Shown in pieces: positions 1-64,000 of a stretch of DNA of 64,000 nucleotides (positions are counted from its first letter, which is position 1; every line of letters starts with the position of its first letter). Below the pieces are notes generated by a model, which worked only from the letters and a program-made list of their open reading frames with translations, was not told where the DNA came from and did no database searches. Origin of the DNA: an uncultured Verrucomicrobiae bacterium. GTDB lineage: Bacteria; Verrucomicrobiota; Verrucomicrobiia; Limisphaerales; Palsa-1400. The stretch lies in the NCBI GenBank assembly GCA_963764165.1, contig CAVXRD010000004.1, positions 704,001-768,000 of the forward strand, in the 5' to 3' direction. A program made the position numbers and the translations under genes.

Positions 1-20
1 CTTTCCATACACGCTGGGCC

Positions 21-2159
21 ATGATTTTCCGACTTATGAACCATCGATCTTCCTTCGGGCTGGCGCTGGCCGGCCTGCTTTGTCTCGCTCATTCAGCGCT
101 TGCGGAAAGCATTTCAATTGCCACAAAGCAGTTCACGCTGAGCTTCCAAACTGGCGGAGACCATCGTCTCTATCAGCAGCCCATCGGGATCAATCCGCCC
201 ACCTGGAAACCGGAGCGGGACGACGAGTCTTATCCGCAGTCAGGCGACGGTTATATTTGGGAACCCGCTTTGCAGGCCGTCCACGCGGACGGCAATACCT
301 CCACAGCCCTTATTTTTGACGCGGTCACACGAACCAATGCGACGGCTGACATTGAAGAAGTCCGCCTCCATCTCCACGACGCGGCTTACCCCTTTGAGGT
401 GACGCTCTGCTTTCGCGCACACCAAAGCGAAGACGTGATCGAAGAATGGACGGAAATCGTTCATCACGAAAGCGGCCCCGTCACGCTCGCGCGCATGGCT
501 TCCTCCTCCTTGTTGCTGGAGAACAACGTGTATTTGACACATTTTTTTGGCGATTGGGCCAAGGAAATGATGGCTCCGATCACGGAGCAAATCACGCCTG
601 GCGTCAAAGTGCTGGACTCGAAAATCGGGGTGCGCGCCTCGCAATTTCAAAATCCATCTTTTTTCCTTTCGCTCGGCGGCAAGGCCGCGGAAAACGAAGG
701 CCGCGTGCTGGCGGGTTCGCTGGCGTGGTCCGGCAGTTTTCAACTTGCCTTCGACAACAATGGGAAGGCCGTCCGAGCCTTGTGCGGCATCAATCCTTTT
801 GAGTCGTCGTATCGCCTTGGGCCCGGCAAATCCTTTGCCACACCGACGATGATCTGGGTTTGGAGCAGCCACGGCTTGGGCGAAATGAGCCGCAAGTTCC
901 ACAATTGGGCGCGTGATTTCGGAATGCGCGACGGCCACAAAACGCGCAGCGTCCTGCTGAACAATTGGGAAGCAACAGGTTTCGATTTTGATTTCCATCG
1001 AATTGCGGCGCTGTTCGGACCGGCAAAGGAAATTGGCTCGGAGCTTTTCCTGCTGGACGACGGCTGGTTTGGCAATGATTACCCACGCACCAATGACACC
1101 GCCGGTTTGGGCGATTGGCAGCCCAATCGCCAGCGTTTGCCCCAGGGCTTGGCTCCGCTGGCGGCGGCGGCCGTTCAACATGGGCTCCGCTTCGGAATAT
1201 GGATGGAGCCGGAAATGGTAAATCCCAACAGCGATTTGTTTCACGAGCATCCGGATTGGGTCATTCGCCAGCCAAAACGGCCGCTTGAATTGCAGCGCAA
1301 TCAACTCGTGCTGGATTTGACACGCCCTGCCGTGCAGGAATTCGAATGGAAAACGATTCAAGACATATTGCGCGTGCCGGGGATAACTTATGCCAAGTGG
1401 GACTGCAATCGTTATCTCACGCAACCGGGCTCGCCTTACCTCACCGGTGACCATCAATCGGAATTGTGGATTGATTACGTGGAGGCCCTTTATGCTTTGA
1501 TGGACAAAACCGCCAAGACCTTCCCCGACACCGAATTAATGCTTTGCTCCGGCGGCGGGGGGCGCGCGGATTATGGCGCCTTGAAATATTTCCAGGAATT
1601 CTGGCCGAGCGACAATACCGATCCGACCGTGCGCGTGCTGATGCAGTGGGATTATTCCTATTTCTTTCCGACGATGGCCTTAGCGAGCCACGTCACGCAT
1701 TGGGGCAACCGTCCGATGCACTTCGCGTGCAGTGTGGCAATGAGCGCGCGGTTCGGGATGGATTTGGATTTAACGAAAATGTCCAAGGAGGACAAAGCGA
1801 TCTGCGCTGGCGCCATTGGCGCCTATAAAAAAATCCGCGACATCACGGCGTTGGGAGACTTATACCGGCTGGAAGATCCGCACGGCAGTGAACGAGCCGC
1901 CATAAACTTTGTCGCGCCGGATCAATCGCGCGCGGTGGTGTTCGCATTTCAACTGCGTGACGGAACCAATGCCGCAATCCGACCGCAGGGACTTGCGGCG
2001 GCGAGACATTACACCATTCACGAATTGAATGCCGCACCGGGCCGCCAACCTATGGCGCATGAAGGCAAAACATTTTCAGGCGAAGATCTGATGCGCGACG
2101 GCATCGTGCCATCCTGCTCAAAAGCCCTCGAAGCCTCGGTAATTGAATTGAGCGAATGA
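21..2159 (+). CDS. Alpha-galactosidase, glycoside hydrolase family 36, secreted
   Basis: Signal peptide; NNWEAT, LDDGWFG, FGIWMEPEMV, YAKWDCNR, CSGGGGR and WPSDNTD motifs typical of GH36. Confidence 0.92.
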   Translation: MIFRLMNHRSSFGLALAGLLCLAHSALAESISIATKQFTLSFQTGGDHRLYQQPIGINPPTWKPERDDESYPQSGDGYIWEPALQAVHADGNTSTALIFDAVTRTNATADIEEVRLHLHDAAYPFEVTLCFRAHQSEDVIEEWTEIVHHESGPVTLARMASSSLLLENNVYLTHFFGDWAKEMMAPITEQITPGVKVLDSKIGVRASQFQNPSFFLSLGGKAAENEGRVLAGSLAWSGSFQLAFDNNGKAVRALCGINPFESSYRLGPGKSFATPTMIWVWSSHGLGEMSRKFHNWARDFGMRDGHKTRSVLLNNWEATGFDFDFHRIAALFGPAKEIGSELFLLDDGWFGNDYPRTNDTAGLGDWQPNRQRLPQGLAPLAAAAVQHGLRFGIWMEPEMVNPNSDLFHEHPDWVIRQPKRPLELQRNQLVLDLTRPAVQEFEWKTIQDILRVPGITYAKWDCNRYLTQPGSPYLTGDHQSELWIDYVEALYALMDKTAKTFPDTELMLCSGGGGRADYGALKYFQEFWPSDNTDPTVRVLMQWDYSYFFPTMALASHVTHWGNRPMHFACSVAMSARFGMDLDLTKMSKEDKAICAGAIGAYKKIRDITALGDLYRLEDPHGSERAAINFVAPDQSRAVVFAFQLRDGTNAAIRPQGLAAARHYTIHELNAAPGRQPMAHEGKTFSGEDLMRDGIVPSCSKALEASVIELSE

Positions 2160-2175
2160 CCCGAAAGCAATTGCA

Positions 2176-4089
2176 TTGAAAATAAGCCACCTCACCGGTC
2201 TGATATTTTTGTCCCTCAACCTTTCGGCATTTGCCGCGCCTAAGAATCACGAGTGGACGGTTGCGTCGCCAGACGGAAAATGCGCCATAACTGTTTCGCT
2301 CAGCAAAGAGGGACGCCTAAATTATCAGGCTTCTCGCGCTGGAAAAATCGTCATCGCCAACTCGCCACTTGGCCTGCGCCGTGAGGATCAGGACTTCGAA
2401 ACTTCCCTCGCATTGGATGCCGCGGGCGAAATCGAACAGCGCCGCGAAACGTATGATTTATTGGCGGGCGCCAATCCGCGCGTAAGTCATGTGCTCAACC
2501 GGCGCAGCCTGGCATTCCACAACACCAACGGCGCTTCCATTGTCATCGATCTGGCAGCAAGTGGTGAGGGTGTCGCTTTTCGTTACCGTTTTACCAATGT
2601 CTCGAGCACCGTGCATGTCGTGGAGTCCGAATCAACGGGCTTTGCCATTGGGGCGAAAGCGCGCGGCTGGCTGCAACCTTACCACGCGGCGGGACCGTAT
2701 ACGCCCGCCTATGAGGATTTTTATTTTCATGTTTCAGCCGGCGAGGCTCCGCCCGATTCGCGGCAGAAGGCGGTCGGCTGGGCTTTCCCCGCGCTTTTCA
2801 ACGTGTCTCGGTCTCATGCTTGGGTATTGCTGACGGAATCCGGAACGGATGAATCTTATTGCGCCTGCCATCTCGCGGCGGATTCGCCAGGAGGAATGTA
2901 TCGGATCGCCTTTCCGCTCTCGGACGAAACGACTCGGGGCTACACCAACAAATTCGGTCCAGAGCCGCGCTTCCGTTTGCCTTGGGTCATGCCTTGGCGT
3001 GTGATCGTCATGGCCGAGACGCCCAAAGAAATTGCCACTGAATCGCTGGTGACCGATCTGGCTGAGCCCTCAAGAATCGCGGATGCATCATGGATCAAAC
3101 CTGGTCGCGCCTCGTGGGCCTGGTGGTCGTATCCAGACGGTCCCGCCTCGAAAGCGCTCTTCGACGAATTCACGGATTTCGCGGCGAAAATGGGATGGGA
3201 ATACACACTCTTCGACGCCGGTTGGTGGGAGCCTGGATTGAGGCCCATTTCTAATCACGCCCTGAGCAAAGGTGTCCTTCCACTGGCTTGGAATTACGCG
3301 GGCGACTTTTACGACGACAAGAAGCGAAGCGACAAACTGGATGAGATGACCGCCGCTGGCGTCCGTGGAGTGAAGGTTGATTTTTGGTGTTCGGACCGGC
3401 AGGAGGCCATCGCCGCCCAGCAGGCTCTTATGAGGGATGCGGCGGCGCGCAAAATTGTGGTGAATTTGCACGGCTGCACCATTCCTCGCGGGTGGCAGAG
3501 AACATGGCCCAATTTTCTGAGCTGCGAAGCTGTCCTTGGGAGCGAATCGTATTTTTACGAGTCAAATTACACCGCGAAGGCAGCCGAATTGGACACCGTT
3601 CTTCCCTTTACCCGCAATGCCATCGGTCCGATGGATCTGACACCCGTGGCTTGTTCGCCTAAAAAATATGCGCGCACCACCACTGCGGCCCACCAATTGG
3701 CGGCGGCGCTGATTTTTACTTGCGGAATTGTTCACTACGCCGACCAGCCGGAATTTTTTGAGTCGCTGCCGCCCGAAGCACTTCAGATTTTTCGAGATGC
3801 GCCCGCACGCTGGGATGAGACCCGATGTCTCGCCGCCGACCCGGGCACCGATGTTGTTTTTGCGCGGAAGGCCGGGGCAAGTTGGTTCATCGCCGGCATC
3901 AATGGGACTTCCCAACCGCTGTTGGTCCGACTGGATTTGTCGGCATTCAAAGATTTCCCGCGCCGCACCCTGATCGCTGAGGGCGTCAATTCGCAAATGC
4001 TAGTAAGCGCCTCTCCGGTAAAGGCGTCATCATCCTGGCAGCGCAACCTTCCTGCGCGCGGCGGTTTCATCCTGCGGCTGGATCGGTGA
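2176..4089 (+). CDS. Glycoside hydrolase family 97 protein, secreted
   Basis: Signal peptide; SWIKPGRASWAWW, DAGWW, GVKVDF, NLHGCTIPRGWQRTWPN, PFTRNAIGPMDLTP and WDETR motifs. Confidence 0.88.
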   Translation: MKISHLTGLIFLSLNLSAFAAPKNHEWTVASPDGKCAITVSLSKEGRLNYQASRAGKIVIANSPLGLRREDQDFETSLALDAAGEIEQRRETYDLLAGANPRVSHVLNRRSLAFHNTNGASIVIDLAASGEGVAFRYRFTNVSSTVHVVESESTGFAIGAKARGWLQPYHAAGPYTPAYEDFYFHVSAGEAPPDSRQKAVGWAFPALFNVSRSHAWVLLTESGTDESYCACHLAADSPGGMYRIAFPLSDETTRGYTNKFGPEPRFRLPWVMPWRVIVMAETPKEIATESLVTDLAEPSRIADASWIKPGRASWAWWSYPDGPASKALFDEFTDFAAKMGWEYTLFDAGWWEPGLRPISNHALSKGVLPLAWNYAGDFYDDKKRSDKLDEMTAAGVRGVKVDFWCSDRQEAIAAQQALMRDAAARKIVVNLHGCTIPRGWQRTWPNFLSCEAVLGSESYFYESNYTAKAAELDTVLPFTRNAIGPMDLTPVACSPKKYARTTTAAHQLAAALIFTCGIVHYADQPEFFESLPPEALQIFRDAPARWDETRCLAADPGTDVVFARKAGASWFIAGINGTSQPLLVRLDLSAFKDFPRRTLIAEGVNSQMLVSASPVKASSSWQRNLPARGGFILRLDR

Positions 4090-6506
4090 ATATGATGCTA
4101 ACGAACATTTTCAAACGACTCGCTTCGCTTGCCTGGATTGGAATTGCGATGTCGTTGGTTGCCTCTGAGGATCCAGCGGGGTCATTAGAAAACCTCATCT
4201 GGTTTGATAAGCCCGCCGCAAATTTCACGGAATCCACTCCGCTGGGCAATGGCCGGCTGGGTGCGATGATGTTCGGCGGCGTCAAGGATGAGCGCATTGT
4301 GCTAAACGAAAGTTCGGTGTGGTCCGGCTCGCATCAGGACGCGGACCGCCCGGACGCCTACAAAAGCCTGCCTGAAATACAGGAGTTGCTGATCGAAGGA
4401 AAAAATGCCGAAGCCGAGGCACTCATGAACGCGAAGTTCACCTGCAAGGGCCCCGGGTCCGCCAACGGCACAGGGGATAGCCAGTTTGGATGCTATCAGG
4501 TGTTGGGAAATCTTCATTTGTCATTTTCAGGCGAGCCCGATGTGCCGTTTGAAAATTATCGCCGCGAATTAAATCTCGACGACGCGGTGGCGCGCATGGA
4601 ATTTACCCGCGGCGGCGTCACGTTTAAGCGCGAGATGTTCGCGAGCGCGCCGGATCAGGTAATGGTTTTGCGTTTGACAGCCAGCAAATCGAAACAGATT
4701 TCTTTCGACTTGCGCCTTGACCGTCCGGCGCGATTTGCAACCACCGCGGACGGCAATAATAGCCTGTTAATGACCGGCCGATTGGACAATGGCAAAGGTG
4801 GGGAGGGCATTCGCTATGCCGGCCGTGTGCGGGTTCTCATTCGAGAGGGGCAAATTTCCACTCATGGGAATCTTTTGGGCGTCAGCCATGCGGATGAAGT
4901 TCTTTTGTTGATTGCCGCCGCGACGGATTACCAGGGTTTTGCGGGCCGCCAGACAAAAGATCCGTCCGCCGCAACGCTGGACGATTTGAACAGAGCGGCA
5001 AAGAAATCTTACTCAACACTCCGCGAAGCGCACACTGCGGATTATCAAAAATACCACCGCAGAGTTTCGCTTCACCTCAACCCAACGGATTTGACGGCAG
5101 AGGCGAAGCCAACACCGGAACGTATTCGGTTGGCGAACAAAAACGGTGATCCAAGCCTGGCGGCGCTGTATTTTAATTTTGGCCGCTACTTGTTGATCTC
5201 CTCGTCCCGCCCCGGCGGACTGCCCGCAAACTTGCAAGGAATCTGGGCGGAGGAAATCCGCACGCCGTGGACGGGAGACTGGCATCTGGACATGAACGTG
5301 GAGATGAACTATTGGCCGGCGGAGGTCTGCAATCTATCGGATTTAGCGCAGCCCCTGTTCGCGCTCATAGCTTCGCTGCAAAAGCCGGGGGCGCAAACGG
5401 CCCGTGATTATTACCATGCAAACGGATGGGTGGCGCATGTGATCACAAATCCATGGGGATTTACCTCTCCGGGTGAGGTTGCTTCGTGGGGATCGACTTG
5501 CAGCGGTTCTGGCTGGCTTTGCCAACACTTGTGGGATCACTATTTATTCACGCGAGACAAAGAGTTCCTCAAATGGGCTTATCCCATCATGAGAGGCGCC
5601 GCTGAATTTTATTCCGACCTGCTGATTGAGGATCCCAGACATCATTGGCTCGTCGTCGCCCCGGCTAATTCACCGGAAAACCATTTTGAGATGCCTGACC
5701 ATCAGCAGCCGGCCATCGCTTTGGGGTCCGCCTACCAATCAGAAATCACGAGTTATTTATTCAATGCTTGCATCGAATCATCTGCGATTCTCGGTGTTGA
5801 TCAGGAGTTCCGAAGCAAGCTCGTGAGCCAGCGGAAAAAGCTTCTGCCGATCCAAATTGGACGGGACGGGCGTGTTATGGAATGGCCCGAGCCTTACAAG
5901 GAAGCTGATCCGCACCATCGGCATGTGTCGCACTTGTGGGGTTTATATCCCGGCGATGAAATCTCACCAGAAGCCGAGCCAGACCTCGCAGCCGCGGCGC
6001 GCAAAACGCTGGAAGCGCGGGGTGACAGCGGAGTGGGCTGGGCGCTTGCTTATAAGGCGCTTTTGTGGAGCCGATTGGAAAACGGCGACCACGCTTGGAA
6101 GCTGGTGCGCGCCGCGCTGGCGCCGGCCTCCGGCATGGATGTCCGGTACGATAATGGCGGCGGGGTTTATCCAAATCTATTTGACGCCTGCCCGCCCTTT
6201 CAAATTGACGGCAACTTCGGCATCACCGCCGCCATCGCGGAGATGCTTTTGCAAAGCGAAGCTGGCCGCATCCATTTGCTACCCGCGCTGCCCGCGGCTT
6301 GGAAAGACGGAATGGTTGCGGGCCTTTGCGCGCGGGGTGGTTTTGAAGCGGATATGTCGTGGAAGGACGGAGGCTTGGTTGCCGCGACGATTAAATCCGC
6401 CGCAGGCGGAACCTGCCAGGTTTCCTATCGAGGAAAAACGGTCATTGTTGGAATAAAGAAAGGAGAAAGCATCCACCTTGATGGAAGGCTTTCCCGTCAA
6501 GAATAG
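4086..6506 (+). CDS. Alpha-L-fucosidase, glycoside hydrolase family 95
   Basis: PLGNGRLGAM, FNFGRYLLISSSR, PANLQGIW, NVEMNYW, HHRHVSHLWGLYP and PFQIDGNFG motifs; GTGA overlap with upstream gene. Confidence 0.92.
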   Translation: MNMMLTNIFKRLASLAWIGIAMSLVASEDPAGSLENLIWFDKPAANFTESTPLGNGRLGAMMFGGVKDERIVLNESSVWSGSHQDADRPDAYKSLPEIQELLIEGKNAEAEALMNAKFTCKGPGSANGTGDSQFGCYQVLGNLHLSFSGEPDVPFENYRRELNLDDAVARMEFTRGGVTFKREMFASAPDQVMVLRLTASKSKQISFDLRLDRPARFATTADGNNSLLMTGRLDNGKGGEGIRYAGRVRVLIREGQISTHGNLLGVSHADEVLLLIAAATDYQGFAGRQTKDPSAATLDDLNRAAKKSYSTLREAHTADYQKYHRRVSLHLNPTDLTAEAKPTPERIRLANKNGDPSLAALYFNFGRYLLISSSRPGGLPANLQGIWAEEIRTPWTGDWHLDMNVEMNYWPAEVCNLSDLAQPLFALIASLQKPGAQTARDYYHANGWVAHVITNPWGFTSPGEVASWGSTCSGSGWLCQHLWDHYLFTRDKEFLKWAYPIMRGAAEFYSDLLIEDPRHHWLVVAPANSPENHFEMPDHQQPAIALGSAYQSEITSYLFNACIESSAILGVDQEFRSKLVSQRKKLLPIQIGRDGRVMEWPEPYKEADPHHRHVSHLWGLYPGDEISPEAEPDLAAAARKTLEARGDSGVGWALAYKALLWSRLENGDHAWKLVRAALAPASGMDVRYDNGGGVYPNLFDACPPFQIDGNFGITAAIAEMLLQSEAGRIHLLPALPAAWKDGMVAGLCARGGFEADMSWKDGGLVAATIKSAAGGTCQVSYRGKTVIVGIKKGESIHLDGRLSRQE

Positions 6507-6594
6507 TCGAAAATGCCAAATCAACAAGGGCCTGGACCACGGAGCGAGAGGCAGCCCCAGCCTTGAGATCCCATGATTGAGTGAATAAGCAAAA

Positions 6595-6665
6595 ATGGCG
6601 GAAGCGGTTGTTTCCGCGCCCATTTTGTCACCTTAGAAATCGAGGCAATATGGTATGATTCGCCA
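6595..6665 (+). repeat. Copy 1 of ~70-bp dispersed repeat (ATGGCGGAA..GGTTGTTTCCGCGCCCnTTTTGTCA..GATTCGCC)
   Basis: Direct match to 12660-12729 and 28244-28312. Confidence 0.85.
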
Positions 6666-6711
6666 GGTTTTAGAAATCAGCGAACAACGGAGCGCCGGTT
6701 GATAGAGTAAG

Positions 6712-6890
6712 TCAGGGCGAGCGGACTTGGTAGAAGCGGCGGAAATCGTTGGTTGCCGGTTGCGTAGTGAATTGGAAAACGCCCGAACCCATATTGGTGG
6801 CGTCGCCGACGACTGTCCAGTTGCTCGACGGCGAGGAAAGGCCCCTCGCGGACAATACACCAAAAGTCGAATTCGAATTGCCTTTGCTGC
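6712..6890 (-). pseudogene. Orphan 3' fragment of a secreted protein (C-terminal sorting-like domain)
   Basis: Minus frame reads SKGNSNSTFGVLSARGLSSPSSNWTVVGDATNMGSGVFQFTTQPATNDFRRFYQVRSP* with no attached N-terminal part. Confidence 0.6.
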
Positions 6891-6936
6891 GTAGTGCTGA
6901 GCAGACTCGAACCGATCTCGTAAATAGGAATGAGTT

Positions 6937-7590
6937 CTACAACACCGAACGATGCTCGATGGCAAAATGAAGCAAGCGGTGGGATCCTTGCATTTCCAAT
7001 TTCGCACGAATGTTCGCCAGATGAGTCTCGACCGTGCGATGGCTGATGAAGAGCTGTTCGCCGATCTGTTTGCTTGTCATGTTTTCGGACAGCAGCTTCA
7101 GCACGCGGCATTCCATCGGAGACAAGCTTTCCAAACCGGGGCTGGCCTTGCGCACAGCCGTGGCGCGCTGGCTGCGCTTGAGCAGATATCCGGAAATGCC
7201 GGGACTTAAAAATATTTCCCCCGCCGCCACGCTTTTGATGCCGCTGGTGACATCGGTGACTGCGTTGTCCTTGAGGATGTAGCCTTTGACACCGCAGTCG
7301 AGCGCCGCATTGACGATGGCCTCCCCTTTGCACATCGTGAGCACAATGACGTTGACAGGAGGCCGGAATTGCTGGAGCGCGCGCGCCAATTCCAGCCCGT
7401 CGCATTGGGGCAATTCAATGTCAAGCAAAGCGACGTCGGGCTTCAGCGCCTTGATTTGCGCCAGGGCCGTGGGACCGTCGCCCGCCTCGCCGACCACGGC
7501 CAACCTGGGATCGGCTTCGAGAACCTGGCGCAAGCCTTGGCGGAAGATCGGATGATCGTCCACAAAAAACACCTTTATTTTTTGATTCAT
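6937..7590 (-). CDS. NarL/FixJ-family response regulator (REC + LuxR HTH)
   Basis: VDDHPIFRQGL, LLDIELP, GYILKD, LSPMECRVL...ISHRTVETHLANIRAKL; ATG at 7590 overlaps the kinase stop (ATGA). Confidence 0.93.
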   Translation of the reverse strand: MNQKIKVFFVDDHPIFRQGLRQVLEADPRLAVVGEAGDGPTALAQIKALKPDVALLDIELPQCDGLELARALQQFRPPVNVIVLTMCKGEAIVNAALDCGVKGYILKDNAVTDVTSGIKSVAAGEIFLSPGISGYLLKRSQRATAVRKASPGLESLSPMECRVLKLLSENMTSKQIGEQLFISHRTVETHLANIRAKLEMQGSHRLLHFAIEHRSVL

Positions 7591-10500
7591 GCCTTTGGCT
7601 TCGGCAAAGGAACGGTGATTGTAAGGCGCGTGCCTTTGCCGCTGGCCGAGAGAATTTGAAAACTTCCGCCGATGAGACTGCACCGCTGCGCGATTCCTTT
7701 CAAGCCGAATCCGCTGCTTCCTTCCTCCTTCATCGCGGCGGCATCGAATCCCCTTCCGTCGTCCAGCAAGTCAAGGCGCAGGATGGGCGGCTCCCGCTTC
7801 AGTTCCACAATGACGGATGCCGCTTTGGAATGCTTGACAATGTTATTAATCGCCTCCTGTAAAATTCGATACAAGCTGATCTCCACTTCGGGCGGCAAAA
7901 GGCCTTGGACTTCATCAAGGTCCATGGAGAAACGAATGCCGCAGGCGACGGCCACTTTTCGGATCATGGATTCCGCCGCCCTCGTCAATCCGAGCCGGTC
8001 AAGCTCATACGGCCGCAAGGCGAAGGCTGTGGCGCGAATTTCCTCGATGGCGTTCCCGGCGCTCTCGGAAATGCGCCGGAGTTGTTCGGCCATCGCCGGC
8101 GAAGGATCGGAGCAAGCCAATCCCAGCACGGCCCGATTCTTAATCAGCAGCAATTCCTGGCCGAGACTGTCGTGCAATTCGCCGGCCATGCGCTTGCGCT
8201 CGGCCTCCTCGGCATTGATGAGCTGGCGCGAGAACTCCGCCTGGGCCGCATGCGCGCGCTTCAATTGCGCAATTCGATAATAAAATCCGGAAAAGACCGC
8301 CCCCCCCACCGCCAGCGCGAGCGCTGCGCGAAACCACCACGTCTGCCAGTATTCGGGCAGAACCAGAAGCTCCAGGCTTCCGCCGGCTTCATTCCAGACT
8401 CCGGCGCTATTGCAGGCGCTAACGTGAAAGCGGTAGTTTCCAGGGGGCGGACGGGTGTACCAGGCGATCTGGGACGTCCCGGCTTGCACCCAATCGGAAT
8501 CAAAGCTTTCCAACCGGTAACGAAAACGGTTCTTCTCAGGAGCTGTGAAGCTCAGCGCGGCAAAACGGAACTCCAGACGCAAAGTTCCGGCCGGTATCCG
8601 AACTTTGGCGCTTTCGGCGCCGGCCACAGCTTGCCCCGCCGGCAACTCCATCGAGTTTCCATCCGCCACCACCGCCTCGATCACCACTGGAGGCGGCACC
8701 TTGTTCTCCGGCAGGCGCAGCGGATCAATGACCGCCACTCCGTCCATAGTCGGAAACCAGAGCCGCCCGTCGGCGCCCTTCGCGGCCGCAGGCTCGTATC
8801 CGCTGCATTCGTTCGATGGCAGCCCGTCGGAGCGCGTGAACACCAAGAATTCAACTTGGCCTTTGCCGCTGTCGCAAAACTCATTTAATTGGCGCAGGCT
8901 CGCGCGCAGGATTCCTTGCGGCGTCGAAAGCCACAAGTTGCCCAAATCATCTTCGATCATGGCCTTGATGAAAGGAATCGGGAGGCCGTTGGTGGCGCGA
9001 ATGGCGGCAAACTTGCCATCTTTGCAGCGCGTTAGTTCACGACCACCGATCCATAGGACGCCTGCTGAGTCGCGGAAGAGCGATTGCACTGGTTTCCCGG
9101 CCAAGCCTTCGGCTGCCGCCAGAGATGTGATGTTTTCACCCTTTATCTGGCTCAATCCGCCGTCCGTGCCGATCCAGATGACACCGGAGCGGTCTTCCTC
9201 AATCGCATTGACACGGTTGTAACGCAGGCCGTTGGTTGTCGTCCAGGAACGGAATTTTCCGCTGGAATACCGGGACACCCCTCCCCTCAGGCCGCCAATC
9301 CACAAATCCCCAGTGCTGGCTTCAAAGAGGGCATCAACTGGCTCGCCCATGAAACCCGGATGTGAATCTGAGTCGATGCGCTCCCAAGGTGCCCCCGCCT
9401 GCTTATCCCACCAGAACAATCCCGCGCCGTAAGTGCCCACCCAAAGCCCTCCGTTGCGGGCATTTCGAACGCACCATGCCATTCTTTGCGGATCGTGGTT
9501 TGTGGTGAACCGAGCCCCATCAAAATGAACCAAACCACCTCCAAGTGAAGCCACCCAGACTGAGTTTGATCCATCGACCGCCAACGACAAGGCGACTTTT
9601 TTGCTCATTCCGTCCGCCACCCCCAAGGATTTCACAGCGCGGCGTTTTATGCGCACCAGCCCGCCACCGTCAGTTCCAAACCAATGGTTCCCTTCCCGGT
9701 CCACGAGTTCACTGGCAAGCGAGTCATTCGGAAAACCATCCTTCTGAGTCATGACAGACCAGCCCCCTGTGGATGCGCGGCATAATACGCCCGTTTCATT
9801 GGCAAGCCACCAATCACCCGCCGGATCCTCGGACAGGAGGAAATTGAAAATCCCGCCGGGAACGAGGTCCAAATCCGACAGCTTGCCGTTAGCAAAGAGC
9901 ACGAGGCGACCTGGTTGCATCAGGGTCAGCATCGCGCCGCCTCCATTCCGCAACGCGCGCAGGGCCAAGATCCCCCCCCGCACCCCTGGAACGATCGCCC
10001 ATTCTCCATCAATCAGCCGGGCGCATTGCTCGCGGCTCCACGTCCACGCGATTCCATTGACATCTACCTGAAGATTGCTCAACCGCCCCCAATCCGGCGA
10101 AGGAGGCTTGTCTTTTACCACCACGAAATGCCCCTGGTCATATTTCAGCAACCGGCCGTCTTCATCGCCGATCCATATTTTGCCATTCGCCGCCGCCAAG
10201 GCTGACGCTCCTCTCGCGGGCAGTCCGTCCGCCTCACCCAACTTGCGAAAACGCCCGTTCTGGCCCATGACGATTCCATTGTGCTCGTTCCGCATCCAGA
10301 GATTGCCCTGCGCGTCGGGGCGAAGGGTGGTGAAGATTTCCCCGGAAAGCTCCGGAAATCGATCGCTCGCAAACACTTCAAACCGCCGGCCATCAAACCG
10401 CGCCAGTCCGCCAAATGTTTCGAACCACAAGTACCCGTCAGAGGTTTGGGTCATGGATCTCACCGAGTTCTGGGGCAGCCCATCATCGCTATGCCAAACA

Positions 10501-10619
10501 TCGATGAGGTATTCCGAAGCGGCGCTGGGCAAGGTCGAATCCGCGGCGCTCACCGGCGGCAGAAGCAGCCGCGTTGCGGTGACTGCGGTGATTGAAAACC
10601 AGCGTAACGACCCACGCAT
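7587..10619 (-). CDS. Sensor histidine kinase with periplasmic beta-propeller repeats, Y_Y_Y domain and HisKA_3/HATPase
   Basis: Repeated DGLP...D..G.LW.GT..GL units; RFRYRLESFDSDW/PPPGNYRFHV; TM helix; ERKRMAGELHDSLGQ; QEAINNIVKHS, DDGRGF, GFGLKG. Confidence 0.92.
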   Translation of the reverse strand: MRGSLRWFSITAVTATRLLLPPVSAADSTLPSAASEYLIDVWHSDDGLPQNSVRSMTQTSDGYLWFETFGGLARFDGRRFEVFASDRFPELSGEIFTTLRPDAQGNLWMRNEHNGIVMGQNGRFRKLGEADGLPARGASALAAANGKIWIGDEDGRLLKYDQGHFVVVKDKPPSPDWGRLSNLQVDVNGIAWTWSREQCARLIDGEWAIVPGVRGGILALRALRNGGGAMLTLMQPGRLVLFANGKLSDLDLVPGGIFNFLLSEDPAGDWWLANETGVLCRASTGGWSVMTQKDGFPNDSLASELVDREGNHWFGTDGGGLVRIKRRAVKSLGVADGMSKKVALSLAVDGSNSVWVASLGGGLVHFDGARFTTNHDPQRMAWCVRNARNGGLWVGTYGAGLFWWDKQAGAPWERIDSDSHPGFMGEPVDALFEASTGDLWIGGLRGGVSRYSSGKFRSWTTTNGLRYNRVNAIEEDRSGVIWIGTDGGLSQIKGENITSLAAAEGLAGKPVQSLFRDSAGVLWIGGRELTRCKDGKFAAIRATNGLPIPFIKAMIEDDLGNLWLSTPQGILRASLRQLNEFCDSGKGQVEFLVFTRSDGLPSNECSGYEPAAAKGADGRLWFPTMDGVAVIDPLRLPENKVPPPVVIEAVVADGNSMELPAGQAVAGAESAKVRIPAGTLRLEFRFAALSFTAPEKNRFRYRLESFDSDWVQAGTSQIAWYTRPPPGNYRFHVSACNSAGVWNEAGGSLELLVLPEYWQTWWFRAALALAVGGAVFSGFYYRIAQLKRAHAAQAEFSRQLINAEEAERKRMAGELHDSLGQELLLIKNRAVLGLACSDPSPAMAEQLRRISESAGNAIEEIRATAFALRPYELDRLGLTRAAESMIRKVAVACGIRFSMDLDEVQGLLPPEVEISLYRILQEAINNIVKHSKAASVIVELKREPPILRLDLLDDGRGFDAAAMKEEGSSGFGLKGIAQRCSLIGGSFQILSASGKGTRLTITVPLPKPKA

Positions 10620-10844
10620 GGCTGGATCGTACAGGATAGCCAGACACTCATCAAGATTGAGAGCGATAGCGGAAGTGCGTTTCAAAGTCGTCACAAACAA
10701 ACCGCCTGTTTCAGTTCGCGATTGCGCAGCGGTTCGCGTTGCAGACTGCGTAGTACTTAGCCAAAATCCGCAATCCTACGTAGGCTAAAATAAGTAGGTT
10801 CGCGTATTCCCGGCTTCACCGCACTCGGCCAGAGTTGCCGCGTT

Positions 10845-11244
10845 GTGGCAAAAATTCTTATTGTCGAAGATCACGAGCCCATGCGCGCCATGATCCGGCT
10901 TATGGTGGCGCGTCCCGGGGATGAAGTCCGCGAATGCGCCGAAGGAGCGGCCGCGGCCGATGCCTATGCGGAGTTTCAACCGGAATGGGTCACGATGGAC
11001 ATTGGCCTCGGGGACGTGGATGGCCTGACAGCCACCAGTCAAATCAAGGCCCGGTTTCCAATGGTCAAGATAGTGATCGTGACCCAGTACCGATGACCAG
11101 ACCCTACGGGCCGCAGCTCTCGGCATCGGCGCCCGGGCCTACTTCCTCAAGGAAGATCTGGCGGGAGTTCGCGAACACTTAATGGGTGACGACCCTCCCG
11201 GCGGGCCTGTCGCCGCGGAGCGCAAAAAAATAAATCGCTTATGA
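10845..11244 (+). pseudogene. Stand-alone receiver-domain response regulator with +1 frameshift at ~11091 (possibly a sequencing error)
   Basis: ILIVEDH...MDIGL...VTQY, then after one extra C continues DDQTLRAAALGIGARAYFLKEDL to TGA 11244. Confidence 0.8.
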
Positions 11245-12581
11245 TGAAAAATCTCCACTTCCCAAAATTGTCGTTCCTGGCCGCCTCCGGCGAGATGACA
11301 GCCCGCCAGCCGGGCGTTCAAACAGGAGTACGAATCACAAATCGCTTTGCCGAGAAATTCAAATCCCTCATGAGCGCGATGGGTCTGCGCTGGATCGGAG
11401 CAATCTATGGCGGAGCCTTCGTCGTGGCGGCCGCTAGCGCGCCAGCCCAGAATCTGTTTGAGTCAGATTTGGGCAGCCAGCATGTCTATGAATTATCGAC
11501 AAACGCAACGAAGAGCACCTTCGCCTCCGGTCTGGATAACCCTCAAGGACTGGCTTTTAACTCCGCCGGCGCAATGTTCGAGGCGGATGCCTTGAGTGGC
11601 AACATCTATGAATTCACTCCGGGCGGAGTTCAAAGCACGTTTGCCACAGGATTGGGCAAGACCAGAGCCCTGGCCTTTAATCGCGCCGGCGGGACGGAGT
11701 CCAACAACTACACTCTGAGCGAGGCTGGCGGCTCCGTGATCGTGACCCCGTTGCCGGTCGTCTTGACGGGCACTAGGCTCTATGATGGCACCGCAACGGC
11801 CCAAGCGTCAATTTTGACCATCAGCAACGATTTGGACGGCGCAGATCTCACCTTGAGCGGCAGCGCCACCTTGGCCGACACCAATGCGGGGTCGCAAAGT
11901 GTCACTGACTTTACGGGCCTGGCCCTGAACGGCTCGGCCGCGACCAACTACACGCTGACCGGGGCCAGCGGCTCGGTGACGATCATTTCAACGCCTCTGG
12001 CCGTAACGCTGCCTGCGACAGCCATTGTTCCAAGCTCCGCCATTTTGAACGCCTCGGTGAGTCCCCAAGCCGCAGCCACAGCGGTCTATTTTGTGTATGG
12101 AGCCACAACCAATTACGGGAATTCGACCGGGGCCAAAAACATTGGCAGCGGAACCAGCGCGGTTAGCATCAGCAGCAGCATTACGAAACTTTTGCCCGAT
12201 ACCGTCTATCACTTTCAGGCTGTTGCCAGCAATGTTGTCGGGATAACCTTAGGCGGGGATTTAACCTTTGCAACCGCGCCCGCCGCGCCGACGGTTACTA
12301 ACCTGCCGGCTCTGGCAATCACCTCCAGCGGCGCGACCTTGGCAGCCTTGGTCAATCCTGAAGGCGACGAAACCACAGTTTCTTTTGTTTATGGCGCCAC
12401 CGCCGGATATGGCTTCACCAACGTCCTTCCCAATATCGGTGACACCAATGTTTTTCTTGCCATCAGCAACAGCATCACCGGTCTATTGCCAGGGACCTTG
12501 TATCACTACCAGGTGCTGGCCTCCAACGGCGTGGCCACAACTGTCGATCAAGCGAGCGATGCTGATCACCGATTGCGCTAA
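11241..12581 (+). CDS. Mosaic secreted/surface protein (NHL-like repeats + YDG/MBG-like repeat + two fibronectin-III-like repeats); probably a degraded chimera
   Basis: STFASGLDNPQGLAFN repeats; NYTLS..GSV / RLYDGTATA; two ATL.A.VNP...FVYG.T..YG...GL.P.T.YH(F/Y)Q units; abrupt junctions. Confidence 0.55.
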   Translation: MMKNLHFPKLSFLAASGEMTARQPGVQTGVRITNRFAEKFKSLMSAMGLRWIGAIYGGAFVVAAASAPAQNLFESDLGSQHVYELSTNATKSTFASGLDNPQGLAFNSAGAMFEADALSGNIYEFTPGGVQSTFATGLGKTRALAFNRAGGTESNNYTLSEAGGSVIVTPLPVVLTGTRLYDGTATAQASILTISNDLDGADLTLSGSATLADTNAGSQSVTDFTGLALNGSAATNYTLTGASGSVTIISTPLAVTLPATAIVPSSAILNASVSPQAAATAVYFVYGATTNYGNSTGAKNIGSGTSAVSISSSITKLLPDTVYHFQAVASNVVGITLGGDLTFATAPAAPTVTNLPALAITSSGATLAALVNPEGDETTVSFVYGATAGYGFTNVLPNIGDTNVFLAISNSITGLLPGTLYHYQVLASNGVATTVDQASDADHRLR

Positions 12582-12596
12582 GCGCGGAGTTTGGCG

Positions 12597-12659
12597 CATG
12601 GGTCAGAAACCGTCTTGGTCGTAGAAGATGAGCAGATCATTCGCGATTTTACCGAGAGG
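12597..12659 (+). pseudogene. Fragment of a hybrid-kinase receiver domain
   Basis: Reads HGSETVLVVEDEQIIRDFTER and is cut by repeat copy 2. Confidence 0.55.
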
Positions 12660-12729
12660 ATGGCGGAAAAGGTTGTTTCCGCGCCCATTTTGTCATTTAG
12701 CGATCACGGCCATAGGGCACGATTCGCCA
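12660..12729 (+). repeat. Copy 2 of ~70-bp dispersed repeat
   Basis: Match to 6595-6665 and 28244-28312. Confidence 0.85.
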
Positions 12730-12883
12730 CCTCTCTGGCAGCAGGTTTCCAAGCTGCTGATGGATAAAAGTTTGCGTGCGATTTGATGCATAAAGAGCGC
12801 GCATTCGGGCTTGGTGTCAGCACTTCAAAATGGTTAAATAAAACCATTCTTCTGAAATTGCGTCCCTTGTGCGCTGGCCGCGC

Positions 12884-14449
12884 TTAGTCAAACTGGATGC
12901 GCGGCTCATGCCACGCGTGGCCGGTTTCGGCGAGCATCTCATCGGACGCCTCGGGTCCCCATGTTCCCGCGGAATAAAATTCCCGGTTGGTCAAGGGTTT
13001 GCCGCTCCAGGCGGCGCGAATGGTATCGACGATATTCCATGCGACTTCCACCTCATCGCGGCGGATGAAGAGCGTGGCGTCCCCAACCAAGGCGTCAAGC
13101 AAAAGACGCTCGTAGGCTTCCGGCGTGTAGGCGCCGAACTCGGCGTCGTAGCTGAAATTCATCCGAACCGGACGCACACTCACGTTCATACCGGGCACTT
13201 TGCCGTTAAAGCGGAGGTATATGCCTTCGTTAGGCTGAAAGCGAAGGGCCAGCGAGTTGGAATCCAAGGTTTGCCCGCATTGTGCCGCAAAAAGAACCGT
13301 CGGTGTGGGACGAAACTGAATGCGCGCTTCGCTGGCGCTGATGGGCAGATACTTGCCGGTGCGCACAAAAAACGGAACTCCCGACCAACGCCAGTTGTCG
13401 ATAAACAGCTTCAGTGCGACATACGTTTCCACGTCCGAATTCGCTTTGACTTTGGGTTCCTGTCGGTAGCCCGGCACCTGCTGGCCCTGGATCGCGCCGG
13501 CAAAATATTGGCCGCGCACGGCCTGGCGGCAAACATCCCGGGTCGCCAGCGGGCGGATGGATTTGAGCAGTTTGACCTTTTCGTCCCGGATTGCTTCCGC
13601 TTCGAGGGAAACGGGGGGTTCCATGGCCGTCAATGCCAGGACTTGGAGAATGTGATTCTGCACCATGTCGCGCAGGGCTCCCGCTTCCTCATAATAGCCG
13701 CCGCGGGCACCCACGCCGAGCTTTTCGCTGACGGTGATTTGCACGTGGTCGATGGAGTTGCGGTTCCACAATTGCTCGAAAATGGAATTGGAAAAGCGGA
13801 ACATCAATATGTTCTGCACGGTTTCCTTGCCTAGGTAATGATCAATGCGGCAAACCTGCTGTTCGTCGGCGTGCCGGGTCAATTCCGAATTCAGCGCCTG
13901 CGCCGAAGCCAGATCGTGGCCAAAGGGCTTTTCCACGACAATTCGCTGCCAGCCGCCGTTGACCTTCCCACGCTGCAATAATTGAGCGCCGTGCAACCGC
14001 TCGACAACGTCGCCAAACTGGCTTGGTTGCGTGGCCAAATAAAACAGGAGATTCTGGCGCAGCGGCGGCGATCCGAAGGAGACGAGCAGTTTCTCCAGCT
14101 TCTCGTAGGCGGCGGCGTCTGTCATGTCGCCCGTGCAATAATGCAAATTGGCTCCGAATGCGCGCCACACATCCTCGTCCACCGGTTTGGTGCGGGAAAA
14201 ACGATCCAGCGCCTCCCGGACTTCGGCGCGCCATGCTTCGTTCGTTTTTTCCCGCCGCGCAAAACCGATGATTCGGAAATCCGCGGGCATTTGCTTGTCT
14301 CTGAAAAGATTGTAGAAAGCGGGGAGAAGTTTGCGGGCCGTCAAATCACCGCTGGCGCCAAAAATGACGATGCCGCACGGCTCCACTGGGCGCTTTTGGG
14401 CTCCAATCTGACACACCATATTTTCGCGCACATTCTCGGATACGCTCAT
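12884..14449 (-). CDS. zwf: Glucose-6-phosphate 1-dehydrogenase
   Basis: IFGASGDL, VEKPFG, RIDHYLGKE, RDMVQNH, NWRWSGVPF, EAYERLL; start uncertain (14449 or 14515). Confidence 0.97.
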   Translation of the reverse strand: MSVSENVRENMVCQIGAQKRPVEPCGIVIFGASGDLTARKLLPAFYNLFRDKQMPADFRIIGFARREKTNEAWRAEVREALDRFSRTKPVDEDVWRAFGANLHYCTGDMTDAAAYEKLEKLLVSFGSPPLRQNLLFYLATQPSQFGDVVERLHGAQLLQRGKVNGGWQRIVVEKPFGHDLASAQALNSELTRHADEQQVCRIDHYLGKETVQNILMFRFSNSIFEQLWNRNSIDHVQITVSEKLGVGARGGYYEEAGALRDMVQNHILQVLALTAMEPPVSLEAEAIRDEKVKLLKSIRPLATRDVCRQAVRGQYFAGAIQGQQVPGYRQEPKVKANSDVETYVALKLFIDNWRWSGVPFFVRTGKYLPISASEARIQFRPTPTVLFAAQCGQTLDSNSLALRFQPNEGIYLRFNGKVPGMNVSVRPVRMNFSYDAEFGAYTPEAYERLLLDALVGDATLFIRRDEVEVAWNIVDTIRAAWSGKPLTNREFYSAGTWGPEASDEMLAETGHAWHEPRIQFD

Positions 14450-14765
14450 AAGAGGAATCAAGTTAGCCACACATTGAACCTCAGAACAATAAAGGATAAC
14501 GAGACTTGCCGTCAACAGCGGGCCTCATTCAGATTGCCGGCGATTTCCCAATGCGCTTTAAATTTGAACCGCAATCAGCGCATCAGCGTTGAAGGGGCGC
14601 AGAAAGTTTGATTCAGGCTCGAAAATATTAAAATTTCCCTTTTTATTCCTGCTTTAAAACGATAGAAAGTTGACGTTGTAACCAGATGTCCCAGCGTGTC
14701 TAAGAATGAACCACGAACGAACTCGGTTTCCGGCAGATGCTCTGCCGATGTTATGATCATTGCCT

Positions 14766-16715
14766 ATGAATCCTAACCGTGACCTCTTCAAGCTAATTTC
14801 CACCGTTTCGCTGTGCGGCATATTATTGACTCTGGACTTTTCCGCCATGGCAGGCCCCGATGCGGGTGATCAAGCCGAAGTCATCCAGCAGGCCGCCAAG
14901 TATATCCTGGCGGCGAACAAATCCGAGGAAGCCCCGGCTGCGGGAGGAAAGGCCATTGATGCAGATGCTGAGCACGCAAAACTGTTTGTGGAGAACAAGT
15001 ACCCCTCCGCCGCCACTTGCCGGACTTGCCACCCAAATCATTACAGAGAGTGGTCGGTTTCCGCCCACGCCTACGCGCAATTGAGCCCAGTCTTCAACGC
15101 CATGCAGGCCACCATCACTCGGAACACTGCCGGCGCCAATGGAGATTTTTGCATTCGCTGCCACGATCAGGTGGGGATGAATTTGGGAGAATCCACCTTT
15201 AAGAGCAACATGGACCGGCACCCGACTTCGCGGGAGGGCATCACCTGCATTGTCTGCCATCGGTTGCGCAACGACTATGGCAAGGTCAGCGGACGGTTCG
15301 CCTTGGTCACAGGCGACATTCTTCAGCCGGTTTACGGACCGACAGGCGATGCGGAACTCAAGCGCGTTCTTTCCGAGCCCAATACTTATCGCGTCGTGAC
15401 GAAAGAAGGCGAAGCGGGCAGGAAAATTCATACCGACATCGAAAAATTCCCCGCTCTTCGGACCCCTGCGTTTTGCGGCACCTGCCACGATGTCAATTTG
15501 TTCAATGGATTCCGCTTGGAAGAAGCATTCAGCTCGTTCAAGAATTCGGCCGCCGCCCACCGGGGCGAGACCTGCCAGGATTGCCACATGGGAAAAGTGC
15601 CCGGCATCAAATCCGGCTACGCGGAAGAGCCCGCCGCCATCGTTGGCGGCGTGCCGACGAAACCCCGCCGCCGGACCAATCACATGTTTGCGGGACCGGA
15701 TTATTCCATCGTGAACCGCGGTTTCTTTCCGCATAACGACAAGGCTGCCGCCCTGGCCAGCATGCGGGAATGGCTCACGTTCGATGACAAGGCAGGTTGG
15801 GGAACTGATAAGTTTGAGAATAGCGTGCCCAAGGATTATAAATTCCCACCCCGCTGGACCTCCGTGGATGATCGATACGATGCGCGAGCCATTCTCAATG
15901 AGCAGTACGGGCTCCTCGGGGAAATCAAGAAACAACGAGTGGCCATTCTGCGCCAAGGCTATCAATTGGGCGATTTGAAAGTCCTCCAAGCGAATTCCAA
16001 GGGCCTCAAGTTCAAGATACAAGTCCACAATGGCACCGATGGCCACAACGTTCCCACTGGATTCGATGCGGAGCGCATTAGCTACATGCAGGTTTTTGTG
16101 ACCAACGCCGCTGGCAAATTAGTTTTCCAATCGGGCGACCTCGATCCCAACGGCGACGTGCGCGACATCCATTCCTCCTACGTGGAAGAAGGCAAGCTTC
16201 CTTGGGATAAGTATCTTTTCAAATTGCAATCCCCGTTCATCACCACCGAATTGCACGGCGGGGAGCGCGAACAGGTTCTGGCGGTAAATTACTCCATAGA
16301 TCCGCTGCCTTTCATTCGCCCTCCAGGTTCTGCCATGAATCTAACCGGCCGTTCGCCTGGAGCGCGGATCCAGAGGCGCGGGATGGAAGCATTCAACAGC
16401 CGCTGGCCTGAATATAAGGTGAAGGCCTCGGAATTGACCGATCCCGGTCCATATACAGTCAGAATTCGCTTCCTGGCGGGCATGGTCCCTGTGAACCTCA
16501 TCACCGAAATCGAAAAGGCCGGGTTTGATTACAGCATGTCCCCTCGCGAAGTGGCCGACGCGATCAAAAACGGGCAGACTCTGTTGTATGACAAGCAAGT
16601 GATGCTGCAACTCGACGGAACCCAGCCGACGATCGACTTGTCCAAAATTATGGATAAAGACGTGCTCGTTGATTCAACCAACACTGTCTCATCTTCCTCC
16701 TATGCGCAGAAGTAA
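14766..16715 (+). CDS. Secreted pentaheme c-type cytochrome (c554/c552-like N-terminus, beta-rich C-terminus)
   Basis: Signal peptide; five CxxCH: CRTCH, CIRCH, CIVCH, CGTCH, CQDCH. Confidence 0.88.
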   Translation: MNPNRDLFKLISTVSLCGILLTLDFSAMAGPDAGDQAEVIQQAAKYILAANKSEEAPAAGGKAIDADAEHAKLFVENKYPSAATCRTCHPNHYREWSVSAHAYAQLSPVFNAMQATITRNTAGANGDFCIRCHDQVGMNLGESTFKSNMDRHPTSREGITCIVCHRLRNDYGKVSGRFALVTGDILQPVYGPTGDAELKRVLSEPNTYRVVTKEGEAGRKIHTDIEKFPALRTPAFCGTCHDVNLFNGFRLEEAFSSFKNSAAAHRGETCQDCHMGKVPGIKSGYAEEPAAIVGGVPTKPRRRTNHMFAGPDYSIVNRGFFPHNDKAAALASMREWLTFDDKAGWGTDKFENSVPKDYKFPPRWTSVDDRYDARAILNEQYGLLGEIKKQRVAILRQGYQLGDLKVLQANSKGLKFKIQVHNGTDGHNVPTGFDAERISYMQVFVTNAAGKLVFQSGDLDPNGDVRDIHSSYVEEGKLPWDKYLFKLQSPFITTELHGGEREQVLAVNYSIDPLPFIRPPGSAMNLTGRSPGARIQRRGMEAFNSRWPEYKVKASELTDPGPYTVRIRFLAGMVPVNLITEIEKAGFDYSMSPREVADAIKNGQTLLYDKQVMLQLDGTQPTIDLSKIMDKDVLVDSTNTVSSSSYAQK

Positions 16716-18204
16716 GAGGCTCTCAATATGTTTGACTGACGCGCTCCGTGAACTCGCGTGTTTGTGCTTCATCGCCGCTTTGACCGCTGCCAAAGCGGAT
16801 GACACCAATGACACCGCCCGTTTCTCCGATAAACCGGTTCCGCTGGCGACAAATACATTTCTGCAGCGCCCGCCGCCGCTCATAGAGTTGGGGGATCATT
16901 TCCTGGGCAACGGCAACCTGCAAAAAGGAATCAAGCTCCCAACAGGAGAAGTGATTTCACCCAACTTCTGGGTGTTTGGCACGATGCGCTCCGCTGTCCA
17001 GACATTCGACCCTGGGAAAGGCGAACCTCGCATCTCCGAATGGGCCAATCGCCTGGACATTTATGGCAATCTTCAGTTCACACCAACTGAACGCCTTGTG
17101 GTTGGGTTCCGCCCGCTCGACCGCCAATATACCCAAAACGGAGAAGTCAGCGATGTTTTTACCGGCTATCGGATTGAGCCGGTGCATTCGCCGGGTTCTC
17201 TTGTGAATGGCCAGGGAACTGTGGAAGCGTTCGGCGCCACGCCTCGCACGCTCTTCTTTGAGGGCGAATTCGGTGAAATGTTTCCCACGCTTGATAAGCA
17301 CGACAAACTGAGCCTCGACTATGGTTTTTCGATTGGCCGCCAGCCGCTGGTCATGCAGGATGGCCTCCTTGCCAATTCCTATGACGTGGACATGCTCAGC
17401 ATCACGAGAACGTCCATGCAGATTCCGGGGGGGTCGACTTTGCGCGTATCGGCCATCGCGGCTTGGAGTGATATCCAGGGACAGAATTACAATGTGCCGG
17501 CAAATATCCCAACATACAATTATCAGGACGCCCATTTTTTCGGCTTTGACGGAGCAGCGGATTTCCCGCGGAGCACGATTGAGGCAAACGTTCTATATGG
17601 AACGTCTGGGAATCACGGGGACGGACTTTACGCTGGCCTGGCATCCATTCAACGGTTTGGGAAGCTCAACACCACTTTCCGGGGAGTCACTTCGGTGGCG
17701 GTGGATGGCGACAGCAGCGCTACAGGGGTGAGCAGAGTGGCGACGGGCACGCTGTTGCTGAGCGAGCTGTCGTATCCGATGCTGGGATCGAAGGATTTTG
17801 TTTACATGGATGCCTACTGGGGCATCGACCGCTTCACCTCCATCGTACGCGACTCCGACGCTGGGGGGCCTCTGGGGAATGTTGGCATTCTGACGGCGGC
17901 CACGGGGCTCGGATCGTATGCGGCGCCTCTTGGAGATCAGCCGGAGCACTCCGCAGGGGGGGCGCTTGGTTACCAGATGTTCATCGGCGCTCGGCGAAGA
18001 CAGCAGTTGGTTTTCGAAATTGGCGGGCGGGCGCAAACGCAAACCCCCAAGTTTGAGCGCCAGGAACCAGCCGAGGGATTTGGCGTGCAGTACCAGCAAG
18101 CCGTTGGCCAGCGGTTCATCATGGTTCTAGAGGGCTTTGCCGTAAACCGCAGCGACTATGGAGGATCCTATGGCACGCGCATGGAATGGGTGACCAAATT
18201 CTGA
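16702..18204 (+). CDS. Putative outer-membrane beta-barrel (porin-like) protein
   Basis: Signal peptide ending AAKA; many alternating aromatic/Gly beta segments; C-terminal MEWVTKF ending in Phe. Confidence 0.7.
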   Translation: MRRSKRLSICLTDALRELACLCFIAALTAAKADDTNDTARFSDKPVPLATNTFLQRPPPLIELGDHFLGNGNLQKGIKLPTGEVISPNFWVFGTMRSAVQTFDPGKGEPRISEWANRLDIYGNLQFTPTERLVVGFRPLDRQYTQNGEVSDVFTGYRIEPVHSPGSLVNGQGTVEAFGATPRTLFFEGEFGEMFPTLDKHDKLSLDYGFSIGRQPLVMQDGLLANSYDVDMLSITRTSMQIPGGSTLRVSAIAAWSDIQGQNYNVPANIPTYNYQDAHFFGFDGAADFPRSTIEANVLYGTSGNHGDGLYAGLASIQRFGKLNTTFRGVTSVAVDGDSSATGVSRVATGTLLLSELSYPMLGSKDFVYMDAYWGIDRFTSIVRDSDAGGPLGNVGILTAATGLGSYAAPLGDQPEHSAGGALGYQMFIGARRRQQLVFEIGGRAQTQTPKFERQEPAEGFGVQYQQAVGQRFIMVLEGFAVNRSDYGGSYGTRMEWVTKF

Positions 18205-18212
18205 GTGATCTT

Positions 18213-19463
18213 ATGGACCTTTCCAAACTGCTAGTTGGAGCCGGAGGAATTTTGTTTGTTTTGGTGGCGATTGATTTGGCAATGCTTTGTTACACAAGTT
18301 TCAGCCGCGCTGCCGCGATGGGGGCCGCGCGGGAAAATGAAGGTGAATTGCTTTCCGCGCGGCTGGCCATGGCCCGCCTGCAACTCAAGCGGCAGGAGAA
18401 CATTGGATCGTGGAATGGGACGCGGAAGTTTACGGTCGATAAAGTAGTGACGGAATGCGCGGATGTCGCATCCTACTATTTGGTGCCTCACGACAACAAG
18501 CCGTTGCCGCACTTTTTTCCTGGGCAGTTCCTCACGTTTGAATTGAGCATCCCGGGGCAGCGCAATCGCGTCGTTCGCTGCTACTCGCTCTCAGACCGCC
18601 CAAGGCCCGACTACTATCGCGTCACCATCAAACGCGTTCCCGCGCCGCCCGACGGCAAGCCGGGATTGGTCTCCAATTTCTTCCATTCCTCCGTCAAGGC
18701 GGGCGACATTTTGGACGTCAAGGCGCCGAGTGGCGGCTTCTATCTGGATACAAGCCGGCTAACACCAGTGGTGCTGCTGGCAGGCGGCGTGGGCGTGACT
18801 CCGATGGTGAGCATGGCCAACGAAATCATGACCAATACTCCGCAGCGCGAAACATGGTTTTTCTTCTGCGTGCGCAATGCGCTGGATCACATCATGAAAG
18901 AGCAGTTGGAAGAATTGGCAAAAGCCAATGACAAGCTCCGCCTTCACGTCTGCTACTCCAAGCCAGGCAAGACCGACAGCGCTGGCAGGGACTATCGTCA
19001 CGAAGGCAGGCTGGATTTGGCTTTGCTGAAGAAGGAACTGCCGTCCAACAATTTTGATTTCTTCATGTGCGGCCCGGGTGCGATGATGAGCGACCTGCAC
19101 GAGGGGTTGCTGGAATGGGGCGTTGACGAGGAACGAATTCATTTGGAAGCATTCGGGCCTGCCAGTGTCAAGAAAACCGCTCCACCCGCCCCGGCATTGG
19201 CCGAACCGCAACTTAAGGTCACATTCTCGCGTTCCAATTGCGAAGCCGCGTGGTCCGGCAAAGAGGAAAACTTGCTCGACATGGCGTTGGCTCAAGGGGT
19301 ATCGATCAGTTCCGGTTGCCGTGCTGGAAATTGCGGCAGTTGCAAAACTGCCGTCAAATCTGGCAAAGTGAAGTATCGCAAACGCCCCGGTTGTGACGTT
19401 GAATCGGGAAGTTGCCTCACATGCATTGCGGTGCCGGAGAGCGATTTGTGCCTTGATGCGTAA
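18213..19463 (+). CDS. Membrane-anchored FAD/NAD(P)H oxidoreductase (FNR family) with C-terminal 2Fe-2S ferredoxin
   Basis: N-terminal TM helix; PGQF, RCYSLS, G.VSNF, AGGVGVTP, FMCGP, EAFG; CRAGNCGSC...C. Confidence 0.9.
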   Translation: MDLSKLLVGAGGILFVLVAIDLAMLCYTSFSRAAAMGAARENEGELLSARLAMARLQLKRQENIGSWNGTRKFTVDKVVTECADVASYYLVPHDNKPLPHFFPGQFLTFELSIPGQRNRVVRCYSLSDRPRPDYYRVTIKRVPAPPDGKPGLVSNFFHSSVKAGDILDVKAPSGGFYLDTSRLTPVVLLAGGVGVTPMVSMANEIMTNTPQRETWFFFCVRNALDHIMKEQLEELAKANDKLRLHVCYSKPGKTDSAGRDYRHEGRLDLALLKKELPSNNFDFFMCGPGAMMSDLHEGLLEWGVDEERIHLEAFGPASVKKTAPPAPALAEPQLKVTFSRSNCEAAWSGKEENLLDMALAQGVSISSGCRAGNCGSCKTAVKSGKVKYRKRPGCDVESGSCLTCIAVPESDLCLDA

Positions 19464-19511
19464 AGGATTAGTTGGAATCGTGGATCGAACAATTTTTAAA
19501 TTATTACTGAA

Positions 19512-20504
19512 ATGAATACGCGAAAATTGGCATTGGCCGTCAGTCTGGTGATCTCCCTCGTTGCGCTCGACTTGCGCCATCCCGCCCAGGCAGCCGAGGA
19601 TCTTTACCATGCCGATCCGGCCAAGGTTATGGGGCCGGAAAGCTGCAATGAATGCCACGCCCCGATGGTGGAAGCCTGGAAGCTGACTCACCATTACGAC
19701 ACGTTCAACTCGATGCATCGGAAGCCGGAGGCGAAGGATATCGCCACGAAAATGGGCATGCGCCGCATCAAGGACGAAAGCCTTTGCCTCAAGTGCCATT
19801 ACACCGACAAAACCGATGACACTGGCAAAGTTGTGCCTATCTCCGGCATCTCCTGCGAATCCTGCCATAGCGCCGGCAAGGATTGGATCAAGATCCATAG
19901 CGCCACCAACGAACCCGGCCATCTTGAAAAAGCCGAAAAGCTCGGGATGCTTTTGCCCAGCAATTTCTATGCGGTTGCCGCCAACTGCTTCTCTTGTCAC
20001 ACGGTGCCAGAAGAGAAACTTGTCAATGTTGGCGGACACAAGGCCGGCAGTGATTTCGAGTTGGTTTCGTGGCTGTCGGGCGAAGTCCGCCACAATCTTC
20101 AAAAATCCGGCGGCAAAGTGAATGCGGAAATTCCGGTCGAGCGCCGCAGGATGTTTTATATCATTGGCCGCGCCCTTGATTTGGAATTCAGCCTGCGCGG
20201 CCTGGCCAAAGCGACCGAGGATGGCGCGTATGCAAAGGCGATGCTCGCGCGGGTTGCCGACTCTCAGGCGAAGATGGCAGAAATCGCAAAAGCGTCCGAT
20301 TTGCCGGAGGTCAAGAAGATGCTGGATACCGTCAAAGCGGACGATTTGAAACCCGGAAACGCGGACAAGGTAACGAAAATGGCTGATGAAATAAGCGGGA
20401 TCAGCAGCGGATTGGCAAAGAGCCAGGACGGATCCAAGCTCGCCTCGGTTGACGGGCTGATTCCGGGACCGGATAAATACAAAGGGACCCCTTACAAACC
20501 GTAG
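19512..20504 (+). CDS. Secreted tetraheme cytochrome c554-like protein with helical C-terminal domain
   Basis: Signal peptide; CNECH, CLKCH, GISCESCH, CFSCH. Confidence 0.88.
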   Translation: MNTRKLALAVSLVISLVALDLRHPAQAAEDLYHADPAKVMGPESCNECHAPMVEAWKLTHHYDTFNSMHRKPEAKDIATKMGMRRIKDESLCLKCHYTDKTDDTGKVVPISGISCESCHSAGKDWIKIHSATNEPGHLEKAEKLGMLLPSNFYAVAANCFSCHTVPEEKLVNVGGHKAGSDFELVSWLSGEVRHNLQKSGGKVNAEIPVERRRMFYIIGRALDLEFSLRGLAKATEDGAYAKAMLARVADSQAKMAEIAKASDLPEVKKMLDTVKADDLKPGNADKVTKMADEISGISSGLAKSQDGSKLASVDGLIPGPDKYKGTPYKP

Positions 20505-20670
20505 CTGGGTTCAATGGGGCCGGCCAGGTATGAACTTTTGCCGCCGCGGTGGCGTCATTCACAGGCTGGTCAGACGGGTTGCGGATGCTTTGCAGACCCC
20601 CAACTGCATGGCGTCCCTTCGCGCAAATTTAACTCGGATCAATCGAATTTAATGACGAAGCTGTCTGGTT

Positions 20671-22413
20671 ATGGCCGAAGATTCTCAAGGCATTAAGCGC
20701 CCAAGACGCTGGGATGTTCCATTCCAAAGCGAGTTGGCGGAGACGGCGGCCAATCCGATGTCCGAACAGGACGTGGAGCGGTTGATGCAAATCCCTCTTT
20801 TTAAGAAGATGGATCCGAATCGTTTCCCGCCGACCACGCCGTTGCGCGACATTCTTATCAACGACGGCCGGTTGCGCCGTTTCAAATCCGGGGACATTAT
20901 AGTCCGCCAAGGGGACTATGGAAATTCGGCCTTCATTGTGCTTTCTGGTTCGGCGACTGTCGTTCTCGACAAACTCGGAGACGAAGTCACTGGGCGCAAG
21001 CAGCCGACCCGCAAAAGCTTTTTCGACGCCCTGGCGCAGTTGTGGACCAACCCTAAACTGCCTGAAGTTCGCAACCTGACGGAACGCCGCGCTCCGCGGC
21101 CGGTTGGCCAGACGGACATCATCCCCAAGTCCGAAGCGGTGTTCGTCCAAGACATCAACGTCATCATCAAGGACAAGAAAAAAGTGAACTTGCCGGCGGG
21201 CGAATTGTTCGGTGAAATCGCCGCCCTAAGCCGCACGCCGCGCACGACGACCGTGATCGCCGGCGCCGATTCGGAGATGCTGGAGATTCGATGGCAAGGA
21301 TTGCGGGAAATCCGAATGCATGCCCCGCAATTCAAAGCGTACGTGGACAAACTCTACCGCGATAACAGCCTTATAAATCATCTGCGCGAAACCGCGATGT
21401 TCAGCCGTCTGGACGACGCGGCCTTGGAGCGCGTCGCCGCCTCGACCGAGTTCCTGACGTTTGGAAATTTTGAATGGTATGCCGCCTACTCAAAAATTCG
21501 CGAGGCCACCGCTTCGGAACGAATCCACGAAGAGCCCATTGTCGCGCAGGAAGGCCATTATCCCAACGGCGTTTACCTGATACGCAGCGGATTCGCCCGC
21601 TTGAGCGAAGCGTATAATAATGTCGAACGCACTGTCAGCTATTTGGGTCGCGGACAGACGTTTGGTTTTGAGGAAGCCGCGACAAATTGGAAGAAAAAGT
21701 CGGATGTGCCATTTCAGCGCACGCTCCGGGCGGTCGGCTATGTGGACGTTTTGTTTGTGCCAACGTCCGTCCTGGAACAGCATGTTTTCCCAACGATTCC
21801 CGCCGCTGAGATTCCGCAGGTGGAAGAGCGCGCTGGCAGCCGCGGATGGAGCCCGGAAAGCCCCGACACGAAAATCAGCAGCGAGATGATGGAATTCGTC
21901 GTTGAGCAGAGGTTCATCAACGGAACCGCTGCCATGATCATCGACATGGAGCGCTGCACGCGCTGCGACGATTGCGTCAGAGCCTGCGCCGCCACGCATG
22001 ACAATAATCCGCGCTTCCTGCGGCATGGGCCTATTCAAGACGGGTTCATGATCGCCAACGCCTGCATGCACTGCCAGGATCCTGTCTGCATGATTGGATG
22101 CCCCACTGGAGCGATCCACCGCGAATCCGCGCATGGCCGCGTCGTTATCAACGATCAGACTTGCATCGGATGCGCCACCTGCGCGAATAGTTGCCCTTAC
22201 AATAATATTCAAATGGTGACCGCGCGAAATAAAGATGGCCGCCCTTTTTTCGACCAAGCCACGAATCAACCAATTCAGAAGGCTGCCAAATGCGACCTTT
22301 GTTCAACGCAGATCACCGGCCCGGCGTGCGCCAACGCCTGCCCGCATGACGCTCTTGTCCGGATGGATATGAGGAGCGTCGACAAATTGGCGGAATGGAC
22401 GGGCCGCCGATGA
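20671..22413 (+). CDS. Tandem cyclic-nucleotide-binding domains fused to a DmsB/NrfC-like 4x[4Fe-4S] ferredoxin
   Basis: RQGDYGNSAFIVLSG...FGEIAALSRTPRTTTV; second domain QEGHYPNGVYLIRSG; CTRCDDCVRAC, CMHCQDPVCMIGCP, CIGCATCANSCP, CDLC..PACANACP. Confidence 0.9.
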   Translation: MAEDSQGIKRPRRWDVPFQSELAETAANPMSEQDVERLMQIPLFKKMDPNRFPPTTPLRDILINDGRLRRFKSGDIIVRQGDYGNSAFIVLSGSATVVLDKLGDEVTGRKQPTRKSFFDALAQLWTNPKLPEVRNLTERRAPRPVGQTDIIPKSEAVFVQDINVIIKDKKKVNLPAGELFGEIAALSRTPRTTTVIAGADSEMLEIRWQGLREIRMHAPQFKAYVDKLYRDNSLINHLRETAMFSRLDDAALERVAASTEFLTFGNFEWYAAYSKIREATASERIHEEPIVAQEGHYPNGVYLIRSGFARLSEAYNNVERTVSYLGRGQTFGFEEAATNWKKKSDVPFQRTLRAVGYVDVLFVPTSVLEQHVFPTIPAAEIPQVEERAGSRGWSPESPDTKISSEMMEFVVEQRFINGTAAMIIDMERCTRCDDCVRACAATHDNNPRFLRHGPIQDGFMIANACMHCQDPVCMIGCPTGAIHRESAHGRVVINDQTCIGCATCANSCPYNNIQMVTARNKDGRPFFDQATNQPIQKAAKCDLCSTQITGPACANACPHDALVRMDMRSVDKLAEWTGRR

Positions 22414-23219
22414 CGCTCGTCGCGCGCCGATATCTTGGCTGGGGGGTTTTGCTGGCGGCTGCTGGCGCTGCATGGCTTGGAGATTTTGCTTTGCGGGTTC
22501 ATTTGCGGCGGAGCGAGCTGCGGACCGGCGTCGCCCTTTTCGCGACAGTCATTTTATTGACGCTTTTCAACGCGCGGAAAAAGCTGCCCTTCCTCCCGCT
22601 GCTTCGCGCTTCCACATGGATGCAAATTCATATTTACGCGGGGTTGTTTAGCTGCGTTTTGTTCGCGCTCCACGTCGGGTGGAGATTTCCGCGCGGCACC
22701 CTTGAGACGGTCCTCGCGGTGCTGTTTTGTTTGGTGTCGGCTAGCGGCGTGGTTGGGCTGGTGCTTTCCCGGCGGTTGCCTTCCCAGCTTAATACCTCTG
22801 GGGAAAACGTCATATTTGAGCGAATCCCGGCCTTGCGCGCGGCGCTGAGGAGCGAAGTGGAAGCGTTAGTTCTCGAATCCGTCGCTAAAACTCAATCCTC
22901 CACCATCGCGGATTTCTACCAGCTTAAGCTGCAAGGCTATTTTGCCCGCCAGCGCCATGTCTGGCAGCACGTCGCCGGATACGATAAACCAATCTTCAAA
23001 CTGGTTTCCGAAGTGCAGGCGCTCGATCGCTATCTAAACCTGGAGGAGCGTGGCATCATGACATCTGTGCTGGAGAAAGTTTTGGCCAAAAACCACCTGG
23101 ATGTCCAACTCGCCCGGCAAGGCCTGCTCAAAGGCTGGCTCTTTGTGCACATCCCACTCACCTACTCAATGATTCTCGTGGCAACAGTGCACGGGTTCGT
23201 GGCGTGGAAACTTTCATGA
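22410..23219 (+). CDS. Integral membrane protein with four intramembrane His (putative diheme cytochrome b / ferric-reductase-like TM domain)
   Basis: Several hydrophobic helices; WMQIHIYAG, FALHVG, WLFVHIPL, ATVHGF; ATGA overlap with upstream gene. Confidence 0.65.
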   Translation: MTLVARRYLGWGVLLAAAGAAWLGDFALRVHLRRSELRTGVALFATVILLTLFNARKKLPFLPLLRASTWMQIHIYAGLFSCVLFALHVGWRFPRGTLETVLAVLFCLVSASGVVGLVLSRRLPSQLNTSGENVIFERIPALRAALRSEVEALVLESVAKTQSSTIADFYQLKLQGYFARQRHVWQHVAGYDKPIFKLVSEVQALDRYLNLEERGIMTSVLEKVLAKNHLDVQLARQGLLKGWLFVHIPLTYSMILVATVHGFVAWKLS

Positions 23220-23229
23220 GGCTTCCCTG

Positions 23230-25367
23230 ATGCGCCGCCTCCAGGAATTCGGTTTCGAACAGAGCTCTTACGAGCGGCCCAATCAAAAGTGGATCTGCGG
23301 GCGCGCATGCGAGGGCAAATGCTGCCTGGCCGGGCCGGATGCCAAGGGCAACTGCAACGCTTCCGCCGAATGCCGCCCCTTGCGAAAGGGCGACCGCTGG
23401 CAATGCGCGCGCCCGGCATTTCTTGGCGGCCCGTGCGCCGACGGCCCGCTGCCGGATGGCAAATGCTGCCGGGCCATTCCCAAATGCACACCGATTCGCA
23501 GCTTGCGTTCCTGGCGGGGAATTGCGGTCTCTCTCGTTGTGGCCATCACACTGGGATTTCTCTTGCTTGCCTTCGGCTCGCGGCGTGGAAGCCAAGTGCT
23601 CTCCCCTGGTGAGCTCACATTTTCGCACAGCTTCATGGGCGACGATTGCACAAGCTGCCATGGCGCGGCGGGCGGGCGTCCGGCCGCTTGGGGGGCGGTG
23701 ACAGCAGGCTCGATAGGAGCCCACGACAACAGCGCGCTTTGCCTCAACTGCCACAGCGTTGGCGCCGCGCCTCTCCAGCCGCACTCCTTATCGTCTGCGC
23801 AGCTGCAAAGCTTGAATCGTTCGCTTGTCAATCGGGACGGGTCGGGCAAGCCCCCCCTCACCTTGGCGCTGGCATCATTTGTGTCGCACCCGAATCCGCA
23901 CGGCGAAGAGGGCGCCGCAGGCCTCGCATGCGCATCCTGCCACAAGGAGCATCGCGGAAAGGATGCGGATCTCCGGAAACTTTCCAACGATCAATGCCAG
24001 AACTGCCACGCCACTCAATTCAAGAACTTTGCCAGCGGACATCCGCCATTTTCCCACTATCCCACGACCCGCCGCACGCGCATCATCTTCGACCATCTGT
24101 CTCATTTGAACACGCATTTTAAGGATGCGTCTGTGGCGAAATTCGCTCCCGGCTCCTGCCTGGATTGCCACCAAACCGACCTGCGGGGCCAAACAATGGT
24201 CGTCAAATCGTTTGAAGCAGCGTGCGCGTCCTGCCATGACGACCAGATCAAGGGCAAATCCGCTGTCAAGACTGGTATCCCGTTCATTAACATTCCTCGC
24301 ATGGACGACCGCGCGCTCTCTGGCGAATTTTCCATTGGCGAATGGCCCGAAGATGCGGATCAGCCAATTACGCCGTTTTTGCGATTTCTTCTTTCGTCCG
24401 ATCCAGCGATGCGCGATTCCCTGGCGAAACTCAAGGGAACTGATCTTTCAAATTTGCCAAAGACCAATGCGGTAATATTGAAAGCCGCCCAGACGGTCGC
24501 TTGGGGCGTGAAATCACTCATCCTCGATCTCGAAACGCAGGGGCAGCCTGAGATGGTGAAGCGCGCCGCCTCGTCCTTGAATCGCACACTTTCCGATCAC
24601 GAAATTGAGGGGCTCGTGGCATTTCTCGGCACAGAATCGCTGCGGGCCGCGTTCCAATCAGCCTTTCCGAATCTGCAAAAGGAACTTCTCGATTACCGCA
24701 AGAACTCAAAGCCCGCCGCGACGAAATTGGTATCGTCACCAGAATTGGCGGCTCCCGGTCCGATTAAGCCTCCGCCCGCAGATGTGCAGGTGGGACAAGG
24801 CGGTTGGTATAGCGCGGATGGTTCGTTCACGCTATCCTACCACCCGCGCGGACACGCAGACCGTTTTCTCAGCTCGTGGATGAGCTTGACGGTGGACGCC
24901 AGCAAGACGACTGATCCGGCGAGCGCGAGTGCGCTCTTTAACGACCTTTCCGCGCCGAAGGCGGTTGGCCTCTGCGCCAAGTGCCATAGCATTGACGATG
25001 CGCCAGTGAAATTGGTCAATTGGATGCCGCTGGAACCCGATCAAACAGAGCACGGTTTCACCCGCTTCGCGCATTCGCCACACCTCAGTTTGCTCGACAA
25101 CAGGGGATGTTTGACTTGCCATTCGTGGGCGACATCAGATGGAACGGGCAAAGATTCCTACGCCGCCGCATTCGATCCAGGCCAGCGCGATCCTTCCATA
25201 TTTCACAGCAATTTTCAAACGATCGACAAATCCCGGTGCGCGAGCTGCCACCAGCCCCACCAAGTGCGTGAGGATTGCCTGCTCTGCCACAATTATCACA
25301 TCGGAAACTTCAAGCCCGTCGTGGCTCACGCAAAGTTCATTCCCGCCACGCCCGCCAGAATTGCTAA

Positions 25368-25371
<4 letters not shown>
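23230..25371 (+). CDS. Membrane-anchored decaheme c-type cytochrome with Cys-rich N-terminal domain
   Basis: 11 Cys before a TM helix, then ten CxxCH (CTSCH, CLNCH, CASCH, CQNCH, CLDCH, CASCH, CAKCH, CLTCH, CASCH, CLLCH). Confidence 0.88.
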
Positions 25372-28067
<2,696 letters not shown>

Positions 28068-28243
28068 TGGGGGGGTGCAAACGATTGAGTTACAAAGAGG
28101 TTAAATCCCAGCGAATCTCAGACCGATCCTCCATTCGATTTGCTCTTTGGCCAAATCTGGCAAGGTTCGCGTGTTTTAATGAGCGCCTGGAGATATTTCG
28201 GAACGGCAATTTTAAACTTCACACATGCAACAACTTACATCGC

Positions 28244-28312
28244 ATGGCGGAAGGGGTTGTTTCCGCGCCCCTTTTGTCATTTAATGATCCGGGCCATAAG
28301 GCACGATTCGCC
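28244..28312 (+). repeat. Copy 3 of ~70-bp dispersed repeat, running into the XRE HTH reading frame
   Basis: Match to copies 1 and 2; encodes FPRPFCHLMIRAIRHDSP. Confidence 0.85.
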
Positions 28313-28496
28313 TCCGCCCTCCGAGTTCATTTCCAAGTTACTGTTAGATAAACGGTTGCACGCGAATCTTACGCAGAAACAACTCGCTTCCAAACTTGGA
28401 GTCAGTGTTAAAACGGTAAAGAATTGGGAATCCGGTCGCACGAAGCCCGGCTTGGAAATCCGGCGCGAGCTCATGCATTTCTTCTGCGATGCATGA
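28284..28496 (+). CDS. XRE-family helix-turn-helix protein (start uncertain)
   Basis: KRLHANLTQKQLASKLGVSVKTVKNWESGRTKP. Confidence 0.7.
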   Translation: MIRAIRHDSPPPSEFISKLLLDKRLHANLTQKQLASKLGVSVKTVKNWESGRTKPGLEIRRELMHFFCDA

Positions 28497-28979
28497 TCAT
28501 CCTCCGTCGAGAATCCATGCATTCGGCATAGAAATTCGCCCGGCTTGGCCAAAGTTCAATGCGTTGCAAAAATTGAAACAGAAGCTTTTGCGCGCAGTCC
28601 ACCATCCGTCGTGCGCGATGTTGCCTTTTTGCGACCGCACCGTAAGGGCTTTGACGAGTCGGCTCGGGTCTTGCACCTCAGCTCCGCCGGCCTGCCGACC
28701 TGCTTCCCGCACCACTTTGCCCAGCACCGTACGCGCGTCATAGAGTCGCAGACAGCGGCAGGTGTGCGATCCCGATTCGCAAAAGAGGCGTACAACCGGC
28801 GGGCTTTTAATCGCTCGCTGCACTGTTGGTCAAAAAATCGGCCGAACTTCTAAAAAGAAGTTCAGCCAGACAACAATCGGTCTGAGATTGCCGCCGCGTT
28901 TGATCTGCAAAAAATGCAGAAATGCAGGCATTCGGCCCGCTCAGTTACTTAATCGGCGGATTTAAAATAAACTTTAGGG

Positions 28980-31499
28980 CTAAATTTCTGGTGCACGCTC
29001 AATGGCCGCACGCTTGCCGATATTCTTAATTGCGCTCGCAAGTGCCTTTTGTTTGTCTTCCTCAAATGCCGCCGAAACAGCGGGCATAATGTCGTCGGCG
29101 TCATTCAGTAAGAATTCACCCTTTTCGCGGGCTTCATCTGTCTGAAGATACCGGACAAAAGCGGTCGCACGATCCAGTCGCGACGTCATCCGGTTTCGAC
29201 GTTCAACATTCGTTCCCGCAATCCGTTCACTAACAGCAGCTTTGCAGAAGGAATGATAAAGGCTTTCGTCTGCCAAGCCGCAATCCAACGAAACCATTTC
29301 CAAATACGTAAACGTCCGGGAAAGATGTTCCAGCATATAAATACCGAACGCGGTTATTCGAATCTCATCAGCGTAAATTAATTCTTTACCGTCGGTCCCA
29401 GCTTTTTCAACCGAATACGAATCCAAGCGGTTATTGGCTTCAACAAGCCCATGACGCAAAAGCACATCAAGCGCAGATTCGCAGTCCTGGCGCATTCCGA
29501 ATTTACTTTCGAATTCGTCGATCAGACCATCCACGCGCCAATACCCACCCGAATCTGGCGACATTCCGGTGCCATGTCTTAACATCCGCAAAAGCCGAAC
29601 CGTTGTGAAATGTGAACCGTGCTGGGGCGTTCTACATTGATAAATGTTCGGTATTAAGCTCTTATTCTCGTCGTAATTAAACCTTTGTGGCACCATCATC
29701 GGCTTAATTACTTGATGGCTGATCACCGTCCAGTGAATGTTGTTAATCATCTCTTCCACATGGGTATATCCTGAGGATACAAACTGACCGAAAAACTCCA
29801 GGGCAAGACGCGTGTTATCGCGGGAGCATTCTTCGAGAAACCGCCTGAATGCGTTGTTCCTGTCGCGAAACTGGAGCAGGCACGCAATAAAAAACTTCTT
29901 TAGTTCTTCAAAGGGAGCGTCTTCAGGAAGAGTCTCTAATATGCTGGTGCGCCCCTGCGCCGCAAGGTCCGTGATTACCATCCGAATTCTTTTCGTGAAG
30001 ACGCCTGCCAAATCTGGCGCGGCGAGATGATACCCTGCATTCTGATACGCGTCCAACACCCCCACCGTTCGCGCCCGACAATATCGCTCTTCCCGCATAG
30101 AGATAATCCCGACACACTCTAATTCTCGAGAAATGTTCTGCGCCAAGAGAAAACAATGATCCTGCAAAACGGGCGGAAGTTGATCCGTGTTGTCAAAAGC
30201 AATGATCAGCTTCTTGCCATTCCGAAGCCAGTAATTTTTGAGTCGCTGAGCCACATAAACTTTGTCTTCCTTCCATTTGACAGCCAATGCATTCCGCGCG
30301 CGAATGAAGCCTCCACTTCCCATTCCGTACCCAGCAAGCTCCTGTTTCTTAGCAATCTCAAATTTATCTTCAAAAAGCTGCAAAAGACTCTCCATTGAAC
30401 CATCCAATAGCCCGTCCTGATCTAAGGCAATAGTAATTTTGTTCCAAATGTATGTTGTTAGATCATTTTTTTCCTGTGGGGCCCGAAGGCAATCGACAAT
30501 GATTGGAAAGCCACGAAGCACCAGCTGTGTTGGCGCATCGTGATATAGCAATCGCCTTAAAAACGTCGATTTCCCGGCTCCTTTGCCTCCATATAATATT
30601 AAAACCTCGCCGCCGGAATTCCTTTGAAGTGACCGTGCGATTCGGTCACTCAATTTTCCACCCGTTCTCACATTCGCAATATTCTCGGCCCCATCGGCTT
30701 TGAAAAAAGTTGTTAGATCGTCCGTTAGCCGTGTTTTCATTCCTTGCTCAACTTGCCGCGTTCCACGGGCAAAGACGTAACAATGATCCATCATTCTTTT
30801 GTCAGTGGAGGCTATTTCTCCAAAATATTTTCGGGAAATCGGCTCAAGGAATTTTGCAAATGGGTTCTTCTGTACGGTGGCATCATAGTGTGTGATACCA
30901 TTTTTTGCATAATATAACTCACGACCGACGTCCCGCCCGAAACCAAAGGCCAACTGAAGTGAACGGTCACTCGTTATTGCCTGGCACCCAAGGAGGTTAT
31001 AAGCCTCTGTAAATTTATCAGAAAAAAAGGCTAAATCGTATATTACCAAGGCGTCGGCATCCATGAAATGCTTTCCAGGAATGAAACTCCGAAAAATTAT
31101 AAACTCGTGGCCATTCGTCACACATGCGTATTGGCATCCGATGTCTGGACAATATTGCGCTGCCTGCTGTACTGCACTGGCAGTGCTTGCGTCGGTCGCA
31201 AGTGTCCGCAGGCGAACCGTCCGAACATCGTGCCGTTGTTTACCCGCCCTGGTTGGCAATTTGAAATAGTCGCCCTCTCTTTTCGCCTCGATTAGCAAAA
31301 CGGAACGATCAGCTTTGTCGCGTAAGACATAATCGATGTAACCGGGATGCACATGCTGCTCGCACTTTACGCTTTCGCGAGGCCAAGCCAGAACTTCATG
31401 CAAAAGAGGATCAACGATCTGGTGTCTCGTGTCGGCTTCATTAAGGTCACGAGTGCCAAATTTTTTTACAAGCTCCGCAGCGATTTCCCGTCCCGTCAT
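28980..31499 (-). CDS. HsdR_N-like restriction-endonuclease domain fused to a P-loop NTPase and probable winged helix; candidate defence protein
   Basis: NEADTR..IVDPLL..L.W, IDYVL, LIEAK, QAAQY, TNG; Walker A GGKGAGKST; Walker B IIAFDNTDQ. Confidence 0.75.
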   Translation of the reverse strand: MTGREIAAELVKKFGTRDLNEADTRHQIVDPLLHEVLAWPRESVKCEQHVHPGYIDYVLRDKADRSVLLIEAKREGDYFKLPTRAGKQRHDVRTVRLRTLATDASTASAVQQAAQYCPDIGCQYACVTNGHEFIIFRSFIPGKHFMDADALVIYDLAFFSDKFTEAYNLLGCQAITSDRSLQLAFGFGRDVGRELYYAKNGITHYDATVQKNPFAKFLEPISRKYFGEIASTDKRMMDHCYVFARGTRQVEQGMKTRLTDDLTTFFKADGAENIANVRTGGKLSDRIARSLQRNSGGEVLILYGGKGAGKSTFLRRLLYHDAPTQLVLRGFPIIVDCLRAPQEKNDLTTYIWNKITIALDQDGLLDGSMESLLQLFEDKFEIAKKQELAGYGMGSGGFIRARNALAVKWKEDKVYVAQRLKNYWLRNGKKLIIAFDNTDQLPPVLQDHCFLLAQNISRELECVGIISMREERYCRARTVGVLDAYQNAGYHLAAPDLAGVFTKRIRMVITDLAAQGRTSILETLPEDAPFEELKKFFIACLLQFRDRNNAFRRFLEECSRDNTRLALEFFGQFVSSGYTHVEEMINNIHWTVISHQVIKPMMVPQRFNYDENKSLIPNIYQCRTPQHGSHFTTVRLLRMLRHGTGMSPDSGGYWRVDGLIDEFESKFGMRQDCESALDVLLRHGLVEANNRLDSYSVEKAGTDGKELIYADEIRITAFGIYMLEHLSRTFTYLEMVSLDCGLADESLYHSFCKAAVSERIAGTNVERRNRMTSRLDRATAFVRYLQTDEAREKGEFLLNDADDIMPAVSAAFEEDKQKALASAIKNIGKRAAIERAPEI

Positions 31500-31605
31500 A
31501 TAGGATTATAGTCAGAATGGAAAACAATTCACAACGCCGGAAACGAAGTTTTTTGCAAGTTTCGTTCATAATTGAACCGAACTCCGGCCCTGGCCCCTCG
31601 ACCGC

Positions 31606-31768
31606 CGCCTCGCCGGGTTGGATGCGAATTCGGGTTTGTTCGCCGCGCCCTCGTCCCATTTTACCATCCGGTCAAGGTCGTTCCGGATCAGCCCGGTCGA
31701 AGGCGTTCCACCGCGCTCGCCCAGCCTTGACTTCGGACAATGCATCCAGAGGGCGGGCGGTGACCGTG
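31606..31768. repeat. Copy 1 of ~165-bp diverged direct repeat
   Basis: Shares exact blocks ATTCGGGTTTGTTCGCCGCGCCCTC and CAGCCCGGTCGAAGGCGTT with 34722-34887. Confidence 0.85.
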
Positions 31769-31799
31769 CCTCCTTTCCAGAATCCTCCCGCGCCTGGCG

Positions 31800-32086
31800 T
31801 GTGGTGGGTATACGTATGCGACGTTAAGAAACTTGATGCAGGGCGGGCGTCTCACAAGGAATTGGCGGAAATCGCCGTGGCCAAAACCGCCGCAGTCGAA
31901 CAAAATATCCGGACGGCGCAGCAACTGGCGAATTCGAGAGGAAACGTCGAAACGGTCGACTACGCCTCAGGAACAGCAAAACCGAGGTCAAGCGCTGGGG
32001 ACAGTGTATACGTCCAAGGCTACTATCGAAAGAATGGCACCTATGTGTCGTCGTATACCCGCAGCGCACCGTCACATCATCGTTAG
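31800..32086 (+). pseudogene. 3' gene remnant ending in a YV.GY.R.NGTYV..Y.RS basic motif
   Basis: SVYVQGYYRKNGTYVSSYTRSAP; the 5' part of the ORF is the unrelated repeat. Confidence 0.5.
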
Positions 32087-32089
32087 TGG

Positions 32090-32548
32090 TTATTGGCAGC
32101 TTGATGGAACCTTTACCAACGCCCCGGACCCGTCCCAAACGTATACTCGGAACGCCCGAGGCCAGCTCCGATAAATCAAAGAAATAGGATGCTTTGTTGG
32201 CGAAAACTTGAAATTCGCCATTGTTTTCATAGCGGACGTGTCATGTATGCTCGGATTTAAGGAGACGCCCGGATGCTTGTGCCAGTCTCCGACATAGTCA
32301 ATCTTCCCGTTCGATTCACGACTAACATTATCGCAAAACCTCTGAGCGTGCTCACCATCAATCGTTACACTGAAGCGCTCCAAAACCGACTTCGGCCCTG
32401 GACCGATTGCATCAACAACAATGAGCACACGGTTTTCGGTAACGTATCCCGCTAATGGCCCGCCAGTTTCAGTCCTCCACACCTTTCGAGCCTCAGTTTT
32501 GATAATATCGAGGCACTTTTTCAATATGATGACGCGGTCGAAATCCAT
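32090..32548 (-). CDS. JAB/JAMM (MPN+) metallo-isopeptidase, Cap3-like
   Basis: ETGG.L.G ... YVGDWHKHP...PS..D; ATG 1 nt after the E1 stop. Confidence 0.9.
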   Translation of the reverse strand: MDFDRVIILKKCLDIIKTEARKVWRTETGGPLAGYVTENRVLIVVDAIGPGPKSVLERFSVTIDGEHAQRFCDNVSRESNGKIDYVGDWHKHPGVSLNPSIHDTSAMKTMANFKFSPTKHPISLIYRSWPRAFRVYVWDGSGALVKVPSSCQ

Positions 32549-32549
32549 G

Positions 32550-34229
32550 CTACGCGACGGCACACCAACATTCCTTTTGAAAGTCTGTCGAAAGCGCTTC
32601 TGTCAAGAAGATCTGATTCCCGTCTTTGTCCCTGCCAGACCAGCGAATGTAGTTCTTCGACAAATCAGTTTTCTCGCCGCCTGACAAAAGTGTTTCCACA
32701 CACATCGAGGTTGCCAACCCGGCCACTATTCCCAGATCGTAGGTTGTACCTGTAAACGTGGGTTGGTCACAACCCGGGGCAAAAACTTCTCCTTTCGCTA
32801 ACGGAGCCGATGGCGGCTTGTGGTTATAGTATTGATCCAGCCAACAAAGGTAACAGGGCGTTTTCCCCGGCACCATTCTAATAATTTCGCCAGCCCATGC
32901 GCCATTCGTCACCGAAGCAACCACTAATGGTATCCCCCTCTCGAACGAAATTTCATTCAGAAAGTGCCTCGCAGAATGAACACCCGAACAGTCAATCATA
33001 ATGTCAGCGTCTTTTAGCAAATCGTAGAATTGCTGTTCCAGGGCTACGGAGCCAATCCCGCCCACTTGGAACGTAAGAGTGCTGGAATGTTCAGCGACGA
33101 CAGGATTCAACGAACAGAGGCGTTCCAGCAACGCCTTTTCCTTGTTCATGCCGAAATACTCAATACCGAGTTCGTGACGAACAGAATTATTGGGTTCAAA
33201 GTAATCAAAGTCCACTAACCCGAAGCGATTCACACCGGATGCTGCTAAATTCGCAGCAATCTTTGATCCTAAGCTGCCGCAACCAATCAGCACTGCTCGC
33301 TTTTGTTCAAGGCCGTCCAAGTCGGGAATTCGAACGTAGCGCTCCTGTTGTATGTATGGAAATGTCCGCACCAAGTGGGGGTGTCCCGTCGAATTTGTCC
33401 TGATAACCATCCAAGTGAGTCGAGTTCGATTTTGCGCTCCCACCTCTTCTTGGAAAACTAGCGCAATCCAGTAAAAATCCGCCTTCTTAGAACCCTGTAC
33501 CTTCTGAAAGCACTTTTTTACGACTTCTGGTAGGTTTTCCTGTGTGGGCGGTTCTTCGAGGTAAAACCATTCACCAGCAATGTCTTTACCGTGATTGCGG
33601 AGCAAGCCTGAGAATTGCGAGAAACATTTTATTGTTTCGGCTCCAAAATCGGCTTCGAATACTATTCCGCGCCCCTTCGTTTCCTTTTTTTGGTCTCCTT
33701 CATGTACAAACTTCCCCCGAAATTTACCGCTCTTATGCTTGAGCTGCCCAAATCCCTCGTATGTCGAGATTGGCGGTGGGACCAACATGGCGGTTTCAGG
33801 AATATGAAAAACGGAACGGGTCAGCGGTTCCGGGGGTTGATGTTCAACCGATACGCCTACATCTTTGAATTCTGCGATAAGTTGTTCGGCCTCGACGAGC
33901 GCGTCTTTGACCGAGAGTGTCGCGCACCATCGACTTTCGTCAAAACCAAAAAGACAGAGCTGTCGAGAATCGATTCGATGATGTCGAATTAGCAATTTAC
34001 TAGGGTGCGAATCATAAACTTTTGGAGCGGAGGAAGGAAACGTCTCGGGAAAAACGACAATTAACTTCCTTCCCGGATCGCTCTTGGAATGCCCTACGAA
34101 TTGGATCGCCCCTTCGTCGAAGGTTTCGCGAACAAGTGCGAAACCGGCGGCTTCAAGAATTTCCTGCTGTTGAGCAAACAACGGCGGGTCTTTCTCAAAC
34201 CACCGCTTGTAATCCCGATTCACACTCAT
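32550..34229 (-). CDS. Fused E2-like + ThiF/E1 ubiquitin-activating-like enzyme (Cap2-like architecture)
   Basis: E2: FPETFPSSAPKVY...RHH.....LCLF....W; E1: LIGCGSLGS, DFDYFEPNNSVRH, PCYLC, PGCDQPTFTG, terminal CWC. Confidence 0.88.
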   Translation of the reverse strand: MSVNRDYKRWFEKDPPLFAQQQEILEAAGFALVRETFDEGAIQFVGHSKSDPGRKLIVVFPETFPSSAPKVYDSHPSKLLIRHHRIDSRQLCLFGFDESRWCATLSVKDALVEAEQLIAEFKDVGVSVEHQPPEPLTRSVFHIPETAMLVPPPISTYEGFGQLKHKSGKFRGKFVHEGDQKKETKGRGIVFEADFGAETIKCFSQFSGLLRNHGKDIAGEWFYLEEPPTQENLPEVVKKCFQKVQGSKKADFYWIALVFQEEVGAQNRTRLTWMVIRTNSTGHPHLVRTFPYIQQERYVRIPDLDGLEQKRAVLIGCGSLGSKIAANLAASGVNRFGLVDFDYFEPNNSVRHELGIEYFGMNKEKALLERLCSLNPVVAEHSSTLTFQVGGIGSVALEQQFYDLLKDADIMIDCSGVHSARHFLNEISFERGIPLVVASVTNGAWAGEIIRMVPGKTPCYLCWLDQYYNHKPPSAPLAKGEVFAPGCDQPTFTGTTYDLGIVAGLATSMCVETLLSGGEKTDLSKNYIRWSGRDKDGNQIFLTEALSTDFQKECWCAVA

Positions 34230-34468
34230 TTTGCGTGTGTCCGATTCGGCTGGGGTGGACGGTCATGATGCCGTCGTGGATGTTCATCGTGATGAGCGTG
34301 CTCTTGCTTCTCGCATTCCAGGCAGTGCTTTTTTCCGCCGTCCCCCTCTACCCGGTGCTCGGGCTTGATTCGGCGCCCGTCGGGACAGGTGTCCGTATCG
34401 TGATAAACCTCGCGATGAGTTGGGGCATGTTCGTGCGAATTTGTATGAAATGGTTTTACTTTTGCCAT
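34226..34468 (-). CDS. Small His-rich putative zinc-binding protein (YHxxxxC...CxxC)
   Basis: 80 aa from ATG 34468; YHDTDTCPDG...GDGGKKHCLEC; 14 His; stop overlaps the E2-E1 start (ATGA). Confidence 0.72.
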   Translation of the reverse strand: MAKVKPFHTNSHEHAPTHREVYHDTDTCPDGRRIKPEHRVEGDGGKKHCLECEKQEHAHHDEHPRRHHDRPPQPNRTHAK

Positions 34469-34721
34469 AAACTTTTGATGTTTCAAATTATGTTTTTAGG
34501 GGGCGTTTCGCCCCAAAACCTAAATCCCTTTTGAAAGCATCACGGATGCCAATAGTGCAAATAGCCCCACTAATAGGTAGTATATTGCTCGCCAACAACA
34601 ACATCTAGCGGTCAGGCAATACCCGCACGAACCGTTCAGGTGAGTCATTAAGGCTCTTAATGATTGTCGCATGTCTCACATTTGGGGACAATTTGACTCA
34701 CTTATTACCAATTCCCGCTGT

Positions 34722-34887
34722 CGCCTCGCCGGATTCGAAATGCCGATTCGGGTTTGTTCGCCGCGCCCTCTTACCAATACACCGTCCGGTCAAAGTCGTT
34801 CCAGCCCAGCCCGGTCGAAGGCGTTTCACCACGCACGAATACGCCCTGACTTCGGACGGTGCGTCCAGCGTGCGAGCGGCGACCCTG
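34722..34887. repeat. Copy 2 of ~165-bp diverged direct repeat
   Basis: Match to 31606-31768. Confidence 0.85.
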
Positions 34888-35138
34888 AGGGCCAGAGCGC
34901 GATAACGTGGAGAAACCGCCGTGGCGCTCCATTTATTTGAATCGGCCAAGAGCAGGCAATGAACGATGGAAACGATAGCACGGAGCTATGTAAAAATCGC
35001 CCCACAATTCCGGCCGCAACAAGCCGACGCCCAACACGGAATTACAGCCCCAAACCCCAAGCTTTCGTTTATTCTTTGGTGCATGGCACTAATGAATAAT
35101 ATCTCAGAGAACTCCAGTTACCTCATCAATCTCTTTGA

Positions 35139-35648
35139 TCACGATCCCCTGCTCCTCAGAAAATGCTCTGCGAGCGCTACTGCATCAAAAATGTCCATCC
35201 GGCAGTCTTCGTTCATCCCGCACTTGCGCTTTGGCGGTAGGTCATCGGCGAGATCAGCCGCAAAGCGGGAGGCCAGATTCTCGGCCAACGCATACTTCGA
35301 CCCCGTCGCATCTTTGATAAACGCAAGATTCAACTGTTTGCGTGAATATTGCTTCACATCGCGGTGTTCGCCTTCGGCCAATGCGACGATTTCTTTGGTG
35401 AGCGCCTGCACCCGAGAGCGCCGCCTTGATCCGGGCGACCCGGTGTCTTCCAGGGCGATTGCGTTTGGCTCATACTGCGCTATAAGATTGGCTACATTCG
35501 ACAGGGAGCGATTATTTTTGTCCCCTTTCACCGTCTTGACACCCCAATCCACCAAGATGTTCTTCCCCTCCATCACGGCATAGCCGACGCCGCGCGACGA
35601 CGCCACAATTCCCAAGACCCTTATATGTTTTTCTTGACGATGACTCAT
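35139..35648 (-). CDS. RuvC-like RNase H-fold protein
   Basis: VLGIVASSRGVGYAV, PNAIALED and IFDAVALA follow the RuvC motif spacing; first catalytic Asp appears replaced by Val. Confidence 0.65.
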   Translation of the reverse strand: MSHRQEKHIRVLGIVASSRGVGYAVMEGKNILVDWGVKTVKGDKNNRSLSNVANLIAQYEPNAIALEDTGSPGSRRRSRVQALTKEIVALAEGEHRDVKQYSRKQLNLAFIKDATGSKYALAENLASRFAADLADDLPPKRKCGMNEDCRMDIFDAVALAEHFLRSRGS

Positions 35649-35659
35649 GTTTGTTTTGA

Positions 35660-36004
35660 TTATTTCTTAAAATCTACGCAAGCAATTGCTGCGAGGGTCC
35701 GGCGCCTGCGGATGGAACCCTGGTTTCGTGTGCCATTGCCTTTTCTCCCCATCAGTGTTTTTGCCCGCGCTCGCACTTCTGCTTCAATCCTGTGATACGG
35801 GCCCGGGAAAAGCTCCGAAACCATGCACTGGAATATCGCTTCATAGGCGAGGGCGGTGTAAAGCCCCGGCTCCCGCGTGAACCGTTCGTACCTACTGACC
35901 TTGGAGGCGCTGACGACACCCAACAGGTAGGCCACGTCCTTTTGGGACAGCGCGGAGCGCTTGCGATATTTCCGCACATGATTGGAAAGATGTTGCGAAG
36001 CCAT
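35660..36004 (-). CDS. XRE-family HTH regulator
   Basis: NHVRKYRKRSALSQKDVAYLLG....KVSRYE....P. Confidence 0.85.
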   Translation of the reverse strand: MASQHLSNHVRKYRKRSALSQKDVAYLLGVVSASKVSRYERFTREPGLYTALAYEAIFQCMVSELFPGPYHRIEAEVRARAKTLMGRKGNGTRNQGSIRRRRTLAAIACVDFKK

Positions 36005-36086
36005 GAAGTGATTATGAAAGAACTCAGCCTGCGAGTTCAGAACTCCAGACTAAACGAATAATGGCGGAGGCGGTAGGAGGGAAAAT

Positions 36087-36102
36087 TTGCCGTGCGCGGC
36101 AA
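36087..36102. promoter_or_regulatory. Palindromic operator-like site TTGCCG-N4-CGGCAA
   Basis: TTGCCGTGCGCGGCAA upstream of the XRE gene; six related copies elsewhere. Confidence 0.7.
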
Positions 36103-36369
36103 CTTTCCACAAAAACAGCGAGCCTGTGAGGCCCGTCCTTGCACAATATATTAAAACACAAAATTCGCGGTCTGAAAAATGACGAGTTGAGGATATTTGG
36201 GAACCACAGGGAACGATGGGCTGTGCGCTTTGGAACTTTAGCTAAGTCTGCCGATGGCCACGCAAAACCAGACATTTCTTAAATTATGGCTCGGTTGACG
36301 TACCGATTGGGTACGTTAGCATGGCAGTCAGGGTATCTGTTGGAGCGTATAGCCAACCTGAATTAAAAT

Positions 36370-36385
36370 TTGCCGCAAAGCGCAA
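36370..36385. promoter_or_regulatory. Operator-like palindrome variant upstream of the recombinase operon
   Basis: TTGCCGCAAAGCGCAA followed by CCCTCCTTCCGC and TACAAT. Confidence 0.55.
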
Positions 36386-36431
36386 GAAGTCCCTCCTTCC
36401 GCCGTTCCCACGTTTCGTTACAATCGGTGGT

Positions 36432-36722
36432 ATGGATGATCAATTTTCACCCGAATCCCCGGACAGCTTGCTCACGAACGAGCAACCAACTGGCTCACGC
36501 GAAGTCCATAATGGTCAGCCAGGTAATCGTGTCCAATTCACCAACGAAACCATAGAATCCTTGCGCGAGTATGGCGAGGTTTTACGGGCGATACATAATC
36601 GGCTCATTTCTGAAGGGTTCACCATTCGGGAAGGCAAAATATGGAAGGAACCAGCATCACCCATCATCAATGGAGATAATCGACACAGAACGCCAAACAC
36701 TCAAAGACATCGTCGCGGGTAA
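36432..36722 (+). CDS. Small hypothetical protein preceding the recombinase
   Basis: ORF from ATG 36432 with helical core ETIESLREYGEVLRAIHNRLISEGF; overlaps the recombinase start. Confidence 0.5.
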   Translation: MDDQFSPESPDSLLTNEQPTGSREVHNGQPGNRVQFTNETIESLREYGEVLRAIHNRLISEGFTIREGKIWKEPASPIINGDNRHRTPNTQRHRRG

Positions 36723-38433
36723 ATACCGGAACTGCTATCTCGTGTACGCCCGCAAGAGCACCGACGAACCAGACAATCAGAAGAATTCGATAAAGTATCA
36801 GCGAGGGGAAAACACCAAGTTCGCGCAACGGGAAAGCCTGGCCATCGCGCCCGTCACGCTCAAAGGATTCTCCGTGGATGGAATCGTTTCCGAGCGGCAT
36901 TCCGGCTTCAAGGAAGACAATGAAATCAGCATGACGGCGAGCGGCATGGTTCAATACCGCATCGAAAGGCCGAAGTTTCAGCGGCTCATTCAATTCCTCA
37001 GCAGGGGCTCGTTCAAGGGAATCATCGTCCTCTGCTGGGATCGTGTAAGCCGCAACCGAGGCGACGACACCGTGGTCCGAAAGCTGATGAAGAAGGGCGT
37101 CGATGTACGTTTTGTCTATGCCACCTACGAAAAAACGAGCGCGGGCGCGCTTCACATGGACATAGATGGCATGTTTGCGGAGCATCATTCCCGGGTCACG
37201 GCTGAAAAAGTGACCAAAACGATGGCAAGCTTGCGTGAGCGCGGCATCTGCACTTACAAAGCCCCCATCGGGTATCTCAATGAAGGCAGGATGGAACACA
37301 AGCCATTCGATCCGGTGAGGTCCCCAATTATCAAGCGGATGTTCGAGATCCTTGCCGCCAAAGAGTGGAGTCTCTCTGATTTAACGGCTTGGGCGAACCA
37401 GCAGGGGTTGACCACCGTGCCCTCAAGGCGCAGGAGAACCCCGGATGAAATGCTCGCGGAGGAAGAAGACGATATTGAAATCGAAGCGCTTTCACGACCG
37501 ATGACCATAACGAAGGTCCACAGAATCCTGACCAATCCATTCTATACAGGCAAGATTTTGGGAATTGACGGCACATACATACCGAGCACGAGCCATCAGC
37601 CGTTGGTAACGGAACAGCTTTTCAACAAAGCCCACCAGGCGCTCAATCGAAAAAGATCGAGCGTGCATTATGCCGAGACGCTGGACTTGCCGGCTCGCGG
37701 GCTGGTCCGTTGCGCCGATTGCCGGCGAGTATATACTCCGTACACAAAAAAGGGAATCTACTACTTTTATGCGCGGTGCCAACCCAACTGCCCAAACAAG
37801 CACAAGAACTTCAACTTGGATTTTTTGGAGCGGGAAATCACCAAGTCCTTGTCAGGCCTTTCATTCACCGATGATGAACTCGCCAACTTGGAGGCTCTCA
37901 CCAAAACCGATATTTCCATCCTCGAGAACAAACGTCATGCGGAGCTTGAGGAAGGCGAACGCTGCAAGAAGAAGCTCCGAGAGGACCTGGCATATTTGAG
38001 GGCCAACAAGCTGTCTCTCCTTAAAACCGGCGTGTATTCGCCGGAAAGCTTCATGGAAGAGGAGAATTCGCTCAACGCGAGCCTCACTTCCCTTCACGCC
38101 GCCGAGGAAGCATCCGACGCCTCAATGCACGAGGTTATCAAGGACCTGGTAAAACTTTCAGAACTCGTGAAATATGGCTCAGGCTATTACGAAATGGCGA
38201 ATTCCAGAGAAAAAGAGCAATTGGCGCGAATAATCTTTTCAGAACTTTCCGTTTCCGGAAATACCCTTATTTACCAATGTAAAAACGGATTCAAGGCTCT
38301 TCAAAACCGATTTAGCCCTGTTTGTGACCATACAGAGTGGCTTTCAGAAGCAGTGCGAAATAACAACCACATCCAGGACAGCATCGAATCGTTGATGGCA
38401 ATGACCTGCAAGAGTCCACTTTGCGGGCCATGA
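36670..38433 (+). CDS. Large serine recombinase (integrase)
   Basis: YARKST catalytic motif, RPKFQRL, WDRVSRN, APIGY, ILTNPFYTG, HQPLVT, CADC zinc ribbon, coiled coil. Confidence 0.93.
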   Translation: MEIIDTERQTLKDIVAGKYRNCYLVYARKSTDEPDNQKNSIKYQRGENTKFAQRESLAIAPVTLKGFSVDGIVSERHSGFKEDNEISMTASGMVQYRIERPKFQRLIQFLSRGSFKGIIVLCWDRVSRNRGDDTVVRKLMKKGVDVRFVYATYEKTSAGALHMDIDGMFAEHHSRVTAEKVTKTMASLRERGICTYKAPIGYLNEGRMEHKPFDPVRSPIIKRMFEILAAKEWSLSDLTAWANQQGLTTVPSRRRRTPDEMLAEEEDDIEIEALSRPMTITKVHRILTNPFYTGKILGIDGTYIPSTSHQPLVTEQLFNKAHQALNRKRSSVHYAETLDLPARGLVRCADCRRVYTPYTKKGIYYFYARCQPNCPNKHKNFNLDFLEREITKSLSGLSFTDDELANLEALTKTDISILENKRHAELEEGERCKKKLREDLAYLRANKLSLLKTGVYSPESFMEEENSLNASLTSLHAAEEASDASMHEVIKDLVKLSELVKYGSGYYEMANSREKEQLARIIFSELSVSGNTLIYQCKNGFKALQNRFSPVCDHTEWLSEAVRNNNHIQDSIESLMAMTCKSPLCGP

Positions 38434-38443
38434 TGGGGAAGGT

Positions 38444-38459
38444 TTGCCGTTAAAGGCAA
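38444..38459. promoter_or_regulatory. Operator-like palindrome upstream of XRE gene
   Basis: TTGCCGTTAAAGGCAA with flanking GGGAAG/CTTCCC symmetry, followed by TTATAA. Confidence 0.65.
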
Positions 38460-38506
38460 CTCTTCCCTCCTTTTTCTCTTTTACCATTCCGTTATTATAA
38501 CATCAT

Positions 38507-38854
38507 ATGATACCAAAAATACAAAAATATCCCAACACACTTCGAGAGCATCGCAAAAGGGCTGGATTGCGCCAGCATGAGGTTGCTCACCTTCTCGGGC
38601 TCGATGGAAGCACAGAGCGAATTTCCAAGTGGGAGAATGGATCAGCGGTTCCACACTTGGCTAATGTGTTCAAGCTCTCGTTGATTTACAAGGTCTCGCC
38701 GCAGGACCTGTATTCCGAGATGTTCAAAACGATTGCGACTGGCGGGAGCCTTTCTGATCTACGAGTTTCACCTCCTTCGCCGGAGGCAGGCATATCCTGC
38801 TATTGCGGACGGTGCTGCTCTCCTTCTCCGCAATCGGCACCCGCGTCGGATTGA
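38507..38854 (+). CDS. XRE-family HTH regulator (3' end may be altered by the adjacent IS remnant)
   Basis: PNTLREHRKRAGLRQHEVAHLLG....RISKWENG..P. Confidence 0.85.
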   Translation: MIPKIQKYPNTLREHRKRAGLRQHEVAHLLGLDGSTERISKWENGSAVPHLANVFKLSLIYKVSPQDLYSEMFKTIATGGSLSDLRVSPPSPEAGISCYCGRCCSPSPQSAPASD

Positions 38855-39480
38855 TCTTCTTTTTCAGGGCATTGCAGCCTTTGAACTGTTTGCGGGTCCA
38901 AAACTTGATGGCCGCCAGTCCCAGGGGCAGTCCGTCCAGGGTGATGGCCAGAGTGCTGTGCATTAGAATGCCGCGCACCGTAATGAATTTAATGCGTCCG
39001 TCCTTGCCCTTGCCGCAGGCGGGCCGGCCAAGGAGCCCGATCTTGGAATCCTTGTCCCGCTGAAACGAGAACTCGCAGGTGTCATGGAGCATCAGAATCT
39101 TCTGGCCGGACTGCGCGAGCCGCCCGCGGGTGGCCTGAAAATGCCCCGCCATGATCTGGTCCTCGCTCACCGATTCATTGGAGAAAAAGCGGTAAGCCGC
39201 CTTGGTATTGGCCCAATCCTGGCAGGCATACGGGACGCTTTCGCCGATTCCCTCCGACATCATCCCCAGAAGTTTGTTGAACCGCTTGGCCAACCGCACG
39301 TCCTTAAAGTCGCACCCTTCCACTTCGTTATCAATCCAGGTGCTGGCGGGAATTATCTCTGACTTCGTAACCGAATTCTTGGTTTGCATCCCAAGGTTCC
39401 ACCACAAGTGGCTAAATTTGTACATTTATTTCGCAAACAATCTTCATTCTTCATCGAATACTTGTGGGTAATTGAAAGGG
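38815..39480 (-). mobile_element. Truncated IS4-family (IS50/Tn5-like) element: 5' half of transposase plus one end
   Basis: FKDVRLAKRF, SVPYACQDWANTKAAYRFFSN, HDTCEFSF, GILMHS, PLGL, PIAEKES then homology stops; candidate end CCCTTTCAATTACCCACAAG at 39480-39461. Confidence 0.85.
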
Positions 39481-39485
39481 CTCGT

Positions 39486-39496
39486 GTGACGCTTAC
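39486..39496. repeat. Orphan IS66 terminal inverted repeat
   Basis: GTGACGCTTAC, identical to the end at 42128-42138. Confidence 0.7.
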
Positions 39497-39709
39497 AAAT
39501 GAACGGATCGGATGCAGCCTGTAAAGAAGACTTTTGCAGCGAGGGAAAAGCTGAATAAGAAAATTGAGGACGGAAGCGTCTTATCTATTGACTCAATGTC
39601 CTACTCGGTGACTCCCCTTTGTGTGTTATTTGATTGTAAGCGTCACGCGACGCACCGTGTGACTGAACTAGAGTTTTGTAGAGACGCCAGAGGCAGCTAT
39701 CTCTGACAT

Positions 39710-41251
39710 CTACGCTGCTTTTGCAGAGGGGCGGCGAGATTTGGCCCAAGCTCCTGGGGTGACTTCTGGTATTCGGTGGTTGGTCATTCGAGGCAGGCGG
39801 GCGAGAACATCGCAGAGGTATGCGTATGGATCGATGTTTCGGCGGCGGCAGCTTTCGATGATGCTGTAAACAATCGCTCCGCGCTGGCCAGCGCCGGCTT
39901 CTCCGACAAAGAGCCAGTTTTTCTTTCCAACCGCCGTGGGACGAATGGAATTCTCGACTAAATTGTTGTCTATTTCAACGCTTCCTTTTTCAAGGTAGAC
40001 GCTCAGGGTTGGCCATTGGCCCAAGGCATAATCCATGGCCTGGCCCAGCAGACTTTGCGGCAGATAGCGATGGCTGGCCTTGAGCCGGACCAGGGCGCGT
40101 TGAAGTCGCTGAACGACCGGCTTGCTTTGGCTGGCCCGGTGGGCGGCGCGCAAGTTCGGACCCGCTCGATGCTCTCTCAGCTTGGCTTCGACTCGATAAA
40201 GTTGCTGGATTTGACCCAGGAACCAAGCCGCCGTGCGAGGCGATTGCTCCAGGGCCTCGTAAAACTTGCGCCGAACATGGGCCCAGCAACCTGTCAACTG
40301 GACGGTTCCATTGCGGCTGTCGGCAAAGGAGCGATAGGCCGAGTAGCCATCACACTGGATGACTCCCCGAAAATTAACCGGGATCAAATTGTTCAGGCAC
40401 TGCGTTCCGCGACTGGTTTCCCACCGAAAGACGACATCACCTCCCGGACGGCTGCAGGTCCAAAAATAACCTTGCCGGGTTTTCCCATGGCCTGGTTCCA
40501 GGAACTGGATTGGCGTTTCGTCCACTTGCACGTAGCCGCCAGCCATCACTCCGGTGAGGATTTGTTCATAAATGGGTCGCAGCCAATCCGCCGCCAGTTC
40601 CACCCAGCGGGCCAGCGTCTGCCGGGGCAGTGCAACGCCGTGGCGCTGCCGATACATCTGTTCCTGCCGGTAAAGCGGCATGTGGTCGCAATACTTGCTG
40701 ACCAGCACATGGGCCAGCAATCCCGGCGCGGCCATGCCGCGCTCCAGCAAACACTCAGGCAGCGGCGCCACAATAGGCGGGCGATCCTGGTCCTGCCGGT
40801 GAACATACTTGCGGCGAATGGTGCGGCGGCGCAGAAAACGGCCCGGCTCGTAATCCAGTTGTTCGCTCACCTCCTGGCCAATGTAACGCCAGAGTTGCGG
40901 TTGAGCTTTGACCACGTCTGGATCAATGACTTCTTCCACCACCGGCAGGTTTTCCGGCAAGCGGGGTTTGCTTTCAGTGGCGGCGGGCTTGGATGGTTTA
41001 ACCGTCGGAGCGATGGTTGGCGGAACATCAACGACCGATTTGATTGGCTCCGGTCCTTGCAACAAGAACTGCAACTGGGCCGGATTTATCTGCTCGCTGC
41101 TGGAGCCAAACACCCGGCGGACCAAGGCATCCACCTTTTGCCGAAGGACGGTGTTTTCCCGCCGGAGGGCTTCCTCCCTCCGCAGCGATTCAGTCAAGGC
41201 CTGCTGGCATTTTTCCAGCAGTTGGGCCAGTTGAAGTTCCTGCTCCGTCAC
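39710..41251 (-). CDS. tnpC: IS66 DDE transposase
   Basis: FGSSSEQ, KYCDHMPLYRQ, VDETP, CDGYSAY, CWAHVRRKF, IDNNLVENSIRP. Confidence 0.95.
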   Translation of the reverse strand: MTEQELQLAQLLEKCQQALTESLRREEALRRENTVLRQKVDALVRRVFGSSSEQINPAQLQFLLQGPEPIKSVVDVPPTIAPTVKPSKPAATESKPRLPENLPVVEEVIDPDVVKAQPQLWRYIGQEVSEQLDYEPGRFLRRRTIRRKYVHRQDQDRPPIVAPLPECLLERGMAAPGLLAHVLVSKYCDHMPLYRQEQMYRQRHGVALPRQTLARWVELAADWLRPIYEQILTGVMAGGYVQVDETPIQFLEPGHGKTRQGYFWTCSRPGGDVVFRWETSRGTQCLNNLIPVNFRGVIQCDGYSAYRSFADSRNGTVQLTGCWAHVRRKFYEALEQSPRTAAWFLGQIQQLYRVEAKLREHRAGPNLRAAHRASQSKPVVQRLQRALVRLKASHRYLPQSLLGQAMDYALGQWPTLSVYLEKGSVEIDNNLVENSIRPTAVGKKNWLFVGEAGAGQRGAIVYSIIESCRRRNIDPYAYLCDVLARLPRMTNHRIPEVTPGAWAKSRRPSAKAA

Positions 41252-41318
41252 GACAGAGCAAGGGTTTAACGGAAAACGCCCCTACAGTCAAGTATAATTA
41301 AGAAAATCCCTCACTTTT

Positions 41319-41675
41319 TTATGGCTGCCGCTCATACCACGGCCGCAAGGTGCCGCCCCGCAAATCAACGCCATCAGTCAGCATCGCCAAAGCCTGCGGC
41401 GTCAGCGACATTTTCTTTTGCCCGGCATCCACCGTCTGCGGCCAGAAGAAAGTGCCATTTTCGAGGCGCTTCGTCAGAAGCCAAAGTCCGGTGCCATCCC
41501 AGCAGAGCATTTTGAGCCGGGTTCGGCGGCGGTTGGTAAACACAAAGATCGCGCCTTGGCGGGGATCCTCGCCCAGCCGCTCGGTGACCAGACCATGGAG
41601 GCCATTAAAACTCTTGCGCAGATCGCACGGCTCCATCGCCAGCAACACTTTGATGCTTCCGGAAAAACTCAGCAT
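41319..41675 (-). CDS. tnpB: IS66 accessory protein
   Basis: DLRKSFNGL, FVFTNRRR, LCWDGTGLWL..KRLE.G.F.WP. Confidence 0.95.
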   Translation of the reverse strand: MLSFSGSIKVLLAMEPCDLRKSFNGLHGLVTERLGEDPRQGAIFVFTNRRRTRLKMLCWDGTGLWLLTKRLENGTFFWPQTVDAGQKKMSLTPQALAMLTDGVDLRGGTLRPWYERQP

Positions 41676-42079
41676 CGCGATGGTGTGTTAAGAGCCAGCA
41701 ACAGCGCCGCCGCCAGCTCGGCTTGCCGGGCATCGGCAATCTCGGCGCGAGCGTCTTTGCCGAAATAGACTTTCAGCACGGATGTCTCCTTGGAAGTCGC
41801 GACCCTGGCCTGATCGACCATCGCCTCCAACCACTGCACCTGGGCCTTTTCCTCGGGACCCTTGGCCAGCGGGGCTTCCGTGGAACGACTCCGCTTGCGC
41901 CTGGCCACCCAGGCGGCGAAGGTCGAATACTTAACCCCTGACAGCCCAGCAAATTTAGGACAACTCAACCCGCTGCGCTCAAACTCATCCAGCAACTGCT
42001 CTTTGCGCAGTCGGGGCGTCTGAAGGCGCGCCAATGAATCGGTTTTAAGAATCTGACCAGAGCTCTGTGTAGATGTCAT
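41669..42079 (-). CDS. tnpA: IS66 accessory protein
   Basis: FERSGLS..KFA...GVKYSTFAAW HTH; first gene in the element. Confidence 0.85.
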   Translation of the reverse strand: MTSTQSSGQILKTDSLARLQTPRLRKEQLLDEFERSGLSCPKFAGLSGVKYSTFAAWVARRKRSRSTEAPLAKGPEEKAQVQWLEAMVDQARVATSKETSVLKVYFGKDARAEIADARQAELAAALLLALNTPSRC

Positions 42080-42173
42080 AGCAAAAGGCTATGACGAAAA
42101 TGCTGTCTTGTTACAGAGGCGCTCGGCGTGACGCTTACATTTGATTAAACTACAACCCAAATGTAATTACAGT

Positions 42174-42593
42174 TCATTCTGGGATTGTCCTGCACCAATG
42201 GCAACCATGGCAGATAGGACAGCTTGAATCTCCTAAACCCCAGCAAAATTGACACTCGTTTTCAGTAAATTGAATTAACCAATTGCCATTCGATAGCGCC
42301 AAGTGAAAACGTCGCCGATGCATCTGCTTCTCGTCTTTATAAAATGGATTCCTATGAACAGTAATGACTACTGCCTCCAAATTCAAATCGGTGATATTGA
42401 CAATAGCCTCAGATTGGAGCATCTGCAATCTGTATGTGCTTCGGTTTAACCGGTACTCCTCACAATAATATTTTTCTAAAAACGGAGTGCGGCTTGCGAA
42501 GTGTCGTTGCTCTTCAACACATCGCGAGTGAAGGAACTCGCGCATAAACTCTTCAATTGATGGCATACTTGCTGTGATCTGAGACGTGTACAT
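42174..42593 (-). CDS. Putative Rhs immunity protein with C-terminal CxxCxGxG-type zinc finger
   Basis: Directly downstream of the Rhs C-terminus; RFHL...NGNWLI strand; CQFCWGLG..SCPICHG. Confidence 0.55.
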   Translation of the reverse strand: MYTSQITASMPSIEEFMREFLHSRCVEEQRHFASRTPFLEKYYCEEYRLNRSTYRLQMLQSEAIVNITDLNLEAVVITVHRNPFYKDEKQMHRRRFHLALSNGNWLIQFTENECQFCWGLGDSSCPICHGCHWCRTIPE

Positions 42594-42693
42594 GCTTGCG
42601 CTTAACTTCTGGTCATAAATTAAAAAAGTATCTCGGCGGCCTTATCTGACTAATTCCACTTCTCAAATACATAACAGAGCCTCAACGTGAGAA

Positions 42694-45600
42694 TCATGGG
42701 ATAGGTATAAGATTGCGCGGAGGAAAAAGACGCGATACCTCACTACAGACCCAATAGGTCACCGTGCCAACTGTTGTCCAAAAGCAAAACTGCTTCTGTT
42801 GTTCTGTAACCGGCGGCAAAGTTATAACATTTGTCGGGCACGCGGGAACGGGAACTGGCACTGTGGGCGGTTTGGGTGGCGAAGGCGGTTTACACGCGTT
42901 TCGCATAGCGTTGGCTAGTCCAGCAACAGCTAGCACCTCCTGCATGGTTGGATCGTCTTTATCGTGTAATGCATTCACTGCGTCTTGATAGTTTTTAGTG
43001 GCTAGCGCACAAGCGAAACTATTAGGACCAGTCTGAGGGGTCGTTCCGTCTAAGCCGAGCGCATCATAGCCCTCTGTTGGCTGATTTTGTATGAACTCAA
43101 ATAAATTATTACCACCAATTATCTGAAGCAGTGCAATCACTCGAAGCATAACGCCGTTCCGAAATCTACGCAGCTCAAACCCGCTCTCTCCAATTGGGTC
43201 CCTATTTAGCCACCTCTGAAGATTTGGATCATAATAGCGATAAGGATAATACATTAATCCGGAATTAAGGTGAGCCTCTTTTCCGGAAAAGCGATATAGA
43301 TTTGCATCCGCAAGAATGCCGGCTTTCATCAGGCTGTTTCCGAAGGCATCATAAAGATATTCGGCAACAACGAAATTGGACGAATTAACCATCATTGTGA
43401 CGTTGCCATTTGCATCAGAGTGGTAAAATGCAGCTTGGCCGGTTGTCATATCCGTTCGGGCAAGAAGTCCGCCAATGCCGCCGGCGCCCGTTAAACTCCC
43501 GCTCAAATCACTGCCGCATGTGTAGGTCACGCTCGGCACATTATTTGCGTTGCGCTCCTGCACAACCTCGTTGCCGTCATAGACGTAATACACAATGTTT
43601 GTTTGAATCCATGCTCCACCCTGGGACGTATATTCCTGTCGGATTCGGCGGCGCATTTTTCCATCGTACGTAAACTGGCTAAGCCATTGATTGGAAATTG
43701 AAACTTGAATCAGTTGGTTTTCGTCGTCATATGCGAAATTGCGCAAACCGTCGTTGGTCAGGTTGCCATTCCCATCGGTACTGAAAGATCCTGTTGGTGG
43801 AAAGGTTGACGGAGATGGTGTTGGTCGAGTGCCGCCCATAACTGTCAGACGCGATTGCGGTGTAGCCGGTTGTCAGCGGCATGTTCGCCGCCGCAAATGT
43901 TGCGTCGCCGTAACGCGCGGCGTTCGTGCCGTTGACTGCAACACTTGTTGCGGTTGAAGTGGTCATGCCCACAACAGTCAATGTGCCACTACCAGTGTTA
44001 GAGGTCAACTCGTTCAAATTGTTCACCTGAAACTTCTGGATCAAAGCGTTGTTCGTTCGGTAGGCAAGATTTCCAGCGGGGTCGAAGTTGTAGCCCAACT
44101 GTTCATTTAGGCGTAATGTGCCGCCAACGGCCTCGTAGGCCTGATCGCCGATTACTTGGCCTATGGCGTCGTAGGTGTAGTCAACAGAATTCTCACCGCC
44201 GCGTGTTACCTGAGTTCGTTGGTTTCCGTTATTGTACGTGTAGGCGTACAAATCCAGGTTCGTGCCACCGCGGTTGGCCAATGAGGTGACAATTGTTCTG
44301 CCATTCCCATCAAATGCGTTTGTGATGGCAGCGCCGCTTGGCAAAGCGATCTGCGAAACCAAGCGGCTTGCCGTCGTGGCTCCGCCGAGACCCGGATTGT
44401 AAGTGTAGGCGAAATTCCCGGCTGGTGAGCTGATGCTGCTCATGCGATTGACGCGGTCAAAACCGATAATCTGCGTCCAATCGGCAGTGTTAGGCTGTTG
44501 CAGGTCCAGCTTCCACCGCAGTCGGTCTGAATACGAGTACGACACAGTGTCGCTCGCCCAAGGGCCATCCTCGGAGGCAAGTTGTCCGGCCGGTGTGTAC
44601 GTAAAGGTCGTTATGCCGACTCCGTCGGACATGCTGGTCATCCAGTTCATGGCATTATATGTGTTCGTAATCGGGTGGGAGGCCGCGTAGACAACGCTCG
44701 CCAAATTGCCCAGCGCATCGTAAGCATAAGTGGTATTCCCCTTAGCCAGGCTCCACCGGTTGGTCAGACGATTGTCCGCATCATAGCCGTAAGTTAATAT
44801 CGTTGTTGCTGTCGCATCCACTTTGTTTGTAACGCGTCCGCAGAAATCGTATCCCCATGACGTAGTGGATCCATTTTGATCAATCAACGTACTCAAATTC
44901 CCCGCCGAGTCGTAGCTGTATCGGACAACGTTTAGCAAGGCGTTTGTTTCAGTAGTTTTCCTTCCGGCAGGGTCATATCCAAATAAGGTCGCATTTCCTA
45001 ACTGATTCGTGTAAGCAGTTAATCCAAAGGGCGAATAGACGAAGCTTTCTGTTCCCCCATCAGCATAGGTACATGAGAGTATTCTTCCCAGTAGATCAAA
45101 AGCCGAAGACATCATCACGCCATTCATATTCACCGAATTTGTCAATCTATCATTGATATCGTATGATTTGCGGTAGACCTGCCCGGCACTGTTGCCGGCG
45201 ACATATCCAAGACCCGTTTCATAGTTGTACAAGTTTGTGGTGCTAACGCCCGCCGAGTCAATGAAGTTCGTCCCCATGCCCCACGAGTCAAAATTCTGTA
45301 AAATCTCGTATCCGTCAGGATAAATGACGCTGATCTGCCGACCAGCGTTGTCGTAGGAGAATGTCGTCAGGTTTCCGTTTGCATCCTGAATTGAATCCAA
45401 TGCTCCGCACGAGCAGTAATTGTAAAGTGAGTAATATCCCAACGCATTTGTCACCGCGATTCCACGACGAACGCCGTCGTATCCAAAATACGTTGTATTT
45501 GTCAAAGGATCTGTCACAGCGGCGAGATCAAGTTTATTGTATGAATACGAAATCGTTCCGCGCGAATCGGAGGAACTCGTTACGCGCTGCAATGCATCGT

Positions 45601-45990
45601 ATTCATAAGTCGTGGTTAAGCCCAGCGGATCTGTATATGTTAGGACCGTGTCATTGGAATAGGTAAATGAATTGCTTCTGCCAATTTGAATGGCGGTTGT
45701 TGATTGAACCCAATTCGAGTAAGGCCCGCCTGAGGTGTAATAATTGCTCGTAGTAAGGCTAGATGGCGATACTGTTGTAATCAGACGATTCTGTGCGTCA
45801 TAAGTATAGGATGTGACGTATCCAACCGCATTTGTATAATAGGTTAGTTGATGGTTCGAGTTATATGAGTAGCCTTCATCGATATTTCCTGTAGGCCCGA
45901 TGTGGCCAATCAAATCCACTCCATTTGTTGAATAGATATACCGATTCGTCCGGAATAATGGCGTTACGGTCGTTGAGTCCGTGTAAGGTT
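42694..45990 (-). pseudogene. Rhs/YD-repeat polymorphic toxin, 5'-truncated, with +1 frameshift at ~43778
   Basis: YD repeats; Rhs core YRFSGKE...YRYYDPNLQRWLNRDPIGE...YDALGL; ORFs 43727-45919 and 42694-43839 join as ...IFQY/DGNGNL if one C is removed. Confidence 0.88.
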
Positions 45991-46127
45991 GGCTCCAATG
46001 CGGGAAAACGCGCGGCAGAATCCGCGCTGATTGCTCTCAGATTCCAAACTGTTCCTTCGGCGTAGCCGACATTGAAGTAATGGCTGCCTTTCTTTCGGGC
46101 TTCGGAGGCTGTAGAAAAGAATTCGAT

Positions 46128-48596
46128 TTAAAATAAACTCACTGCCGTTATTATCCCCAATTCTAATGTTTCTTTACCTATCTCAGCACCTAGCTGTTTT
46201 TTTATTTCTTCTACTGCATCCAGCCGTTCCTTTTCTAAGCCGGCTTCGACGAGACATCGCTTGATTTGCCACCAACCAGCATCCCAATGTTCGACTTTGT
46301 ATTTCGCGGTCGGTAGATCTTTGAAATTCTCGAAGAAGGTTTTGTAAATTTCCAGGCCAAGCTCCAGAAGTTTTTCACTGGGTGCGTCCAGCTTTTGTTC
46401 CGTCAACCATTTGGCGACAAAGCGGTCATCTGGATCACGCTCAAGCGAGCGCGAAATATCAGAATCGGAAATCTTCCACTTCTCCACGGCGGAAACTTTA
46501 TACGGGAAAAAGTGATTGATAATTTGAAAGGTTTTGTCTTTATATTGGACATTGCGAAGAGAAGCAGTGTGGTTGGAATCGGCAAAAAGACTCCATACGG
46601 CACACTGTCTTACGAAACTAATACCGGGTTTTGTCTTCGGTTGAAGAAATTGGTCGCGGTCATTGATCCAGTTTTTCTTCACATTCTTACGGGCGGCGTG
46701 GACAACCATCGCCTTATCGAAATTCTCCGACACAACAGATAACGCGCCCGCGCTTACATACGGGCCGGAGAGTAATGCGACGTTGTTGTAATGTTGTACA
46801 TCATTACCATTGCACATGAGCGAGGCGAGAAAACCTTTTGCGACACGGTCACGCACGTCGCCGTTGTCGCCTTTCACGGAAATCGCACTGCCAAGAGGAG
46901 GAAAAATTTCCGTGGCCGGCAGCCGTTCAATCCATTTACTCAAGAAGCGGTCGCGATGTTCGGCCACAATTAGCTTGCGGCCAATTTTGCTGGTATCGTC
47001 GTCCAGCACCGAGACTTCTATTTTTTGTGCTTCGAGTTTTTTCGGCTTTGCCAAATCCCAAACAAGAAAGCCGACCGGAAACGAATTGGTTTGTTGCGTG
47101 CCGGAAAATGTCGCCGATGAAAATACAAAGCCTTCCTCGAATCCAAATTGAAAAACATTGTCGCGGAATTTCTGGTCGTTGTTGGCGTTGATGTATTTCA
47201 GCGTGGAGAAAAGTCCGAGATGCGCTTGCTTGCCGGCAAACTCCTGCCGGATGCGAAAAAGAAATTGTGCGAAAAGCTCGCGCGAAACTTCGCCTAGGTC
47301 CCACTTGTGCATGAGTGGTTGAATTTTTGTCCCGCTCACGCCCTTCTTGCTTTCGCCGGAGTAGCCCGCCTTCTGCGACGTGGCGAACGGCGGATTGATA
47401 AAGATGATCCACTTGATGCTCGTGTCGTTAAGGTCGCGGATCAGATTCGACGGGCGTTTGCTTTGATGGTCAAATAAGGACTGGCTATCAAAGACTGTTT
47501 CCACATCGTCGTTGAGGTAGTCGTATTGGAAAACCGTCGCGCCTGGGAAAACTCGTTTGCAATGCTGCACATCCTCATGATGAAGTGTCGAAAGATAGAT
47601 GCTTTTGTAGGCGTCCGCCGGAAGAAACCACTCCAGATTGCCGGTGCCCGCAGCCATGTCCCACAGCCGGTAATTTTTTGTCCACCATTTGGGCCCGATC
47701 ACTTTTTCTAAATAGCCATGTGCCTTTCGTGCGAATGCGACTGGCGTGAAAAATTCGCCGGTGAATCGGCGAATCGGCTCATCGGTCAGTCGGTCAACTT
47801 TTGCGAGAATGTTTCGAATGGCAGCGGCGTCTGTTATTTTGTCGTAATTAGACCAGAACCATTCGTATTCCTTTGGCAATATTTTCTTCGCACGGTTTTC
47901 ATCTGGCCCGATGTGGAATACCACCTTGTTTTCCTTCCGATCGTAGGTCGAACCGTCTGGTCTGATGTCACACAGAAAGTAACGCGAAGATTTCGTTCCA
48001 TTACGAACGGCGTCGCCGAAACATTGATTCCAATAGTCATAAACCTCCTCGAAATTTTCCTCCGTGATGAGTTTCTTGACACGAAAATCTAAAGTGAGCT
48101 GTTCCGCGCGATGATGCGTGAGGTTTTGGCTAAACAATTCGTATTCTGCTGCTTCAAGAACATCAAAAACCTTGATGGACTCCGTCTCCGCAAAAGCGTT
48201 GAGGTCGGTAACCAGTTTGCCGTCAGGTTGGCTTGGCGCGAGTTCCCAATCATATTTTTTCTCATTGTCATAAAACTTCTGCCACTTTTTAGTTTCCGTA
48301 AAAAATGCGTGCTGCCCATCAGCAACGCAAACAACTGGCGGAACCACCTTGGTTGCATGGCCGAGGCGCAGCCGTCGAATGTAATACATCACTTGTGCGA
48401 GAACGGCGGCACGGGAATTACGTTTCTGTAAGCTGCGGGAGAATTTGAATTCAAAAAATATTTCAGGTGAATAAAGGTCGTGACGAAATTCCGTGTCGTA
48501 ATCCAATCCAAAATGTTCGGCGTAGGCGTGTTTCACTTCCTCTTCGGTCTTTGCTTTGACGAGTGCCTTATTGAAACTGGAAAATGTTTTTGCCAT
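46128..48596 (-). CDS. Fused endonuclease-like / N6-adenine DNA methyltransferase (Type IIG-like restriction-modification protein)
   Basis: N-terminal EEEVK...D....FFEFK....Q..YY; GEFFTP; WDMAAGTGNL (SAM motif I); INPPF (motif IV). Confidence 0.78.
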   Translation of the reverse strand: MAKTFSSFNKALVKAKTEEEVKHAYAEHFGLDYDTEFRHDLYSPEIFFEFKFSRSLQKRNSRAAVLAQVMYYIRRLRLGHATKVVPPVVCVADGQHAFFTETKKWQKFYDNEKKYDWELAPSQPDGKLVTDLNAFAETESIKVFDVLEAAEYELFSQNLTHHRAEQLTLDFRVKKLITEENFEEVYDYWNQCFGDAVRNGTKSSRYFLCDIRPDGSTYDRKENKVVFHIGPDENRAKKILPKEYEWFWSNYDKITDAAAIRNILAKVDRLTDEPIRRFTGEFFTPVAFARKAHGYLEKVIGPKWWTKNYRLWDMAAGTGNLEWFLPADAYKSIYLSTLHHEDVQHCKRVFPGATVFQYDYLNDDVETVFDSQSLFDHQSKRPSNLIRDLNDTSIKWIIFINPPFATSQKAGYSGESKKGVSGTKIQPLMHKWDLGEVSRELFAQFLFRIRQEFAGKQAHLGLFSTLKYINANNDQKFRDNVFQFGFEEGFVFSSATFSGTQQTNSFPVGFLVWDLAKPKKLEAQKIEVSVLDDDTSKIGRKLIVAEHRDRFLSKWIERLPATEIFPPLGSAISVKGDNGDVRDRVAKGFLASLMCNGNDVQHYNNVALLSGPYVSAGALSVVSENFDKAMVVHAARKNVKKNWINDRDQFLQPKTKPGISFVRQCAVWSLFADSNHTASLRNVQYKDKTFQIINHFFPYKVSAVEKWKISDSDISRSLERDPDDRFVAKWLTEQKLDAPSEKLLELGLEIYKTFFENFKDLPTAKYKVEHWDAGWWQIKRCLVEAGLEKERLDAVEEIKKQLGAEIGKETLELGIITAVSLF

Positions 48597-49128
48597 TTGT
48601 ATCGCGCATGGGTTTAGCAGCCAGCACGGCAAAGTGCGAGAGAGAAATTTATCGTCGTTAATTTCCGCCTCTGTTCCAAAGGAAGCGGCTGCATCGTTTG
48701 GTGTGGGCTACTTGCACTGTAACCAAGCGTGTGGCTCGTGCGCCAGCCCATTTGTGACGAAAGCGGCGTTGGGTTCGCAGCCCTTTAGCGGAGAATTCGA
48801 CGCCCCGCTGGTAGCACCATTCAGTTTCTAGGAGGGACAAAACTTGCCTGTCGGAATGGAGCGCCAAACAGGGCGGAGCCGAGCGGTGGCTTGGGGGGGG
48901 CGGGCGCCTTTTGACGCGACGGGCGAGCACACAAGCGGAACGCAGGCTAGATTGACGCGCAATCGAGGCTGCCGAGTTTGGTCACGACTTCCTGGCGCAT
49001 CTCAAGGTGAACACGAATGGTGAATCTCCCGCCATGCGAAGCGCGCACAAAATGGTTTTAATAAATTCGCCGATGCAGGTGGCGGGCCTGACGGGATGGG
49101 AGCCTGTCCAAAAAGCCTGTTTGACAAA

Positions 49129-49773
49129 ATGGAAGCAGACGTTAGCATCCGCACAATTGAAATGAACGCTCGTGGTCCAAATCATGATGATTTCATGGTA
49201 AGCAGTTATCCAGTCGAAGTGACTGTGGGACAACTGAAGTCGTGGATTGCACAAAATGATGCGGCCTCCAAGAAAAACCTGTTGGATTTCATATATAACC
49301 GACTCAACTATAGATATATCGAGCCATTGTTGCATGTTGCTCCGAAGGAATTTAAAAGCGGCTTTTTGATGATGGCATCTGCTTGCTTAATGATAGAGAC
49401 ACTGGAGTCGTTTTATGATGGAAGGGATGAAACGGAGTGGAAGGATGGCGGGCCGTCGTTTAAAAGGTTTTTTGAAAGGGAGAAGGTTTTCTTCCCAGGC
49501 TTCGCCGATGATGGAGTTGATTTTTACAGCAACATACGATGTGGCATTCTCCACCAGGGAGAAACAAAAGGCGGGTATCGAATTCTAAGGAACGACGGGC
49601 CACTTCTCGATTCCAATGCAAAATCGATTGAAGCAAATAAATTTTTGACAGCTCTAAAGAATTGCCTAGTCAACTATATTTACATCTTGACGGAAGCATC
49701 AAAAACCGGCTCGGAACGCTGGACAAAGGCAGTGGATAAGATCAATTTCATCTGCGGAAATTGCAAACGTTAG
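49129..49773 (+). CDS. Hypothetical protein with HEPN-like Rx4H motif
   Basis: Helical; CLMIETLE and FYSNIRCGILH; start uncertain. Confidence 0.6.
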   Translation: MEADVSIRTIEMNARGPNHDDFMVSSYPVEVTVGQLKSWIAQNDAASKKNLLDFIYNRLNYRYIEPLLHVAPKEFKSGFLMMASACLMIETLESFYDGRDETEWKDGGPSFKRFFEREKVFFPGFADDGVDFYSNIRCGILHQGETKGGYRILRNDGPLLDSNAKSIEANKFLTALKNCLVNYIYILTEASKTGSERWTKAVDKINFICGNCKR

Positions 49774-49824
49774 GCGTGCTGGGTCTCGAAAAAACCTTCA
49801 ACGATCTCTTCAATAACCGTGCGG

Positions 49825-50200
49825 AAAGGGTGCCTCACGACCCACAAACATGGTTTGTAGGGGCTCTCGCCCGTCACGATTGCCTTCCACGGCTTAACCG
49901 CCGCACCACTTGCTCCCAACGTGTCGTCCGGCTATCGCCCGACTTAAAAGCGTTCCCAAGGGCTGGCGGGTGCAGGTCATCTAGCCGATGTCCTTTACCA
50001 ACGCTTTTAAGTCGGCCGGCACAGTCCGATTGTCCTTTAGCCGCCGACACGTTGGGGGACTGGTATAGGACAAGGCGCTATCGCACCCACGACCGACCCG
50101 CTATCGCGACCGGTTCACGCGGGAAGCGTGGAGCACGAGCGTCGTTCGCGCTGAGGCGCGGAGTACGACGGGTTCGACACGGTCGTGCGGGCGATGCACC
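49825..50200 (-). other. Highly structured non-coding region (candidate ncRNA, oriT or single-strand origin)
   Basis: Nested perfect inverted repeats 49915-49926/50045-50056 and 49939-49954/50000-50015; GGGC-GAGA-GCCC hairpin on minus strand; further stem 50088-50095/50180-50187. Confidence 0.55.
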
Positions 50201-50298
50201 ATAGGTAGCCCGCATGAGGAAACAGTTTTGCCGCCACTGCGGCCCGAAGAACAGCCGCGCCACCAAGCGCGACCTTTTCCGCGCGCCGGCCAGAAAAC

Positions 50299-50314
50299 TT
50301 GCCTCTCGCGGCAA
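50299..50314. promoter_or_regulatory. Operator-like palindrome upstream of the VirD4-like operon
   Basis: TTGCCTCTCGCGGCAA. Confidence 0.65.
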
Positions 50315-50361
50315 CTTTACCGGACTACTCCAATCACTTTAAGGGCGTATCCTAGTGGTAT

Positions 50362-50598
50362 ATGAAAAAAACAAACAAAAGGAAAGGAGACGCGCCAAAC
50401 GCATCGCAGAAGAAGCCGGGAAAAAGGGGTCGAGTTACAAAATTGCCCAAGATGGAGATGTATACGGTTTTGGGACTCGAACTGAGCAAAACCATTCTCG
50501 AGAAAGTTGCAGAAGTTGAGAAATCCGTGGAGATCCTGGCTCGTCAGAAGAAGCGGGAATTGGACTTGGAAGAAGCTGAGAGCGGAACAGATCAATAG
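50362..50598 (+). CDS. Small basic hypothetical protein
   Basis: 78-aa ORF directly after the palindrome; Lys-rich N-terminus, coiled C-terminus. Confidence 0.5.
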   Translation: MKKTNKRKGDAPNASQKKPGKRGRVTKLPKMEMYTVLGLELSKTILEKVAEVEKSVEILARQKKRELDLEEAESGTDQ

Positions 50599-50756
50599 CC
50601 CCAATTCGGATTTCAATACCAGCCGCCCTTACCTCGTCGGCTCGTCCCAAAAGCGGTTGTCGGCGTTCGCGCCCGGCAACGGGAGCGAGCCACAACGAAA
50701 TTTCAAACGACACGGGGAATTTCGGCCTGGCAGGAGTGGCGGCTGGTCTTGGAACC

Positions 50757-52040
50757 ATGAATCCTGACGCATCCATTTTAATCGGAGATCGGCACGGGTG
50801 GGCAGACGCCTACCCTTTCGGCATTTCCGCTGCCGATCATTGCCACCATGTGTATATTATCGGCAAGACCGGTTCAGGCAAAACGACGCTGCTCCGCAAT
50901 TTGCTCATTCAGCATATCACCCTCGGTCATGGCGTCGGCCTCATTGACCCCCACGGCGACCTTGCCGAAGAACTCCTCAATCACATCCCGCCACCGCGAG
51001 CCGATCATCTGGTATATTTCAATCCCGGCGATCTTGAATTCCCCATTGGCCTCAATTTGCTCGCCAATGTCGAGCCGGACGACCGCCATCTGGTGGCCTC
51101 CGGCATTGTCGGGGCTTTCAAAAACATCTGGCGCGACTCATGGGGGCCGCGACTTGAATACATTTTATATAACGCCATAGCGGCTCTCTTGGATTGTCCC
51201 AACACGTCCCTTTTGGGCGTCAACCGGATGCTCACGGATGACAACTACCGTTCATGGGTCATCCGCCAGATCAAAGACCCGTTCATCCGCGCATTCTGGG
51301 CGGAGGAATACGCAAGCTACGATCCCCGGTTCCAGCGTGAAGCCATCGCCCCGATTCAGAACAAACTGGGTCAATTTCTCTTAAATCCGGTGGTGCGAAA
51401 TATTTTAGGCCAGGTCGCATCGAAAGTGAGCATCCCGTTTGTCATGGACAACAGCCGCCTCTTCATCGCCAATCTCTCCAAAGGCCGACTCGGGGCTGAC
51501 AAGGCAAACCTGCTTGGTGCCCTGCTCACGACACAATTCCAACTTGGCGCGATGGCTCGGGCAAAGCGACCCGAATCCGAGCGACTGCCATTTTACCTCT
51601 ACATCGACGAGTTCCAGAATTTCTCCACCGACGCGTTTGCCTCCATTTTAGCCGAGGCTCGCAAGTATCGTCTGTGCCTCACCATTTCCCACCAATATAT
51701 CGACCAACTTACGCTTCCGGTCCGTCAGGCGGTGTTTGGCAATGTGGGCACCTTGATTTCATTTCGCATTGGATATGCCGACGCGGAAGTCCTGGAGAAG
51801 GAGTTTGGCAACACCTTTCCTCCGAGCGCCATTGCCGACCTTGCGCAATATGAAGCGATGGTGAAATTGCTTGAGGATGGAACCAACCGGGAACCGTTTC
51901 GGGCGAGAATGCGTGCGCCCTTGGAGAGCCGGGTGGGCCGTCGCGAGAAACTGATCGCCCGGTCACGGGAGCGGTTTGCAACTCCGCGAAGCAGTATCGA
52001 AGAAAAGTTGAATCGCTGGATCGAAACGGATGCACATTGA
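50757..52040 (+). CDS. VirD4/TraD-like type IV coupling ATPase without TM anchor
   Basis: HVYIIGKTGSGKT, LIDPHGDL, WGPRLE, LYIDEFQN, EARKY, HQYIDQL, FGNVGT. Confidence 0.88.
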   Translation: MNPDASILIGDRHGWADAYPFGISAADHCHHVYIIGKTGSGKTTLLRNLLIQHITLGHGVGLIDPHGDLAEELLNHIPPPRADHLVYFNPGDLEFPIGLNLLANVEPDDRHLVASGIVGAFKNIWRDSWGPRLEYILYNAIAALLDCPNTSLLGVNRMLTDDNYRSWVIRQIKDPFIRAFWAEEYASYDPRFQREAIAPIQNKLGQFLLNPVVRNILGQVASKVSIPFVMDNSRLFIANLSKGRLGADKANLLGALLTTQFQLGAMARAKRPESERLPFYLYIDEFQNFSTDAFASILAEARKYRLCLTISHQYIDQLTLPVRQAVFGNVGTLISFRIGYADAEVLEKEFGNTFPPSAIADLAQYEAMVKLLEDGTNREPFRARMRAPLESRVGRREKLIARSRERFATPRSSIEEKLNRWIETDAH

Positions 52041-52047
52041 ACGCCCG

Positions 52048-52500
52048 TTATCCCAAACTCCGGCACGATTCAACGAATGCAACGAAATCGTCGTTTTGGA
52101 AAATCTTTGATTTCTCCCACACCGCGTGCGGGATTGGCAGCGAGAAAAACGAGCAGACATCCCGGCGCAATCCCTCCAACTTGATGACGATGCCATCCTT
52201 TGTGGCGTAATATGCGCTCGAAAGATGCAGGATGACAAAGTTCACAAACTCCGCCTCGTCCGCAGTGACGGGCTTGTCTGTCAGATCAGCGGAGGGATCA
52301 AGAACACGCGCCAATACAGAGCGGCTGGAAAAGTGCTTCCAAATTTCTCGATGATTCGTCGTGATGGTGAGCAGATTGGCAATGCGCTGCGTTTTGGCTC
52401 CCGACCGAAGCGCAGCGGCTGTAAAGAGAAGACTGCCGACGATGCCGACAGCGTTTAAGAGATTCACCCAATTGTCGGCTATCCAACGAGGGCCTTCCAT
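52048..52500 (-). CDS. Hypothetical protein with N-terminal membrane helix
   Basis: 150-aa ORF; NWVNLLNAVGIVGSLLFTAAAL then helical domain. Confidence 0.6.
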   Translation of the reverse strand: MEGPRWIADNWVNLLNAVGIVGSLLFTAAALRSGAKTQRIANLLTITTNHREIWKHFSSRSVLARVLDPSADLTDKPVTADEAEFVNFVILHLSSAYYATKDGIVIKLEGLRRDVCSFFSLPIPHAVWEKSKIFQNDDFVAFVESCRSLG

Positions 52501-52545
52501 GGCCCCATCCTACCATAATCGGGTGAAATCAGAAAGACGGCTTAG

Positions 52546-54052
52546 CCGGAACGATGTAGTTGAAAAAAAGCCACCGATCGGGAACTGATTGGTGGTATAT
52601 GAAATCAACACAATCGTCGGACACACGCCCGGTTCACCAAACGGTGGCTGAACAATTTGAGATCAAAACCGGCGGCAAGACAATGGCAATTGGATTTACC
52701 GGGCAGCGGCTGAGTCCTCATGCTGGCAGCGCAACTTTTTGGGGATGGCTGCGGGAAACGGATTGGTCTGAACGCCTTGGGTCTGCTCTTCCGCATTCAC
52801 TGCCTTTGTCCAACAACAATCTGCTGCCTCTGGAAAAAGCCCTGGCCTTTACTCATGGATTGCTGTGCGACGCGCGCAAGCTGACCCATGTCTCTTATTT
52901 GCGCCGTGATCCGGTGGCCCCTGAGTTAATCGGCGTCCGGCGAGTGGCCAGCCAATCGGTGCTTTCGCGCTTTTTTGCAAAGTTTGATTCGGCGGGGGGC
53001 CAACCTGCGATGTTTTCGTCCGCTGTGGCATTGGGGCATGAAGCGGTTGCCCAGCGCCAAGGAGGGCTACACGCTGGATTTGGATTCGACGCGTTTGCTG
53101 CACGAGGATGGTCATCAGCAGGGAGTGGCGGTGGGATATACCCGAGTGGGACTCAAGCCCTGTTTGCATCCGCTGTTGGCTGTTCTGGCCGAAGTGAGGG
53201 TGGTGGCGCAACTGTGGTTGCGCCCCGGCAACACTTCCTGTGGCAACAATGTCGCGGCGTTCTTTCTGGATTTATGGGAAAACTTGCCCACCCACCTCCG
53301 CCTGGGCGGGGTGCGGGCCGATTCGGGATTTTGCCTGCCTGAGTTATTGGCTTTGTGGGAGCAGCTAAACTTGCCGTATGTGGTGGTGGCGCAACTGAGC
53401 CAGCCCATCAAGAGCATCCTGCGCAGCGGCTTGGTCTGGACCCAGACCGAGGTGACGGGAACGGAAGTCGCCGAGTTGATGTATCAGAGCCTGCATTGGC
53501 CGCACCCGCGGCGTCTGGTCCTGATCCGTCATCGGGTGGCGGACAAAGACCGGGCGGGCGGCAAGAAACTCATCGACGTGCCGGGCTATCTGTTTCAAGC
53601 CCTGGTCACCAGCCTGCCGACAACCACCGCTCCATTGGAAGTGTGGCGCCACTACAACGGCCGGGCCGATTGTGAAAATGTGATCAAGGAACTGCGAGAG
53701 GGGTTTGCCCTGCCAACGCTGTGCCTGAAAAAGTTCTGGGCGACGGAGGCCGCCTTGAGCCTGGCCGCCATGACTTACAATCTGACGGTGTTATTTCAAC
53801 GCCATTTGGGCTGGCAGAAAAAAGTCACTATCCAGACCCTGCGTTTCTGGTTGTTCATCACCGCCGGAGTGTTGAGTCATCCCGGCGGAAAAACCACCAT
53901 CAAACTGGCGGTTCCACCTCGTGAACGGGCTTGGTGGGGACGATTATGGGAAAAAATCCTCAGTCCATTTCCCAACTGCAATGCAGTAGAAAATCGCCCC
54001 GCATTCAGTGGATGAAATCTGTGAAAAATCAATCTCTACTACATGGTTCCGG
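52546..54052 (+). mobile_element. IS1380-family insertion sequence with 5-bp target duplication CTTAG
   Basis: Ends CCGGAACGATGTAGT / ACTACATGGTTCCGG; CTTAG at 52541-52545 and 54053-54057. Confidence 0.9.
52599..54015 (+). pseudogene. IS1380-family DDE transposase, frameshifted in a G run at ~52995
   Basis: LSPHAG, ASQSVLSRF; TLDLDST, HPLLA, LRPGN, VRADSGF, YNGRADCENVIKE; joins as FDSAGANLRCF if one G is removed. Confidence 0.85.
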
Positions 54053-54053
54053 C

Positions 54054-54296
54054 TTAGAGCCGGTCAGGAATGGCCGACTTGGCAAGCACCAAGGTTTTGC
54101 GTGGAATTCTTACCATGCGTTCATCGGGCCCGCATCCGGCCGAGGGCGGCAGCGCCCCTGCCAAATCCGTTATGTCGGCGCCGATAACGGCGAAATCGCC
54201 GCCGTCCAATTCCCAAATATCCGGGCAGCCGTGGCAGCCGGGCGTCTTCGCTCCGTTCTCATGCGGGTCCGGGCCAATGCGTTTGATAAAAATCAT
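54054..54296 (-). CDS. Small hypothetical protein with CxxCPDIWEL..GDFAVIG motif
   Basis: 80-aa ORF divergent from an XRE gene; its stop codon lies in the IS target duplication. Confidence 0.65.
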   Translation of the reverse strand: MIFIKRIGPDPHENGAKTPGCHGCPDIWELDGGDFAVIGADITDLAGALPPSAGCGPDERMVRIPRKTLVLAKSAIPDRL

Positions 54297-54364
54297 GCGG
54301 AACTATTACCAATGCATTGGTAAAAAGCAAGAACTTTTTCCATCGGCCATATCATGCAGCACGT

Positions 54365-54592
54365 ATGGGCAGAACACCCAAATCGCGGCGTGATGTTTTT
54401 GGAGCGTGGTTGCACCACTTGCGAACGGAGCAGGAATTGACGCAACAGAAACTGGCCGATTTAACCGGAATTTCCCAGCGTAACATCGCGTATTGGGAAC
54501 GCTCCGGGAAACTCAAGGGCCGCACGGAGATTCTCAAGTTGGCAAAAGCCCTGGGCGTCTCGGTGAAGGTGCTGCTGCGGGCGGATCGATAG
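54365..54592 (+). CDS. XRE-family HTH regulator
   Basis: LRTEQELTQQKLADLTGISQRNIAYWER....ILKLAKALGVS. Confidence 0.88.
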   Translation: MGRTPKSRRDVFGAWLHHLRTEQELTQQKLADLTGISQRNIAYWERSGKLKGRTEILKLAKALGVSVKVLLRADR

Positions 54593-54928
54593 CAAAGGGT
54601 GACATGCGCGCCCTCTCTTCAAAACTGCGTGCCTCCTGGCGCGACGCAGGCTCCTTATCCCACTTGGCGCAATAGTTCTCGTTCAAATCCGTCATCCGTC
54701 TCCAGTATTCGACGGGATCGTTCTCCTTTAATTCCAAGAGTCTCGCCAGTTGAGCCGAGCTTTCGATCATCAGTGTCTTTATCTCCGCGTCCGTCATTCT
54801 CGAAAGCTCCGGCTTTTCAAGAAGCTCCGAATATCCACCCTCGTGCAGTCGTTCCAAGTAGCCACTGCGAAAGGCGTTGCAGGTCAGGGCATTGGCTTCT
54901 TCTCGTATAGTCATGGGTCGTTTCATTG
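54534..54928 (-). CDS. Hypothetical protein
   Basis: Protein-like helical ORF (IREEANALT..AFRSGYLE.LH.G...RMTDAEIK.LMI); boundaries uncertain. Confidence 0.5.
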
Positions 54929-55019
54929 CATCTCGAATATTAACGAAGCATGTCAACAATTACAACTTGCCGACGTATTGCACATTTTGAAAATGAACTT
55001 GTCAATGCTGACCTCAAAC

Positions 55020-55035
55020 TTGCCTCAAAGCGCAA
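55020..55035. promoter_or_regulatory. Operator-like palindrome variant upstream of the Replic_Relax gene
   Basis: TTGCCTCAAAGCGCAA followed by CTCTTGACGCCTACCGC. Confidence 0.55.
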
Positions 55036-55077
55036 CTCTTGACGCCTACCGCGCCATTTCCCTGCTGATATTCTGGA

Positions 55078-55998
55078 GTGATGGAGTCCAATCGTCTGCC
55101 CCGTTTCAATCGCGCCGCCGCCGTTGCCCCGATGCAGTTGACGGAACGTGACCGTGGCATCATCAAATGGGTGCGCGAGCACCGGCTTTTGCGTTCATCG
55201 CATATCGTGTCACTCGCGGACGGAAGCCCCCAGCAGGTATTGCGGCGCCTGCAATTGCTGTATCATCACGGATTCCTGGAGCGTCCGCGCACACAGATTG
55301 AATATTACCACCAAGGGGGTTCCCGCTCGGTCGTGTACGGCCTCGGAAAGGAAGGCGCGTCCGTATTGAATCGAAAGGCTGGAGGGGATAGCCAATTTTT
55401 CCAATCCGGCGGAAAGCCGCCTCCTGTGAGCCGACTCTTTTTTGAACATACCCTGTTTGTTTCCGACATCATGGTGGGTCTCGAACTGGCCTGCCGCAAA
55501 GCGGAGGGCATCCGCCTGCTTGCGGGAGAGGAATTGCCCATCGCAGGCGGTCGCCAAAAGACATTCAAATTGAGAGTCAAGGTGAATAGCCAAGTCTCAC
55601 TCGGCATCATTCCTGACTGCGTGTTTGCCATCGCCTTCGACGAGGAATCGCCCGACCGATCCCCCACCGTATATTTCCTCGAAGCCGACCGGGGGACGAT
55701 GCCCATTGTCCGCACCAATCTTTCGCAGACCTCATTCTACCGGAAACTCCTCGCCTACCAGGCGGCATGGTCACAAGGCCTGCATCGTTCTCAATGCGGA
55801 ATTCATCGGTTCCGGGTGCTCACGGTGACGACGAGCGCAGAGAGGGTGGAATCAATGATAGCTGCATGTTCAGAGTTGAAAAGCGGGCATGGCCTCTTTC
55901 TCTTTTGCGATTGGGCTGCGTTGCAACAACACGGCCATATGCTCAGTGCGCCTTGGAAAACCGGCAGACGCGGAGAAGCCGCCAGTTTGTTGCCGTAG
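55078..55998 (+). CDS. Replication-relaxation (Replic_Relax) family protein, putative relaxase
   Basis: LTERD..I...V..HR.L winged helix; RRLQLL...G.L; HTLFVSD; IPD; FLEADRGT. Confidence 0.85.
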   Translation: MMESNRLPRFNRAAAVAPMQLTERDRGIIKWVREHRLLRSSHIVSLADGSPQQVLRRLQLLYHHGFLERPRTQIEYYHQGGSRSVVYGLGKEGASVLNRKAGGDSQFFQSGGKPPPVSRLFFEHTLFVSDIMVGLELACRKAEGIRLLAGEELPIAGGRQKTFKLRVKVNSQVSLGIIPDCVFAIAFDEESPDRSPTVYFLEADRGTMPIVRTNLSQTSFYRKLLAYQAAWSQGLHRSQCGIHRFRVLTVTTSAERVESMIAACSELKSGHGLFLFCDWAALQQHGHMLSAPWKTGRRGEAASLLP

Positions 55999-56110
55999 AC
56001 GGCAATTCTTCCCTCCTACCGCGAACCCATTCCAAGGGATACCATATTCCCCGGAGACGGTGCATTTCGTGAGCCGCAATCAGTTCTTCATTAGCTCGTT
56101 GACAATTCAC
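55990..56110 (+). repeat. Copy 1 of ~120-bp conserved promoter/leader repeat, starting with TTGCCGTAGACGGCAA
   Basis: Match to 57487-57606 (ATATTCCCCGGAGAC, CATTTCGTGAGCCG, AGTTCTTCA, TCGTTGACAATT). Confidence 0.88.
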
Positions 56111-56215
56111 ACCAGAAATTCGAACTGATTGAATCGCGTCAGATCAGCGGCGCGAGAGGAATAGGATGCTCTGCTCTCCGGTCATTCAACAAAAACAACC
56201 CCACGAAGGGAAAAC

Positions 56216-57310
56216 ATGAACGCAACTATGAATCCGCCCGAGGCGGAATCCATCACCCTGTATTACCGAGAGGGTTCCTCGGACAAGGTATATCAATGCA
56301 GCATTGAGCCAAGCGGGCAATTATTCGTCGTCACCTTCGCCTACGGGCGCAGAGGCGCGACGATGCAGACGGGGACCAAAACATCAGCGCCGGTCGATTA
56401 CGAGACGGCCAAGGGGATCTATCACAAACTCATCCGGGAGAAAACTGCCAAAGGGTACACCCCCGGCGCAGATGGCACGCCGCATTGGCAAACCAGAAAT
56501 GAAGGGCGTGCCACAGAGATTCGACCGCAACTTCTCAACCCGATTGCGGAGCATGAGGTCGAAGGGTTCATCAAAGACACGGCCTGGTGCATGCAGGAGA
56601 AAAAGGATGGAAGGCGCATCTTGCTGCAAAAGCAAGGGGCTGCCATCCACGGGATCAACAAGAAGGGGCTGCTTGTCGGGTTGCCCTCACCGATAGTTCA
56701 TCAGGCAGGTAAATTCGGGAGCGATGTCATCATCGATGGTGAAGGCGTCGGAGACGTGTTGTACGCGTTTGATCTGTTGAAACTCGGTGATCAATCCCTG
56801 GTCAGCCGACCCTACCAGGCACGTCTGGCATTGTTGACCGAATTGCTGAATGCCCCGTTCGTCACGTTCATTGAGGTGGTTGACACAGCCTTCGCCCCTG
56901 CCGAGAAGGCGATCCTCTTCAACCGGCTCACGGAGGGCAGAAAAGAGGGCGTCGTGTTCAAGCGATTGGACGCGCCGTACACGCCGGGGAGGCCGGGAAG
57001 CGGCGGCACACAACTCAAACACAAGTTCTGCGCCACCCTCTCAGCCGTTGTGGCAAAGGTCAACGCGCAACGCAGCGTAGAGGTCCGACTGTTCTCTCCC
57101 GACGGGTGGGTGACTGCCGGAAACGTCACCATTCCACCGAACCATGATGTTCCGAAGATCGGCGCAGTCGCGGAGATTAAATACCTCTACGCCATGCCGG
57201 CAAGCGGCTGTCTGTATCAGACGGTGTACTTGGGTGTGCGCACCGACGTGGAGACACATGAATGCGTCGTCTCGCAGTTGAAGTTCAGAGGGGATGACGA
57301 CGAGGGATGA
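56216..57310 (+). CDS. WGR domain + ATP-dependent DNA ligase (adenylation and OB-fold domains)
   Basis: SSDKVY...YGRRG...EKTAKGY; QEKKDGRR (KxDGxR), IDGE, AFDLL, EGVVFK, LKHK, YLGVRTD. Confidence 0.85.
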   Translation: MNATMNPPEAESITLYYREGSSDKVYQCSIEPSGQLFVVTFAYGRRGATMQTGTKTSAPVDYETAKGIYHKLIREKTAKGYTPGADGTPHWQTRNEGRATEIRPQLLNPIAEHEVEGFIKDTAWCMQEKKDGRRILLQKQGAAIHGINKKGLLVGLPSPIVHQAGKFGSDVIIDGEGVGDVLYAFDLLKLGDQSLVSRPYQARLALLTELLNAPFVTFIEVVDTAFAPAEKAILFNRLTEGRKEGVVFKRLDAPYTPGRPGSGGTQLKHKFCATLSAVVAKVNAQRSVEVRLFSPDGWVTAGNVTIPPNHDVPKIGAVAEIKYLYAMPASGCLYQTVYLGVRTDVETHECVVSQLKFRGDDDEG

Positions 57311-57399
57311 ACGTCAATGCTCATCCGAGCAACCGCACGCAGCCGCTCATACACAGGCAAAACAATCTTCTAACGCGTCTTGAATTCGAGAGATTCCAT

Positions 57400-57440
57400 A
57401 GCGCCAAACTTCACCGTGGAGGTGGGTCTGGCGCTTTTTC
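57400..57440 (+). terminator. Probable intrinsic terminator
   Basis: AGCGCCA...TGGCGCT stem followed by a T run. Confidence 0.55.
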
Positions 57441-57486
57441 TTAGAACGTGCGGAGTCTATTGCTGGTTGATTTATTGAGCCAATAC

Positions 57487-57606
57487 TTGCCGTCGGCGGC
57501 AATTCTTACCTCCTACCCCGCTTCCGTTCCAGGGCATACTATATTCCCCGGAGACAGTTCATTTCGTGAGCCGTCCCTAGTTCTTCACCAGTTCGTTGAC
57601 AATTAA
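57487..57606 (+). repeat. Copy 2 of ~120-bp conserved promoter/leader repeat, starting with TTGCCGTCGGCGGCAA
   Basis: Match to 55990-56110. Confidence 0.88.
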
Positions 57607-57620
57607 CCCAAGGAATACCC

Positions 57621-58649
57621 ATGCCAAAAACAAAGTTCGTTGACTTCAAGGCCGTCAAATCAGCCATCACCATGGAGCAGGTGCTCAGGCACTACAACTT
57701 GCTTGATACGTTCAAGCGGAGTGGTGACAGCCTCTCCGGCCCATGCCCCATCCACAAAGGATCAAACCCGACGCAGTTTCGAGTGAGCGTTTCCAAGAAT
57801 GTGTGGAATTGCTTTTCGGAATGTAAACATGGCGGCAACACCCTCGACTTCATCGCGAGGATGGACAATGTGAGCATCCACGCGGCGGCAGTCAGGGCCG
57901 TCGAATGGTTCAACCTCGATGCCGATGCTGTGGCTGCGGATTCCGAACCGGAACCCGAGGAAACCAATGGCAGATCGCATTCCGCAGAAAGCCCACGTCC
58001 GCGTCCGGCCTCAAGCACGCCAGTATTAGACAACGTCCCGCCCAACAAACCACTGAAATTCAAGTTGGACAAATTAGACCAGAATCATCCCGCGCTTGCG
58101 GAGCGCAAACTGACGCCCGAAACCATCAATGATTTCGGAATCGGTTTTTGTGCCAAAGGTATGATGGCGGATCGAATCGCCATCCCCATCCGCAATGCGG
58201 AGGGAGCGGTCGTTGCCTATGCAGGACGCTGGCCAGGAGAACCGGCAGAGGATACTCCCAAATACAAGCTGCCGCAGGGTTTCCGCAAATCGCTCGAACT
58301 GTTCAACATTGATCGGGCGATCAAGGAACCGAGCGAGTTGCCTCTCGTCATCGTTGAGGGATTCTTCGGCACGATGACGCTCCACCAGCACGGCTGCCGC
58401 AAGGTCGTCGCCCTCATGGGCAGCACCATGTCGGCCGCCCAGGAGGGGTTGCTACGAAAGCATACCACGGCCAACAGCCAGGTCATCGTCATGCTGGACG
58501 AGGACGATGCGGGCCGGGCGGGACGCGAGGACATCGCGGTGCGCCTCTCCAGGTTCCTCTATGTGAAGGTTCATGCCTTCGCTGAGGAGGGACGGCAGCC
58601 GGAAAGCCTCAGCGCGGAAGAATTACTGGCCATATATCCGAAGGCATGA
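57621..58649 (+). CDS. DnaG-like primase (CHC2 zinc finger + TOPRIM)
   Basis: CPIH...WNCFSEC.HGG; RIAIPI..YAGR; PKY; IVEGFF; ALMGS; MLDEDDAG. Confidence 0.88.
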   Translation: MPKTKFVDFKAVKSAITMEQVLRHYNLLDTFKRSGDSLSGPCPIHKGSNPTQFRVSVSKNVWNCFSECKHGGNTLDFIARMDNVSIHAAAVRAVEWFNLDADAVAADSEPEPEETNGRSHSAESPRPRPASSTPVLDNVPPNKPLKFKLDKLDQNHPALAERKLTPETINDFGIGFCAKGMMADRIAIPIRNAEGAVVAYAGRWPGEPAEDTPKYKLPQGFRKSLELFNIDRAIKEPSELPLVIVEGFFGTMTLHQHGCRKVVALMGSTMSAAQEGLLRKHTTANSQVIVMLDEDDAGRAGREDIAVRLSRFLYVKVHAFAEEGRQPESLSAEELLAIYPKA

Positions 58650-58652
58650 TCT

Positions 58653-58979
58653 ATGGACGTTCATTGTTCTACCTGCGGCGAGCCGTGGGATGTCTATCAT
58701 CTCTGGCACGACGCCATTTATGACGTGTTGCCGGATGACGAGGCTAAAGCCTGGTGTTCGCTTCCTCGTGAGAAAAAGCTCACGGAGGATTATCGGAAGG
58801 AATTCCGCAGCGCCGGCTGGGAATTCGGGCGGTCTATCATTAATGTCATCCGCTGCCCGGCGTGTCCCAAGGACACGAAGCCGGACGAGGAGAAAGTCCA
58901 AACCAAAGCTGCTATCGAGGAACTCTTGGGCGGCGACGAGGATGGATTGGCCGCCACATTCGAGGACTTCGGCCTATGA
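58653..58979 (+). CDS. Hypothetical protein with two CxxC pairs
   Basis: MDVHCSTCGEPWD...CPACP...LLGGDEDG; 3 nt after the primase stop. Confidence 0.6.
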   Translation: MDVHCSTCGEPWDVYHLWHDAIYDVLPDDEAKAWCSLPREKKLTEDYRKEFRSAGWEFGRSIINVIRCPACPKDTKPDEEKVQTKAAIEELLGGDEDGLAATFEDFGL

Positions 58980-59060
58980 ATCCCGAATGCACAAGCGAGA
59001 ACCTCTCAGTTCTTCGTCGCGTCATCAGCACGGCTAAACCAAACAAGCCGAAAGGGCCAG

Positions 59061-59615
59061 ATGACGTTGCCCGAGGAACGCGGGGAGTTTCAGGGTGCCA
59101 GCGTGCGGCTCTATCAAGCCTTCAACTTGGAGACGCTGCTTGCCTATCCGTATGACTATTTCGGCGACATTCTCGCTGAGAATCGTCACGGACGCCACCT
59201 TGGCTTCTATCCCACCCCCATGGATGTCTCTGTCCTCATGGCAGAGATGACCTTGGGCGAGGAGGATGCGCGGGCCAAGAGCATCTGCGATCCGTGTGTC
59301 GGAACCGGACGGCTGCTCCTTGCGGCTTCAAATCGTTCCTACCGCCTCTATGGCAACGACATCAATCCAACGGTCATCAAGGCCACGCTCGTCAACGGCT
59401 TCCTCTATGCGCCGTGGCTCGTGCGTCCCTTCCCGTTTCTTGACCCGCCGCTCTGTGATCCGTCGCAAAGCCAGGAGGTGAGCGATGCCATCGCGGCCCA
59501 GGCGAACATCCAAGGCACCGAGCACGACGCTCGCGAGCAATGGAAGTTCGAGCCGATCAAAAAGCGACGACGAATCGGAGAGCCTGCTTCAGAGCAAGGC
59601 ATTCTGTTTGGCTGA
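59061..59615 (+). CDS. Partial N6-adenine methyltransferase-like protein (SAM-binding part only)
   Basis: GFYPTP, DPCVGTGRLL, YGNDIN; no NPPY/DPPY motif seen. Confidence 0.6.
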   Translation: MTLPEERGEFQGASVRLYQAFNLETLLAYPYDYFGDILAENRHGRHLGFYPTPMDVSVLMAEMTLGEEDARAKSICDPCVGTGRLLLAASNRSYRLYGNDINPTVIKATLVNGFLYAPWLVRPFPFLDPPLCDPSQSQEVSDAIAAQANIQGTEHDAREQWKFEPIKKRRRIGEPASEQGILFG

Positions 59616-59621
59616 TTCAAA

Positions 59622-59655
59622 CAACCTCTTTCCCACGGAAGAGGTTGCCCTTTTT
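59622..59655 (+). terminator. Probable intrinsic terminator
   Basis: CAACCTCTT...AAGAGGTTG stem then CCCTTTTT. Confidence 0.55.
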
Positions 59656-59778
59656 CCAACGTGGCAGGGACTCCGCCACCATACCTCTCGCTGTCAACAA
59701 AGCGCCGTCCGCGCTTCCAGCAAGAGTATCTAACCAGAAGCAACCCGCAGGAACGGGTGGACGGCACAAGGAGAGTAT

Positions 59779-60030
59779 ATGGAACAGCAACCCGCGTTCA
59801 AGAGAGATGACGGAAATCCACCCTCGAATCCGATAATCCCGTCAGATCGGACACCATCCCGTTCCCTCAAAGTCGAGGCGGACGGAGGCCGGTATGACAG
59901 GGCCATCAAACCCAAAATACGGTTGAGGGGCAACTGGCTCGAACGGGCCGGATTCAAACCGGGAAGCCGGGTCAGTATAGTCTGCGTGGCTTCCGGCTTC
60001 ATCGAATTGCGTTCGCAGGAGGCGGCATGA
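59779..60030 (+). CDS. SymE-like (AbrB-fold) type I toxin family protein
   Basis: PKIRLRGNWLERAGFKPGSRVSI; AAGGAG RBS upstream. Confidence 0.72.
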   Translation: MEQQPAFKRDDGNPPSNPIIPSDRTPSRSLKVEADGGRYDRAIKPKIRLRGNWLERAGFKPGSRVSIVCVASGFIELRSQEAA

Positions 60031-60336
60031 ATGAAAACCAAACGCAAACCCCATCAACCCAACCTGAACCAGCCGGAACTGGTCGGGTTGGTCTGGCGGC
60101 CACGGCAATTCCAGTTCCGACTCCGCGTCGGCGATGTCGTTCGCTTGGACAATCGGCTTTGCCGTGTTGTCAGGGTGAACGAATGCGCGGCGGTTCTCTT
60201 AATGAACCAGCCCGCGCGCCAGTTCAAGACCCGCTTTGACCGGCCCGTTAGGTTCGAGCTGCCACCATCATTGACGCGGGTTTCGTCCAACGCCGACCTT
60301 GAAATCCTGAACCGCAAAGAAAGGAAATCCAGATGA
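60031..60336 (+). CDS. Hypothetical protein
   Basis: Abuts the SymE-like gene; LRVGDVV...VVRVNECAAV. Confidence 0.5.
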   Translation: MKTKRKPHQPNLNQPELVGLVWRPRQFQFRLRVGDVVRLDNRLCRVVRVNECAAVLLMNQPARQFKTRFDRPVRFELPPSLTRVSSNADLEILNRKERKSR

Positions 60337-60342
60337 GCACCA

Positions 60343-60606
60343 ATGCGTATGACCGAGAAAGGGGGCTTTGGTTCTGACCCGTATTGCCGGGAGGAACTGA
60401 TCGCCGAAATCGGGGCAGCGTTTCTCTGCGGAGAGGCGGAGATGGGCGAGCGCACCATCGACAATTCGGCAGCGTATGTCGCTGAATGGTTGAAACGTCT
60501 CAAAGAGGACAAGAAACTGATCATTCAGGCGGCAGCACAAGCCCAACGGGCGGCGGACTTCGTTCTGGGTAGGATATTCGACGACAGCGCGTCGGCCCAA
60601 GACTGA
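60343..60606 (+). pseudogene. ardC: C-terminal fragment of ArdC-like antirestriction protein
   Basis: FGS.PY..EELIAEIGAAFLC...NSAAYV..WL..LK.D...I..AAAQAQRAADF; N-terminal domain absent. Confidence 0.75.
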
Positions 60607-60722
60607 ACTGCCCATACGAGAGACGTCAGTGATGTCGCACTCGGCGGGCGATGAATAATCTGTCCCAGATGTCTTTGCGGCCTCACATGGATGCAAGTTG
60701 AGCTTCCAACCCAAATACACCT

Positions 60723-60754
60723 AACCCCGCCCAAACAGGGCGGGGTTCTTTTTT
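60723..60754 (+). terminator. Intrinsic terminator
   Basis: AACCCCGCCC-AAACA-GGGCGGGGTT followed by CTTTTTT. Confidence 0.85.
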
Positions 60755-60930
60755 GGCCGACATTACAATTACTCAATGCCGCGGAATCCACGATAAATGC
60801 AAATCTAAGGACTTTAGGAGAAACCGGCGCAGTTAAAGAAAAGACAACGACTTCTTGACTGGACAAAGTCGACCGACTTGGATAGACACTAGGAATACCG
60901 GTCTGTTTTTGGACGAAAACGTGTGCGAAA

Positions 60931-61710
60931 ATGAGTCAAATAGCGAAACAATTCTTTCTGTTCCTTATAATGGCCATTGTGCTCGGTGGAGCAGTTAGGC
61001 TTGTTCGCACCCAATCCACGACGATCTCAGCTAGCCAACCGGCTCGCGCGCCAGCCTTGGCACCGGCGGCGGTTCCTACGAGCCATCCAACTGCACCCCG
61101 GCAAGCGTCTGTCTCCATTGATCAAAACGGATGGTGCGAGCCCATCGTCATTCCGAAAGGTCTGCGTGTTAAATGGCATATCAGTGATCCTAATGCTTGG
61201 CTTGATATGAGGATCAATGGGTCTCAAGAATATCGTCAGCCGCCATTCAATGATGCTCGATGGAAGGCGACTCGAATCAGCAACCGTATCGATAGTCTAG
61301 AGTTTATGATCCCTACCGGCACTCGAGTTAAAAACGCTCTGGTTCAATACGCCGTGGGAATATCTCTCACAAATGTTCAGCTTCCAAGTCTTCAGCCTCC
61401 CCCAAAAAAAGATACGTCGTGGCCAATCGGAGATCTTCCCACGCGCGAGATCACTATTCCGCCTCCTGGTTATGTATTCGGAACTGAGGTGACGGATACG
61501 ATTTACCCTATCGAGGATGTGTATTACCGCATTGAGCCTGATTGGGCTGCCACACCAAATGCAGACACAGGCGCGAACTCTATTCAAATCGCTCCGCTTA
61601 AGGGAGGGATACGGAGTTCTGTTAACAACCAATGCGACGGATTACGCATTCGAGTTTCGGCTCCAGGAATGAATCCCGTTACGATTCGCTTTTCTTTTGC
61701 CCCGCAATAG
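60931..61710 (+). CDS. Hypothetical exported or membrane-anchored protein
   Basis: N-terminal hydrophobic helix, Pro/Ala linker, two beta-rich domains. Confidence 0.6.
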   Translation: MSQIAKQFFLFLIMAIVLGGAVRLVRTQSTTISASQPARAPALAPAAVPTSHPTAPRQASVSIDQNGWCEPIVIPKGLRVKWHISDPNAWLDMRINGSQEYRQPPFNDARWKATRISNRIDSLEFMIPTGTRVKNALVQYAVGISLTNVQLPSLQPPPKKDTSWPIGDLPTREITIPPPGYVFGTEVTDTIYPIEDVYYRIEPDWAATPNADTGANSIQIAPLKGGIRSSVNNQCDGLRIRVSAPGMNPVTIRFSFAPQ

Positions 61711-61832
61711 GACGAAAGCAAATTTCGCCACGTTCGCAGCCCAGATAGCAATATCAATTTCGCCCCCAAAAAGATAAATATCAGATCTTGCTTTGAGCAA
61801 ACTGGTAAAATTGCTCCAACGTGTCACGCGCG

Positions 61833-62048
61833 TCAGCCGAGTTCTCGACGTGCAGTGGCCAACTCCAATTCTAACGCATCCAAACATGCGAAAAAGGAAT
61901 GACACTCGTCCTGCCAGGGACCTATAAATCTCGCCTGAAATTGTATCGCAACCTCATCCTTCCACGCGGCCTGGCATTCCAACCACGATGCCATAAATTG
62001 TGACCATTCTCGCCTAATCTCCTCATGTGTATCGGACGCATTACCCAT
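61833..62048 (-). CDS. Small WXG100-like helical protein (WxD variant)
   Basis: 71 aa, central AWKDEVA.QF between two helices. Confidence 0.55.
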   Translation of the reverse strand: MGNASDTHEEIRREWSQFMASWLECQAAWKDEVAIQFQARFIGPWQDECHSFFACLDALELELATARRELG

Positions 62049-62127
62049 TTAATTTCCTATTTACGCAATTTAAAATACACGTCATAAACCAGTCGGCACT
62101 TCAAGCACTACGTTGAATTTGCCAGCC

Positions 62128-62466
62128 TCATTTGTCATATTGATTGCCCCCTTGCTCATCAACTTCCTTCGGATGGCTAACGCGAACCAATCCCTTGAAA
62201 CGGTTAGGCAAAGCGTCAAAAAACACACGCCCGTCACTTGGATATACACGGCGTGGTCCTGGCCCCCAAATCCCCTCCTTGATCAGCGATTTTGCGGTTA
62301 AGGGGTTGTCGAATGTTACCCCTTGTTTCTGGGACCACCACACCTTAGCCCTAACTTTAGGAGGGGTATGTTGATAATCCACTATATCTAGTTGTAAGAT
62401 TTCGTCTCTCATGGGCTCCGTTAGCGTATCATAAAAATTGGGACGGCGCAAGGCCCGACAGAACAT
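62128..62466 (-). CDS. Putative immunity protein
   Basis: Start overlaps the toxin stop (TAATG); 112 aa; ...P.DG..FFDAL...F.G. Confidence 0.55.
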   Translation of the reverse strand: MFCRALRRPNFYDTLTEPMRDEILQLDIVDYQHTPPKVRAKVWWSQKQGVTFDNPLTAKSLIKEGIWGPGPRRVYPSDGRVFFDALPNRFKGLVRVSHPKEVDEQGGNQYDK

Positions 62467-63656
62467 TACCTGGTCAAATATCGGCCCCTTTCGAGAAGCA
62501 ATGTGGCACGATTTATCATGTGTCGAACGGCGTCACTGCCAACCAACTCCCTCAACTCGGGAGTCCATACGTTTTGAGTCTTCAAAAAGTGTGTTAGTCG
62601 ATCGCGGCTCGCACGACTGATTTCCTCCCCGGCGGCCGGAGCCATCCGCCAATCAACTTCTCCGCTGGAGCTCAAGCAGTCCCCATTATCGATTAAAGCC
62701 AAGTCAATGCCGTCCGGTCGTTTTCGGAGCATCCAGTTGTCCCCGTGTCGATCAACGTGGCCGATAATCTCATCGAGGAGCTGCCAATCGTGGCGCTGCT
62801 CTTTACAAAGTCTATCGAGAACTGTATCGTCGAATTCACCAAGATCCTCCAGTTCTCCAAATGTTAGGTATCCACTTTGGAACAACTGCGCGCTACCAGT
62901 TCTGTTATTGTAGCGAATCACCTCGGTCGGTGGAACTAAGTGAAGGCCAAGAATGTCGTCTACTAGAGATGCTGCCTTTTCACGAAGATATCTTGTTCCT
63001 GGTGCGATACCGGGAAAATACCCTGATTGTTCACCATCACCCGGTTTAAATATCACTTGCAGATCATTCCTATCACTCGTTAGGCGGAAGGAATCATTTG
63101 CGTTATGCCCTTCGATCCGTTCGGCGGTAGTGAATCTAGCGTCTCTAATTTTCGCCCGAACACCTGGAGCCGTAATACTGAAGAGCAGGTTATCCATTGC
63201 GCACGAGTTAAAGATTGGAATCGATAACTCAGGTGCATCAATGTCCGCCTTTAAATAGGCTTCTAAATCCTCACCCGCACGATTCAAGAAGTCGCGAGCC
63301 TTGACCGAGTGTTCATCTGCCAAAGCCAACATTGTTCTGGAGTGCCGTCGATACGCATTGGACGCGACCGAAAGATCGTTGATCCTACGTTTGATACTGT
63401 CAAGATCTTCCTCAACTCCTTCAAGTCGCCTCTGCTGCCATCTCGTGTCTTCATCTTCGTCCGCGGAATCAATTTGATCTTGCAGGTTAGAAATCTTGCG
63501 ATGTAAGTCACTTCGCCGATCTTCCAAGTCGTCCATCACGCGCTGGATTTGAGTGTCTATGAATAGCAAGCGCTCTTTAACGGAAGTTGCCCACCGGCGG
63601 CAGGCATTTTCCATGTTTTGAATTGCCTCGACACTGGCATTGACTCCGTCGCTCAT
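62466..63656 (-). CDS. Putative secreted toxin: helical WXG/LXG-like N-terminus + PI3/4-kinase/HipA-like kinase domain
   Basis: Coiled-coil N-terminus ending LEAYL; IFKP..GE, REKAASLVD..LGL.LVPPT, GSAQLF, DRHGDNW, LIDNG. Confidence 0.75.
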   Translation of the reverse strand: MSDGVNASVEAIQNMENACRRWATSVKERLLFIDTQIQRVMDDLEDRRSDLHRKISNLQDQIDSADEDEDTRWQQRRLEGVEEDLDSIKRRINDLSVASNAYRRHSRTMLALADEHSVKARDFLNRAGEDLEAYLKADIDAPELSIPIFNSCAMDNLLFSITAPGVRAKIRDARFTTAERIEGHNANDSFRLTSDRNDLQVIFKPGDGEQSGYFPGIAPGTRYLREKAASLVDDILGLHLVPPTEVIRYNNRTGSAQLFQSGYLTFGELEDLGEFDDTVLDRLCKEQRHDWQLLDEIIGHVDRHGDNWMLRKRPDGIDLALIDNGDCLSSSGEVDWRMAPAAGEEISRASRDRLTHFLKTQNVWTPELRELVGSDAVRHMINRATLLLERGRYLTR

Positions 63657-63670
63657 GGAAGCAAATAGAT

Positions 63671-63949
63671 TTAACGTCTATGCAAATATTTTTCGGCTAA
63701 AGATGCTTTCTCCCTGAGAAAGTCGGCATATTTGGTGCCGAGGCTATTCAGCTTATTGATGTCATCAATACAAGACTCCAGTCTTCGCCTAAAAACCGTG
63801 TATTTATCATCCTTCCAGACGGCATTCGCGGTAGCTACGGCTTCTCGCATTTGTTTCGTGCGACCGCGAAGGCGTTTGATCGATTCTTCCAACGAATCGG
63901 CGAAATGTTTAACATGTGCCGGGGAAACGATAGCAGTTTGAGAGCTCAT
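63671..63949 (-). CDS. WXG100/ESAT-6-like protein (WxD variant)
   Basis: 92 aa helix-turn-helix with central VWKDDKY..F and C-terminal L.EKA..AE.YL. Confidence 0.72.
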   Translation of the reverse strand: MSSQTAIVSPAHVKHFADSLEESIKRLRGRTKQMREAVATANAVWKDDKYTVFRRRLESCIDDINKLNSLGTKYADFLREKASLAEKYLHRR

Positions 63950-64000
63950 AGCGTATCTGGGGCCTTTTTCAAATAGTTGAACAAAAGAAGTGCATCCTCC
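63946..64000 (-). CDS. 3' end of an upstream ORF running off the window
   Basis: ...EDALLLFNYLKKAPDTL* with TGA overlapping the WXG-like ATG. Confidence 0.4.
   Translation of the reverse strand, partial: EDALLLFNYLKKAPDTL

Follow-up and report, generated by a model that had tools for sequence, protein, structure and literature searches.

A seven-gene multiheme cytochrome locus

The window, a 64,000-nucleotide stretch of DNA from an uncultured Verrucomicrobiae bacterium, contains seven co-oriented open reading frames, all found at 14766..25371 of the forward strand and called PtdA to PtdG here (Table 1). A sequence-only reading of the window had reported seven co-oriented genes and 19 CxxCH motifs, and the open reading frame check and the motif counts (PtdA, 5; PtdD, 4; PtdG, 10) agree with it. 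Measured from the likely starts, ptdA and ptdB overlap by 14 bp and ptdE and ptdF by 4 bp; the intervals are 8 bp between ptdB and ptdC, 48 bp between ptdC and ptdD, 166 bp between ptdD and ptdE, and 10 bp between ptdF and ptdG.

Table 1. Features of the ptd locus, in positions of the window
Feature	Coordinates	Strand	Description	Basis
PtdA	14766..16715	+	Secreted pentaheme protein, C-terminal Ig-like domain, PHC/c552/MccSep-like fold	CxxCH count, profile matches
PtdA R250-L-E252-E253	15513..15524	+	At the position of the MccSep Cys that ligates heme 2	Alignment
PtdA H427-x-x-P-T-G-F433	16044..16064	+	F433 at the place of MccSep Sec325	Alignment
PtdB	16702..18204	+	Predicted outer-membrane beta-barrel, ~18 strands, like solute channels	Structure model
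PtdC	18213..19463	+	N-terminal membrane helix, FNR-type FAD/NAD(P) domains, [2Fe-2S] domain; optional	Pfam
PtdD	19512..20504	+	Secreted tetraheme protein, c554-like	4 CxxCH; c554 1BVB, E 3.5e-6
PtdE	20671..22413	+	CNB-1 (canonical), CNB-2 (degenerate), HydN/DmsB-type 4x[4Fe-4S] domain	Domain matches
PtdE CNB-1 cassette	21208..21249	+	Phosphate-binding cassette, F-G-E ... P-R-T	Alignment
PtdF	22410..23219	+	Inner-membrane protein, two WX3HX13H motifs and SGXXG	Motifs, conservation
PtdG	23230..25371	+	8-Cys domain, one membrane helix (residues 97-115), periplasmic decaheme domain	10 CxxCH
PtdG 8-Cys domain	23296..23487	+	Unannotated, predicted cytoplasmic	Two W-x-C...C-x2-GP-x3-G-x-C...C-x-P repeats

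Pfam assigns FAD, NAD, and Fer2 domains to PtdC, two cNMP-binding domains and Fer4 to PtdE, and c554-like domains to PtdA and PtdD; PtdB gave no Pfam match. Scans of the locus for promoters, terminators, and CRP boxes, the last based on the CRP consensus, revealed no excess over shuffled sequences. The GC content of the cluster (0.55-0.59) is near the genome-wide value (0.56-0.57), so composition shows no sign of recent transfer. PtdB was not found in any of the 30 same-family genomes searched. A GH63 gene that overlaps the ptdG stop codon was considered as a cluster member and rejected, being present in 1 of all stored loci. Elsewhere, this genome has another multiheme cluster, which includes a barrel-like protein of 656 aa; we count this in favor of the working model below.

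Two descriptions of one gene cluster

The sequence-only reading knew of no characterized system of this composition. In fact, the same make-up has been described twice, as PCC4 and as ptdABCDEFG, both without experiment. PCC4 was found in the genomes of iron oxidizers by He, Barco, Emerson, and Roden (2017, PMC5566968), who propose that it serves EET as a conduit linked with the quinone pool. By that description, PCC4 comprises a porin and periplasmic cytochromes with 4, 5, and 10 hemes, like the present locus, together with an inner-membrane protein of five transmembrane helices that carries two WX3HX13H motifs and SGXXG, both present in PtdF. In its subgroup II, a pfam13247 gene directly precedes the membrane protein gene and a redox gene precedes the tetraheme gene, exactly as in the order C-D-E-F here. 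The accessible parts of the paper do not mention cNMP domains, and the word “verrucomicrobia” is absent from its main text.

The ptdABCDEFG cluster was described by Elbon, Stewart, and Glass (2024, bioRxiv 10.1101/2023.11.21.568154). In the accessible portion of the preprint, its products are a pentaheme protein with a beta-sandwich, a porin, an FAD/NAD(P) oxidoreductase, a tetraheme protein, a cNMP/4Fe-4S protein, a ferric-reductase-like protein, and a decaheme protein, which, matched by description, are the seven products of the present locus in identical order. That account relates its PtdA to Thermochromatium tepidum c552, as we find here, and reports ptdAB to be strongly transcribed in an ocean oxygen-deficient zone. 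It assigns two clusters to PtdE, whereas the 16 Cys of the present protein match four, and the same portion of the text makes no mention of the barrel size, the cNMP pocket, the 8-Cys domain, or a link to cyclases. Its reported hosts are marine or saline Proteobacteria, Nitrospirales, and Planctomycetes; the present copy, unlike these, sits with Verrucomicrobiota in a quick tree.

Matched in this way by description, PCC4 and ptd are one system, present in many phyla, and the present copy extends it to Verrucomicrobiota. The literature searched, which mostly excludes subscription journals, contains no text that joins PCC4 to ptd and no experiment on either, and the matches listed for “PtdA” include no other paper since 2023.

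A fixed core and optional parts

The genes stay together in other genomes, as the sequence-only reading had anticipated. PtdA lies directly upstream of PtdB in all 80 loci fetched by the porin, and the two are adjacent in 63 of the 66 loci fetched by PtdA. All seven genes occur in 35 of the 80 loci, spread over many phyla, and many of the others are broken by contig ends. Given the constant A-B pairing and the 35 full sets, the grouping is not due to chance. Orthologues are found in the groups from which ptdABCDEFG was reported: Alphaproteobacteria, Gammaproteobacteria, Nitrospirales, and Planctomycetota.

The cluster is also modular. At least five long loci contain A-B-D alone, and one genome combines an A-B-D-only locus with two PtdE copies elsewhere (G064). 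Conversely, E-F-G homologues occur with neither A nor B within ~20 kb (loci L167 and L168), and some loci have a divergent GFED / ABC layout. PtdC is missing from some loci or shrunk to a 155-aa Fer2 protein, and 10 genomes retain PtdG, 9 of them with PtdF, while PtdE was not found in them. The cNMP and reductase parts are thus optional. Our best reading of these patterns is that PtdA-B(-D) forms a fixed core, to which PtdC, PtdE, and the 8-Cys domain of PtdG add an optional cytoplasmic input.

The same A-B-D-only, E-F-G-only, and divergent arrangements, and the two PtdE copies of G064, would be expected if the cluster consisted of two loosely tied modules: PtdABD, a periplasmic unit for uptake and catalysis that draws on the cell's common pool of electrons, and PtdEFG(C), an inner-membrane unit of its own, tuned by cNMP, that often accompanies the first but would not make up one chain with it. 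We consider this quite improbable. The full seven-gene set recurs across many phyla, and a very distant Nitrospirales cluster (~27% identity) still groups A-, B-, D-, E-, F-, and G-like genes.

PtdA and PtdB: a candidate periplasmic enzyme and its predicted channel

T. tepidum c552 (5ZE8) is the sole match to PtdA at E <=0.01 (1.7e-6; 8.6e-15 by profile). MccSep (9WT8) is a weak profile match (E 0.019), in an alignment that could be one residue off. Judged from sequence alone, PtdA has the five c hemes, the Ig-like domain, and the periplasmic location that it would share with c552 and MccSep/ExtKL; all belong to the PHC family and have an H-x-x-P-x-G loop. PtdA differs from MccSep in being ~200 residues longer, in having its own inner-membrane relay, and in its active-site residues. 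Specifically, L251/E252 occupy the place of the heme-2 ligand Cys239, the R250-E253 stretch aligning with C239/C240 of MccSep and a Cys of 5ZE8. At the Sec/Cys325 position, F433 is F in 65 of 70 orthologues and Leu or Val in the others, never Cys, and mature PtdA has no Cys outside its CxxCH motifs. Because PtdA lacks both the heme-2 Cys ligand and Sec/Cys, the polysulfide chemistry of MccSep is not expected, and we reject PtdA as a polysulfide reductase.

PtdA is nonetheless likely the catalytic subunit, as judged from its conservation and fold. An enzymatic role is probably indicated by the MccSep-like fold, by near-invariant residues at the MccSep active-site position (R250, 70/70; E252, 69/70; E253, 68/70), and by the mean identity over 27 full loci, which is highest for PtdA (59.8%) and lowest for the decaheme PtdG (39.5%). 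Five His beyond the CxxCH motifs are invariant in 70/70 orthologues, so H70 could be the further ligand of heme 2, in which case none of the sites would be open; H70 was not seen in two distant homologues.

The sequence-only reading had proposed that 16702-18204 encodes a beta-barrel, and the predicted structure of PtdB (pLDDT 87.6) is one, with ~18 strands by our own count. A conserved N-terminal segment precedes the barrel. The PtdB profile has no significant PDB sequence match; the best folds for the model are the solute channels MOMP, Occ, and AlgE. MtrB is not among the matches listed in the structure search, which alone excludes nothing. MtrB has 26 strands, and PtdB as modeled is not a large barrel of that size, able to sheathe a cytochrome. 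Its strand count and its likeness to solute channels argue against an Mtr-type wire, and these features, together with many conserved charged residues in the barrel, count in favor of a solute channel. The MccSep/ExtKL systems offer a parallel: MccSep is a tetrameric periplasmic enzyme, and a porin in its gene cluster (ExtI in Geobacter) has been proposed to serve substrate uptake.

The sequence-only reading had electrons delivered to the cell surface. A form of that idea, which is also the PCC4 model and which we regard as unlikely, is a trans-envelope conduit in which PtdA sits in or under PtdB and, in the manner of MtoAB and PioAB, trades electrons with metals or humics beyond the cell; PtdD, PtdG, and PtdF would connect it with quinone or NAD(P)H. 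Like MtrCAB, MtoAB, and PioAB, ptd has a porin gene beside that of a secreted multiheme cytochrome, the A-B adjacency is close to universal, and the conserved N-terminal segment of PtdB could bind PtdA. The iron-oxidizer genomes of the PCC4 paper and the transcription noted in the ptd preprint, as far as the accessible text of each goes, also fit a conduit, and the PHC fold has been likened to AvECN, an archaeal nanowire cytochrome. The porin partner in ptd, however, is a PHC-fold pentaheme protein with a large Ig-like domain, resembling a tetrameric periplasmic enzyme, rather than an MtrA-type decaheme rod: TIGR03508, the MtrA/DmsE-type decaheme model, scores 27.8 for PtdA and 28.8 for PtdG against a cut-off of 192.2. 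In a further difference, the ptd decaheme is anchored in the inner membrane. No lipobox was seen in the ordinary secretion signals of PtdA and PtdD, and there is therefore no evident cytochrome at the cell surface; MtoAB and PioAB likewise have no outer cytochrome. Finally, the related ExtI porin of the ExtI-ExtKL pair is dispensable for Fe(III) citrate reduction. The small barrel and the enzyme-containing fold family of PtdA thus do not bear out delivery to the surface.

A proposed inner-membrane relay with a cyclic-nucleotide pocket

PtdC matches PF00970, PF00175, and PF00111, and its four Fe-S Cys are kept in 43/43 sequences. In PtdD, four His beyond the CxxCH motifs are conserved in 62/62 sequences, and in PtdG ten such His in 41-42 of 42. 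As the number of spare invariant His equals the number of hemes in each, PtdD is likely an all-bis-His carrier and PtdG an all-bis-His wire.

PtdG had been read as an anchored decaheme cytochrome. The ten motifs and the anchor stand; an 8-Cys domain ahead of the anchor had been overlooked. Its eight Cys are invariant in 31 rows, it has no Pfam match, and its best PDB sequence match has an E of 0.18. The domain has 631 representatives, 133 of 134 long top matches are PtdG-type, and in PtdG the domain is seen solely together with PtdE.

From its motifs, and from His spacing and conservation that fit the binding of two hemes, PtdF would likely be a ferric-reductase-type cytochrome b with two hemes. 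The four His that the sequence-only reading had noticed are conserved (out of 48: H74, 46; H88, 48; H247, 47; H261, 47) and fall in the motifs W70-H74-H88 and W243-H247-H261, with SGXXG at S112-G116; both WX3HX13H motifs occur in 77/80 PtdF rows. Family members match PF01794 weakly (18/80) or DUF4405 (60/80), and the nearest Atlas cluster is named ferric-reductase-like (0.97). Hydropathy reveals four segments >1.5, and the N-terminus could plausibly supply a fifth. The PtdF profile has no PDB match below E 0.47, and nothing was found for PtdF in plasmids. The link to quinone may be PtdF itself. This speaks against the earlier statement that the locus has no quinone-coupling protein, as do the proposal by He et al. 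that the PtdF-type cytochrome b is possibly quinone-active and the genomes that keep PtdG, nearly all with PtdF, where no PtdE was found.

PtdE matches PF13247 and has 12 Cys conserved in 40/40 sequences and another 4 in 38/40, sufficient for four clusters. A cNMP-binding cassette has a consensus Gly-Glu plus an Arg. Both of the cNMP-binding domains that had been claimed are present, and the first alone has a canonical cassette (G181 and E182, 40/40; R191, 36/40; T192, 30/40); CNB-2 lacks both the cassette Glu and the Arg.

Cyclic-nucleotide control, predicted from that one intact pocket, also gains backing from co-occurrence. Class III cyclases are present in 35/35 genomes with PtdE versus 0/10 that keep PtdG without PtdE; among background genomes ~60% have a cyclase and ~40% lack one. 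By a quick tree this pattern reflects 3-4 independent losses of PtdE, and several of the E-less genomes are small. Cyclase genes adjoin the cluster in 8/50 loci, against 0.86 expected, with 2 of those 8 lacking PtdE; the signal was not repeated in a metagenome set (1/80 loci, 254 kb of flank), and the present genome has no cyclase gene near the cluster. The proposed pyridine-nucleotide input is likewise backed, by distant homologues in which PtdE is joined to an NAD(P)H flavoprotein; fusions of PtdE with additional Fe-S domains also occur. A search for longer PtdE forms returned 9 FHA-containing fusions, with no flavoprotein fusion among them.

Some homologues of the G, C, and E types carry fused FHA domains, and cyclase, FHA, and kinase genes lie close to some loci. 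These associations would suit redox sensing rather than catalysis, with the hemes informing a cNMP/FHA/kinase network in the cytoplasm about a ligand or the redox state of the periplasm. We find this very doubtful: Pfam detects no HTH, kinase, or cyclase output domain in any of the seven proteins, and 19 c hemes plus an NAD(P)H flavoprotein fit bulk electron flow. Our literature search found nothing that combines FHA, cytochrome c3, cNMP, adenylate cyclase, and 4Fe-4S.

A working model

We put at about even the chance that this PCC4/ptd-type operon encodes a cAMP/cGMP-gated inner-membrane relay that feeds a periplasmic pentaheme enzyme, whose small-solute substrate is predicted to enter by way of the narrow PtdB channel. 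Its observed base consists of the genes present, their conservation and motifs, the co-occurrence patterns, and the predicted barrel. Against it, there are small barrels, Cyc2 among them, that function in electron transfer at the surface. The notion is that electrons would pass from NAD(P)H via PtdC (FAD, [2Fe-2S]) to PtdE ([4Fe-4S], with cNMP at CNB-1), then to PtdF (two b hemes, possibly also fed by quinol), the ten hemes of PtdG, PtdD, and finally heme 2 of PtdA, where an Arg/Glu pocket would form the distal side. The cofactors, contacts, order, direction, and gating in this route are what the model infers. As a guess, the PtdA substrate could be a small N or S oxyanion, or peroxide.

A stronger version, tentative and somewhat unlikely in our estimation, is that ptd, rather than a wire to the surface, is the first of its kind, a second-messenger-gated respiratory-type chain in which cAMP or cGMP on an 8-Cys-docked PtdE switches NAD(P)H electrons through the inner membrane to the Arg/Glu-pocket protein, a new class of pentaheme enzyme. 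The 8-Cys domain would then be a new metal domain, the Arg/Glu heme pocket would replace the Cys/Sec site of MccSep, and the system would have its own solute channel.

PCC4 has so far been counted as an EET candidate, and joining it with ptd brings together two records that had stood apart. Should PtdB prove to be a solute channel and PtdA to be an enzyme, the presence of PCC4 should not be taken to mark a genome for iron oxidation or electroactivity. If cNMP truly gates PtdE, a second messenger would control an electron-transfer chain directly and post-translationally.

Gene content and earlier descriptions

The reading we favor, at about even confidence, is that the ptd cluster encodes a cNMP-gated relay that would lead to a periplasmic pentaheme enzyme, itself reached through a solute channel. 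The seven-gene composition noted in the sequence-only reading is borne out by the ORFs, by the CxxCH motif counts (5 in PtdA, 4 in PtdD, 10 in PtdG), and by domain matches. Specifically, Pfam and NCBIfam assign c554-like domains to PtdA and PtdD, FAD, NAD, and Fer2 domains to PtdC, two cNMP domains and a HydN/DmsB-type Fer4 domain to PtdE, and a weak DUF4405 match to the membrane protein PtdF; neither database returned a domain match for the porin PtdB.

Clusters of this architecture carry two earlier names. According to the available text, ptdABCDEFG has the gene order of the window and a function called completely unknown (Elbon, Stewart and Glass, bioRxiv 10.1101/2023.11.21.568154). PCC4, as far as its description could be consulted, comprises a porin and cytochromes with 4, 5, and 10 hemes (He et al. 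2017, PMC5566968); its membrane protein, preceded by a pfam13247 gene, possesses two WX3HX13H motifs and SGXXG (PMC5566968). A motif scan finds both WX3HX13H motifs and SGXXG in the window's PtdF. Judged by architecture and motifs rather than by gene-by-gene sequence comparison, the window cluster adds a member to a described, experimentally uncharacterized kind. No text connecting the names PCC4 and ptd was found in the literature searched.

Distribution and gene order

A porin profile run against GTDB genomes yielded at least 454 relatives among the 600 pattern matches listed, and the best 80 were fetched. In all 80 of these best loci, ptdA directly precedes ptdB; 35 of the 80 hold all seven genes, with many of the remainder interrupted by contig ends. 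The layout is either co-linear or divergent (GFED / ABC). On metagenome contigs queried with PtdA, ptdB comes next in 63 of the 66 loci with at least 700 bp of downstream sequence (14 loci with less were left uncounted). Two of the three exceptions are artefacts of the counting rule, and one, L130, is genuine. ResB-like cytochrome c maturation genes adjoin the cluster in 12 of the 80 GTDB loci.

The distribution is patchy: a search for PtdB found none in 30 genomes of the same family and recovered it in 2 of 30 others from the same order. Among the hosts are Verrucomicrobiota, Planctomycetota, Nitrospirota, Nitrospinota, Proteobacteria, Bacteroidota, and further groups. In a quick tree, the row nearest the window's PtdA is a Verrucomicrobia subdivision 3 genome (71% identity), which makes this group the probable home of the host. 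Two departures recur. In five Bacteroidota/KSB1/Acidobacteriota loci (L060, L067, L073, L075, L080), PtdD has about 690 aa and 7-8 hemes, PtdC is absent from the locus, and the PtdE phosphate-binding cassette lacks its Arg in the four aligned. Where PtdE is lost, in L039 and five Nitrospirales loci related to it, PtdC is shortened to ~110-180 aa; the L039 remnant retains Fer2 only.

The pentaheme protein and the porin

In a sequence/profile search of the PDB, T. tepidum c552 (5ZE8) is the only clear solved relative of PtdA, followed by a weak match to MccSep (E 0.019). The portion of the MccSep report available shows that this protein reduces polysulfide in the periplasm; four of its hemes have bis-His ligation, heme 2 is ligated by His/Cys239, and the protein contains Sec325 (Mihara et al., bioRxiv 10.1101/2025.11.18.688581). 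In the alignment, the Cys position falls at PtdA L251/E252 and the Sec position at F433, and the mature protein contains no Cys to spare. Among loci with at least 80% coverage, R250 is kept in 70/70, E252 in 69/70, and E253 in 68/70, and over 27 full loci PtdA is the best conserved subunit (mean identity 59.8%, versus 39.5% for PtdG). These data fit an enzyme with a heme-2 pocket unlike that of MccSep. As a counterpoint, H70 adds a fifth invariant spare His, one that could close the heme-2 site.

The rival interpretation, and that of the sequence-only reading, is a surface conduit, which we consider possible and rather unlikely. As excerpted, a cable-bacteria paper treats ExtKL and c552 as members of a single pentaheme family, in which it sees a likeness to the nanowire cytochrome AvECN (PMC11976967). 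The accessible part of the ExtI paper suggests that the porin encoded beside ExtKL serves selenite/tellurite uptake and finds it dispensable for Fe(III) citrate reduction (PMC5877670).

The genome of the window (G000, in which the window is C4:704001-768000) carries a second multiheme cluster outside it. There, 4-, 9-, 11-, and 6-heme cytochromes, the 9-heme one with a lipoprotein-like start, surround a 656-aa protein with a C-terminal Phe; heme-synthesis and ResB-like genes lie nearby. This second cluster is a better candidate than ptd for a true porin-cytochrome conduit.

Probable carriers and the E-F-G module

Spare invariant His residues number four in PtdD and ten in PtdG, equal to their heme counts, which suggests that both are bis-His carriers. 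PtdG has one membrane helix with a basic stretch ahead of it, and thus its N-terminus is predicted to be cytoplasmic. The four His of PtdF are conserved across orthologues. He et al., in the text available, propose two b hemes and a possible reaction with quinone for the corresponding PCC4 protein (PMC5566968). This proposal answers the quinone link that the conduit interpretation had judged missing. Overall, that interpretation is supported in part.

Two 4-Cys repeats form the N-terminal end of PtdG. In a set of 52 GTDB loci that have PtdG, this 8-Cys domain is present in 37, all with PtdE; it is absent from 3 with divergent PtdE (cassette without Arg) and from 12 without PtdE, one of these truncated. 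Four metagenome loci possess PtdE and PtdG and lack the domain. Thus, the domain is seen only with PtdE, and PtdE can do without it. Of its 631 representatives, 133 of the 134 long top matches are PtdG-type. We infer that it may be a metal-binding dock for PtdE.

Two Nitrospirales genomes harbor a ptd-like cluster at ~27% identity. Specifically, downstream of a fusion between a pyridine-nucleotide oxidoreductase and the cNMP-Fer4 protein come F-like and FHA-decaheme genes; this set faces genes that resemble D, A, and B. The fusion supports NAD(P)H input. Their pentaheme protein has R-L-Q-E in place of the PtdA R-L-E-E.

Two Phycisphaerae loci (L167, L168) carry E-F-G with no A or B within ~20 kb, one of them directly beside a CHASE2 cyclase. 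Thus, E-F-G would be a reusable inner-membrane module for which the porin is not needed. Ten genomes, moreover, keep PtdG (9 also PtdF) with no PtdE orthologue found anywhere in them, so PtdF and PtdG can work without PtdE. That the cluster amounts to two loose modules strikes us as improbable.

Nine Planctomycetota proteins (P0241-P0249, ~1230 aa) combine cNMP, FHA, and 16-Cys Fer4 domains behind ~430 N-terminal residues without annotation.

The proposed cyclic-nucleotide switch

In the PtdE alignment, the first cNMP domain, CNB-1, keeps G181/E182 in 40/40 sequences and R191 in 36/40; CNB-2 is without the Glu and the Arg of the cassette. The sequence fits a putative cNMP site at CNB-1, without telling cAMP from cGMP.

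Class III cyclases were surveyed (PF00211) in the genomes behind the 50 of 80 loci with most flank. All 35 PtdE genomes have one (34/34 without the unpublished G066), as do 5/5 genomes with A-B-D only, against 0/10 of those keeping PtdG without PtdE; background rates are 39/61 in Nitrospirales and 36/61 in Phycisphaerae. Seven of the 61 Nitrospirales, 4 overlapping the 50-locus set, carry ptdA: six lack both PtdE and cyclase, and one has both. In a quick PtdA tree (49 rows, L066 and L079 left out), E-less loci sit at 3-4 positions next to E-positive relatives; the pattern therefore reflects only a handful of independent events rather than 10. In the flanks, cyclase genes occur at 8 of the 50 loci versus 0.86 expected; in the metagenome set, only 1 of 80 loci has one near the cluster, and none of the four cyclases of G000 lies near it. 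That the cluster serves as a sensor is the least probable reading we considered.

Genomic surroundings

Glucose-6-phosphate dehydrogenase is an NADPH source; its gene was present in none of the loci collected. Of these loci, only L087 has the GH63 gene after the cluster. Within the mobile region, ORFs of 839 aa and 834 aa gave no Pfam match.

Locations of the cluster, its neighbors, and related loci
Feature	Location	Strand	Remarks
GH36, GH97, GH95 glycosidase genes	window 21-6506		consecutive
Glucose-6-phosphate dehydrogenase	window 12884-14515	-	divergent from ptdA
ptdA-ptdG	window 14766-25371	+	seven co-oriented ORFs (ORF reading of window)
MGH1-like GH63 gene	window 25368-28067		overlaps PtdG stop by 4 bp
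Mobile region	window 28980-64000		lower GC; ThiF protein, serine recombinase, IS66 and second DDE transposase, RHS repeat protein, coupling-protein-like ATPase, replication-relaxation protein, WGR-ligase, primase
Second multiheme cluster	G000:C1:23514-33305		
Shortened PtdC	L039:11416-11883		
Distant ptd-like cluster	L081:6116-14939, L082:5754-14709		Nitrospirales
Adjoining ResB-like genes	L015, L017, L023, L026, L027, L035, L038, L042, L045, L048, L050, L071		

Concluding remarks

The composition of the cluster is already in print. Barrel size, the pocket in PtdA, the connection with cyclases, and the 8-Cys domain are all open to direct tests.
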